Origin: Bdellovibrionales bacterium
GTDB lineage: Bacteria; Bdellovibrionota; JAFGOL01
DNA length: 35,975 nucleotides
Assembly (NCBI GenBank): GCA_022707945.1
Contig: JAKIZQ010000001.1
Location: 3,120 to 39,094, forward strand
Reading direction: 5' to 3'
Shown: one piece after another, positions 1 through 35,975 of the stretch
Numbering within the stretch: the first letter of the stretch is position 1
Layout: each line of letters starts with the position of its first letter
Program-made: the position numbers and the translations under genes
The notes under the pieces: generated by a model
Told to the model about the DNA's origin: nothing
Database searches by the model: none
What the model saw: only the letters and a program-made list of their open reading frames with translations

Positions 1-1
1 A

Positions 2-142
2 AGGCTATATCTTTCTATAGAGATGGCATATGTTCTGGCTGTTCTTGTTCTTATAGTGTTTGTTAGTTTAATTTCTAGTTATTATCCTGCTAGAAAGGCC
101 GCAAGTGTTCCCCCTATAACAGCTATGCAGAAGGGAGAATAA
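2..142 (+). CDS. ABC transporter permease, FtsX/MacB-LolCE type (C-terminal fragment; gene starts upstream of the window)
   Basis: The frame is open from the window edge to TAA at 140-142. The translation ...MAYVLAVLVLIVFVSLISSYYPARKAASVPPITAMQKGE is a last TM helix plus the YPA(R/Y)+A..++P tail typical of FtsX permeases. The next gene ends with the same kind of tail (IPAYRASKMKPVTAINLS). Confidence 0.6.
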   Translation, partial: RLYLSIEMAYVLAVLVLIVFVSLISSYYPARKAASVPPITAMQKGE

Positions 143-145
143 AAA

Positions 146-1465
146 ATGTTTAAATTCATCCAAATAGCAGTCAGGAACCTCTTAAAGAACAGAAGCAGAA
201 CACTTATACTTTCTGCATCTATAACCATTACGTCGATAATACTTACACTACTGATGTCTCTAACCTCTGGTATAGAAGACACGATGATACGTTCTTCTAC
301 TACACTTTTGACGGGTCATGTTAATATAGCTGGATTTCATAAGATAAGTTCAAGTTCTGCTGCTCCAGTGGTTAAGGACTATAAAGAACTTGAAGATATT
401 GCCAATAACTACATAAAAGACACAAGTGTTATACTTGATAGGATAAAAGGTTGGGGAAAAATAGTTTCTGATACAGCCTCTTTGCAATACCCAATGTGGG
501 GTGTTGATATAAACACAGAAAAAGACATCAAAGAGGTAATGGAAATAGCACCAAAGGAAAAATATGGTAATGGAAGTTTTGATTGTATGAAAGAAAGGGG
601 TGGTGTCCTCATATTTGAAAATCATGCAGACAGACTTGGTGTTGTGGTGGGAGATGCAGTTACTATATCTATGCCTACATATAGGAATACATACAATACG
701 AAGGATGTTAATGTTTGTGCAGTATTAAAGGACATAGGTTTTTTATCTCAGTTTGGAATTTTTCTACACAAAGAGGACCTTAGAGAACTTTATCAGATGA
801 ATGAAACTACGACTGGCCAGATTATGATATATCTTAAGAATGTTAAGGATACGCCCAAAGTAGAGAATCAATTAAGGACTATGCTTGCAGAAAAAGGCTA
901 TAGATTAATGGAGAAGGAGTCAAAACCATTTTGGATGAAGTTCGAACGCGTAACTGCAGAAACATGGACTGGTCAAAAAATAGATATAACAACATGGGAA
1001 GACGAGATCTCGTTCATGAAATGGATAATCAAAACATTTAGCGTCTTAAGTATTTTGTTGGTTTTTGTCCTTCTTTTTATAATAGTACTTGGGATAACCA
1101 ATTCTGTGTGGATGTCTATAAAAGAAAGAACGAGCGAGATAGGGACACTAAGAGCTATCGGTATGCATAGAAAAGAAGTTCTAAAAATGTTCGTTCTGGA
1201 AGGATTTATCCTTTCTGCAATAAGTTCTTTTGTTGGAACGGTGCTTGGTGTTATCTTGTGTTATATAATAAATTTCATAGAAATACCTATTACATCACTG
1301 TCATTTAAAGTATTGTTGCTGAGCGATCACATAATACTTCTTGTTAAACCATCTAATCTTTTGTTCTCTTTTATTACAATAACTTTTTTTGCTACCTGTG
1401 GATCCATAATACCTGCATATAGGGCTAGTAAGATGAAGCCAGTGACTGCTATAAATCTTAGCTAA
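146..1465 (+). CDS. ABC transporter permease, FtsX family (MacB/LolCE-like)
   Basis: 439 aa. The N-terminus IAVRNLLKNRSRTLILSASITI is the classic FtsX TM1. A large periplasmic domain is followed by three C-terminal TM helices and the IPAYRASKMKPVTAI tail. It starts 4 nt after the preceding permease stop. Confidence 0.8.
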   Translation: MFKFIQIAVRNLLKNRSRTLILSASITITSIILTLLMSLTSGIEDTMIRSSTTLLTGHVNIAGFHKISSSSAAPVVKDYKELEDIANNYIKDTSVILDRIKGWGKIVSDTASLQYPMWGVDINTEKDIKEVMEIAPKEKYGNGSFDCMKERGGVLIFENHADRLGVVVGDAVTISMPTYRNTYNTKDVNVCAVLKDIGFLSQFGIFLHKEDLRELYQMNETTTGQIMIYLKNVKDTPKVENQLRTMLAEKGYRLMEKESKPFWMKFERVTAETWTGQKIDITTWEDEISFMKWIIKTFSVLSILLVFVLLFIIVLGITNSVWMSIKERTSEIGTLRAIGMHRKEVLKMFVLEGFILSAISSFVGTVLGVILCYIINFIEIPITSLSFKVLLLSDHIILLVKPSNLLFSFITITFFATCGSIIPAYRASKMKPVTAINLS

Positions 1466-1476
1466 GGAGATAAAAA

Positions 1477-2256
1477 ATGAAAAAACTTATCTTTATTATA
1501 TTTGTGATGTTTTTAGTCATAAAGCCAGTCTATTCAATAAAGCCACTGACTGATGGACAGGCTCTTGAACTAGTTAAGATCGTAGACGATAGACAACGTA
1601 ACAGTGGTGATTATAAATCCAGCGCTTTTATTAAAGAAACAGAAAGAGGCAAAACCCCTAGAGTGTATGAAGCTGTTGTTTATAGAAGGGATCTTGATAA
1701 TAAATTCATGATACTTTTCCTAAAACCAAAAGAAGAGGCTGGTAAAGGATATCTTAAGATAGATAAAAACCTTTGGATGTACGATCCTGCTACTGGAAAA
1801 TGGGACAGAAGGACAGAGAGAGAAAAGATAGCAGGTACTAATTCCAGAAGAGCTGATTTTGATGAGTCAAGATTAGCAGAGGAATATACAGTAAAATATA
1901 TTGGTAATGAAAAATTAGGTCAGTTTGATTCATATAAGATAGATCTTACTGTAAAGAAAGGAATAGACGTTGCATATCCTAAGATAATGCTTTGGGTAGA
2001 TGCCGAGAATAATAATATATTAAAGAGAGATGAGTATGCTCTATCTGGGAAATTATTAAGAACCACCTTTTATCCAAAGTGGTATAAAAAATATAGCGAG
2101 TCAAAAAAAGCAGATGTGTGGGTCCCACAGGAGATGAGAATATTCGATAAGTTGGAAGTGGGTAATTCCACTATAATACTTATTAAAGAAGTTGATCTTA
2201 ATTCATTACCAGCCAATATATTCACAAAAGCTTGGTTGGAAAGTAAGAGCAGGTGA
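1477..2256 (+). CDS. LolA-like outer-membrane lipoprotein-sorting family protein (periplasmic)
   Basis: 259 aa with signal peptide MKKLIFIIFVMFLVIKPVYS. Its size and the pattern ...YRRDLDNKFMILFLKPKEEAGKGYLKIDKNLWMYDPATGKW resemble LolA_like proteins, which usually sit next to FtsX permeases. SD AGGAG lies 6 nt upstream. Confidence 0.6.
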   Translation: MKKLIFIIFVMFLVIKPVYSIKPLTDGQALELVKIVDDRQRNSGDYKSSAFIKETERGKTPRVYEAVVYRRDLDNKFMILFLKPKEEAGKGYLKIDKNLWMYDPATGKWDRRTEREKIAGTNSRRADFDESRLAEEYTVKYIGNEKLGQFDSYKIDLTVKKGIDVAYPKIMLWVDAENNNILKRDEYALSGKLLRTTFYPKWYKKYSESKKADVWVPQEMRIFDKLEVGNSTIILIKEVDLNSLPANIFTKAWLESKSR

Positions 2257-2261
2257 GTATT

Positions 2262-3521
2262 ATGAATAAAACCTTATCTAGAATATTTTTATTGTTGTTA
2301 ATTCTTAATTCTTTCGTGGTTTTTGCAGAGGATTTCCCAACAGATGAGATTAGTTTAGACCAAGGTTTTGCAGAGGATAAAGGTATCACGCAGGAGCAAA
2401 AGGATTTTTCCTTGAGGGATAAGACAGAAATTGGTGGTTCCATATTCAGTGATTTTTATTATTCAACATATAGTGATAAGAGTTTTAATAATAACGTTTT
2501 TACTAATACCAATCTTGGATATGTGTATCTTGATTCAAAACTTCCAGAGGACGTAAGGTTTTTTCTTAAGGGTAAGTTCGTCTATACTCCTACTTCTGAA
2601 GGTGAACTTTCTCCTGTAACAGGGGAGACGTACGAAAAACTTTCTGCTGATCTTGATGAAGCAAAGATAATGTTCAATGCATACAACAGTGTTTTCTTTA
2701 CATTGGGTAAACAAAAAGTGAAATATGGTGCGGCAAAGTTTTGGAATCCAACTGATTTTTTGAACCAGACCATGAAGAACCCCTTTTACGACTATGATAG
2801 AAGAACAGGGCTACCGTTGGTTAAAATGCATATTCCAATAAATAGTAGTAACTTTTATTTGATAGGTGATCTTGATGATGCAAGGAATATAGACCAAGCA
2901 TCTTATGTTGTGCGATATGAGTTGCCTTTAGAAGCATCAGAATTTTCTATTTCAACGAGGGCAAAAAAAGATTCTGCAACAAAGCTTGGTTTTGATCTTT
3001 CTACAGCTTTATATGAGATAGATGTATACGCAGAAACCAGTGTTTCAAAAGGGAGTGACAAGATCTTTTATACACAGGCTGGTACTCCTTACATGGATAC
3101 GAAAAAAACATTTTGGGACGTTTCTGCAGGTATGAGCTATGAAATGCCTTTTCTTGACGCAGATTCAATAACTTTTTCTTTAGAGTACTACTATAACGGT
3201 GAAGGTTATAAAGACCCTTCTATGTATGGTATTCTATGGCTAAAGAAAGCGTATGTACCTCTTAATACGTCCAAGCAGTATGCGATGTTTATGATCTATG
3301 CACCAAATCCAGGTTCATGGAACGATACTAACATAAGTATTTTTAATATTGCCAATCTTACAGACTCTAGTGCTATAACGAGGGCAGAGTTAATGTATCT
3401 TTTTACAAAAGATCTTTCTATTGGATTTAATATAACAGGTCATTATGGCAAGAGTAGCGGTGAATTCCGTTTGTATGGACAACTTTTGGACTTTGGCGTG
3501 AGATTTGAACTTAATTTCTAA
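2262..3521 (+). CDS. putative outer-membrane beta-barrel protein (uncharacterised)
   Basis: From the ATG at 2262 the signal peptide is MNKTLSRIFLLLLILNSFVVFA; the track's GTG at 2253 is less likely. SD AGGTGA lies 5 nt upstream. The sequence has alternating aromatic/hydrophilic strands and a C-terminal ...RFELNF with terminal Phe, typical of OMPs. It is co-oriented and overlapping with the LolA-like gene. Confidence 0.5.
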   Translation: MNKTLSRIFLLLLILNSFVVFAEDFPTDEISLDQGFAEDKGITQEQKDFSLRDKTEIGGSIFSDFYYSTYSDKSFNNNVFTNTNLGYVYLDSKLPEDVRFFLKGKFVYTPTSEGELSPVTGETYEKLSADLDEAKIMFNAYNSVFFTLGKQKVKYGAAKFWNPTDFLNQTMKNPFYDYDRRTGLPLVKMHIPINSSNFYLIGDLDDARNIDQASYVVRYELPLEASEFSISTRAKKDSATKLGFDLSTALYEIDVYAETSVSKGSDKIFYTQAGTPYMDTKKTFWDVSAGMSYEMPFLDADSITFSLEYYYNGEGYKDPSMYGILWLKKAYVPLNTSKQYAMFMIYAPNPGSWNDTNISIFNIANLTDSSAITRAELMYLFTKDLSIGFNITGHYGKSSGEFRLYGQLLDFGVRFELNF

Positions 3522-3942
3522 ATAAAGGATCAGTTAATATAAAGCTCTTTATCTCATCTCTTACACGTCTGTATTGTTCCAATATTTTTTCCTCATTTTT
3601 AAGTCCTTCTGTTATTACTGGTGGATCATCAAAACCATGGTGTGTTTTTTTTGTTTTTGCAGGAAAGTATGGACATGTTTCATTTGCATGCGAGCAAAGT
3701 GTGACTACATAATCAAATTCCTTTATAGGTAGTTCACTGGTGGCTTTAGGTTTTTTGCTTGAGATATCTATCCCTAACTCACTCATAACTTTTACAGCCA
3801 GGGGATCTATATGTGTGCTCTTTTCTACTCCAGCTGAGTAACAAGTTAGATTCTCTTTGTGGTATTGTTGGCAAAAAGCTTCAGCCATCTGGCTTCTACA
3901 AGAATTTCCTGTACATAAAAACAATACACTTTTTTTATTCAT
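3511..3942 (-). CDS. arsC: arsenate reductase, thioredoxin-coupled LMW-PTP type
   Basis: Contains the P-loop [16 protein letters not shown] and the downstream Cys pair in [14 protein letters not shown] (Cys10/82/89 pattern). The real start is the internal ATG at 3942 (MNKKSVLF...), with AAGGAG 8 nt upstream. It overlaps the acr3 stop by 8 bp. Confidence 0.9.
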
Positions 3943-4969
3943 TAAAATATCTCCTTTTAAAAAATAAAGCCACACTAACAAGACCTATCAGTACTGGTAC
4001 TTCAACTAATGGACCTATTACAGATGCAAATGCAGCTCCGTGACCAATACCAAATGTTGCTATAGCAACAGCTATTGCTAATTCAAAATTGTTTGAAGCT
4101 GCAGTAAAAGAAAGTGTAGTGGCTTCTTTATAATTGGCTCCAAACTTTTTGCTTAAGAAAAAAGAGATAAGGAACATTAGAACAAAGTATATTAACAAAG
4201 GTATTGCTATTCTTATTACATCTAGAGGTAGTTCTACTATATATTCACCTTTTAGCGAGAACATAACAATTATAGTAAATAAAAGAGCTATCAATGTTAT
4301 GGGACTTATCTTTGGTATGAATTTTGTGTGGTACCATTCTTTACTCTTAACCCTTATCATCGAGTATCTAGTTATGAGTCCAGCAATAAAAGGTATCCCA
4401 AGATATATCAAAACACTTTTAGCTATTTCTGATATAGTGATATCTATTACAACTCCTTTAAGACCAAACCATGAAGGAAGTACTGTTATAAAAACATATG
4501 CATAGACTGAAAAAAATAGTACTTGAAATATTGAATTAAAAGCAACAAGTCCTGCACAATATTCTGTATCGCCTCTGGCTAAATCGTTCCAAACTATTAC
4601 CATGGCAATACATCTTGCTAACCCAATAAGTATTAAACCAGTCATATATTCTGGCCTATCACTTAAAAAGACTATAGCCAGTATGAACATAAGGATAGGA
4701 CCTATTAACCAATTTTGAATAAGTGACAAAGTTAAAATCTTTTTGTTAGAAAAAACTCTTCCCATTTCTTCGTATTTTACTTTTGCAAGTGGTGGGTACA
4801 TCATTAGGATTAGACCAATTGCTATAGGTACAGACGTTGTTCCAACATTAAACTTATTTATAAATGGTACTATTTCTGGAAAAATATACCCAAGTATTAC
4901 ACCTATAAACATCGCTAGGAAAATCCATAAAGTTAAAAATCTATCAATAAACTTTAATCGGATAGCCAT
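3935..4969 (-). CDS. acr3: arsenite efflux transporter, ACR3 family
   Basis: 344 aa polytopic membrane protein. The N-terminus [25 protein letters not shown] and the overall pattern match ACR3/ArsB(BART) carriers. SD GGAG is upstream, and arsC lies immediately downstream. Confidence 0.9.
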
Positions 4970-4992
4970 TTTTTTATCTCCTACTTAGTTAA

Positions 4993-5658
4993 TTAAAAAG
5001 TAAGCGTAAGATAGTAAACACCCACTATTATAAAGACAATACCAGTAGTTTTTCTTGCATAAACCTCCAGCTTACTTGTTTTATTAATCCATGAACCAAT
5101 CGCCTTAACTCCAAAAGCTGTTAAAATAGAAAAAACTAAAACAGGTAGTCCAGTAGCTAAACCATATATGAAGGGCAGAACAAGTCCTGTCTTTGAACTT
5201 AAGGATAAAGGGATCAAACTTCCAAAAAACAATGCCGCAGAAATGGGGCAAAAAGACAAAGCAAAAATAAAACCTAAAATAAAAGAACCAAAGACTCCAG
5301 AGTTTGAGAGTTTTTCAAATTTATCTTTGGAGATGGATAAACCTTTTATTTTGATTTTTATAGCATCGAGCAGAAATATGCCAATTAATATTAAAACTGG
5401 TCCTAAAGCCATGTTCATATATTTTTGTAGTAAATTAGCAATGGTTGGAACAGACATAAAAGATTTTATGACAATAAAACCTACAATGGCATATGCCAAC
5501 ATTCTACCCATTGAATAAAGTAGTCCAGAAATAAATACAAATTTGGTATGAACAATCTTTTTAGATATGAAAGTAACGGAGGCAATGTTGGTTGCTAGAG
5601 GGCAAGGACTTATGGAAGTTAAAATTCCAAGCCAAAAAGCAGTAAAGATAACAAACAT
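4993..5658 (-). CDS. DsbD_2/CcdA-like transmembrane thiol-disulfide protein (ArsG-family-like)
   Basis: 221 aa with about 6 TM helices. A Cys-Pro motif sits in TM1 (SISPCPLATNIA) and a second Cys in FALSFCPISAALF. It is embedded in the ars operon directly after a CxxC thioredoxin-like lipoprotein. The ArsG-family assignment is from memory of family naming and needs an HMM check. Confidence 0.55.
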   Translation of the reverse strand: MFVIFTAFWLGILTSISPCPLATNIASVTFISKKIVHTKFVFISGLLYSMGRMLAYAIVGFIVIKSFMSVPTIANLLQKYMNMALGPVLILIGIFLLDAIKIKIKGLSISKDKFEKLSNSGVFGSFILGFIFALSFCPISAALFFGSLIPLSLSSKTGLVLPFIYGLATGLPVLVFSILTAFGVKAIGSWINKTSKLEVYARKTTGIVFIIVGVYYLTLTF

Positions 5659-5668
5659 AGAAAATCTC

Positions 5669-6133
5669 CTATTTGGTGCTTAAGTATCCGTCTATTTCAT
5701 TCTTAACATAATTAAAAAACTTCTCTTTATTTCGAACATACTCCCATATCTTGTCTAAGTTTTTATATTTAATTTCCTTGGAGTTTTTTGTAACAGAAAC
5801 AGTCAGGGTTTTTGTATACAACTGATAATCTTTTATATAATGCTCATTACCTTTTTCTTCAACGTTGATGGCTTTAAAATTAATCTTACCTGACTCAATT
5901 TCTTTTTTGAAATATGTCTCGACAGCCTCTTTTGAATAGTTCTCTATATTTCTACAGGTTGGACACCTGAATTTGCCGTGGAAGTAATACACATTTACTA
6001 CTATTGTCTTTGGTGTTTTACTTTCAGCCTCTACTTTATTCTCTGTAGGTTCTTGTTTAACAGTCTGCTGTGGTGTTTTAGCACATGCCATAAAAGACAT
6101 TAGTACAGCAAACAGTATTATTTTAACTTTCAT
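5669..6133 (-). CDS. thioredoxin-like CxxC lipoprotein (ArsF-family-like)
   Basis: 154 aa. The signal/lipobox-like N-terminus is MKVKIILFAVLMSFMAC, and VNVYYFHGKFRCPTCRNIE is a thioredoxin-fold CxxC motif. Its start shares an ATGA overlap with the upstream DGC gene stop (6130-6133). Confidence 0.5.
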   Translation of the reverse strand: MKVKIILFAVLMSFMACAKTPQQTVKQEPTENKVEAESKTPKTIVVNVYYFHGKFRCPTCRNIENYSKEAVETYFKKEIESGKINFKAINVEEKGNEHYIKDYQLYTKTLTVSVTKNSKEIKYKNLDKIWEYVRNKEKFFNYVKNEIDGYLSTK

Positions 6134-6519
6134 AGTTTCTCCATTATAAGCTTTATAGCTTTTTCTATATTGTAGTCGTTACAAGGTGTTTTCCCTTTTT
6201 CAAATCCTAGGTCTTTAAGATTAAAACTTTTAGTTTTTATTCCTTTAGCTTCTAAAAGTTTCTTAGCACAAGAAACAGAACAGCCATCTATAGCTATAAT
6301 CTGGTTTGCTAACTTTGCAGATTCGACCATTCCAGATAAGTCAGCCCCTATACCAGCAAGGCAACCCATTCCAGAGATACAACCACCAGGAGTGTTGTTG
6401 GCTTTTGCCATACGTCTTGCTATTTTATCTGTGAGTTCTCCCACATCTGAGGCTCCAGAACAGGCATAAACCATTTGCTTGCTACTGCTACAAGAACAGG
6501 AACATTTGCAATTGCTCAT
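6130..6519 (-). CDS. DGC-domain putative zinc-binding protein
   Basis: The real start is the internal ATG at 6519 (MSNCKCSCSCSSS...), preceded by AAGGAGGAAA. It has a Cys-rich N-terminus, YACSGASDVG, and the eponymous IAIDGCSVSC motif. The long N-terminal extension in the ORF track (to 6795) lies inside the upstream permease gene. Confidence 0.65.
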   Translation of the reverse strand: MSNCKCSCSCSSSKQMVYACSGASDVGELTDKIARRMAKANNTPGGCISGMGCLAGIGADLSGMVESAKLANQIIAIDGCSVSCAKKLLEAKGIKTKSFNLKDLGFEKGKTPCNDYNIEKAIKLIMEKL

Positions 6520-6533
6520 TTTTCCTCCTTTAT

Positions 6534-7571
6534 CTAAAATATTAGATTGAAAATATATCCAATTACCAAAATACCGGTGGCCACTACAAAAACAAACGTC
6601 GCTATAAGTTTTGGTTTTAACACTTTTCTTAATATTATCATTTCGGGTAACGATAATCCTATTACAGACATCATGAATGCGAGGACGGTTCCAAGAGCCG
6701 CACCTTTTTCTAGAAGTGATTGGACTATTGGGATTATTCCTGCGGCGTTGGAATATAGTGGTACTCCTATTAGTACAGCAAGGGGAACAGACCAAAATGC
6801 ATTTTTACCCATAATGCCAGCTAGATAATTTTCTGGAATATATCCATGAAAGAAGGATCCAATTGCTATGCCTATTAACAAGTAAGACCATACTTTGCCC
6901 ACTATTTCTTTTACATTGTTGAAACCGATCTCTATCCTTTTTTGCCAACTGGTGATGTTAATAGTATTATTTGTAGCTGTATCTGTATTATTGTACACCC
7001 ATTCTTCTACATATCTCTCTAATTTTAGTTTTCCTATTACCAATCCAGATACTATAGCAATGAATAACCCCGTCGTTAAATACAATAAGGCTACTTTCCA
7101 TCCGAACATTCCCAAAAGGAGTATAAGTGCAACTTCATTTATCATTGGTGCAGATATCAAAAACGAGAAAGTAACTCCAAGAGGTACACCACTAGTAATA
7201 AAACCTATGAACAGTGGTATTGCTGAACAAGTACAGAATGGGGTAGTAACTCCTAAAAGTGAGGCTAGAATATTTCCTGTGAAAGCTCTTTTCCCAGCTA
7301 ATATTTTTCTTGTTTTTTCTGGAGTAAAGAAAGTCCTTATTATCCCTATTATGAAAACTATTATAGCTAGCAAGAGCAGAACCTTTGGTGCCTCGAATAT
7401 AAAAAATTCAATGGCTGAACCAAGTTTTGTCGTAGTATCTAGTTTAAATATAGAAACAGTTATCCAATTAGCTATATTTTCCATTTTTAAGAGTAGAATG
7501 TTTGTTGTTAAAAGGAACAAAAAAGCCTTAAAAATGGTTTTTAGTGATGTTCTATTTTCTGGTAATTTCAC
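6534..7571 (-). CDS. permease of the PF03773/ArsP-like family (putative organoarsenical efflux)
   Basis: Polytopic membrane protein with the Cys-x-Cys motif in TTPFCTCSAIPLFIGF and WITVSIFKLDTTTKLGSAIEFFIFEAPKVLLLL near the N-terminus. The start is ambiguous. GTG at 7571 has GGGAGG 5 nt upstream but overlaps the DUF134 gene by 20 bp. ATG at 7484 (MENIANW...) matches where homologues usually begin. Confidence 0.7.
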   Translation of the reverse strand: MKLPENRTSLKTIFKAFLFLLTTNILLLKMENIANWITVSIFKLDTTTKLGSAIEFFIFEAPKVLLLLAIIVFIIGIIRTFFTPEKTRKILAGKRAFTGNILASLLGVTTPFCTCSAIPLFIGFITSGVPLGVTFSFLISAPMINEVALILLLGMFGWKVALLYLTTGLFIAIVSGLVIGKLKLERYVEEWVYNNTDTATNNTINITSWQKRIEIGFNNVKEIVGKVWSYLLIGIAIGSFFHGYIPENYLAGIMGKNAFWSVPLAVLIGVPLYSNAAGIIPIVQSLLEKGAALGTVLAFMMSVIGLSLPEMIILRKVLKPKLIATFVFVVATGILVIGYIFNLIF

Positions 7572-7848
7572 AACAACCTCCCTCTACTTTTATTGCTTTT
7601 ATATTAACAAGAGCATCTGTAACCTTTTGGTTGGCAGAGGAGAGTATCCTTGAAACAGTTGAGCGATGTATTTTCATTCCCTTTGCTATTTTGTTCTGTT
7701 GCCACTCCTCAAGGTAGGTCAATCTTAACACCTCTAGTTCGTCGATAGTTAAAATAACACCACTAAGTTCACTGGCCTTTTTGCATTTAGGTTTAAAACA
7801 TCTTTCTTTTGGACTACATTTTATCCATCTTGTCTTTTTGGGTCTCAA
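7552..7848 (-). CDS. DUF134 (UPF0251) family DNA-binding protein; candidate regulator of the ars operon
   Basis: RPKKTRWIKCSPKERCFKP...LTIDELEVLRLTYLEEWQQNKIAKGMKIHRSTVSRILSSANQKVTDALVNIKAIKVEGG matches the DUF134 pattern (MPRPKK.R...FKP...DE.EA.RL...ISR.TV.R.L..AR.KV..AL..G.AI.I.GG), a sigma70-region-4-like HTH. The likely start is TTG at 7848 (M-RPKK...) with AGAGAGG 7 nt upstream. The track's TTG at 7902 adds 18 non-conserved residues. Confidence 0.7.
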   Translation of the reverse strand: MRPKKTRWIKCSPKERCFKPKCKKASELSGVILTIDELEVLRLTYLEEWQQNKIAKGMKIHRSTVSRILSSANQKVTDALVNIKAIKVEGGCCEITRK

Positions 7849-7953
7849 AGTACAACCTCTCTTTATATGGTTTTGCACATGGGTGCATAATAATGTTTTC
7901 AAGTACTTAAGTCAATTTAAAAGATCAGCGAACCTGGATATTGAGCGAGAGGG

Positions 7954-7982
7954 CTTGACTTTCTTTCTGGTAATGCCCAGTT
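7954..7982 (+). promoter_or_regulatory. possible sigma32-type heat-shock promoter upstream of hsp20
   Basis: CTTGACT (7954-7960) - 14 nt - GCCCAGTT (7975-7982), compared with the consensus CTTGAAA-N13-15-CCCCATNT. It lies about 150 nt upstream of hsp20. This is pattern match only. Confidence 0.25.
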
Positions 7983-8026
7983 TTTATTTGGAAGGAAGAT
8001 AAAAAAACTTAAAGGGGGTGCTTGAT

Positions 8027-8101
8027 ATGAAATGGTTAAGTGGTTGTGGTTGTGGTTTTTCGTTAGAAGGGCTTTTTGATGATTTTTTTATGTTTAAGTA
8101 A
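8027..8101 (+). CDS. small ORF (24 aa, Cys-rich) in the hsp20 leader
   Basis: ATG at 8027 is preceded by AAAGGGGGTG with a 6-nt spacer. It encodes MKWLSGCGCGFSLEGLFDDFFMFK and ends at TAA 8099-8101. It is too short to appear in the ORF track. It shares a 13-nt identity (TGATGATTTTTTT, 8077-8089) with hsp20 codons at 8207-8219. Confidence 0.3.
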   Translation: MKWLSGCGCGFSLEGLFDDFFMFK

Positions 8102-8129
8102 TTAAGTAAGAAAAAAAAGAAGGAGGGAG

Positions 8130-8579
8130 ATGACTATGAAATATGAAATTACAAAACCTACGAACAAAAAATCAATGTTCGATCTTTTCTTTGGTGACAA
8201 ATTCTATGATGATTTTTTTGCACCAGTAACAGGTAGTGTTGGAGAAATGTCTTCTTGGAGACCAGCAGTAGACATAATAGAGAAAGAAGACAAGTATCTT
8301 ATAACAGCAGAGTTACCGGGAGTGGATGAAAAAGATGTAAGTATAGAGGTTAAAGACGGCGTCCTTACTCTAAAAGGAGAAAGAAACAAGGAATACACAG
8401 AAGAGAACGACAATGTTTATAGATGTGAAAGAAGTTATGGCTCGTTTATGAGGTCATTTAACATAGCTGATGTTAACGAAGAGAAAATAGATGCACAGTA
8501 TAAGGACGGGGTATTGAAAATAGAACTTCCAAAAGCTGAGCAGAAAAAACCAAAGAAGGTGAGTATTAAAAAGGGTTAA
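8130..8579 (+). CDS. hsp20: small heat-shock protein, Hsp20/alpha-crystallin family
   Basis: 149 aa. WRPAVDIIEKEDKYLITAELPGVDEKDVSIEVKDGVLTLKGER...GSFMRSFNIADVNEEKIDAQYKDGVLKIELPK is a textbook alpha-crystallin domain. SD AAGGAGGGAG is immediately upstream. Confidence 0.92.
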   Translation: MTMKYEITKPTNKKSMFDLFFGDKFYDDFFAPVTGSVGEMSSWRPAVDIIEKEDKYLITAELPGVDEKDVSIEVKDGVLTLKGERNKEYTEENDNVYRCERSYGSFMRSFNIADVNEEKIDAQYKDGVLKIELPKAEQKKPKKVSIKKG

Positions 8580-8596
8580 TGGCAAAAGTGTTTTCT

Positions 8597-8632
8597 AAGG
8601 GAAGGGGGTATATCTATCTCCTTCCCTTTTTT
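8597..8632 (+). terminator. Rho-independent terminator of hsp20
   Basis: Stem AAGGGAAGG (8597-8605) pairs with CCTTCCCTT (8620-8628). A T-run through 8632 follows. Confidence 0.6.
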
Positions 8633-8657
8633 AATATCATGTAATAATGTCCATTTT

Positions 8658-9317
8658 ATGAAATTTGATGCTATAGTTTTTGATCTTGATGGAACACTTA
8701 TAGATAGTTCTAAAGGTATCCTTGATTCTTTATTTAAGGCTATGGATGTCCACGGAATAAAACCTGCTATAACAAAACTTGATTCACATTTTTTTATGGG
8801 CAAAAGTTTGCCAGAGACGCTAGACGTACTGATGCCCGGAGCAACAAAAGAAATGATCAAGAAAGTCGGGGATTATTATGTAAGTCATTACTACGATAAT
8901 TATATGGATAAAGCAGAGACCTTTGAAGGTGTTAAGGAAACCATAAGATCTTTGTATGAAAGAGGATACAAGATGGCTGTTGCTACAGCTAAACATACTT
9001 TTTGTGCAGAAGCAGAGCTTAAGTCTTCTGGTATTAGAGGGTATTTTCTAGAAGTAAGAGGCAGAGATGAAGGTGTGCCAGCAAAGCCAGACCCAAAATT
9101 ACTTTTTGAAATATGTGAAAAGCTTAATGTGGACCCAAAAAAAATATTAATGGTTGGAGATACAGATAGAGACGTTCTTTTTGGCAAGAATGCAGGAACA
9201 AGTACTTGCGCTGTTACTTATGGCAATTGGTCTAAAGAAAAATTTATTAGAGAGAATATAATACCGGATGTGTTCGTAGATAGGTTTAATGGAATATTGG
9301 ACCTCTTGGAAAACTAA
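8658..9317 (+). CDS. HAD-superfamily hydrolase (phosphoglycolate-phosphatase-like, subfamily IA)
   Basis: Motif I is FDAIVFDLDGTLIDS. VATAK (motif II region) and MVGDTDRDVLFGKNAG (motif IV) are also present. Confidence 0.8.
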   Translation: MKFDAIVFDLDGTLIDSSKGILDSLFKAMDVHGIKPAITKLDSHFFMGKSLPETLDVLMPGATKEMIKKVGDYYVSHYYDNYMDKAETFEGVKETIRSLYERGYKMAVATAKHTFCAEAELKSSGIRGYFLEVRGRDEGVPAKPDPKLLFEICEKLNVDPKKILMVGDTDRDVLFGKNAGTSTCAVTYGNWSKEKFIRENIIPDVFVDRFNGILDLLEN

Positions 9318-9964
9318 AAGGATCCTTTATTTATCATTTTTATTATTGCTGTTATGTCAGAGGGCATGTATGCATAATAATCCGCTCCAGTTTGCATTAA
9401 TGCTTTAGCTGAGTTACCACCCCATGTTACAGCTATTATAGGTATGCCAATTATTTTGCATGAATCTATATCTCGTATCTCGTCTCCTACATAAATTACA
9501 TCTTCTTTTTCGTATTTTTCTGTTCTTAATAATTTTTTTAGATGTACCCATTTCCCGAACGCAGAACAGTTCGTGTACATAAAACTAAAATAGTGTCCTA
9601 TTCCATTGTTTTCCAGAACTTGTAGGGCATTTTTTGTGCTATTAGAGGTTAGTATGCCAAGCTTACATTCCTTGGAAAGCTCCTCTAACATTTCTTTTAT
9701 ACCGGGGAATATCTTAATATCACCTGTTTTTTGACTTATTATTCTTCTTATCTCTCTGGCCCAAAATAAAAGTCTTATCTTTCCAAGGTTAAGATGTGAA
9801 AGAAGGAATTCTTTAAAGGACATGTCCCTTATTACAGGAGAATCTTCTATTGGTTTATACTTGTATTTTGGTGCTAGCTCGTTTGCTACGGCTAAACCAA
9901 TGTGAAAGGAATCTGCCAATGTTCCATCAAGGTCAAAAATTACAGCTTTAATTTTTTTATCCAT
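9314..9964 (-). CDS. HAD-superfamily hydrolase (phosphoglycolate-phosphatase-like, subfamily IA)
   Basis: Motif I is KAVIFDLDGTLADS. ILTSNS and YVGDEIRDIDSCKIIGIPIIAVTWG are also present. It is a paralogue-like partner of the facing gene. Confidence 0.8.
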   Translation of the reverse strand: MDKKIKAVIFDLDGTLADSFHIGLAVANELAPKYKYKPIEDSPVIRDMSFKEFLLSHLNLGKIRLLFWAREIRRIISQKTGDIKIFPGIKEMLEELSKECKLGILTSNSTKNALQVLENNGIGHYFSFMYTNCSAFGKWVHLKKLLRTEKYEKEDVIYVGDEIRDIDSCKIIGIPIIAVTWGGNSAKALMQTGADYYAYMPSDITAIIKMINKGSF

Positions 9965-10035
9965 TATTCTTTTTGCCTAATTTCAATTTTGTATATATAA
10001 AAAAGTAACTATTGTAAATCGGTTTTGGGGGAAAC

Positions 10036-11574
10036 ATGCAGAACATAGCTTGGCGAGATTTTTCCTTTTCCGGTAACTATATTAATGGAAGATTTGTTAT
10101 TCCAGAACATCCTAACTCTTATTTAGAAAAGAGGGACCCCGGTAATACTAAAGACCTTATTGTTAGTTTGCCTGTTTATTTTCCACATGCAGAAGAAGCG
10201 GTTCAGAGCGCTAAAGATGTTTTTGAAAAATGGTCCTCTTTAGATGGAAAGACCAGGTTAGAGATGCTAGGAAGGCTCAAAAACTCCTTGGAGATGCTTT
10301 CTCCTTGGTTGGTAGAACTAACCTCAAGAGAACTTGGGCGTCCTATTTGGGATTCAAAGCAGGAAGTAGAGCTTGCGCTTAATGATATAAATGAGCTTTT
10401 TAGGCAATTTGGCTCTTATACTCCTTTTGATGGTTCGGTTCTTGATGACTCTAAAGAAGTTATCCAACTATATAAACCAAACGGAGTGGTAGCGGTAATA
10501 GCGCCGTTCAATCAACCTGTATTATATCCAATACGTTCCATAGTAAGTTCTTTGTTGATAGGCAACACCGTCGTATATAAACCTTCTGAATACACTCCAT
10601 TGGTGGGACAAGTTATAGCAGAAGCTGTACATCATGCAGAATTGCCCAGTGGTGTTTTTAACATGGTACTAGGGGAAAAAGAGATATCTAAGAGGATAAT
10701 AAAGCACCACGGTGTATATACGGTGTTCTTTAATGGTACCTTTGAAACAGCCACCAAGATATCGCAATACATATCAGATGATTATTGGAAGATACTTGTT
10801 ATGGGAACAGGAGGAAAGAACGCATCTGTTATACTTTCTGACGCTGATATAGATAATGCTGTTAACGAATTGGTTTTTGGGGCTTTTGTTAGTGCAGGAC
10901 AAAGAAGTAACGGTATACGCAGGATATTCGTCCATAATAACCTTGCAGATCAATTTATTGATAAGTTCCACAGAAAATCAAAAAAATTAAGAGTGGGACA
11001 TCCTTTAGATGAATATAGGGACAAAAGACCTTTCATGGGACCTTTGATATCAGAGAACGCAATGCAAAATTATTTAAGGTTACAAGGTATATCACAGCGT
11101 GAAGGATCAGAAATACTTATGAGAGGAAAAGAAATAGAGATTGATACTGGATATAAGGGATATTACGTTACACCATCTATACATCTTACTGATGAAATAG
11201 ACGAGAAAGGAATATACAATACTAGTGAGATCTTTGGACCAAATGTATCAATAAAAAGATTTAGTGAGATAGAAGAAGCGATAGCTTCTCATAATACTTG
11301 TGAATATGGTTATGGCCTAAGTGTATTTGGTCATGATAACGGTTGTATTAAGGAGCTAGTTAGGAACTGTAACGTTGGACAGGTGTTCTTAAATTCAATT
11401 ACACTCGGTGAATCTGTCCATTATCCTATAGCTGGATATGGTAAATCTGGTAATTCTAGACCAGAGGGTTCATATAATTCTCTTTATCTAAGAAGACCAG
11501 TGACTGTATATAGAAAAGACTCTGTTTCAAAGTCGATACAGAATCTTGGTCTTGACGATATAAAGGAGTTCTAA
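10036..11574 (+). CDS. aldehyde dehydrogenase superfamily protein (AstD-like) lacking both catalytic residues; probable pseudoenzyme
   Basis: 512 aa with a clear ALDH scaffold: YINGRFV, GVVAVIAPFNQP, VVYKPSEYTP, GVFNMVLG, FNGTFETATKI, SEIFGPNVSI and GYGKSGNSRPEG. However, LELGGKN reads MGTGGKN (codons at 10801-10821, Glu->Gly), and GQ.C.A reads GQRSNG (10897-10914, Cys->Ser at 10906-10908). Confidence 0.85.
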   Translation: MQNIAWRDFSFSGNYINGRFVIPEHPNSYLEKRDPGNTKDLIVSLPVYFPHAEEAVQSAKDVFEKWSSLDGKTRLEMLGRLKNSLEMLSPWLVELTSRELGRPIWDSKQEVELALNDINELFRQFGSYTPFDGSVLDDSKEVIQLYKPNGVVAVIAPFNQPVLYPIRSIVSSLLIGNTVVYKPSEYTPLVGQVIAEAVHHAELPSGVFNMVLGEKEISKRIIKHHGVYTVFFNGTFETATKISQYISDDYWKILVMGTGGKNASVILSDADIDNAVNELVFGAFVSAGQRSNGIRRIFVHNNLADQFIDKFHRKSKKLRVGHPLDEYRDKRPFMGPLISENAMQNYLRLQGISQREGSEILMRGKEIEIDTGYKGYYVTPSIHLTDEIDEKGIYNTSEIFGPNVSIKRFSEIEEAIASHNTCEYGYGLSVFGHDNGCIKELVRNCNVGQVFLNSITLGESVHYPIAGYGKSGNSRPEGSYNSLYLRRPVTVYRKDSVSKSIQNLGLDDIKEF

Positions 11575-12647
11575 TGTTCTGGCACAAACATAAAACTTTT
11601 ATTATGTTCATCTCTATTTTGGCCGTTCTTATCTCCTTGTATTATGTGTCCTCATTTATGGTTTTTGTCTATACTCCAGCGACATCGTTCAAAGGTGCAC
11701 ATGTGGTTGATATTCCCCACGGTGCTTCTTTTAGGAAGATAACTGATATTCTTAAGCAGAATAGATTGGTTAAAGATAAAAAAAGGTTTTTGATACTTGC
11801 TAGGCTAACAGGAGCGGATAAGAGGATACAGTCAGGAGAGCTGCAATTTGATCTTTCTATGACCCCAATGCAAGTGTTGGATAAGTTAATGTATGGCGTG
11901 CCTGTGGCCTATGCTTTTATTGTCCCTGAAGGAACCAACATATATCAGATAGGCGAAATACTTAAGAACATGGGAATGATAAAAGACCCATCAGAATTTG
12001 TGAGTGCCGCAAAGAATAGAAAACTTATAGAAGAACTGGGTGTAAAAGCAAAGAGTATGGAAGGATATTTGTTTCCAGATACTTACAATATAAGAAAGAC
12101 TAAAGACGTTAAGGACATAATAAGGATGATGCATAAAAAATATAAAAACGTCTTTAACGACGACCTTTTAAGGCGGGCTTATAAAATGGGCCTTAGTGAA
12201 CATGAAACGGTGACTCTTGCTTCTATAATAGAGAAAGAAACTGGCGCTCCAGAAGAAAGGAAATTAATTTCTTCTGTTTTTCATAATAGACTTAAAAAAG
12301 GTATGCCACTACAGAGTGATCCCACTACTATCTATGGTCTTTGGGAGAATTATGATGGGAATCTTACAAAAGATAAACTACAACAGTATACTCCTTACAA
12401 CACTTATAAGATACATGGCTTGCCTGTTGGTCCAATAGCTAATCCGGGCAAAGAATCCATTGTTGCCGCTCTCTATCCAGATGATACAGACTATTTATTT
12501 TTTGTATCAAAGAATGACGGGACACATACTTTTACTATTGAATATAAAGATCATTTAAAAGCAGTTGGTAAATATCAGCTTGATGCAAAACAACGTCAGG
12601 GTAAAAGCTGGCGTGATCTTAAAAATCCTAAGAAGCAAGGTCTTTAA
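11574..12647 (+). CDS. mltG: endolytic peptidoglycan transglycosylase MltG (YceG family)
   Basis: It has an N-terminal TM helix. LASIIEKETGAPEERKLISSVFHNRLKKGMPLQSDPTTIYG and YNTYKIHGLPVGPIANPG are YceG/MltG signature motifs. The ATG overlaps the ALDH stop (TAATG), with AAGGAG 5 nt upstream. Confidence 0.9.
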   Translation: MFWHKHKTFIMFISILAVLISLYYVSSFMVFVYTPATSFKGAHVVDIPHGASFRKITDILKQNRLVKDKKRFLILARLTGADKRIQSGELQFDLSMTPMQVLDKLMYGVPVAYAFIVPEGTNIYQIGEILKNMGMIKDPSEFVSAAKNRKLIEELGVKAKSMEGYLFPDTYNIRKTKDVKDIIRMMHKKYKNVFNDDLLRRAYKMGLSEHETVTLASIIEKETGAPEERKLISSVFHNRLKKGMPLQSDPTTIYGLWENYDGNLTKDKLQQYTPYNTYKIHGLPVGPIANPGKESIVAALYPDDTDYLFFVSKNDGTHTFTIEYKDHLKAVGKYQLDAKQRQGKSWRDLKNPKKQGL

Positions 12648-14124
12648 GCATTCTTGATGCTTTTTGATGGTATACATCGCTAGCTGGGACCAAACTTATT
12701 ATCGCCCTAAGATTTGATTCCATAGATGCTGTGTCTTTGTATGACTTTTCAACCAAAGCCTTAGCATATAGTAGCTTAGCTTGGTCATGTTTCTTTTTAA
12801 AGATAGCATTTAAGGATGCCTTTGCTTGTGTTTGATAAGGGAACACTGCCAATACTCTTTGATATATTTTAATAGCTTCTTCTTCTGCATCAGCTTTTGC
12901 TAATAGAGAAGCTTCTTTTATCATATGAGCGAATAAACTATTGGTTATAGATATAACCTTATTCTTTGTTCTAAAAGCTTTTAAGAAAGAAGTTCTTCCG
13001 CTTTGTCCTTGTCCCATGGCTATTATTTTGTTAGCAAGTTCAAACGCTGTTGTATAGTCCTGTGCTTTAAATGATTTGCTCATTTCATTAGCGTATATTT
13101 CTGCCTGAGGGATAGTTTTTGATTCTATACTCTCTATTACTGGTTGATGTTTCTTGGTGATTTCACTTTGTGCCAATAGTATTCCGTCATAAGCGCTGTT
13201 GTTGTATTCATCTATTTCTAGTATCTTTGAATATATATTTATAGCGTTCTCATATTCTTCACGACCTAAAGCCTGACTACCTTGTTCAAGAAGTTTTGAT
13301 ATTAACTCTCTTTTTTCTGATTCTTTCTCTAATTTTTCAAGTTTTTCATCTGCTAATGAGTTGTTACCTAAAGCTTCTTCGCATGTTGCTATAAAAGCAG
13401 GAGCTATAACTGAATTTGGGACCATTGCAAAATAAGCTTCCATTGATTTTTTTGCCAAAGCAAAGTTTCTAGCCTTAAAGTGATATTCAGCAAGTTTAAA
13501 CATATTTAGTGCTCTAACACGATCTTCTTCGCCTAATTTTGTACTAGTTAGTTCTTGTTCTGCTGTTAATATTTCTTGTATCTTTGCTTTCTGGATAGAA
13601 GGAATAACTTTTGCTTCTTTTTCTGGCCCTGTTAACAAGAGTGTTAGTGCAAATGCTAAAAGGCTAACAGCAGAAGCTGTTACGATATTTTTTCTAGTCC
13701 ATTTTGGGAGTTTAGGAACATATTTTTTCTCGAAAGAACTGTTGTCTATGGTTAGAGGACGTAAGGAAACCTTGTTCATGTTCAGGTCTTCTCTTGTTAG
13801 GACAAAACTAAAAGAACTTGTTCCAGCAACGATCTTGTCATTTCCTGTAAGGATAGCTTTTTTGACTTTTTTGCCGTTAACAATCAATCCGTTAGAACTA
13901 TTAAGGTCTTTTATCTCAAATTTACCGTCGGTCCTTACCAACATAAAATGGTTTCTTGAAAGTTTGTCATCGTCTACACATATGTCACACTGTTTTGATC
14001 TTCCAACTATAACGCAATCGGTACTTATATTTTTCTGTATTTTTTTGCCGTTCTCCACGAATTCGATTACCGGTAGTAATGGTCTTCTTGAGATGAAAGT
14101 TGAATCAATAATCTTATTATTCAT
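12628..14124 (-). CDS. FHA-domain membrane protein with long TPR-like/helical C-terminal region
   Basis: The N-terminal FHA domain reads VIVGRSKQCDICVDDDKLSRNHFMLVRTDGKFEIKDLNSSNGLIVNGKKV. One TM helix (IVTASAVSLLAFALTLLLTG) is followed by about 330 aa of repetitive helical A/Y/K-rich TPR-like sequence. Confidence 0.75.
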   Translation of the reverse strand: MNNKIIDSTFISRRPLLPVIEFVENGKKIQKNISTDCVIVGRSKQCDICVDDDKLSRNHFMLVRTDGKFEIKDLNSSNGLIVNGKKVKKAILTGNDKIVAGTSSFSFVLTREDLNMNKVSLRPLTIDNSSFEKKYVPKLPKWTRKNIVTASAVSLLAFALTLLLTGPEKEAKVIPSIQKAKIQEILTAEQELTSTKLGEEDRVRALNMFKLAEYHFKARNFALAKKSMEAYFAMVPNSVIAPAFIATCEEALGNNSLADEKLEKLEKESEKRELISKLLEQGSQALGREEYENAINIYSKILEIDEYNNSAYDGILLAQSEITKKHQPVIESIESKTIPQAEIYANEMSKSFKAQDYTTAFELANKIIAMGQGQSGRTSFLKAFRTKNKVISITNSLFAHMIKEASLLAKADAEEEAIKIYQRVLAVFPYQTQAKASLNAIFKKKHDQAKLLYAKALVEKSYKDTASMESNLRAIISLVPASDVYHQKASRMLKDLAS

Positions 14125-14270
14125 TGCCTCTTTCCCCCTCTTACACTATAATATACTGCAAGGACGATGCCAAAAAGCTTGTTTGTGGCCTAATTGCTTA
14201 GAATAATTAGTTTTATCTTCGCTTTTGAGCCTAAATAACAGGGTTTGGTAACTGACATAAAATTAGACAC

Positions 14271-14297
14271 CATGATGTATAAAACATATACATCATG
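14271..14297. promoter_or_regulatory. perfect 11-bp inverted repeat (CATGATGTATA-N5-TATACATCATG) immediately upstream of the beta-barrel gene
   Basis: Read directly: 14271-14281 is the exact reverse complement of 14287-14297. It ends 16 nt before the ATG at 14314 and abuts the SD-like GGGTGA. Confidence 0.4.
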
Positions 14298-14313
14298 ATT
14301 GGGTGAAAAACTG

Positions 14314-15159
14314 ATGTTTTTATTAATATGTTCTTTATTATCAAGTATTTTGACCGCTCAAAATTATGAGGTAACGCCATATGGAGCAAAGGTGGCTTCT
14401 TTGGCAGAAGGTGGTAGAGCCTTTATCAATGGCTATGACTCTATCATGATAAACCCAGCTGGTACTGCCATGATAGAAGACCCTCAGTTTGGCTTTGCCT
14501 TTGATGCTGCTAATTACGTGTCTATGTCTATTGGCTATGTTGATGACAGTGGCTTTCATATTATGCAAGTGTTTAAGGACATTGATAGTGCCTTTTCAGT
14601 AGCAGGGGCACAAACTTATGCTGGATTTAGTTATGCACTGTCTAAGTATTGGTTGGTTGGGGCTAACTTTGGTTACAATTATTATCAAGATGACAATGGT
14701 TGGGATGTTAATTTTGGCCTAGATTTTGGTCCGGGTCTGAAAAATGCTACAAGGACTGGGTTTATAGGGGCTGTAACTGTTAGAAATCCTTTTGAGAATG
14801 GTGGACAGGGAGAAGTTTCTGGAACACTAGGATATTCATATAAGTCGGCATTCAGCATTACAATAGACAATATATATGTTTTCCAAGACGACATAATAAT
14901 TGGAACAACCGTTGTGGATAGAAAAAGATACGATATCGTAATGGCTTTAGAGAGCTATCCTCTGGAGTCAGATGATTATTGCATGAGCTTTGCTGGTAGA
15001 ATAGAGGATGTGAGTGGAGATAATAATCTAAAATTTGGAATCGGTTTTGGTTATGTAGGAGATACTTTTAGGGCTGATCTTGGTCTATTCGCTACCAAGT
15101 TTGAGAAATCTAAAATTGAGAAAATGACCTTTGCTATATCGCTGATATTTGGAGTATAA
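14314..15159 (+). CDS. putative outer-membrane beta-barrel protein (uncharacterised)
   Basis: From the ATG at 14314 the signal peptide is MFLLICSLLSSILTAQ; the track's TTG at 14299 is less likely. It has an NPAG motif (IMINPAGTAMIED) and Gly/aromatic-rich alternating strands, with a hydrophobic C-terminal strand. Confidence 0.45.
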   Translation: MFLLICSLLSSILTAQNYEVTPYGAKVASLAEGGRAFINGYDSIMINPAGTAMIEDPQFGFAFDAANYVSMSIGYVDDSGFHIMQVFKDIDSAFSVAGAQTYAGFSYALSKYWLVGANFGYNYYQDDNGWDVNFGLDFGPGLKNATRTGFIGAVTVRNPFENGGQGEVSGTLGYSYKSAFSITIDNIYVFQDDIIIGTTVVDRKRYDIVMALESYPLESDDYCMSFAGRIEDVSGDNNLKFGIGFGYVGDTFRADLGLFATKFEKSKIEKMTFAISLIFGV

Positions 15160-15161
15160 GC

Positions 15162-16388
15162 TTGTTCTTTAGGATATTTTCGTTCTTGATTGTTTTTAGC
15201 TCATCTACATTGTGGTCAGGGACCAAAGATGTTCTTTTGGATAATGGTCTACGAATAATATATTCAGATAGTTCTTCTAAGTACCCAGGTGTTGTTATGA
15301 GTATATTCGTTAAAGGAGGTTTTTCTCTTTCTTATGATAAAAAATCATCATTTGCCAATATTGCCACAGATTATACCTCATCGAGGATAAAAAGGCTTTC
15401 TAGGTCCTATGGTTTTAGATATAGAACGTCCATATCAGTTGATTATACTTCTTATCAACTTTATCTTTCTAGAGCGTCTTTGGACCAAGTACTTCCTAGA
15501 GTGTTTGCAATATTTATGGACCCTGAACCAATAAAAGATCAGGAGCTTAATTATCTTAAACAAGGTTCTACACAAAGGGCTCTATCAAACATCAATAGAA
15601 GATCTATAAAATACCCTCTGATAAGTTATTTTGCGTCAAGGTACAGCATCTATAATGCTGGTAGAGATGGTTTCATAGAGGACATCTCAAGTATATCAGA
15701 AAGAGAATTTAACGATTTTATCAAATGTTATTTTAGTGCGAACAATATAATTATTTCTTTTACTGGAGTTAAGGAGAAGGACTTACCCATCGAGGATGCA
15801 ACATCATATAGGCCATGTTTTAAGAACGAACATTTTCATGTTAGTACCATTGACAAGATCGGTGATAATTCTGTTACAGATTTTTCTTATTACCCTTCTA
15901 AAAAATATGGTTTTATTGCTAGAATGGGTTTTTTGAGTTCATCTTGCAAGGACAACAGTATACTTTATGACGTAGTTGCAGAAATAATATCGAGAGACGA
16001 CAGAATAAGATCAATTACAGAATCACTTGATGTTCAGAACAACTGTTATGACAAAACAGGTACTCTTGACCTTGTTTTTTCTGGAGATAAAACAAATATT
16101 TCTTCAGGATATCTTATACAAGAGATCTTTGGTTTATCAAAAAGATTGGAAGAGCAGGAGTTTGACTTAGCAAAAAAACAGATACTTGAGGATTATTATA
16201 GAAAGATTAATGAAAAGGATTCTTTCTCGTACCTCTTAGCCAAAACACAACTCTTATGTGGAGATCATAAAAAACTTATAGATTATCCAAAAGAACTTGA
16301 AAAAATAAAACTAAAGGACATAAAAAGGGTTCTGGCAAAACTTTCTTCGTCTCAGTATGTCTACCTTTTTATGAAAATGGGCAAATGA
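15162..16388 (+). CDS. M16 (pitrilysin)-like protein without the HxxEH zinc motif (probably non-catalytic)
   Basis: TTG start with GGAG 7 nt upstream and a signal peptide. LLDNGLRIIYSD...VVMSIFVKGGFS and FNDFIKCYFSANNIIISFTGV fit the M16 N-domain pattern. The position of G.aHflEH reads SSFANIATDY, and no HxxEH occurs anywhere. Confidence 0.45.
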   Translation: MFFRIFSFLIVFSSSTLWSGTKDVLLDNGLRIIYSDSSSKYPGVVMSIFVKGGFSLSYDKKSSFANIATDYTSSRIKRLSRSYGFRYRTSISVDYTSYQLYLSRASLDQVLPRVFAIFMDPEPIKDQELNYLKQGSTQRALSNINRRSIKYPLISYFASRYSIYNAGRDGFIEDISSISEREFNDFIKCYFSANNIIISFTGVKEKDLPIEDATSYRPCFKNEHFHVSTIDKIGDNSVTDFSYYPSKKYGFIARMGFLSSSCKDNSILYDVVAEIISRDDRIRSITESLDVQNNCYDKTGTLDLVFSGDKTNISSGYLIQEIFGLSKRLEEQEFDLAKKQILEDYYRKINEKDSFSYLLAKTQLLCGDHKKLIDYPKELEKIKLKDIKRVLAKLSSSQYVYLFMKMGK

Positions 16389-17239
16389 ATAGAGCCTTAT
16401 GCTGTCTGTTAATATCGTTCTGTTTGAGTAGTTGCAATCGTTCTACATACAATAAGGGTAGCGTAGTGCATCCAAAGAAAGATAAAAATGGTTATAGTGT
16501 TTCTTATGTTAAGACTAAAAGTAGTGGTAATTTTACTAATTTATTCAGAGTGTCTGCTGATGATGTTCCTGTTTGGTGTGATCTAAGTGGGCGGTCCTCA
16601 AGATATTTAGAAGCTGCCAACCTCGTGTTACAATCTAAAGACCTTAAGCCTGTCTATGTTGCCTGTTATTCTGGTAAGACACCAGAGATCTATGATAACC
16701 ATAATGTTGATCGTGCTCTAAAGATAGGTAAAAAAACATTGTATTTGTATGATCCGTTAGATGAACTTTTATTTGTTGCTGTTAGTATAAAAAGTAATTG
16801 TATCCAAGATATGCCTGTTTATTATTTTTCTTTATATTATGAACTTTGTACTGGGAATGGTGTGGAATGTTGCATGAATGGTAACGGAAAGTCTTTTAAC
16901 ATATATGCTGTTATAAAAGATGACCCTAGCTTAGATATTAAAACAAGGCTCAAAAGTTTTTTTGAATATATTTCTAAACCATCTCTGTCGAATATGGCAC
17001 AAGATGCGTCTTACGATATTTTTACCTCTTACATAGAGGATGTTTGTTCATTCAATCGATGGTATCACGGTGCTGTTCATATGGGCATAACAGATCCAGA
17101 AACATTTTTAGATAAGGATGTTTGGACCGAACATTTTAATTCATTAAAGACTTGTGAAATAAAGATCCAAAACAGTTTGTTGCTGTTTGTTGGGCCTAAA
17201 GAGCCCAAAGCAGAACTTATCGATTCTCTAGTTCCTTGA
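16385..17239 (+). CDS. hypothetical lipoprotein, Cys-rich
   Basis: The lipobox is LLISFCLSSC. It shares an ATGA overlap with the preceding M16-like gene. I recognised no family. Confidence 0.45.
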   Translation: MNRALCCLLISFCLSSCNRSTYNKGSVVHPKKDKNGYSVSYVKTKSSGNFTNLFRVSADDVPVWCDLSGRSSRYLEAANLVLQSKDLKPVYVACYSGKTPEIYDNHNVDRALKIGKKTLYLYDPLDELLFVAVSIKSNCIQDMPVYYFSLYYELCTGNGVECCMNGNGKSFNIYAVIKDDPSLDIKTRLKSFFEYISKPSLSNMAQDASYDIFTSYIEDVCSFNRWYHGAVHMGITDPETFLDKDVWTEHFNSLKTCEIKIQNSLLLFVGPKEPKAELIDSLVP

Positions 17240-17597
17240 ATTTTGGATGGAATCTTGCCATTATGAGCTTACCATTTATTTTTGCGCCATCACTTACATC
17301 TATTTTGGGTGCTTTTAATCTTCCATTTATTTGAGCCGTATCACCAACACATATTATATCGCTTGCAGTTACGTCTCCTTCTAAAGAACCGTTTATTACT
17401 ACGGTCTTACCGTCTATATCTGCGTTTATTTTTGCTTGTTCTCCTATTATTAGTGTTCCAGAAGATCTTATTGTTCCGTTTATAGAACCCTCTATCCTTG
17501 TATATCTACCAAATTGAAAATCTCCCTTAAAACTTGATGAAACACTTATTACGTCCATCTCTTTATCAAGATCAAGTGTTTTGATGTCTATATTCAT
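17217..17597 (-). CDS. bactofilin family cytoskeletal protein
   Basis: The bactofilin (DUF583) beta-helix repeats read IEGSINGTIRSSGTLIIGEQAKINADIDGKTVVINGSLEGDVTASDIICVGDTAQINGRLKAPKIDVSDGAKINGKL. The likely start is ATG at 17597 (MNIDIK...), which forms an ATGA overlap with the upstream small gene. The track extension to 17654 is probably spurious. Confidence 0.85.
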   Translation of the reverse strand: MNIDIKTLDLDKEMDVISVSSSFKGDFQFGRYTRIEGSINGTIRSSGTLIIGEQAKINADIDGKTVVINGSLEGDVTASDIICVGDTAQINGRLKAPKIDVSDGAKINGKLIMARFHPKFKELENR

Positions 17598-17824
17598 TTT
17601 TTTGATTGTATTAACTCCTTCTTTAAAAGCTTGTTCTGTTCCAGTATGTGCCAATTCTCAGCCCATTGTATTAGGTAAGCAAGAAAGAATATAAAACAGG
17701 CTACTATTATGATCGAATTAACTATTATTATTTTTCTTAATAGTGAAGGTGATAAACTTAAGACCTTCAGCCTTTTTGGACCTTTATAAAAAGATATTAT
17801 TATGTTTTCCATTTCTCTTTTCAT
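17594..17824 (-). CDS. small single-pass membrane protein (76 aa), hypothetical
   Basis: It shares ATGA overlaps at both ends, with the L,D-transpeptidase stop and the bactofilin start. One TM helix is present (IIIVNSIIIVACFIFFLAYLI). Confidence 0.45.
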   Translation of the reverse strand: MKREMENIIISFYKGPKRLKVLSLSPSLLRKIIIVNSIIIVACFIFFLAYLIQWAENWHILEQNKLLKKELIQSKK

Positions 17825-18442
17825 TTTAACTCTTCATACACTATATCTGTTGATTTTTCTAGCCCTCTGCTTATTTTAAATTTTGAGGGCCCATATTGTA
17901 TGGTGATGGAGCCTGTATTGAGTGCCGTCTTTATTTTAACAGTATCCTTGCTGTCAGCTATTATAATTGGTGTTTGCCTTAGTTTGATGAATTTTATTAA
18001 TTTAAGGAGCTTATCATTCTGCATTATGACACAACCTCTTGTAGATGTTTTTGGACCTAGTCTTGTTTGTTCATCTGTGCCATGTATCCATATGCCACTA
18101 CCTGTTCTGCCAGCCTTTATATCTATTGGGATAATTAAGTACTACCGCCATTGGACCATACGTTTCGTCTGGTAATTCATCTATATTCATAAACTTCATG
18201 CCAAAATAAATACCTGTAGGTGTTTTATGATCTCCCTGTTCCTGTTTTGTTCCACCTATTAATCCAAAAGAGGCTGTTCCTTCAAAGAGTATGGTTAAAA
18301 CATTGTTCTTGTTCTCTATTACTTTTATAAAACCATCTTTTTTCGATGCAACGATAGCCCTGTCGCCTTTGGCAAGCTCCAAATTGGCGCTGAAGCCAAA
18401 ACACAAGTTAAAACTTAAGACGGTAAAGATTAATGTACCCAT
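17821..18442 (-). pseudogene. L,D-transpeptidase (YkuD/ErfK/YafK-like) interrupted by a single-base frameshift
   Basis: ORF 18442-18098 gives a signal peptide plus GDHKTPTGIYFG...VVLNYPNRY, then stops. The +1 frame continues KAGRTGSGIWIHGTDEQTRLGPKTSTRGCVIMQNDKLL... (catalytic His and S.GC motif) and runs into ORF 18024-17821. The frames switch at an A3 run (TTT on + at 18116-18118). Confidence 0.7.
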
Positions 18443-18474
18443 TACTTTATTTATGATAGCATTTTTTATAAGTT

Positions 18475-19200
18475 ATGGGCAGAGTTATAATAGTAGGGGA
18501 TGTACATATAGGTGCTAGCGGTGGCCAAAGGCATAAAAGTTTTTCTGCCTTTTTGGATTATGTTAGACTTGAAAAGCCTCAGGCACTGCTTTTGGCAGGC
18601 GATATATTTGAATTCATGTATGGTAGTACAAAATGGAATTCAAAAAAATACCCAGATATTTTTCAAAAGTTAGAACTCTTGCACAAAAATGGTATAAAAA
18701 TATATTACGTGTACGGTAATCATGACTTCTGTTTCCATCCAACCTTTGATTTCATGAATATCTCTGCTGGTTATGAAAAAATAAAGATAGCAGGACGTAA
18801 TTTTTGTTTCAAACATGGCGACGGACTTGATCCAGATGACAAAAAATATATCCTGCTTAAAAAAGTTTTAAGAAGTAAATTTTTCTCTTTAATAGCAAAA
18901 ATTACGCCAGATCTTGTCCTATACTTTCTTGCTAATTTCTTTTCTTCTTTGAGCAGACGGGTTGACCATGACCCTAGAGTACTTGAAAAAAGAGCAAGGA
19001 TATATAAAGAAGTTGCATTAGGCCTTTTAAACAAGGATGGACTTGATGTTGTAGCCTTTGGCCACTCACACGTAGCAGAGTTTTGTCGTATAGGTCATCC
19101 CGGCCGCATATATTTAAATCCTGGTTTTTTTGGGAAAGATTATACCTATGCTGTGATAGAGAATGACAATAGTGTTTATATTGGTGTTTTCAACGAATAG
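18475..19200 (+). CDS. lpxH: UDP-2,3-diacylglucosamine diphosphatase-like metallophosphoesterase
   Basis: 241 aa with the calcineurin-like motifs VGDVHIG, LAGDIFEF, GNHDF and GHSH, arranged and sized as in LpxH. Assignment to LpxH rather than a generic metallophosphoesterase is not certain. Confidence 0.6.
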   Translation: MGRVIIVGDVHIGASGGQRHKSFSAFLDYVRLEKPQALLLAGDIFEFMYGSTKWNSKKYPDIFQKLELLHKNGIKIYYVYGNHDFCFHPTFDFMNISAGYEKIKIAGRNFCFKHGDGLDPDDKKYILLKKVLRSKFFSLIAKITPDLVLYFLANFFSSLSRRVDHDPRVLEKRARIYKEVALGLLNKDGLDVVAFGHSHVAEFCRIGHPGRIYLNPGFFGKDYTYAVIENDNSVYIGVFNE

Positions 19201-19231
19201 TGCTAATATTTTGCTATAGGGGGGATATGAC

Positions 19232-21310
19232 ATGGCAAACTTCGATATCAATACTTTTATAAAAAGTAATCAAAACATTGAAGAGTACAAAGAATTTAAC
19301 TGGGAAGGCAGTTTTCAAGACTATGTTAATATAGTCACTAAGAAACCTCAGGTAACGAGGAATGCCTTTCAGCGTCTATATGATATGGTAAATTCATATG
19401 GTAAAGAAGAATATGTTGAATTTAAAAAGAACATAACTAGATTTAATTTTTTCAAGGATGATGATCACAATGCCGCAGATGCAGTATATGGTCTTGATAT
19501 ATCCCTGATGAAACTTGTAGATATATTTAAAGCAGCATCCCAGGGTTATGGTCCAGAAAAAAGGGTTCTTTTGTTGCATGGCCCAGTAGGTTCTGCAAAA
19601 AGTACTATTGCAAGGTTATTAAAAGAGGGACTAGAAGCTTATTCAAAGAAAGACGATGGAGCTATGTACACTTTTAAGTGGATAGATCCAAATCCACCTG
19701 CAGGCCAAGACAAACTACTTGGTGGAGAAAAGTTTCTTAAATGTCCAATACACGAAGAACCGTTAAAGTTAATACCAGAAGAAATGCGCCCAAAATTCCT
19801 TGCAGAAATAAACAAAGGTAAGAAAACAGATTTTAAGGTCAATATAAAAGGTGATCTTTGCCCAAGCTGTAGATATATATTTAACCAATTAATGATGCGC
19901 TATGACGGTGATTGGACCAAAGTAATGCAACACGTCGTAGTTTATAGGTTAATACTTTCTGAAAAAGACAGGATAGGTATTGGTACTTTCCAACCTAAAG
20001 ATGAGAAGAATCAGGATTCTACAGAATTAACAGGAGATGTTAATTACAGAAAGATAGCTCTTTTTGGTAGTGATTCAGATCCGAGGGCTTTCAACTTTGA
20101 CGGTGAACTTAATATAGGTAACCGTGGTCTTGTTGAGTTTGTAGAGATATTAAAACTTGATGTAGCGTTCCTGTATGACCTGCTTGGTGCAAGTCAGGAA
20201 CACAAAATAAAACCAAAGAAATTTCCGCAAACAGATATAGACCTAGTTATACTTGGTCACACTAACGAGCCTGAGTTCAGAAAACTTCAGAGCAACGAGT
20301 ATATGGAAGCTTTAAGAGACAGGACGCTTAAGATAGATATACCTTATGTTACAAAACTTACAGAAGAGATAAAGATATATAAAAAGGATTTTAATGAGAA
20401 TTCTGTAAGAGGAAAACATATAGCTCCACACACAATAGAGATGGCTGGGATGTGGGCGGTATTAACTAGGCTGGAGCCGCCTAAAAAAGCAAATCTTACT
20501 ATCTTGCAAAAATTAAAACTTTACGACGGAAAGATGGCTCCAGGTTTTACAGAAGAGGACGTAAAGGAATTGAGAAAAGAATCAAGGAGAGAAGGCCTGG
20601 ATGGTATTTCTCCGAGGTATATACAGGACAAGATATCAAACGCACTTGTTTCTGATATCTATGGTGATGTTGGTTGCGTTAACCCGTTCATGGTAATGAA
20701 TGAACTAGAGGGAGGTCTAAAACATCACAACCTTATAGATTCTGAGGAAAAGAAACAGTACTACATGGAACTCTTGGCTATTGTAAAACAGGAATATGAA
20801 GAGCTAGTTAAGAACGAGGTACAGCGAGCTATTTCTGCAGACGATGACGCAATAGCAAGACTATGTTCGAATTACATAGATAATGTTAAGGCTTTTACTA
20901 GAAAAGAAAAAGTAAGGAATAAATATACTGGTGAAAACGAAGAACCAGATGAAAGATTAATGCGTTCAATAGAAGAAAAGATAGATATACCAGACAGCAG
21001 AAAGGACGATTTTAGAAAAGAGATAATGAACTACATCGCGGCACTTGCTTTAGATGGAAAGCAGTTCGACTATAAGACTAATGAGAGGCTGTACAGGGCT
21101 CTTGAACTAAAATTGTTCGAAGATCAAAAGGATACAATAAAACTAACGTCTCTTGTTAGTGGTGTTGTTGATAAAGAAACACAAGAAAAGATAGATATAG
21201 TTAAAGCAAGATTGATAAAGAACTATGGCTATTGCGAGATATGTTCTACTGATGTTCTTAACTTTGTTGCTTCAATATTTGCAAGAGGCGACGTAAGGAA
21301 GGAAAACTAA
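19232..21310 (+). CDS. prkA: PrkA/YeaG family serine protein kinase (AAA+-like)
   Basis: 692 aa with Walker [13 protein letters not shown] and [31 protein letters not shown], typical of PrkA/YeaG. The DUF444 and SpoVR genes follow. Confidence 0.9.
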
Positions 21311-21318
21311 AGAACACC

Positions 21319-22428
21319 ATGGTTTCAAAAATAGAAAGAGATCATGCAAGGTTCCAAGAAATAGTAAAGGGAAAGATTCGTCAGAATCTTAAGGAATACA
21401 TCACTAAGGGAGAAATGATAGGTCGTGTAGGAAAGCATTTTGTAAGTATTCCTGTTCCAAGAATAGACCTTCCCAGATTTAGATATGGGCTTCCAGAGAC
21501 TGGTGGTGTGAGTTCGGGTGACGGTGCAGAAGGAACTCCACTTGGGCCAGCTTATGATCCAGAAGATGGTGGTGGAGAGGCTGGTAACCAACCGGGACAA
21601 CATGAACTTGAAGTTGATATCAGTATAGAAGAACTTGCAAAAATGTTGGGAGAAGAACTGGAACTCCCAAAAATAGAGCCAAAAGGTTCGAGTAAGATGG
21701 AAGCTATGAAAAGAGTTTATAGGGGAGTCCATCTTGTTGGTCCTCGGTCTTTGGTCCATTTTAAAAGAACATATAAAGAAGCATTAAAGAGGCAAATAAT
21801 ATCTGGAGAGTATGATCCAGACGATCCTGTTATAGTGCCAATAAAGAAAGATTTTAGATATAGAGGTTGGAAGGATATAGTTCAGCCTCAATATAATGCA
21901 GTGGTCATATACATGATGGACGTTAGTGGTAGCATGGGTGATGAGCAAAAAGAGATGGTAAGAATAGAATCTTTTTGGATAGATACTTGGTTAAGAAGTC
22001 ATTACAGAGATCTTGAAACAAGGTTTATCGTACATGATGCTTCTGCGAGACTTGTAGATAGAGAAACTTTTTTTAAAACAAAAGAGAGTGGTGGAACACT
22101 GATATCTTCTGCGTATAAACTTTGTGACATACTTATAGATAGAGAATTTCCACCAGATGAGTGGAATGTATATCCTTTCCATTTTTCTGATGGTGATAAC
22201 TGGTCGTCAGAAGATACTCGTGTTTGTGTTGAACTTTTAAGGAACAACATTATCCCAAAGTCAAATATGTTCTGTTATGGACAGGTAACAAGCAGGTATG
22301 GCTCTGGGCAATTCATAAAGGATTTACAAGAGAACTTTAAAGATGACGACAAACTGATACTTTCAACAATAGAGAATAAAGACGGCATACTTAACTCCAT
22401 AAAAGATTTTCTTGGAAAAGGTAAATGA
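21319..22428 (+). CDS. YeaH/YhbH family protein (DUF444, vWA-like)
   Basis: 369 aa. [39 protein letters not shown] (vWA MIDAS-like) and [12 protein letters not shown] are typical of DUF444, the partner of PrkA. Confidence 0.85.
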
Positions 22429-23939
22429 ACATGATGGTTGGAACAGAACTCACTCCTCAACTACAAAGGATAAATGAACAGGTAAAGAAGTATGCCCTTA
22501 GCTATGGGTTGGATTTTTTTGAAGTTATATTTGAGATGATAGACTATAAACAGGTGAACGAAATAGCTTCACTTGGTGGATTTCCAACAAGATATCCTCA
22601 CTGGCGTTTTGGCATGGAATATGACAGGCTCTCAAAAAGTTATCAGTATGGACTTCATAAGATCTACGAGATGGTCATAAATAATGACCCTTGTTACGCC
22701 TATCTTCTAAGGGCCAACAAACTTATAGATCAGAAACTTGTAATGGCTCACGTTTATGCGCATTGTGATTTTTTTAAATGTAACATGTATTTTGATGGAA
22801 CTAACAGAAAGATGATGGACGAAATGGCAAACCATGCAACAAGGATCCGTCGTTATATGGACAAACATGGTGTTAGTGTTGTTGAGGATTTTATTGATGC
22901 CTGTCTTTCTATAGAGAACCTAATAGATTATCACTATAATCGTGCGGAGCGTCTTTATAAACCAATAGAACAAGAGATAGACGAGGATGATATAGACACA
23001 GAGAACCCTCCACTAAGAGTGCCTAAACTTAAAAGCAAAAATTACATGGATAAATTCATAAATCCTGATTCTTTTATAAAACAACAGTTGAATAAACTCC
23101 TAAAACAGAAAGAAAAAAGTAAGAAGTTTCCTTCAGAAGACGAAAAAGACGTTCTCTTGTTCCTTCAGGAATACGCTCCGTTAAAAAACTGGCAAAGGGA
23201 TGTGCTCTCTATAATCAGAGAAGAATCTTATTATTTTTCTCCTCAGGGACAGACAAAGATAATGAATGAAGGTTGGGCTAGTTATTGGCACTCAAGGATA
23301 ATGACAGAAAAAGCATTAATGGATTCTGAGATAGTTGATTTTGCAGATCATCATAGTGGTACTGTTCATATGAGGCCGGGCACTCTTAATCCTTATAAAC
23401 TTGGTTTGGAACTTTTCAGAGATATAGAGGAGCGATGGGATAAAGGCATGTTCGGTAAAGAGTGGGAAGAATGTAATGATTTTAAAGAAAAGAAGAATTG
23501 GGATAAGAAACTTGGTTTTGGTAGGCAGAAAATATTTGAAGTAAGACGACTTTATAATGATGTAACTTTCATAGACACCTTCCTTACCCCAGAGTTCGCA
23601 CAAAAATTCAAACTTTTCGTTTTTGATGCTAATAAGAAAACTGGCCAGTGGGAAATAGCTAGTCGTGAATTCAAAAAAGTTAAAGACAAACTATTGTTCC
23701 AGCTTACTAATTTTGGTCAACCATTCATCTCTGTTAACGATGGTAATTTTAAAAACAGAGGAGAGTTGTTGCTAGCACACAGACACGAAGGATTTGATCT
23801 CAAGGTTTCTGAAGCCCATCGTACATTAGAGAATGTTTTTAAGATATGGAGACGTACTGTAAATATAAAAACTATCGTCCAGGGTGAGAATAAACTGTTG
23901 AGTTATGACGGAAAAGAACACACCGAATCTCCTTTCTAA
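22425..23939 (+). CDS. spoVR: SpoVR/YcgB family protein
   Basis: 504 aa. [57 protein letters not shown] and LAHRHEG are SpoVR signatures. Its start shares an ATGA overlap with the upstream gene stop. Confidence 0.88.
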
Positions 23940-24075
23940 GACCAAGCTACATTCAAGTCGCTAACATCGTTGGACTCTTGAAGCCTCCTCAACGTACTGT
24001 ATAAGTACGTTTGCGTCGTCTTCTGCGAGTCCGCCTCGTTATCGATCTTGACTGTAGCTTGGTCTAGTTTTTTTT
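23939..24075 (+). terminator. 127-nt imperfect rod hairpin closed by a perfect 13-bp stem and followed by T8. It may be a giant intrinsic terminator of spoVR or a structured RNA/palindromic element.
   Basis: 23939-23951 (AGACCAAGCTACA) pairs perfectly with 24053-24065 (TGTAGCTTGGTCT). The apex is AACGTACT-GTATA-AGTACGTT (23991-24011). The two halves align as a degenerate palindrome (shared TCAAG, TCG, TAAC, GGACTC, GAAG). T8 lies at 24068-24075. Confidence 0.5.
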
Positions 24076-24109
24076 GCATTCAAGTCGATAGCTTTGTTTA
24101 TAACGAGGC

Positions 24110-24296
24110 ATTCAATAATGCTTTTTTATGACTATCTCGGAGTTTTCGGGAAACCATTCTTGTCAGATTTTGCGTAAAAATTGCGTACGAGACCGATGCG
24201 ACGCACGGGGAGACAGCGGCGAGCTAGCAATTTTAGCAAAATGGGACTTAGAATGGTCGAAAACGGAGATCTAGTCATAAAAAAGTATTATTGAAT
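24110..24296. repeat. 187-nt GC-rich imperfect palindrome (about 62 bp of helix). It is a candidate structured sRNA or a MITE/ERIC-like element.
   Basis: Arms 24110-24134 and 24272-24296 pair over 25 bp with one G:T. Inner helices are 24135-38/24266-69, 24142-48/24258-64, 24153-60/24250-57, 24162-64/24245-47, 24167-73/24236-42 and 24177-84/24227-34. The 42-nt apex (24185-24226) is strikingly GC-rich. Confidence 0.5.
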
Positions 24297-24302
24297 AACA
24301 AG

Positions 24303-24971
24303 TTAGGCTGAGCGTTTTTGTTTTTCTTGTTCTTCTTTTTTGATTATTTTAATGAACGCATTAACGACTTTAGGATCGAACTGCGTTCCGCTACATCTTA
24401 TTATTTCGTCAACAGCAACATCTATTGGCATTCCTTTTCTGTATGGTCTATCACTGGTCATGGCATCAAAAGTATCTGCCACGAATATTATTCTTGATAT
24501 TAGAGGGATGTTCTCTTCTTTGAGTCCGTCTGGATAACCAAAACCATCAAAACGTTCATGGTGTGTTCGAACATATTTTTTATATACGTCTAGGTTCTCT
24601 ATGCCCTTTAGCATATCTTCGCCTCTAGTGGAGTGCTCTTGCATTATGGCATATTCTTCTTTTGTAAGACGTCCCGGTTTCTTAAGTATGCGGTCTGGAA
24701 TGCCAATCTTGCCTATGTCATGTAAAACTGCAGCAAGTTCAAGTTCTCTAAGCTGTTCTTTATCAAGTCCTAGCTGTTCACCTATTTTAATTGCATATTC
24801 TACGACCCTTATTGAATGTTCTTGTGTATATTGATCTTTTTCGCGGAGTGCCTTAAGAACTACTTTCACAAGATCATGAAATTGTTCATGATTTTTAACG
24901 GAAAGCTCTGTAATGACGTTATATAGGGTATCTACAAGATTTTTAACCCTTTTTCCGCTCTGCTTTTTCAT
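24303..24971 (-). CDS. HD-GYP domain phosphodiesterase (stand-alone, no sensor/receiver domain)
   Basis: HSIRVVEYA, LHDIGKIGIP and HHERFDGFGYPDGL are HD-GYP signatures. Only about 50 aa precede the catalytic domain. SD AAGGAG is upstream. Confidence 0.9.
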   Translation of the reverse strand: MKKQSGKRVKNLVDTLYNVITELSVKNHEQFHDLVKVVLKALREKDQYTQEHSIRVVEYAIKIGEQLGLDKEQLRELELAAVLHDIGKIGIPDRILKKPGRLTKEEYAIMQEHSTRGEDMLKGIENLDVYKKYVRTHHERFDGFGYPDGLKEENIPLISRIIFVADTFDAMTSDRPYRKGMPIDVAVDEIIRCSGTQFDPKVVNAFIKIIKKEEQEKQKRSA

Positions 24972-25094
24972 GGCAACTCCTTAGCCCATGGCTCTATATT
25001 CTAATGCTATGACAAGCTGGGAATGCTGTCAGGTTAATTTAAAGTTTGGCTGTCAAATAAATGGTGGTGTAAAGCCAGTAAAAGCGCTTGTATC

Positions 25095-25568
25095 ATGGTT
25101 TTTAATATATTAGAATTACCTTTAATGAAGAGAATAAAACGATCTTATTTCCTTATAGATAGGCCTTTTCAAATAAAGTATGCGCTTTTTTTAAGCCTAT
25201 GTGGTGGCTTGGTGGCAGTTCTTTTTGCTTCACACATATTCTACTTTTTGGGTGAATACTTTAGTCTTTTTATGCCTGATTATCAGCATAACCCAACTGC
25301 CATGCAGTTTGTTACAAAAGAGCAGAAGAATATTTTGCTGTATATTTCATTACTAACTCTGTTAGTAATGAGTCTTTTGTTCTTTATAGGGATACTTGTT
25401 ACACACAGAATGGCTGGTCCTGTGATGGTAATTAGAAAAAAACTTGAAGACCTTAGTGGAGATAATTTTTCTGTAAGAGTACGCCTTCGTAAAGGCGACG
25501 AGTTCAAGAACCTTGCTCGCGCCTTTAACGACCTTGCCCAACATTTAGAAAGTAAGAGCAAAAGATAG
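25095..25568 (+). CDS. two-TM membrane protein with a C-terminal HAMP domain and no output domain
   Basis: The TM helices are YALFLSLCGGLVAVLFASHIFYF and LLYISLLTLLVMSLLFFIGILV. The HAMP-like RMAGPVMVIRKKLEDLSGDNFSVRVRLRKGDEFKNLARAFNDLAQHLE follows, and the protein ends 8 aa later. An alternative start is ATG at 25125 (MKRIKRS...). Confidence 0.7.
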   Translation: MVFNILELPLMKRIKRSYFLIDRPFQIKYALFLSLCGGLVAVLFASHIFYFLGEYFSLFMPDYQHNPTAMQFVTKEQKNILLYISLLTLLVMSLLFFIGILVTHRMAGPVMVIRKKLEDLSGDNFSVRVRLRKGDEFKNLARAFNDLAQHLESKSKR

Positions 25569-25574
25569 GGCTTT

Positions 25575-25652
25575 CTACCTTGCGTTCAAAAGTCCGTTGA
25601 TGAGTTTTTGAAAAGCCTTGTGATTTGAAATGTAAGAAATTAAAAATGACAT
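25575..25652 (-). CDS. small ORF (25 aa) with a very strong SD, in a convergent intergenic gap
   Basis: On the minus strand, GGGGAGGTGG (25665-25656) is followed by ATT then ATG (25652). It encodes MSFLISYISNHKAFQKLINGLLNAR and ends at TAG 25577-25575. It is absent from the ORF track because it is under 60 aa. Confidence 0.3.
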   Translation of the reverse strand: MSFLISYISNHKAFQKLINGLLNAR

Positions 25653-25734
25653 AATCCACCTCCCCTTCTTTTTTCTCTATCGAGAACCAGACGAGTTGTG
25701 AACTTTTGATGCTTTTACAATTTAAGAGAACTTT

Positions 25735-25763
25735 ATTCTACATTATAATAACGACGCTGTCAA
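25735..25763 (-). promoter_or_regulatory. near-consensus sigma70 promoter (TTGACA-N17-TAGAAT) facing the 25-aa small ORF
   Basis: On the minus strand, TTGACA lies at 25763-25758, followed by a 17-nt spacer and TAGAAT at 25740-25735. The predicted TSS is near 25728, about 75 nt upstream of the small-ORF ATG. Confidence 0.35.
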
Positions 25764-25798
25764 TATGGATTAAATACTTGACAAATGAGAGTGAACAG

Positions 25799-26173
25799 CT
25801 AACGTAAACATTCCTTTATGACAATGCCAGTGTCATTGTTAGTAGCTTTTTCTATTAAGATAGCTTTTTTCATTCTGCATTTGTGCATATCTTTATTTTC
25901 AATCTTTCTGTTGTCTTTTGGTTTAGTGCAATAGCAATCTTCTAAGAACATTCTGCGTCCATCTATACATATTTCTTTTTCGAATTCTAGTAGTGCATCT
26001 TTTAAATTTTTTGCTTTTAATTCTTTAATATTAGACCCTGTGCATTTTGGCTTATATCCATTTGTTAGTTTACATCCACAGTTCTCTACAAAATCAGAAA
26101 GTTTATAAAAATATTCTTGTGAGTTTATAGAAAAAGTAACAACTGATAATGATAATAAAATTATTTTTTTCAT
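25799..26173 (-). CDS. secreted Cys-rich small protein, hypothetical
   Basis: ATG at 26173 has AAGGTG 6 nt upstream. The signal peptide is MKKIILLSLSVVTFSINS. The roughly 105-aa mature part is Lys-rich with 9 Cys (CGC, C, C, CYC, C, C). I recognised no family. Confidence 0.5.
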   Translation of the reverse strand: MKKIILLSLSVVTFSINSQEYFYKLSDFVENCGCKLTNGYKPKCTGSNIKELKAKNLKDALLEFEKEICIDGRRMFLEDCYCTKPKDNRKIENKDMHKCRMKKAILIEKATNNDTGIVIKECLR

Positions 26174-26198
26174 GATAAGCACCTTTTAATCATTATTC

Positions 26199-27302
26199 TT
26201 ATCTTGGGTCTTTTGCTATTTCGTTGACGGTATCAAGGTCTGGCAGTTCTTTATCTTTTGCGCTACCAACACCAAGTTCCTTGAACTTTCTTGCAGATAT
26301 AAGTACTCTTGATTCCATAGAAGATAGAGTATCGTTATATTTTTTAACTGCAGAATTAAGTTCTTTACCCAGCCCATTAAAATGTTCTGTCATGGTGGAT
26401 AACCTTTCAAATAATTCGCTGCCAAGCTGAGCTATTTTGTTTGCATTTTCTTCTATGGTCTGCTGTTTCCATCCATATGCAACAGCTTTTAATAATGCAA
26501 TAAGTGTGGTGGGTGTTGCTATTAGAACTTTATTCTCTACGCCAAGCTCTATTAAACCAGGCTCGTAATCAAGCGCAGAACTAAAAAGGTTTTCACCGGG
26601 AAGAAAGAGAACAACAAAGTCAGGTGTGTGGTCGAATTGGTTCCAATATTCTTTTTTTCTTAACTCATCTATTCTTGCCTTAACCTGTGCAGAGTGGTGT
26701 TTTAGTTTTGCCTCTTGGGCAACTGGATCACTTTCTGATACAGCATCTAAATATGAATCAAGAGGGACTTTTGAATCTACAACTATTTGTCTTCCAGATG
26801 GCAGTTTGATTATCATATCAGGGCGTAGTTTTGCTTCTTTTTCATTAGTAACAGTTTGTTGTAGTTCAAAATCACAGTATTCCTGCATTCCTGCTAGCTC
26901 TACGACCCTTTTAAGCTGTATTTCTCCCCAACGTCCACGAACGTGAGGTTTTCTTAAAGCTGTTACAAGGTTGCCTGTCTCTTTTTTGAGACCATCGCTG
27001 AGTGCGAACAATCTTGATATTTCACTTTTAAGTACGTCTTGCGTTCCTCTTCTTTCTTTTTCTATTTCATGTATCTTGTTGTCTAGCTTATCTAGGGTCT
27101 CTTTTAGTGGATTAACTATTACAGAAAAAGTTTCATTGTTGGACTTTAATGCATCAGATGATAAAGCCTTAAAAGTGTCTTTTAAATTATCTTCAACATA
27201 ATTAAGCTTGTCTTTTAGTGATTTAACTCTTTCCTGATAAATCATATAAACGGCCAAGGCTCCAAGAGCTATACCAAAAACTATACCTACTATAGTCCAC
27301 AT
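26199..27302 (-). CDS. rmuC: DNA recombination protein RmuC
   Basis: 367 aa with an N-terminal TM helix and a coiled coil. RGRWGEIQLKRVVELAGM...CDF, PDMIIKLPSGRQIVVDSKVPL, DFVVLFLPGE and IATPTTLIALLKAVAYGW are RmuC signatures. Confidence 0.9.
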   Translation of the reverse strand: MWTIVGIVFGIALGALAVYMIYQERVKSLKDKLNYVEDNLKDTFKALSSDALKSNNETFSVIVNPLKETLDKLDNKIHEIEKERRGTQDVLKSEISRLFALSDGLKKETGNLVTALRKPHVRGRWGEIQLKRVVELAGMQEYCDFELQQTVTNEKEAKLRPDMIIKLPSGRQIVVDSKVPLDSYLDAVSESDPVAQEAKLKHHSAQVKARIDELRKKEYWNQFDHTPDFVVLFLPGENLFSSALDYEPGLIELGVENKVLIATPTTLIALLKAVAYGWKQQTIEENANKIAQLGSELFERLSTMTEHFNGLGKELNSAVKKYNDTLSSMESRVLISARKFKELGVGSAKDKELPDLDTVNEIAKDPR

Positions 27303-27318
27303 AAATACTCCTTGTACT

Positions 27319-30273
27319 CTATACCTTATACTCTTTGCAAGCGGTTACGTCCACTATGCTTGCAAAGACCTTTTTGTTAGGGAATGCTTTTTCTGCAAAC
27401 TTAACGTAACAAGCTATTTGGGCTTGATATGCAGGAAGTTCTTTTTCTTCAACAGCGGTCTTGTAATCAAGCACCCATACACTATCTTCATAGAGGTTTA
27501 TCCTGTCTATTCTGCCAGATAATATCTTGTTCTGGTCTTTTACTATGAAGCTGTGCTCACAAAGATATTTTTTTGCAGAAAAGATTCTTTGCCCAAGATC
27601 TGAACTCACAAAAGCTTCTATTACGGAAGAGATACTTTCTTTTGCGTCCACTCGTATTGAATCATATATTTTTTGAAGCTCGTCTTTTTTGTCAAAGTTC
27701 TCTAGTAAACTATGTATTATGGTCCCTATACCAACAATTTCGGAGGATCTTTTCTTATCGTATTGTATAAGGCTATCTCTTATAAAAGAGACAGAGTATC
27801 TTTGTATAAATTGTTCTTGGTAGCCTTTATCTAATTTTTTGTTTAGTGTTGGATCCTTTATTGTTCTTAATATCTTTCTTTTTGGAGAGGTGTTGTTGGC
27901 TGATTCCTGAACTTGATATTCTTCTATTTTATCTTTAAAGATCTCAGCTATCCAATCAACCCAACGCTTTCCAGCCACACCCTTGTTGCCTTTATTGAAG
28001 TCACTTATTAAATATAACTCATCTTTTGCTCTGGTCATTGCAACATAAAGAAGCCTTTTTGATTCTGCAAGATCTGCTTCTTCTTCATAGTCCTTTATAT
28101 CTTTATATAGCACGGTACTTAATTTTGTATTACTTTCATCATCTCCAAGTTTAACTGCAATATCACCGTCGTCAGATATTACTATAGAGTCTCTTGCTGT
28201 AAGAGGAATATTATCTAAACAGGGCATTAATACTAGTTTAAATTCCAGCCCTTTTGATGCATGGACTGTCATTAACTTTACGGCATCTGTTTTTGTTCCT
28301 ATTTCTTGCAGTTTCATTTTATATAGAAAATTCAAAAAATATTCTATTCCTTCTCCCTCAGATTCTACGTGCATAGCGGCTCTTAATATTGCTTCTTCTG
28401 CTCCTGCATCCTGGCCTGAGAACATTAACGCTGAACCTTGTATAAATTGTGATCTTCTTAGTACTTCTGTAACGAATTCCGTAAAACTTCCTTCGTCTTT
28501 TTTTGCTAATATGCCATGAAGAAAACTCTTTATAGGATGCTCATCTAACGATTGTTCTAGAGATTGCCAAATAGATAGAGATTCTTTTTTTATGGAATAG
28601 ATATCTTGCTCACTGGTATAGAATGTTGGCAGTTTAAGCACTTCAAGCATACTAAGATCATCGTTTGGGTCTAAAATAATATTAAAAAGGCTGCTAAAAC
28701 TACTCAAAAGATCGTTTCTGCTCTCTCCTCCATAGACTACAAAGGGAATGCCTTTATCACGGAACAGTTTTTCGAACTCAGACATGTGTTTTGAAGCACG
28801 GAACAATAATGCTATATCACCGTAAGATCTTCCTTCTTTTCTTGCTTTATTGATAAGTTCTAAACAGATTTTTGCTTCTAGCTCATGGTCGAAAGAGTTG
28901 TGGTGTTTTGTCCCAGAGCTTGCATTTATTATTTTTACTATTCCGCCAATTTTATCTTTTTCAGGATGAAATTTTAAATAATTTGCCTCAAAATCCTTTC
29001 TTTTTGTTTTGCTATGGCTGTGTCCAAATATCAACGGAAAAGCTGTATTTACAGCCTCGACTATATTGGCCAGACACCTTCTGTTAGTACTTAGTTCTTC
29101 TAATTCATGCTCGTTGCATTTATTTTGTGTGTCTATAAAAACCCGTACATCTGCATTTCTGAATCTGTATATGGATTGTTTTGGGTCGCCAACCACAAAA
29201 ACATTCTTTGCTATACAGAAAAGAACGTCACGTTGTGTTGTGTTAGTATCCTGGAATTCATCTACAAAGATGTAGTCGTATTTATCTTGATAATACTTGG
29301 CTACTTTGGGGTTCTTGTTTATTAGTTCATGTGTTTTTATTTCTATATCGTTATAACTAAGGACATCCAGTTCTGATTTTCGTTGTTCATTAGCTTTGTG
29401 AGTTTCTAAGAACAGTTCAAAAAATAATTTTCTGAACTTTGATGCTTGTTCTGAGGTCCAATTCTCTCCAAGTCTATAATCAAGGATTTTATTTCTTATT
29501 TCGTTGAGTCTTTTGAGTCCAGTCTTTACCTGTAACTGTTCTTCTTCTGAATCCCAATTTTTTTTACTGCCCTTTACTCTGTTGTCATATTCAATTAAAC
29601 TCTTAAACAATTCTATATTGTCGTAGAAAGAATTTGTAGTAGTGACTGGTCTAAGTGCTTTTACTACCTCCAGTACTTGTATCCTGAGTTGTTCCAAACT
29701 GTCTTGGTCTTTGCCTTTAAAATTTTTGATAGGATATATGACTTCTTGCTCAAAGTTATCAGGCATTAGTTCTTTTAGTTTGTTATATTGAGCCTGTTTT
29801 TCTTGTTTTAGTAATTCTTTTTCATCTATAGATATCTTGTTTTGTATTCTTGAATAGTTTTTTTCCATCTTTAATAACATTTCTATTATGTTGTTAAATT
29901 CATATTCTGCAAAAAAGTTTTCATGCTCAATAGATCCAAGTTTTTTTAACATTATTTTTACAGCAGTATCTTTGAATAATTTTGATTCGTCGAATTCCTC
30001 TAATATTTTGAAGTTAGCACTTTGTTTGAAATATATTGATTGTTCCCTTAGTATGCTGGCAAAAAAACCATGTATTGTGTTTACATTTATGTCTCCGAGG
30101 TCTTTTACCTTGTTCTTTATGTCTCGTGTTGCCGCCCTTGTAAAAGTTATTGCTACTACTTTTTCTACAGGGGTATCCTTGAGTACATTGTTTATATTTT
30201 GAATGAGAGTATAAGTCTTTCCTGTGCCGGCAGAAGCGCTGATCAGTTTCAATTTTGGTTTAAACTGTTCCAC
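27319..30273 (-). CDS. addA: ATP-dependent helicase/nuclease subunit A (AddA/RecB-like UvrD-family helicase with C-terminal PD-(D/E)xK nuclease)
   Basis: Motifs seen are Walker A SASAGTGKTYTL, motif II VDEFQDTN, VGDPKQSIYRFRNA, TVHASKGLEF, YVAMTRAKDELYL, and the nuclease motif GRIDRINLYEDSVWVLDYKT. The likely start is GTG at 30273 with AGGAGG 4 nt upstream. An alternative is ATG at 30312. The track's 30369 start lies deep inside addB. Confidence 0.85.
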   Translation of the reverse strand: MEQFKPKLKLISASAGTGKTYTLIQNINNVLKDTPVEKVVAITFTRAATRDIKNKVKDLGDINVNTIHGFFASILREQSIYFKQSANFKILEEFDESKLFKDTAVKIMLKKLGSIEHENFFAEYEFNNIIEMLLKMEKNYSRIQNKISIDEKELLKQEKQAQYNKLKELMPDNFEQEVIYPIKNFKGKDQDSLEQLRIQVLEVVKALRPVTTTNSFYDNIELFKSLIEYDNRVKGSKKNWDSEEEQLQVKTGLKRLNEIRNKILDYRLGENWTSEQASKFRKLFFELFLETHKANEQRKSELDVLSYNDIEIKTHELINKNPKVAKYYQDKYDYIFVDEFQDTNTTQRDVLFCIAKNVFVVGDPKQSIYRFRNADVRVFIDTQNKCNEHELEELSTNRRCLANIVEAVNTAFPLIFGHSHSKTKRKDFEANYLKFHPEKDKIGGIVKIINASSGTKHHNSFDHELEAKICLELINKARKEGRSYGDIALLFRASKHMSEFEKLFRDKGIPFVVYGGESRNDLLSSFSSLFNIILDPNDDLSMLEVLKLPTFYTSEQDIYSIKKESLSIWQSLEQSLDEHPIKSFLHGILAKKDEGSFTEFVTEVLRRSQFIQGSALMFSGQDAGAEEAILRAAMHVESEGEGIEYFLNFLYKMKLQEIGTKTDAVKLMTVHASKGLEFKLVLMPCLDNIPLTARDSIVISDDGDIAVKLGDDESNTKLSTVLYKDIKDYEEEADLAESKRLLYVAMTRAKDELYLISDFNKGNKGVAGKRWVDWIAEIFKDKIEEYQVQESANNTSPKRKILRTIKDPTLNKKLDKGYQEQFIQRYSVSFIRDSLIQYDKKRSSEIVGIGTIIHSLLENFDKKDELQKIYDSIRVDAKESISSVIEAFVSSDLGQRIFSAKKYLCEHSFIVKDQNKILSGRIDRINLYEDSVWVLDYKTAVEEKELPAYQAQIACYVKFAEKAFPNKKVFASIVDVTACKEYKV

Positions 30274-32794
30274 AGCACCTCCTATAACTACACTTTTCAC
30301 AATCTTCAACATCCATTGGTTGTGGTGAGTATGAACCGTTGAGTAAACCTTTAATGGCATCGATGCCATGTATAGAAAAAAGTTTTTGGACTTCTTCTAA
30401 CGAGTCTGTCTCTAATTCAGAATGTTCATGGTTTTTTATGCTTATATAGTATGCATTATATCCGTCGTAATTTGGGTATTCATTGGCTATTGCCATTATA
30501 TAAACAGCAAGTTGAATGTCTTTGCCGGTATTTATCTCTGTTTTACTAGGGATACTTGATGTTTTATAGTCTGCAATATAGAGTTTGTTGTTCTTCTTAT
30601 CTATATCTATTCTATCAACAGTCCCATGTAATGGCATACCATTAGTTATATCCAAGCTTACTTTAAATTTTAGTTCAGTGTTCTTGAAAATTTCAAGTTT
30701 TCTTTCTTTCATATATTTGAATTCAGCATCTAATATCTTTTTTATTATATTGGTGTAATATTTTATAAATATATTTTTTAGTGGATGTTGACTTAGTCCT
30801 TTTAAGTCATTGGTATTAAAGATCTGTGTCATTTCTTGTTCTACGTCTATATTTTTGTTATCTAGCTTTTTAGGCAATAGTATTTCTAATGCTGTATGAA
30901 GCAGTCTCCCTGCATCTATTGGAGTAAGTCCAAATTCTATACTGTTCTGTTGTTGTGTTTTTAAAAGTCTTTCTGCAAAACAAATATAGGGGCATTTCAT
31001 ATATGTTTCTATAAGGGAAGCACTTAAAAAATCATATTTATGTGGTATTTTTATCTCTTCTGGGGTGAGTTCTGTAATAGCAGTTTCTAATATTTTTGGA
31101 GCTGTTTTTGTCTCCTTTATTACATGGAGGTCTTTTAAAATATCAGCTACTGGACCTATGCTAGATATGAAGGAACAGTTTTCGTGTTTACACGCATCTT
31201 GGATTATCTTTTCTGATAAGATGGCTGTTTCTTTGGAACTTGGATATATGAAACCTTCACTTCTATATGCGAGGATAAAATTATCGTTCATTACGACATC
31301 CTCTTGTTTCATTTCTGCTATCGCTTCTTGATTTAATCCAACGAACCAAGTCTTTTTTGCTGTGTTGGCAGAGCAAAGAGAGGCTAAAGTCACATATAAA
31401 GGTTTAAAGTTTATTGGACCTTTTTCTACATAATTCTCTTCTGCATGATTATATATTTTCCTTACATAAGAATTGGCGTTGATTATTTTATCGTCCAAAC
31501 TTTCCGTTACCCTTTCTATAAGGTTAATTATGCTCTTTATCTCAAGGGATTTTTGAATGTTTAATTTATTCGTGAATGTTTTAAGTGCTTTATTAAAATC
31601 ACTTGGGTAAGCCTTTAGCGGTACAGTATTTACAACACTATCAAAAAAACTTTTTATTTCTAAAAATTCCTTTTCTCCAGCAAGTGATAACCAAGCCTTA
31701 TGACCTCTTGGTAGTGTTAATCCTTGTTTTGCCTTATTGATGAATTTTAAGACGGTATTATTGTCTTTCCAAAAATGCTTAAAGTTAAGTATTTTTGTTA
31801 CATCCTCGTAAGTCCATTCATTCAAATTAAGGCTTATAAGCGTGCAAAGGATGTTAAGAGAACTGGTTCTGTCCAATCTTATAGCAGAACTTATAGAGAC
31901 TTTGTCTTCTCCAAAGTGATATCGTAAAAGGGAGTAATACATGTCTACATCATTCGTTGCATAGATTGCTCCTCCGTCTTTACCAAATTGCGTGGCTGCA
32001 TAATATAATTCGTCATTCATGTTCTGAAACTCATATATTAATGGTTTTGTTATTCTAGTGTCTTTGATTTCTGATATTGTAAAATATAAAGACAAAAATT
32101 CTTCTTTTAATATTTTGCTATAATCTGTATCGGTGTTAAATATTTCTGGACTTACAACAAAAGTGTTAAGTGCTTTTTTTGATATAGCTCCAATTATCTC
32201 AAGGTCATAAGAGGTAAATTCGTTAAAACCAGCAAATATATATGTTCCGCTTGGATCTATTAACTTAGAGTTTAGATCTAATGCTTCATCTATAAATGCT
32301 TTTTTGTAGTCTGCGGTATCCCATACATCATTATCTTGAAGAAATTTTTGATATTCTCTAAAAACTTCTACCAGTATTTGTCCTTCTCTGTCTTTTCTTT
32401 TATTCAAAAGTTCTATGTATGAATCTTCAAAATTTGCATTCTTTAATTCGAGAACGGTGTTTAATAGTGGTCTGCAAAGGTTCCTTGGAAAAAGATTGTG
32501 AAAATGCTCTGATAGTTTTATTTGATCTACCCTCTGTTTTAATCCAAGTTTTGCTTTTGCTCGCAAGATGCTTTGAGGGAAAGAGGATATGCCATATATG
32601 TTAACGCCGTCTATAAAGTCCCTGTCACGAAGCAGTAATTCCTCTAGTTTTGAGGGGTCTATGTGTTTTGGTAATATTACGGTGGTGTTACCGTTTGTGT
32701 TGTTGGCAGAGATCAACTCTTTTGTGTAAAACAAACAGTCTAAAGGGTTCTTAAGTGCAAAGAATATCTTTTGGACATCCATACTCATGCCCAT
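30260..32794 (-). CDS. addB: helicase/nuclease subunit B (AddB-type, PD-(D/E)xK nuclease with Fe-S cysteines)
   Basis: 844 aa. The nuclease motif is GTVDRIDIDKKNNKLYIADYKTS. Cys ligands occur at MKCPYICFAERL and CEKCSYRRCC (C-x2-C-x5-C). It lies directly upstream of and overlapping addA. No Walker A motif is visible in the N-terminal domain. Confidence 0.8.
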   Translation of the reverse strand: MGMSMDVQKIFFALKNPLDCLFYTKELISANNTNGNTTVILPKHIDPSKLEELLLRDRDFIDGVNIYGISSFPQSILRAKAKLGLKQRVDQIKLSEHFHNLFPRNLCRPLLNTVLELKNANFEDSYIELLNKRKDREGQILVEVFREYQKFLQDNDVWDTADYKKAFIDEALDLNSKLIDPSGTYIFAGFNEFTSYDLEIIGAISKKALNTFVVSPEIFNTDTDYSKILKEEFLSLYFTISEIKDTRITKPLIYEFQNMNDELYYAATQFGKDGGAIYATNDVDMYYSLLRYHFGEDKVSISSAIRLDRTSSLNILCTLISLNLNEWTYEDVTKILNFKHFWKDNNTVLKFINKAKQGLTLPRGHKAWLSLAGEKEFLEIKSFFDSVVNTVPLKAYPSDFNKALKTFTNKLNIQKSLEIKSIINLIERVTESLDDKIINANSYVRKIYNHAEENYVEKGPINFKPLYVTLASLCSANTAKKTWFVGLNQEAIAEMKQEDVVMNDNFILAYRSEGFIYPSSKETAILSEKIIQDACKHENCSFISSIGPVADILKDLHVIKETKTAPKILETAITELTPEEIKIPHKYDFLSASLIETYMKCPYICFAERLLKTQQQNSIEFGLTPIDAGRLLHTALEILLPKKLDNKNIDVEQEMTQIFNTNDLKGLSQHPLKNIFIKYYTNIIKKILDAEFKYMKERKLEIFKNTELKFKVSLDITNGMPLHGTVDRIDIDKKNNKLYIADYKTSSIPSKTEINTGKDIQLAVYIMAIANEYPNYDGYNAYYISIKNHEHSELETDSLEEVQKLFSIHGIDAIKGLLNGSYSPQPMDVEDCEKCSYRRCCGTV

Positions 32795-32808
32795 ATAGCA
32801 CAGTTAGT

Positions 32809-32904
32809 TTATTTTTTCTTTAGTATCTTTATAAAAAATCTTACGACGAAAAATGTCACTACGAACCATACAGAAAGCATTAATATTAAGGCAGGGGTGC
32901 TCAT
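32809..32904 (-). CDS. 31-aa hydrophobic peptide, candidate small subunit of the upstream NSS transporter
   Basis: The ATG at 32904 overlaps the transporter TGA (ATGA). It encodes MSTPALILMLSVWFVVTFFVVRFFIKILKKK, one TM helix plus a basic tail, and ends at TAA 32811-32809. It is absent from the ORF track. Confidence 0.45.
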   Translation of the reverse strand: MSTPALILMLSVWFVVTFFVVRFFIKILKKK

Positions 32905-34547
32905 CTTGTTCTTTTCCTCCTTGTTTTTTTCTTGAATGCAATATGTATGGCTACACCAACACCCATAAATACAGCTAACAGGAGTAGTCTTGTCGCATCT
33001 TTTATAAAGATCGTTGTTGGAAGACCATCAATGAACCAACGTTTATCACTTACACCTGTGTTAAAGATCATTCCTATCAAACTGTCTGGGGCAAAAGGCC
33101 ATCCTTCGCCAGTTACTAGAGAATAAAATGCATTACCCCATTCACCACCCAAAGGTTTAATGGTAGAACCAACAAAGACTGCGATAAGGAATACTGGTGT
33201 TATATATTTTATTACGAACTTAAAAAAGACTGGTATTTTTACGTCGGCACCTCTGTTTATTTCTTTCCATGCTTTGTTGGATCCAAATATCCATACAAAT
33301 ATTATCGTCTCACCTAAAGCAAACACCACTAAAGAAAAAGTACCAGCCCAATAGTCGTATTCGCCAAAAGCTCCAGCCTCATAAAAAAGTACTGCAGGTG
33401 CAGAAAGTAAGAGGACTAGTACTCCAAGTATCAATGAAGAAGCTCCTCTTTTTATCTTAAAACTATCTTCCATAAAAGCCATTACAGGTTGTCCCATGGC
33501 CAAGGAACTTGTTACTCCAGCAAAGAATAATAATCCGAACCAAGAAAGTCCGGCTATGGTCGCAAGTATTGGTCCCCAGTTCTGGAACAGTGTTGGCATG
33601 GTCCTAAATCCCATTTCAAAACCAACATTAGCCTGTATCCAGTCAAGCCCAAGGTAAGACACAGCGATAGGAACTATTATTGATGCTCCAAGAACTATCT
33701 CTACGAACTCATTTGTAAAGCCAGCAGCGAGTGAGTTTAACGCTATATCATCATTCTTTTTTAGATATGCGGCATAGCATTGTATACAACCCATTCCAAC
33801 TGAAAGGGTAAAGAATACCTGCCCCGCAGCGGCGAGCCATACCTTTGGATTATATAGAGAATCAAAATTTGGATACCAAAGAAAGTTAAGCCCAACAGAA
33901 GCATTATTTATTGCTCCATTTTCTCCAGCATCTAAAGTCAAGGCCCTAACGGTTAAAAGTATGGCAAAAATGAAAAGAAGAGGCATACCTATCTTGGCAG
34001 CCATTTCTATTCCTTTGTTTACGCCCCTAGAGAGTACCCAAATATTTAGTGCCAAGGTTATTAGAAAAAATAAGATGGCTTGTTCAGAAAAGTTAATTAT
34101 AGTGCCTGTTCCTGTGCCAAGGTAACTATCAAAATATGAAGAGACCTGATGCATGTCCATGCCAGAGAAAGTCCCACTTATTGAATGCCAGACGTATCCC
34201 AGCGTCCATGATTCTATGTATGCATAGTACGACATTATTGCAAGATTGGTAAATATACCGAATATACCAAAGTATTTTAGCCATCTTTGTTTTCCAAGTT
34301 CTTTTAACATTCCAGGTGCTGAGTGGTGGCCAAATTGTCCACCAAAACGCCCCATTGACCATTCTATCCAAAGCAGAGGAATGCCCATCAACACAAAAGA
34401 AACTATGTATGGAATAATGAATGCTCCACCACCGTTTTGCACCGCTTGTGCTGGAAAACGTAAAAAATTTCCAAGCCCTACGGCGTTACCAGCCATAGCA
34501 AGTATTAGTCCAAGTCTAGAACCCCAATGCTCTTTTTGTATTGCCAT
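32901..34547 (-). CDS. sodium-dependent transporter, NSS/SNF family
   Basis: WGSRLGLILAMAGNAVGLGNFLRFP is the NSS TM1 signature, and there are about 12 TM helices. The likely start is ATG at 34547 (MAIQKEHW...) with AAGGGAG 5 nt upstream. The track's 34637 start would overlap ispG. Confidence 0.9.
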   Translation of the reverse strand: MAIQKEHWGSRLGLILAMAGNAVGLGNFLRFPAQAVQNGGGAFIIPYIVSFVLMGIPLLWIEWSMGRFGGQFGHHSAPGMLKELGKQRWLKYFGIFGIFTNLAIMSYYAYIESWTLGYVWHSISGTFSGMDMHQVSSYFDSYLGTGTGTIINFSEQAILFFLITLALNIWVLSRGVNKGIEMAAKIGMPLLFIFAILLTVRALTLDAGENGAINNASVGLNFLWYPNFDSLYNPKVWLAAAGQVFFTLSVGMGCIQCYAAYLKKNDDIALNSLAAGFTNEFVEIVLGASIIVPIAVSYLGLDWIQANVGFEMGFRTMPTLFQNWGPILATIAGLSWFGLLFFAGVTSSLAMGQPVMAFMEDSFKIKRGASSLILGVLVLLLSAPAVLFYEAGAFGEYDYWAGTFSLVVFALGETIIFVWIFGSNKAWKEINRGADVKIPVFFKFVIKYITPVFLIAVFVGSTIKPLGGEWGNAFYSLVTGEGWPFAPDSLIGMIFNTGVSDKRWFIDGLPTTIFIKDATRLLLLAVFMGVGVAIHIAFKKKTRRKRTR

Positions 34548-34624
34548 AATAACTCCCTTGAATGTTATTATAATTGCTAAACTAGACATTGCCAAAAGAC
34601 TTTTGCCGTAATAATTGAAGAAAT

Positions 34625-35668
34625 ATGCAAAAAGCACGAACGCGTGAAATTAATTTGGGTGGACTAAAACTTGGAGGAAACAATCCAATAAGGGTGCAGT
34701 CCATGACCAATACTGATACTTCAAAATTCCTTGAGACATGGACACAGGTGGAACAACTTGCTCTTGCTGGCTGTGAGATAATAAGAATAGGCGTTAAGGA
34801 TGAAAAATGCATAGATCCTTTTATTAAGATACAGGAGCAAACAAAAGTTCCGTTAGTTGCAGACATACATTTTAATGCCGATCTTGCAATAGAGTGCATA
34901 AAACGTGGTGCAGATGGTATTAGGATAAATCCGGGCAATATTGGTAGTGTTGATACAGTCGAAAAAATAATCCAAACAGCAAAGAACAGTAAAGTTTGTA
35001 TAAGAATAGGTGTTAATTCTGGTTCTTTGGAAAAAGAACTACTTAAGAAATATGGACATCCTTGTCCAGAAGCTTTGGCTGAGTCTGCTCTTAATTGGGC
35101 AAAGTTCTTTGAGGATTGTGGCTTTTATAATTTTAAACTTTCAATTAAATCTTCAAACATAGAGGAAATGGTAAAGGCAAATCTACTGGTAGCAGAAAAA
35201 ACTACAGCCCCTTTACATTTAGGACTTACAGAAGCAGGGACTTTAATAAGTGGTTTGATACGTTCAACACTTGGTCTTTCTAAACTACTTGAGCAAGGTA
35301 TAGGTGATACTATAAGAATTTCTTTATCCAGCGACCCTGTTAATGAGGTCATAGCTGGTAGAGAACTTTTGAAGAGTTTAAAACTTAGGACTGGGGTTCA
35401 GGTAATATCATGCCCCACCTGTACGAGAACAGAAATAGATGTAATGAACATAGCAGAACGTCTTGAAATGGAGTTTTCTAATGTTGAAGTGCCTATTAAA
35501 ATAGCTGTTATGGGTTGTGTCGTTAATGGACCCGGAGAAGCTAAAGAGGCTGATTTTGGCATTGCTGGAGGGATTAAAGAAGGGTTGCTTTTTGCAAAAG
35601 GTGAAATTGTGAAAAAAGTTCCGGAAGAACTATTAGTTAAGGAACTGCTTGCTCTTATGAAGAGATAA
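34625..35668 (+). CDS. ispG: 4-hydroxy-3-methylbut-2-en-1-yl diphosphate synthase (flavodoxin), MEP pathway
   Basis: 347 aa. GGNNPIRVQSMTNTDT, VPLVADIHF, RINPGNIG, IRIGVNSGSL, and the Fe-S Cys residues in ISCPTCTR and GCVVNGPGE are IspG/GcpE signatures. Confidence 0.95.
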   Translation: MQKARTREINLGGLKLGGNNPIRVQSMTNTDTSKFLETWTQVEQLALAGCEIIRIGVKDEKCIDPFIKIQEQTKVPLVADIHFNADLAIECIKRGADGIRINPGNIGSVDTVEKIIQTAKNSKVCIRIGVNSGSLEKELLKKYGHPCPEALAESALNWAKFFEDCGFYNFKLSIKSSNIEEMVKANLLVAEKTTAPLHLGLTEAGTLISGLIRSTLGLSKLLEQGIGDTIRISLSSDPVNEVIAGRELLKSLKLRTGVQVISCPTCTRTEIDVMNIAERLEMEFSNVEVPIKIAVMGCVVNGPGEAKEADFGIAGGIKEGLLFAKGEIVKKVPEELLVKELLALMKR

Positions 35669-35687
35669 GAAAATATATAAATGATAA

Positions 35688-35975
<288 letters not shown>

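Follow-up and report, generated by a model that had tools for sequence, protein, structure and literature searches.

A putative pseudoenzyme with the aldehyde dehydrogenase fold, encoded directly upstream of mltG in Bdellovibrionales

Introduction

What function can be left to an aldehyde dehydrogenase (ALDH) that lacks the residues needed to oxidise aldehydes, and why would such a protein be encoded directly upstream of a cell-wall gene? This question is raised by a locus of a Bdellovibrionales bacterium (GCA_022707945.1, JAKIZQ010000001.1:3120-39094), in a stretch of 35,975 nucleotides that we analysed as a whole and refer to as the window. A gene in this window was originally predicted to encode an ALDH-fold protein that is missing the catalytic Glu and Cys, is translationally coupled to mltG and serves a non-dehydrogenase function. 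Bacterial pseudoenzymes are poorly catalogued, and the ALDH pseudoenzyme named in a 2025 review is the vertebrate ALDH16A1 (PMC12041015). Our searches of the literature yielded nothing relevant on AstD-type pseudoenzymes of bacteria, nor on Bdellovibrio in combination with mltG or with succinyltransferase. The features of the locus are listed in Table 1.

Table 1. Features of the locus, in coordinates of the window
Feature	Position	Strand	Basis and remarks
HAD1, second HAD-family phosphatase gene	8658..9317	+	Pfam HAD_2 2.8e-36; part of the clade-specific conserved neighbourhood
HAD2, HAD-family phosphatase gene	9314..9964	-	Pfam HAD_2 4.7e-31; divergent from the ALDH-like gene
CDS of the ALDH-fold protein	10036..11574	+	ORF, ATG start, 512 aa
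Asn159, oxyanion-hole Asn	10510..10512	+	Codon AAT; phmmer and MAFFT alignments; sole triad residue kept
Gly257, at the general-base Glu position	10804..10806	+	Codon GGA; phmmer and MAFFT alignments
Ser291, at the nucleophile Cys position	10906..10908	+	Codon AGT; phmmer and MAFFT alignments
Remodelled 'anchor/neck' loop, Glu459-Ile465 (GESVHYPI)	11410..11430	+	Type-II divergence table, alignment
AAGGAG, Shine-Dalgarno for mltG	11563..11568	+	5 nt before ATG; dual coding in Lys-Glu codons of the ALDH-like C-terminus
TAATG stop/start overlap, ALDH-like gene and mltG	11572..11576	+	Sequence; stop TAA 11572-11574, mltG ATG 11574-11576, one base in common
mltG, YceG-family endolytic transglycosylase	11574..12647	+	Pfam YceG (PF02618) 296 bits, 3.5e-88; TIGR00247 278.9 against a cutoff of 103.4
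FHA + TPR protein gene	12628..14124	-	Pfam FHA 2.4e-17; convergent with mltG, the two genes sharing 20 nt at their 3' ends

Results

An ALDH fold of the AstD type

The ALDH scaffold claimed for the protein was borne out by profile and structure comparisons. The translation matches Pfam PF00171 with 330 bits (2e-98) over profile positions 30-450 of 461, and residues 51-480 form a single ALDH domain that carries the motifs PFNQP (157-161), KPSE (182-185), FNGT (232-235), EIFGP (398-402) and GYGKSG (467-472). The AF2 model is of high confidence over the whole length (pLDDT 92.7, pTM 0.92), and Foldseek aligned it to more than 50 solved ALDH chains with TM scores of 0.82-0.87 (about 0.86). With a full-domain profile match and the three-domain ALDH fold, the protein belongs to the ALDH superfamily. 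No signal peptide or transmembrane segment was visible in its sequence, and it is predicted to be cytoplasmic.

Among known enzymes AstD, the N-succinylglutamate 5-semialdehyde dehydrogenase of arginine breakdown, provides the top matches, both in the PDB (3ju8, 4kna) and in NCBIfam (TIGR03240, PRK09457), with the same fold and length. The GQR motif, whose Arg precedes the nucleophile position, and the C-terminal KSGN.RP motif are also shared with AstD. However, the NCBIfam scores reach only about half of the family cutoffs (272.6 against 579.3 and 286.3 against 514), and the cutoffs of all NCBIfam ALDH equivalogs lie far above the score of the protein. A canonical AstD-like protein of Bdellovibrionales also falls under the AstD cutoff (458 against 514), and the canonical AstD-like proteins of Bdellovibrionota are only 36-40% identical to the protein studied here.

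Three of four conserved active-site residues are replaced

The protein belongs to a monophyletic clade of 21 sequences with 55-97% identity, which at 50% identity fall into a single cluster in a set of 1.8 billion representatives; the nearest match outside the clade has 38% identity (369 bits against 643). The catalytic positions were placed in two ways, by phmmer to the AstD structures 3ju8, 4kna and 5u0l, and by MAFFT with 97 canonical relatives. Both alignments put Gly257 opposite the general-base Glu (MGTGGKN for canonical LEMGGKN) and Ser291 opposite the nucleophilic Cys (GQRSNGIRR for canonical GQRCS.TSR), exactly the two replacements of the original prediction, and no Cys and Glu pair is found there. 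Misalignment was ruled out by the agreement of the two methods and by the spacing, since residue 291 follows residue 257 by 34 and residue 159 by 132 positions, in line with the superfamily rule that the Cys lies 34 residues after the Glu and about 133 after the Asn (PMC12041015). A replacement Cys elsewhere in the protein was also considered and appears unlikely: the only clade-invariant one, Cys422 (HNTCEYGYG), is placed by motif homology several residues before the YGL element and away from the nucleophile site.

The substitutions at the catalytic positions are fixed in the clade. The general-base Glu is absent from all 21 members, with Gly at position 257 in 20 of them and Ser in P0019; the clade loci use all four GGN codons for this Gly, a sign that it is under selection. 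Position 291 is Ser in 19 members, encoded by AGY every time; P0003 (TGT) and P0019 (TGC) retain Cys. Asn159 is kept in every member except P0013, which has Asp, and in the protein of the window it is followed by Gln160, where canonical relatives have an invariant Phe.

Beyond the triad, the mapping of residues to functions rests on motif homology and on the literature (PMC12041015), which is the source for the role of the neck position and for that of the 'substrate-pushing' Phe, the fourth residue conserved in the active site. This Phe (PFGG), found in 100% of canonical relatives, is replaced here by Ile465 (PIAG), an active-site loss that the original prediction did not include. The loop leading to it contains Glu459, which is clade-invariant; canonical relatives have Ala at the same position. 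Judged from the alignments, only one of four conserved active-site residues survives, with Glu replaced by Gly257, Cys by Ser291 and Phe by Ile465, so that the thiohemiacetal/thioester cycle of aldehyde oxidation should no longer be possible. Of the catalytic triad of a competent aldehyde-oxidising ALDH (Asn169/170, Glu268/269 and Cys302/303 in ALDH numbering), only the Asn is present.

An altered cofactor site

The NAD(P)-site residues considered were Lys192, Glu195, the Gly-rich 245-250 patch, Glu399 and Phe401 (ALDH numbering). The expectation that most cofactor-site motifs are kept is correct for Lys182, Glu185, Gly234, Glu398 and Phe400, but several positions on the Gly-rich and nicotinamide side differ from the canonical proteins (G to K215, G to A/S218, T to N233, S to T235, G to A239, M to T258 and L to Y426), and position 400 is Leu instead of Phe in three basal clade members. 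Because several of these contacts have changed, the binding of NAD(P) may be lost entirely.

It could still be argued that the protein is an aldehyde dehydrogenase of a CoA-acylating or reductase variety, which works through Ser or Cys291 without the canonical base. CoA-acylating ALDHs of the MMSDH type are said to do without the hydrolytic Glu, the Cys is kept in two clade members, and Asn159, Lys182, Glu185 and Glu398 are all in place. However, every aldehyde-oxidising member of the superfamily has the Asn, the Glu and the Cys (PMC12041015), the Cys is gone from 19 of the 21 sequences, the Phe is replaced too, nicotinamide-side residues are altered, and the protein scores far below cutoff for every NCBIfam ALDH equivalog. 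We consider any such dehydrogenase function very unlikely.

A probable remnant of an ast operon

At least 20 Bdellovibrionales species have the gene order astC-M20-astA-astD-mltG, with intact catalytic residues, and the adjacency of astD and mltG is conserved in more than 25 species. The ALDH-like gene occupies the place of these astD genes directly upstream of mltG, with a similarly tight junction. By gene order, it is the positional orthologue of astD, left over from an operon of the arginine/ornithine succinyltransferase (AST) type. This origin had not been part of the original prediction. No homologues of astA, astC or M20 were found in the 36-kb window or beside any clade member, whereas they are present beside canonical relatives; an active AstD is likewise not encoded within the window.

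All clade loci share the order HAD1-HAD2-ALDH-like gene-mltG-FHA, in which HAD2 takes the place that astA has in canonical relatives, and the FHA + TPR gene is a conserved downstream neighbour in the clade only. A link of HAD1 and HAD2 to peptidoglycan recycling (MupP) was sought through NCBIfam, which returned only generic PpaX/Gph-like matches below cutoff. The canonical and the clade arrangement are connected by intermediate states of the locus, namely astC-astA-astD-mltG (L035), astC-astD-mltG with the Glu of AstD changed to Gln (L013), and astC-dead ALDH-mltG (L088). In Bacteriovoracaceae, the ast cluster is present without mltG.

An inherited junction with mltG

The stop/start overlap and the Shine-Dalgarno sequence claimed for the junction are both found in the sequence (Table 1). 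A TAATG or TGATG junction occurs in the window and at seven other clade loci (among them L001, L081, L002, L003, L005 and L091), while L083 has a 1-nt gap and L006 a 17-nt overlap. Clade loci have a purine-rich equivalent of the Shine-Dalgarno, and the C-terminal (I/L)K(E/D)(L/F) of the ALDH-like proteins is conserved despite a variable tail before it. A scan of positions 9700-12900 for promoters and terminators gave counts at shuffle expectation, which are uninformative, with no plus-strand terminator at the junction. Co-translation with mltG, as proposed originally, is implied at the sequence level by an overlap and an embedded Shine-Dalgarno that recur in clade loci. Canonical astD/mltG junctions, which overlap or leave at most 7 nt, are as tight as those of the clade, and the ALDH-like gene would be co-translated with mltG because this junction was inherited.

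It is conceivable that the dead enzyme is a cytoplasmic partner or regulator of MltG, which controls its activity or assembly, with the coupling setting the stoichiometry. Consistent with this, the pair has outlasted astA and M20 in the clade, as it has independently in L088 and L013, the junction overlap is conserved, and astD and mltG are neighbours in more than 25 species. However, intact astD is equally adjacent to mltG, so that adjacency need not reflect a function of the dead enzyme, the ast cluster of Bacteriovoracaceae lacks mltG, and dead AstD-like relatives persist without it (L082, L087, L089, L085). MltG itself, which scores above the curated thresholds of both the YceG domain and TIGR00247, has a short N-terminal tail of only about 8 cytoplasmic residues, followed by one transmembrane helix, and its catalytic part lies in the periplasm. 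It is therefore hard to picture how a cytoplasmic ALDH-fold protein would touch MltG directly, and we regard a role as MltG partner as improbable.

The special tie between dead enzyme and mltG that the original prediction implied is not supported: the intact astD of at least 20 Bdellovibrionales species sits at the same position, which makes the mltG linkage older than the loss of catalysis, and dead relatives do without mltG. The linkage is probably historical, a matter of inherited gene order, and its cell-wall angle should not be over-read.

Strong purifying selection

The position of the gene also allows a reading in which the ORF is a functionless relic, either slowly decaying or retained as a launch pad for mltG translation. 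The stop/start overlap, the Shine-Dalgarno inside the upstream ORF and the status of the gene as last survivor of an eroded operon are all compatible with it. A launch pad, however, demands no given amino-acid sequence, yet dN/dS between the ALDH-like gene and its closest relative (L001) is 0.024 at dS 0.61, a value that rests on this pair, synonymous sites being saturated in the remaining clade pairs (pN at most 0.23). For mltG, dN/dS is higher (0.045), and within the clade the ALDH-like protein is better conserved than MltG (identities of 70 against 57%, 68 against 60%, 66 against 58% and 55 against 47%). The 512-aa ORF is unbroken in every full-length member, conservation is focused in structural and active-site motifs, and the AF2 model is confident throughout. 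The relic reading is already contradicted by these selection data and we give it hardly any credence.

Recent decay and sequencing error were ruled out on similar grounds, as the substitutions are common to 21 sequences down to 55% identity, with the dN/dS given above. Because the substitutions are fixed over this range, the comparison supports a functional, selected protein and no decaying copy, one that is among the most constrained of its neighbourhood. By the operational definition of a pseudoenzyme, namely loss of catalytic residues combined with purifying selection, the protein would qualify as one. The non-dehydrogenase function suggested originally is in keeping with the clade-wide loss of the catalytic residues and with this level of constraint.

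A remodelled pocket

The former active-site loops are the best-conserved segments of the protein, with a mean entropy of 0.40 bits against 0.83 overall, a value as low as which was reached by none of 10,000 random residue sets. We also identified 30 type-II sites, which are conserved within each group and different between clade and canonical relatives; these are concentrated in the substrate channel and in the Glu, Cys and anchor loops. Among the new clade-invariant residues of the pocket are the polar or charged Gln160, Tyr164, Arg167, Asn292, Arg295, Glu459 and Tyr463.

Such a pocket might also belong to a repurposed enzyme with another chemistry, of hydrolase/esterase type or NAD-independent, in which Ser or Cys291 would be the nucleophile, Asn159 would form the oxyanion hole and the base would have migrated, for example to Glu459. 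ALDHs moonlight as esterases (PMC12041015), and there are documented pseudoenzymes whose catalytic residues have migrated (PMC10211241). Position 291 is only Ser or Cys in 21 sequences, with Ser always as AGY despite saturated synonymous sites, Asn159 is kept, the active-site loops are the best-conserved segments, and the channel is lined by new invariant polar residues. However, the sequence alone places no base beside Ser291, and Glu459 sits in the substrate-anchor loop. In the structures of ALDH7A1 and ALDH4A1 this loop holds the substrate at its distal end and is not the partner of the nucleophile.

AstD-like lineages that died independently also speak against such an enzyme. Further examples are the L036-L050 group, P0123/L088, P0131/L087 and P0135/L082, with independent substitutions (Gln/His, His/Ala, Ser/Ser and Glu/Ala); the triad positions of L088, which lies directly upstream of mltG, read Ala/His/Ala. 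Ala, Phe, His, Arg or Tyr is found at position 291 in independently dead lineages, which implies that a nucleophile is not generally needed for the scaffold to be retained. We hold a repurposed enzyme to be rather unlikely. As a counterpoint, we note that the restriction of position 291 to Ser and Cys, the kept Asn159 and the invariant new Glu459 fit a migrated catalytic apparatus as well.

Discussion

Our favoured interpretation, which we consider probable, is that the protein is an AstD-derived pseudoenzyme with the ALDH fold, selected for a binding or regulatory rather than a dehydrogenase function, with a remodelled ligand pocket. By position the gene descends from astD, the last enzyme gene of a string, astC-M20-astA-astD-mltG, that other Bdellovibrionales still have intact. 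In the lineage of the window, which is uncultured and of low GC, the remaining ast genes have left the locus, where HAD phosphatase genes now stand upstream. With catalysis gone, the protein has been kept full-length, well folded and cytoplasmic under very strong purifying selection. Most likely, its pocket would still be in use, as a binding site for a small metabolite that is probably anionic; the ADP half of NAD(P) could possibly be bound as well, through the retained Lys182, Glu185 and Glu398. Such binding may serve regulation. An action on MltG is not indicated by the evidence.

The other dead AstD-like lineages resemble the clade in having an AstD-type scaffold in which Glu and/or Cys is replaced, often among remnants of ast/arg clusters, but they have at most 40% identity to the protein, stand in different neighbourhoods, and none is characterised. 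With respect to AstD itself, the protein differs in the three substitutions described above, in about 30 fixed pocket differences, and in having no adjoining astA, astC or M20.

Outside bacteria, ALDH16A1 of vertebrates, the textbook case of an ALDH pseudoenzyme, is conserved even though triad residues are missing, and it is presumed to have a role in binding or protein interaction (PMC12041015). The likeness lies in being a conserved superfamily member without triad residues. ALDH16, however, carries an additional Rossmann-like domain at its C-terminus, forms an atypical dimer and has none of the three triad residues, whereas the protein described here is single-domain, 512 aa long, AstD-type and keeps the Asn; beyond the superfamily, there is no sequence-level relation to ALDH16 (family cd07111). 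An ALDH16-type pseudoenzyme was accordingly ruled out, from the single ALDH domain and the AstD-type closest relatives. Other non-catalytic uses of the ALDH scaffold are found in ALDH-derived lens crystallins and in the C-terminal ALDH-like domains of PutA and ALDH16. The crystallins, though, are structural proteins of eukaryotes that mostly keep the catalytic residues, and the PutA domains, which are partial Rossmann-like modules, belong to a fusion with an active enzyme, unlike a free-standing, full-length ALDH fold.

One may speculate on a wider role. According to this speculation, dead dehydrogenases derived from AstD would be a recurrent, maintained class in Bdellovibrionota and their relatives, and the copy described here would be a cytoplasmic metabolite sensor, tied stoichiometrically to MltG, that passes nutrient status on to the termination of peptidoglycan strands. 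An arginine- or ornithine-derived acid, or NAD(P)(H), would be the candidate ligand. If true, the phylum-wide astD-mltG junction would reflect a real functional connection of cell-wall synthesis with amino-acid breakdown in predatory bacteria. We regard this as quite improbable.

Whatever its role, the locus offers a traceable path from an intact AST-type operon through partly eroded operons to a lone dead enzyme, and with it a natural experiment on the re-use of an enzyme scaffold once its pathway has gone. Current annotations of the clade proteins read 'succinylglutamic semialdehyde dehydrogenase' or 'aldehyde dehydrogenase family protein', labels that would inflate the arginine catabolism predicted for uncultured Bdellovibrionota. 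A triad residue is also missing from about one third of the nearest representatives of 50%-identity clusters, a hint that the phenomenon is much wider than the clade.

Active-site residues of the ALDH-like protein

The 512-aa protein encoded directly upstream of mltG aligns with Pfam Aldedh along almost all of the domain (330 bits, 2e-98), and its top match, both among curated families and in the PDB, is AstD, succinylglutamate-semialdehyde dehydrogenase (3ju8, 4kna and 5u0l, 1e-53 to 1e-56). In all three structure alignments the AstD motifs ALEMGGNN and SAGQRCTCARR stand opposite VMGTGGKN and SAGQRSNGIRR, with Gly257 at the general-base position and Ser291 at that of the nucleophile, a placement that MAFFT reproduced with 120 database relatives. 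The spacing also fits the superfamily rule, in which the Cys lies 34 residues past the Glu and about 133 past the Asn (2025 ALDH review, PMC12041015): the distances here are 34 (291-257) and 132 (291-159). Towards its C-terminal end the catalytic domain of ALDHs carries a fourth conserved residue of the active centre, a Phe (PMC12041015); here it is Ile465, against 100% Phe among the canonical relatives (AstD-like ALDHs with an Asn/Glu/Cys triad). With Glu, Cys and Phe all replaced, the oxyanion Asn159 is the sole active-centre residue left. AlphaFold2, run on a 50-sequence alignment, gave a confident model (pLDDT 92.7, pTM 0.92) that superposes on solved ALDHs with TM 0.82-0.87. The Glu-to-Gly and Cys-to-Ser replacements proposed in the original prediction are thus borne out by alignment and spacing, and the protein is very unlikely to be a standard aldehyde dehydrogenase. 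AstD is its closest family, but it falls far short of the curated AstD models (286 and 273 bits against cutoffs of 514 and 579); since the catalytic Glu and Cys and the AST-pathway setting are missing as well, it should not carry the AstD label.

Features of the ALDH-like gene, clade-specific residues and eroded ast loci
Feature	Position	Strand	Detail
ALDH-like CDS, 512 aa	10036-11574	+	ORF; Pfam Aldedh
Gly257 codon GGA	10804-10806	+	general-base position (three AstD structures, MAFFT)
Ser291 codon AGT	10906-10908	+	nucleophile position (three AstD structures, MAFFT)
Shine-Dalgarno AAGGAG	11563-11568	+	5 nt ahead of mltG ATG
Stop/start overlap TAATG	11572-11576	+	sequence
Asn loop, canonical→clade			F→Q160, H→L163, L→Y164, G→R167
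Glu loop, canonical→clade	residues 256-258		LEM→MGT
Cys loop, canonical→clade	residues 291-295		CS.TS→SN.IR
Anchor loop, canonical→clade			A→E459, L→Y463, F→I465
Further difference, canonical→clade			K→D117
Locus L035			astC-astA-astD-mltG; partly eroded
Locus L084			M20-astA-ALDH (Glu→Asp, Asn→Thr); partly eroded
Locus L013	3778-7834		astC-ALDH (Glu→Gln, half-dead)-mltG; astA and M20 lost, aminotransferase kept
Locus L088	815-3340		astC-ALDH (Ala/His/Ala at triad, dead)-mltG; astA and M20 lost, aminotransferase kept

Age and selection

Homology searches returned a clade of 21 sequences at 55-97% identity, followed by a sharp break to about 40%, where the proteins are annotated AstD and come from Bdellovibrionota and Oligoflexia. 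HMMER, run exhaustively against 1.84 billion 50%-identity representatives, recovered all of the clade as a single cluster (643 bits), and the next match drops to 369 bits and 38% identity, so that clade and canonical proteins are not joined by intermediates. The general-base Glu is absent from all 21 members (Gly in 20, Ser in P0019) and the nucleophile position holds Ser in 19; the triad is complete in 97 of 97 canonical relatives. Gly257 is encoded by all four GGN codons across the clade. The Ser291 codon is AGY throughout; a single transversion separates it from the TGY of the Cys-keeping members P0003 and P0019. Neighbour joining shows the clade as monophyletic, at the end of a long stem, and places P0003 within the Ser-bearing members; position 291 therefore switches between Ser and Cys, and nothing else.

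Between the window and its closest relative (L001), dN/dS of the gene is 0.024 (Nei-Gojobori; dS 0.61). The neighbouring mltG has 0.045, the FHA gene 0.035 and the HAD genes 0.018-0.055; in the remaining clade pairs synonymous sites are saturated and pN is at most 0.23. Within the clade the protein is better conserved than MltG (70 vs 57%, 68 vs 60%, 66 vs 58% and 55 vs 47% identity). A recent decay product, raised in the original prediction, is rejected by the clade-wide substitutions, the low dN/dS and this conservation, and the selection data also contradict the idea that the ORF has no function of its own and serves mltG translation as a launch pad. The window protein is a selected, folded protein.

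Descent from astD and the junction with mltG

We compared the genome loci of 80 relatives by tblastn with the window's neighbours and those in a complete Pseudobdellovibrio genome. Twenty canonical Bdellovibrionales loci carry a class-III aminotransferase (AstC-like), an M20 deacylase, AstA (PF04958), an AstD-like ALDH and mltG; in Bacteriovoracaceae the four ast-type genes are present and mltG is not alongside. Loci L088 and L013 are independent lineages representing intermediate stages of operon erosion. Wherever the flank suffices, clade loci (the window, L001/L081, L002, L003, L005, L006, the basal 24% GC L083 and the Cys-bearing L091) read HAD1, HAD2 on the opposite strand, the ALDH-like gene, mltG, and FHA/TPR on the opposite strand. 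Because it occupies the same slot in canonical, eroded and clade loci, the gene is the positional orthologue of astD, from which it descends, and all that is left of an AST-type operon. The window protein shares about 38% identity with the Bacteriovoracaceae outgroup, the canonical Pseudobdellovibrio protein 47-50%, indicating faster change along the clade stem.

Pfam and curated-family matches identify the downstream gene as a genuine mltG/YceG, and the overlapping stop and start and the embedded Shine-Dalgarno, both noted in the original prediction, agree with the sequence. Canonical astD/mltG junctions are just as tight (TAATG in L013 and L034; at other loci a TTG start overlaps the stop or an ATG follows it after 7 nt), so the translational coupling is ancestral and older than the loss of catalysis. 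The linkage, present at clade and canonical loci alike, has been inherited, and the link to the cell wall is probably historical. Although this linkage would suit a dedicated MltG partner, dead AstD-like proteins persist beside M20 (L082, L089), beside astC-argC-argB (L087) and alone (L085), and just ~8 MltG residues face the cytoplasm; we consider such a partnership quite improbable, and the special tie between dead enzyme and mltG that had been implied does not stand. The final 20 residues of the protein are variable across the clade except for a terminal (I/L)K(E/D)(L/F), Ile-Lys-Glu-Phe in the window (11557-11571), whose conservation finds its simplest explanation in dual coding with the mltG Shine-Dalgarno.

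Constraint and function

Mean column entropy within the clade is 0.40 bits in the former active-site segments (Asn loop and helix, KPSE, Glu loop, Cys loop, EIFGP, YGL and anchor loop) against 0.83 for the whole protein, and no set of residues among 10,000 drawn at random reached so low a value. Thirty positions, each conserved within the clade and within the canonical group, differ between the two, and they cluster at the substrate channel and the nicotinamide side. The adenosine-side NAD contacts Lys182, Glu185, Glu398 and Phe400 are kept, and several Gly-rich-patch and nicotinamide-side residues are altered. Arg290, preceding the nucleophile position, is also kept; in some ALDHs, such as ALDH7A1, this Arg binds the substrate carboxylate. 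Judged from its residues, the pocket would be more polar and cationic than that of AstD. As constraint and lineage-specific invariant residues are concentrated there, we infer that it is still in use. The best conserved 15-residue stretch of the clade is N-terminal, WRDFSFSGNYINGRF (residues 6-20; window 10051-10095), with Trp6, Asp8 and Ser10 invariant in the clade and variable among canonical proteins; it may form a new interaction surface.

With the pocket probably still in use, we moderately favour a binding or regulatory pseudoenzyme, the non-dehydrogenase function originally proposed. The main rival, which we hold to be less likely, is a repurposed enzyme in which Ser/Cys291 and Asn159 act together with a base that has migrated.

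Catalytic loss in related proteins

The closest concept is vertebrate ALDH16A1, an ALDH pseudoenzyme (PMC12041015), which belongs to a different ALDH family and, unlike the window protein, has an additional C-terminal domain. Our literature searches turned up neither a bacterial AstD-type pseudoenzyme nor the astD-mltG arrangement. The protein is a strongly conserved, probable ALDH-fold pseudoenzyme with a clear evolutionary path, and it corrects an annotation.

Of the full-length 50%-identity cluster representatives, the 118 closest to the query (among P0121-P0269) include 40 that lack one or more triad residues. A second, independent dead group occurs in high-GC MAGs (L036-L048 and L050; e.g. 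L042 5968-7581, L045 5968-7560), with TPYNLP, YQCGGKG (Glu to Gln), GQRH (Cys to His) and EEPPGP (EIFGP lost). Catalytic death thus appears recurrent in the AstD-like branch. A PALP+CBS-domain gene always lies divergently upstream in the second group. In L087 (3621-8413) a dead protein with Ser/Ser/Ser at the triad positions has an AstC-like aminotransferase on one side and argC-argB (N-acetyl-glutamyl-phosphate reductase and acetylglutamate kinase) on the other, another arginine-metabolism setting. Among the top representative-search matches, P0124 is a giant multi-ALDH-domain protein, predicted at 5578 aa, in which three stretches are ALDH-like (26% identity to the query).

Other features of the window

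An arsenic/metalloid-type cluster (3511-7902, minus strand) encodes an SBF/Acr3-like transporter, a DsbD_2 membrane protein, an ArsP-type permease, a DUF134/sigma70_r4 regulator and an LMWPc ArsC-like protein, the last assigned from a Pfam match in the orthologous locus L081. PrkA (AAA and kinase-like), DUF444 (YeaH-like) and SpoVR-like genes at 19232-23939 form a conserved stress/starvation module. An AddA/AddB-like pair (27319-32794, minus strand; ORFs overlapping by ~110 nt) comprises a UvrD-type helicase with a C-terminal PD-(D/E)XK nuclease and a second PD-(D/E)XK/Cas4-like protein, with an RmuC gene downstream (26199-27302). Three co-directional ORFs at 14299-17239 (286, 408 and 284 aa), without a match in Pfam or NCBIfam, are syntenic in clade loci, with a bactofilin gene coming after them in L081 and L083; the first ORF product is 98% identical to its L001 counterpart (dN/dS 0.019), and the other two evolve about 6 times faster.

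Follow-up and report, generated by a model that had tools for sequence, protein, structure and literature searches.

A dispersed palindromic repeat of Bdellovibrionales, probably of the MITE/ERIC kind, with a conserved core that flips and a drifting but perfectly paired outer stem

Small palindromic repeats are known mainly from proteobacterial pathogens, pseudomonads, pneumococci and cyanobacteria. The ERIC (or IRU) elements of the enterobacteria are imperfect palindromes of 127 bp (PMC2229807). The Correia (or NEMIS) elements of Neisseria measure ~100-155 bp, have long inverted repeats and are inserted near genes. RNase III cleaves the transcripts made from them (PMC2229807). The REPINs are doublets of REP sequences which form hairpins and are mobilised by RAYT transposases, and in the GI type 71 bp lie between the two 16-mers (PMC3116915). 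For REPINs a quasispecies view has been proposed, which amounts to selection for mobility at the level of the family (PMC3116915). Our literature search found no description of such repeats in the Bdellovibrionota or in Bdellovibrio-like organisms. The family presented here, element B, is previously undescribed by the Rfam and the literature that we searched, and it is a variant on the known kinds of repeats by its layout, in which the centre is conserved, the outer stem drifts yet stays perfect, and flip and flop forms occur.

The window, by which we mean the whole stretch of 35,975 nt that was analysed, carries a prkA / DUF444 / spoVR operon with spoVR as its final gene. The HD-GYP gene that follows is convergent with spoVR, and the ends of the two genes (23939 and 24303) leave 363 nt of non-coding DNA between them, which is the gap that a preliminary description of this DNA had singled out. 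The other convergent gene pairs of the window overlap, as had also been stated; the four overlaps are at 3511-3521, 9314-9317, 12628-12647 and 17217-17239 and measure 4-23 nt. The features of the gap and the two genes that border it are the following.

22425..23939, plus strand: spoVR (Pfam SpoVR, E = 8e-140)
23939..24065, no strand assigned: palindrome A, a 127-nt rod-like imperfect palindrome filling the left half of the gap
24076..24098, plus strand: A-type left-arm remnant, direct repeat D1, 23 nt, CATTCAAGTCGATAGCTTTGTT, immediately upstream of B
24101..24129, no strand assigned: left outer arm of B, TAAC + GAGGC + ATTCAATAATGCTTTTTTAT, fast-evolving and complementary to the right outer arm
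24130..24277, plus strand: core of B, GACTA...TAGTC, 148 nt; the plus strand of the window has the E+ orientation
24185..24226, plus strand: apex of B, GC-rich (GC 0.67)
24278..24305, no strand assigned: right outer arm of B, which pairs with the left outer arm
24303..24971, minus strand: HD-GYP domain gene (Pfam HD_5, E = 2e-43)

The repeats run into both genes. The right outer arm of B ends in TTA (24303-24305), three bases that double as the stop codon of HD-GYP, and spoVR stops at its junction with palindrome A, two codons sooner than in relatives free of the insert. Palindrome A and the 23-nt remnant of an A arm, both to the left of B, are additions to the preliminary description. Palindrome A has 19-nt arms which are 95% complementary, and it folds with a minimum free energy (MFE) of -59.7 kcal/mol (z = -7.6).

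In element B the 25-nt arms that had been pointed out (24110-24134 / 24272-24296) are indeed fully complementary save for one G:T on the plus strand, where by chance no match is expected. The pairing reaches further out than these arms, to TAAC/GTTA at 24101-24305, and the computed fold turns the whole of 24101-24305 into a rod of ~100 bp with the pattern of helices and internal loops that had been proposed for it. The fold has an MFE of -81.1 kcal/mol (z = -10.1) on the plus strand and -74.1 kcal/mol (z = -11.0) on the minus strand, and on either strand none of 200 shuffles was equally stable. The apex is the part richest in GC, as had been noticed: 24185-24226 has a GC of 0.67 against 0.35 for the window, and the best 42-nt stretch at the apex reaches 0.71 against 0.62 at the next-best place in the window.

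Copies of B were sought in a genome scan, which used one genome per species and a pattern taken from the inner arms of B, and in a metagenome scan queried with a 20-mer of the core. The MAG CAYPMK01 (‘uncultured Bdellovibrionales’) has three copies on three contigs, which are 92-95% identical over 161-185 nt, apex included, and have unrelated flanks. A fourth copy in this MAG is the orthologous HD-GYP locus L057, where the contig is broken off inside the element. The metagenome scan gave 17 further stretches with B, 75-98% identical, at least 10 of which are different contigs of one metagenome. The core of the window is 92-98% identical to the copies in other genomes. In total there are 18 distinct loci (here numbered L007, L013 and so on), at least four of them in CAYPMK01, and the carriers belong to an uncultured clade of Bdellovibrionales from digesters, activated sludge and lakes. 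A search of all loci with nhmmer and profiles of B and A added no further copy of B; it added a few A arms and one full copy of A. The window holds no second copy of either A or B. Viral contigs (searched with two patterns) and phage and plasmid collections gave no real match, the four viral matches being chance 18-mers.

The preliminary description had weighed an ERIC/MITE-like repeat against a dedicated sRNA and had left the decision to a count of copies. With 18 loci, dispersed copies in unrelated flanks and the empty sites in relatives that are described below, the count speaks for the repeat and against the dedicated sRNA.

The neighbours of B are housekeeping genes such as dnaB, fba, folE, purA, gltX, rpsI and a class-I tRNA synthetase (ileS-like), and further a xerC/D-type recombinase gene (L054), a polyprenyl synthase, a radical-SAM enzyme and others. 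Most copies are found 2-40 nt past a stop codon; copies occur also between co-directional genes, and one lies between divergent genes. Relative to a single adjacent upstream gene the orientation is E+ in eight cases and E- in two (p ~0.11, not significant), and the co-directional gene pairs with B are all E+ (4/4).

Element B is ~205-215 nt long across the family and consists of a core enclosed by an outer stem. The core, which runs from G[GA]CTA to TAG[TC]C, measures 147-154 nt in the different copies. It has four helices, GTTTTCG, ACCATTCT, ATTTTGC and AAAATTGC, each paired with its complement in the opposite arm, together with a conserved one-sided GGAA bulge and internal loops which are asymmetric and variable among copies; the arm sequence of the core is GGACTATCYGGAGTTTTCGGGAAACCATTCT. 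Among 12 aligned copies 27 of the 30 pairs in core helices 3-6 never vary, and there are no double-sided changes. The apex is built from two direct repeats (CGAGACNGNNGCGAG) and a spacer of 8, 9, 14, 15 or 16 nt; in the window the repeats are CGAGACCGATGCGA (24188-24201) and GAGACAGCGGCGAG (24210-24223), on either side of the spacer at 24202-24209. The copy at L054 has lost apex repeat 1 with the spacer, as expected from slippage between direct repeats. We agree with the preliminary description that B has no coding signal: the 47-48-aa ORFs in B have no match in Pfam, the ATG of the 48-aa ORFs is AGG at L016 and L018, and the apex varies in length as just given, not in steps of three.

The outer stem behaves in a very different way from the core. 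It is 20-33 bp long, and in 12 of the 14 complete copies its first pairs, at least 20 of them, are perfect Watson-Crick pairs. Complementarity is 0.89 between the two outer arms of one copy and drops to 0.45 when an arm is set against the partner arm from a different copy. The mean identity between copies is 0.57 for the outer arms, at which homology is still recognisable, and 0.90 for the cores. In the alignment 28 cells of the outer-helix pairs have changed on both sides and none on one side only, and the covariation score of the outer helix lies above those of 500 out of 500 shuffles and of every slid control. Changes of length are also matched, with T6/A6 in the window and T4/A4 at L056. 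The pairs that are not Watson-Crick number 8 G:T and 7 A:C in 350 pair positions, and nearly all of them are outermost or in two damaged copies. The single G:T of the window had been read as favouring a plus-strand RNA, and this reading fails when the family is considered, the two kinds of mismatch being about equally frequent.

That B is inserted DNA can be seen where filled and empty sites are compared. In relatives the spacing between spoVR and the HD-GYP gene is 3 nt (L063 and L064) or 0 nt (L065), on contigs whose HD-GYP proteins are 83-84% identical to that of the window, and palindrome A is missing from these sites as well. Since the genes of the relatives stand 0-3 nt apart, A, the A-arm remnant and B, that is all 363 nt, are insertions in the lineage of the window. 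At L036 B is preceded by a radical-SAM gene and followed by the -35 box (TTGACC) of the gene after it, in a gap of 225 nt, and the same gap measures 62-81 nt without B at L073-L075. In a sister species (L013) the gap between dnaB and fba is 242 nt long and is made up of an A arm and B; without B this gap is 26 nt in L076 (GCA_029563415.1, taken as the window's own genome) and 0 nt at L078. In a lake lineage (L042) B is found right after the dnaB stop codon, arranged otherwise than in L013. An ancient orthologous copy behind dnaB, retained at L013 and L042 (DnaB 80% identical), was considered and rejected: the sites at L076 and L078 are empty and the two arrangements are unlike, from which it follows that B was inserted at dnaB twice, independently. 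The copy at L013 looks like a younger daughter copy since its site is empty in the sister species; it has the same apex spacer as the copy at L016, with outer arms ~84% identical (by eye).

TA, a candidate target-site duplication, is found at both ends of B in the window (TAAC..GTTA) and at L056, L036, L042, L046 and L055. At L013, L016 and L018 it is not symmetrical, and the relatives with empty sites are too diverged to fix the junction. The idea that the core was inserted into the loop of outer-stem hairpins which existed beforehand is rejected, if weakly, as core-less hairpins of this kind were found neither in 448 kb of loci nor at the orthologous empty sites.

Palindrome A represents a second dispersed family, in which the ends are conserved (ACCAAG..ATTCAAG..GCTAA) and the middle is variable and compensated, a layout that it shares with the REPINs. 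A full but diverged copy is present at L055 (1267-1389). Between the window and L056 the divergence of A is 8.7% (0.087, compensated pairs included) against 33% at neutral sites. The A-arm remnant next to B is longer in the related strain L059 (43 nt), and an A-type arm also adjoins B at the dnaB and folE loci and at L018, L051 and L052. Of the 18 loci, 8 have A arms immediately next to B; at L052 B is flanked by A arms on both sides, and at L059 it meets the A arm at the place where a full A element would have its apex. These arrangements suggest that B often lands in or beside A.

Collinearity between the window and L056 extends over 20 kb at an identity of 84-89%, which makes it possible to compare rates. 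Four-fold degenerate sites in four genes have diverged by 0.29-0.34, the outer arms of B by 0.24-0.45, and the core of B by 0.027 (4/148). The folE locus (L016 versus L035) gives the same picture, with 0.33 at four-fold sites and 6/148 in the core, so that four-fold sites have diverged ~12 times as fast as the core in two orthologous pairs. In seven copies from two species with a four-fold divergence of 0.33, 138 of the 148 core columns are invariant, and 7 of the 10 variable columns are in the apex spacer. That the low divergence of the core stems from a tract of recent recombination was rejected because the codons adjacent to the gap are typically diverged and the outer arms even more so. 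At one core position both copies of the window's species (2/2) have a G and all those of the other species (5/5) a T, and a substitution common to all paralogs of each species points to gene conversion among the B paralogs. Gene conversion alone does not explain the invariance of the core across two species. Copies of a purely selfish element that stay in place as orthologues would be expected to decay, which the core of B does not do. The retention of the core in resident orthologues could be due to gene conversion together with selection at the family level for mobility, to a function at the level of the host, or to both.

The core is found in both orientations in closely related strains. 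L059 and L056 have flanks that are 94.4% identical; their B elements are 98% identical and inverted relative to each other, and the outer stems are equal save for one compensated change. L007 differs from the window by 2 nt in ~1460 nt of flank (99.86% identical), and its core is inverted. As nearly identical flanks are combined with opposite cores, inversion has to outpace point substitution. Despite these nearly identical flanks, the outer arms of L007 and the window disagree at ~9 of 32 nt, which the model of arm recombination proposed below does not explain.

We consider it likely that B is a non-autonomous, MITE/ERIC-like dispersed palindrome in which recombination between the arms keeps the stem perfect and flips the core. 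The model proposes that the stop codons of spoVR and the HD-GYP gene were ancestrally 0-3 nt apart and that B would have arrived with or after A and the A-arm fragment. An enzyme encoded elsewhere would copy B to new sites, mostly just past stop codons and often in or beside A-type elements; no transposase was found in the 36-kb window or adjoining any copy of B, and neither an autonomous element with the ends of B nor a mobilising enzyme was found in the window or beside the copies. The invariant core helices would be the recognition targets of the mobilising machinery or of another protein, and all that would be required of the outer 20-33 bp is that they form a perfect inverted repeat. By recombination or template switching, one outer arm would pass its changes on to the other, and by this copying the stem could drift at about the neutral rate and stay Watson-Crick perfect. 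The same arm recombination would invert the asymmetric core, with half of the events inverting the enclosed segment, and this is how the opposite core orientations in close strains may have arisen. The arms of the core are mutually ~75% identical, with indels, and are presumably too dissimilar to take part in such recombination, so that the asymmetries of the core persist. Read-through from spoVR or the HD-GYP gene would put a very stable hairpin at the 3' end of the mRNA, in this model as a side effect only.

We infer that the process acts on DNA from the perfect Watson-Crick stems without wobble intermediates, the matched indels, the rate of the stem and the frequent flipping. The outer stem appears to evolve at or above the neutral rate, and compensatory evolution under selection of the type treated by Kimura would be much slower. 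The few G:T and A:C among the 350 pairs fit copying at the DNA level better than compensatory selection on an RNA. Judged from the sequences, invariant helices with variable loops look like the subterminal binding sites of transposases and unlike structured RNAs.

Possible, if rather doubtful, is a model in which the core is a functional module under purifying selection by the host at every copy, with the outer stem as a built-in flip switch. Such a core could be a platform for a protein that acts on hairpin or duplex DNA, or an RNA processed from 3' UTRs. The 8:2 bias towards E+ downstream of genes hints at a constraint at the level of the transcript. If the conservation of the core reflects selection on the host, a mobile hairpin has been co-opted for a cellular function, and if this model is true B would stand for a new class of chromosomal palindromes, domesticated and able to flip themselves, in relatives of predatory bacteria.

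A further model, which we hold to be unlikely, takes B for a domesticated, multi-copy structured RNA, borne mostly in 3' UTRs, in which the core is the functional RNA and the outer stem closes the rod. The core would serve as a protein-binding platform or as a precursor processed by RNase III to give trans-acting arms. The slow evolution of the core in two orthologous pairs agrees with this, as do the very stable fold on both strands and the position of most copies 2-40 nt past a stop codon, with E+ in 8/10 including all four co-directional pairs. The covariation of the outer helix is formally strong too, its score being reached by 0/500 shuffles; yet G-U pairs and one-sided changes, both of which RNA selection would tolerate, are essentially missing from the outer stems. 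The core likewise shows the opposite of what is typical for structured RNAs, namely invariant helices and variable internal loops. In near-identical strains the core flips, by which the transcript of a given flanking gene would switch from one strand of the core to the other. The insertions are young, and sister species are polymorphic for them. The gap has no promoter-like site in a scan for sigma-70-like sequences, and a scan of 23700-24700 gave no terminator-like site (a GC-rich stem with a U-tract). There is also no relative in Rfam: 23700-24600 on both strands matched no family at E <= 10, 6S (RF00013) included, and six other loci with B gave at E <= 1 only chance-level matches away from the element.

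It is very improbable that B is an invertible DNA switch (inverton), in which the outer arms are the inverted repeats and the flipping of the core alters the expression of a neighbour, as in phase variation. The model would account for the two orientations at one locus in two lineages (window/L007 and L056/L059) with little divergence of the flanks, and the arms do form perfect inverted repeats of 25-33 bp. What it lacks is a sigma-70-like promoter in the core, and between the 3' ends of convergent genes a promoter would yield only antisense RNA. No recombinase or invertase gene is present in the 36-kb window or beside the copies, save the one of xerC/D type at L054. A dedicated invertase is in any case unlikely since the inverted repeats vary in sequence among the copies of B, and no single site-specific invertase could recognise them all.

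Hardly any weight can be given to a fortuitous palindrome or a long bidirectional terminator serving spoVR and the HD-GYP gene. The position between convergent genes, the hairpin stable on both strands and a T8 run after palindrome A in the window would suit a terminator, but the T8 is not conserved at L056 or L059, B itself is followed by no T-run, the scan gave no terminator-like site, and the relatives do without any spacer. The same 148-nt core stands at 18 loci, among them co-directional pairs and a divergent one, and such dispersed copies refute this explanation as a sufficient one.

A 6S-type RNA, a rod that binds RNA polymerase, can practically be dismissed: the preliminary description had suggested this or another dedicated sRNA, and a rod of ~190-200 nt is the sole likeness of B to 6S RNA, while B has no match to RF00013 or any other Rfam family at E <= 10, has no central asymmetric bubble, is multi-copy, mobile and non-syntenic, flips its orientation and is absent from the same site in relatives. 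An integron attC site was rejected because the end boxes do not fit across the copies; the right end of the window's copy (GTTAGGC) fits R' (GTTRRRY), the left end (TTATAAC) misfits R'' (RYYYAAC), and L013, L018, L036 and L042 have neither box.

For annotation this means that the gap holds two nested or adjacent repeat elements rather than an sRNA gene. The A and B elements account for the breaks that occur at precisely the spoVR/HD-GYP gap in many short-read assemblies of these organisms. Element B is moreover a clean natural example of one 200-nt palindrome which combines a conserved core, a perfectly paired stem with a neutral rate and frequent flipping.

Compared with the known systems, B stands closest to the ERIC elements and the MITEs. 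Like these it is small and non-coding, is A+T-rich outside the apex, and forms over its whole length an imperfect palindrome with a long stem-loop. It is likewise intergenic and close to housekeeping genes, occurs in either orientation, has 5'-TA-3' at the ends of several copies, and is probably co-transcribed with its neighbours. Its size of ~205-215 nt is at the upper end of the range given for bacterial MITEs (PMC2229807). Of the properties by which MITEs are recognised (PMC2229807), B has the small size, the lack of coding capacity, the dispersal and the filled and empty sites (at three loci); terminal inverted repeats conserved in sequence it does not have (0.57 against 0.90 for the core). 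B has no sequence similarity to ERIC, which belongs to another phylum, and it differs from both ERIC and MITEs in that its outermost 20-33 bp are the least conserved and its centre is nearly invariant, and in that each copy has an outer stem of its own with perfect Watson-Crick pairing. With its least conserved sequence outermost, B is built the opposite way round to classical MITEs and REPINs.

With the REPINs B shares that it is a hairpin-forming, non-autonomous replicator with compensatory changes in the hairpin, and that conserved blocks persist for a long time, next to singlet remnants and clusters. The layout of B is reversed, with the middle conserved and the ends variable, its length is ~2 times that of the REPINs described (PMC3116915), and few copies were seen, at least four per MAG against hundreds. 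The Correia or NEMIS elements are alike in kind in their size, long inverted repeats and insertion near genes, and their internal length variants, which arise by loss of an internal segment, may be compared with the copy of B at L054. By analogy the perfect outer stem of 25-33 bp would suit RNase III as a substrate, and a transcribed B would influence the decay of the mRNA as Correia and ERIC elements do (PMC2229807). Correia elements have inverted repeats of conserved sequence with promoter and IHF motifs in them, whereas no such motifs were found in B, and their TA duplication has been demonstrated, where B has TA at the ends of several copies.

Flip and flop hairpins are known from the ITRs of parvoviruses and the telomeres of poxviruses, where they form the ends of linear replicons and are made by hairpin transfer during replication. 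B differs in that it is internal to a chromosome and shows no sign of a replicon. By analogy with these hairpins, B can likewise be viewed as a perfect outer stem around an asymmetric inner part which occurs in two inverted-complement orientations.

The dispersed palindromic element B (window 24101-24305) shares the gap between the convergent spoVR and HD-GYP genes with a second structure, palindrome A.

Palindrome A, its diverged copy, and contigs that end in A or B
Window 23939-24065: palindrome A, rod-like, 127 nt, occupying the left half of the spoVR/HD-GYP gap
L055 1267-1389: full copy of palindrome A, diverged
L002, L005-L007, L009, L010, L057, L058, L060-L062: contigs with ends inside A or B

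The 3' end of dnaB was found with and without insertions. In the window's own genome (L076 3865-3892, JAKQRX010000172.1) dnaB and fba are separated by 26 nt; in the sister species (L013 6314-6557) the space between them is filled by an arm of palindrome A together with B, while in the lake lineage (L042 8262-8480) B lies immediately 3' of the dnaB stop codon in an arrangement unlike that of the sister species. Since the gap is that short in the window's genome and the two filled sites are arranged differently, two independent insertions have taken place here, and the dnaB 3' end is possibly a preferred target.

At the spoVR/HD-GYP site the junction with palindrome A carries the spoVR stop codon (window 23934-23942), and in insert-free relatives (L063 2520-2640; L065 6620-6740) SpoVR is two residues longer (ending ..F D K stop); the insertion has thus reshaped the SpoVR C-terminus. 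The same junction has taken up other insertions, because L066, a relative with a 74%-identical HD-GYP protein, carries a hipA/hipB-type toxin-antitoxin pair plus two further ORFs between HD-GYP and spoVR (6687-11655). Upstream of the HD-GYP locus the relative L065 has a Vsr/MutH/DNA-methylase/AIPR gene cluster (28-5014) which is defence-island-like; this cluster is absent from the window.

Element B itself varies. In the activated-sludge contig L007/L037 (1497-1578) B has an inverted core and an outer arm with ~9 changes in 32 nt relative to the window, whereas the flanks show 2 differences in ~1460 nt. Replacement of the allele, or some rapid process at the outer stem, could account for this. 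In another copy (L054 1-162) apex repeat 1 and the spacer are missing, apparently through a deletion between the two direct repeats of the apex. What remains forms a neat hairpin, its 12-bp stem capped by a 14-nt loop.

Numerous short-read contigs, drawn from different samples, terminate within A or B; assemblies of the window's organism are systematically broken by these elements.

Palindrome A is followed by a T8 run (window 24068-24075) that gives it the look of a giant spoVR terminator; neither L056 nor L059 has this run conserved. Palindrome A is a member of a separate dispersed family in which the ends (ACCAAG..ATTCAAG..GCTAA) are conserved while the middle is variable but compensated, a layout which is REPIN-like.
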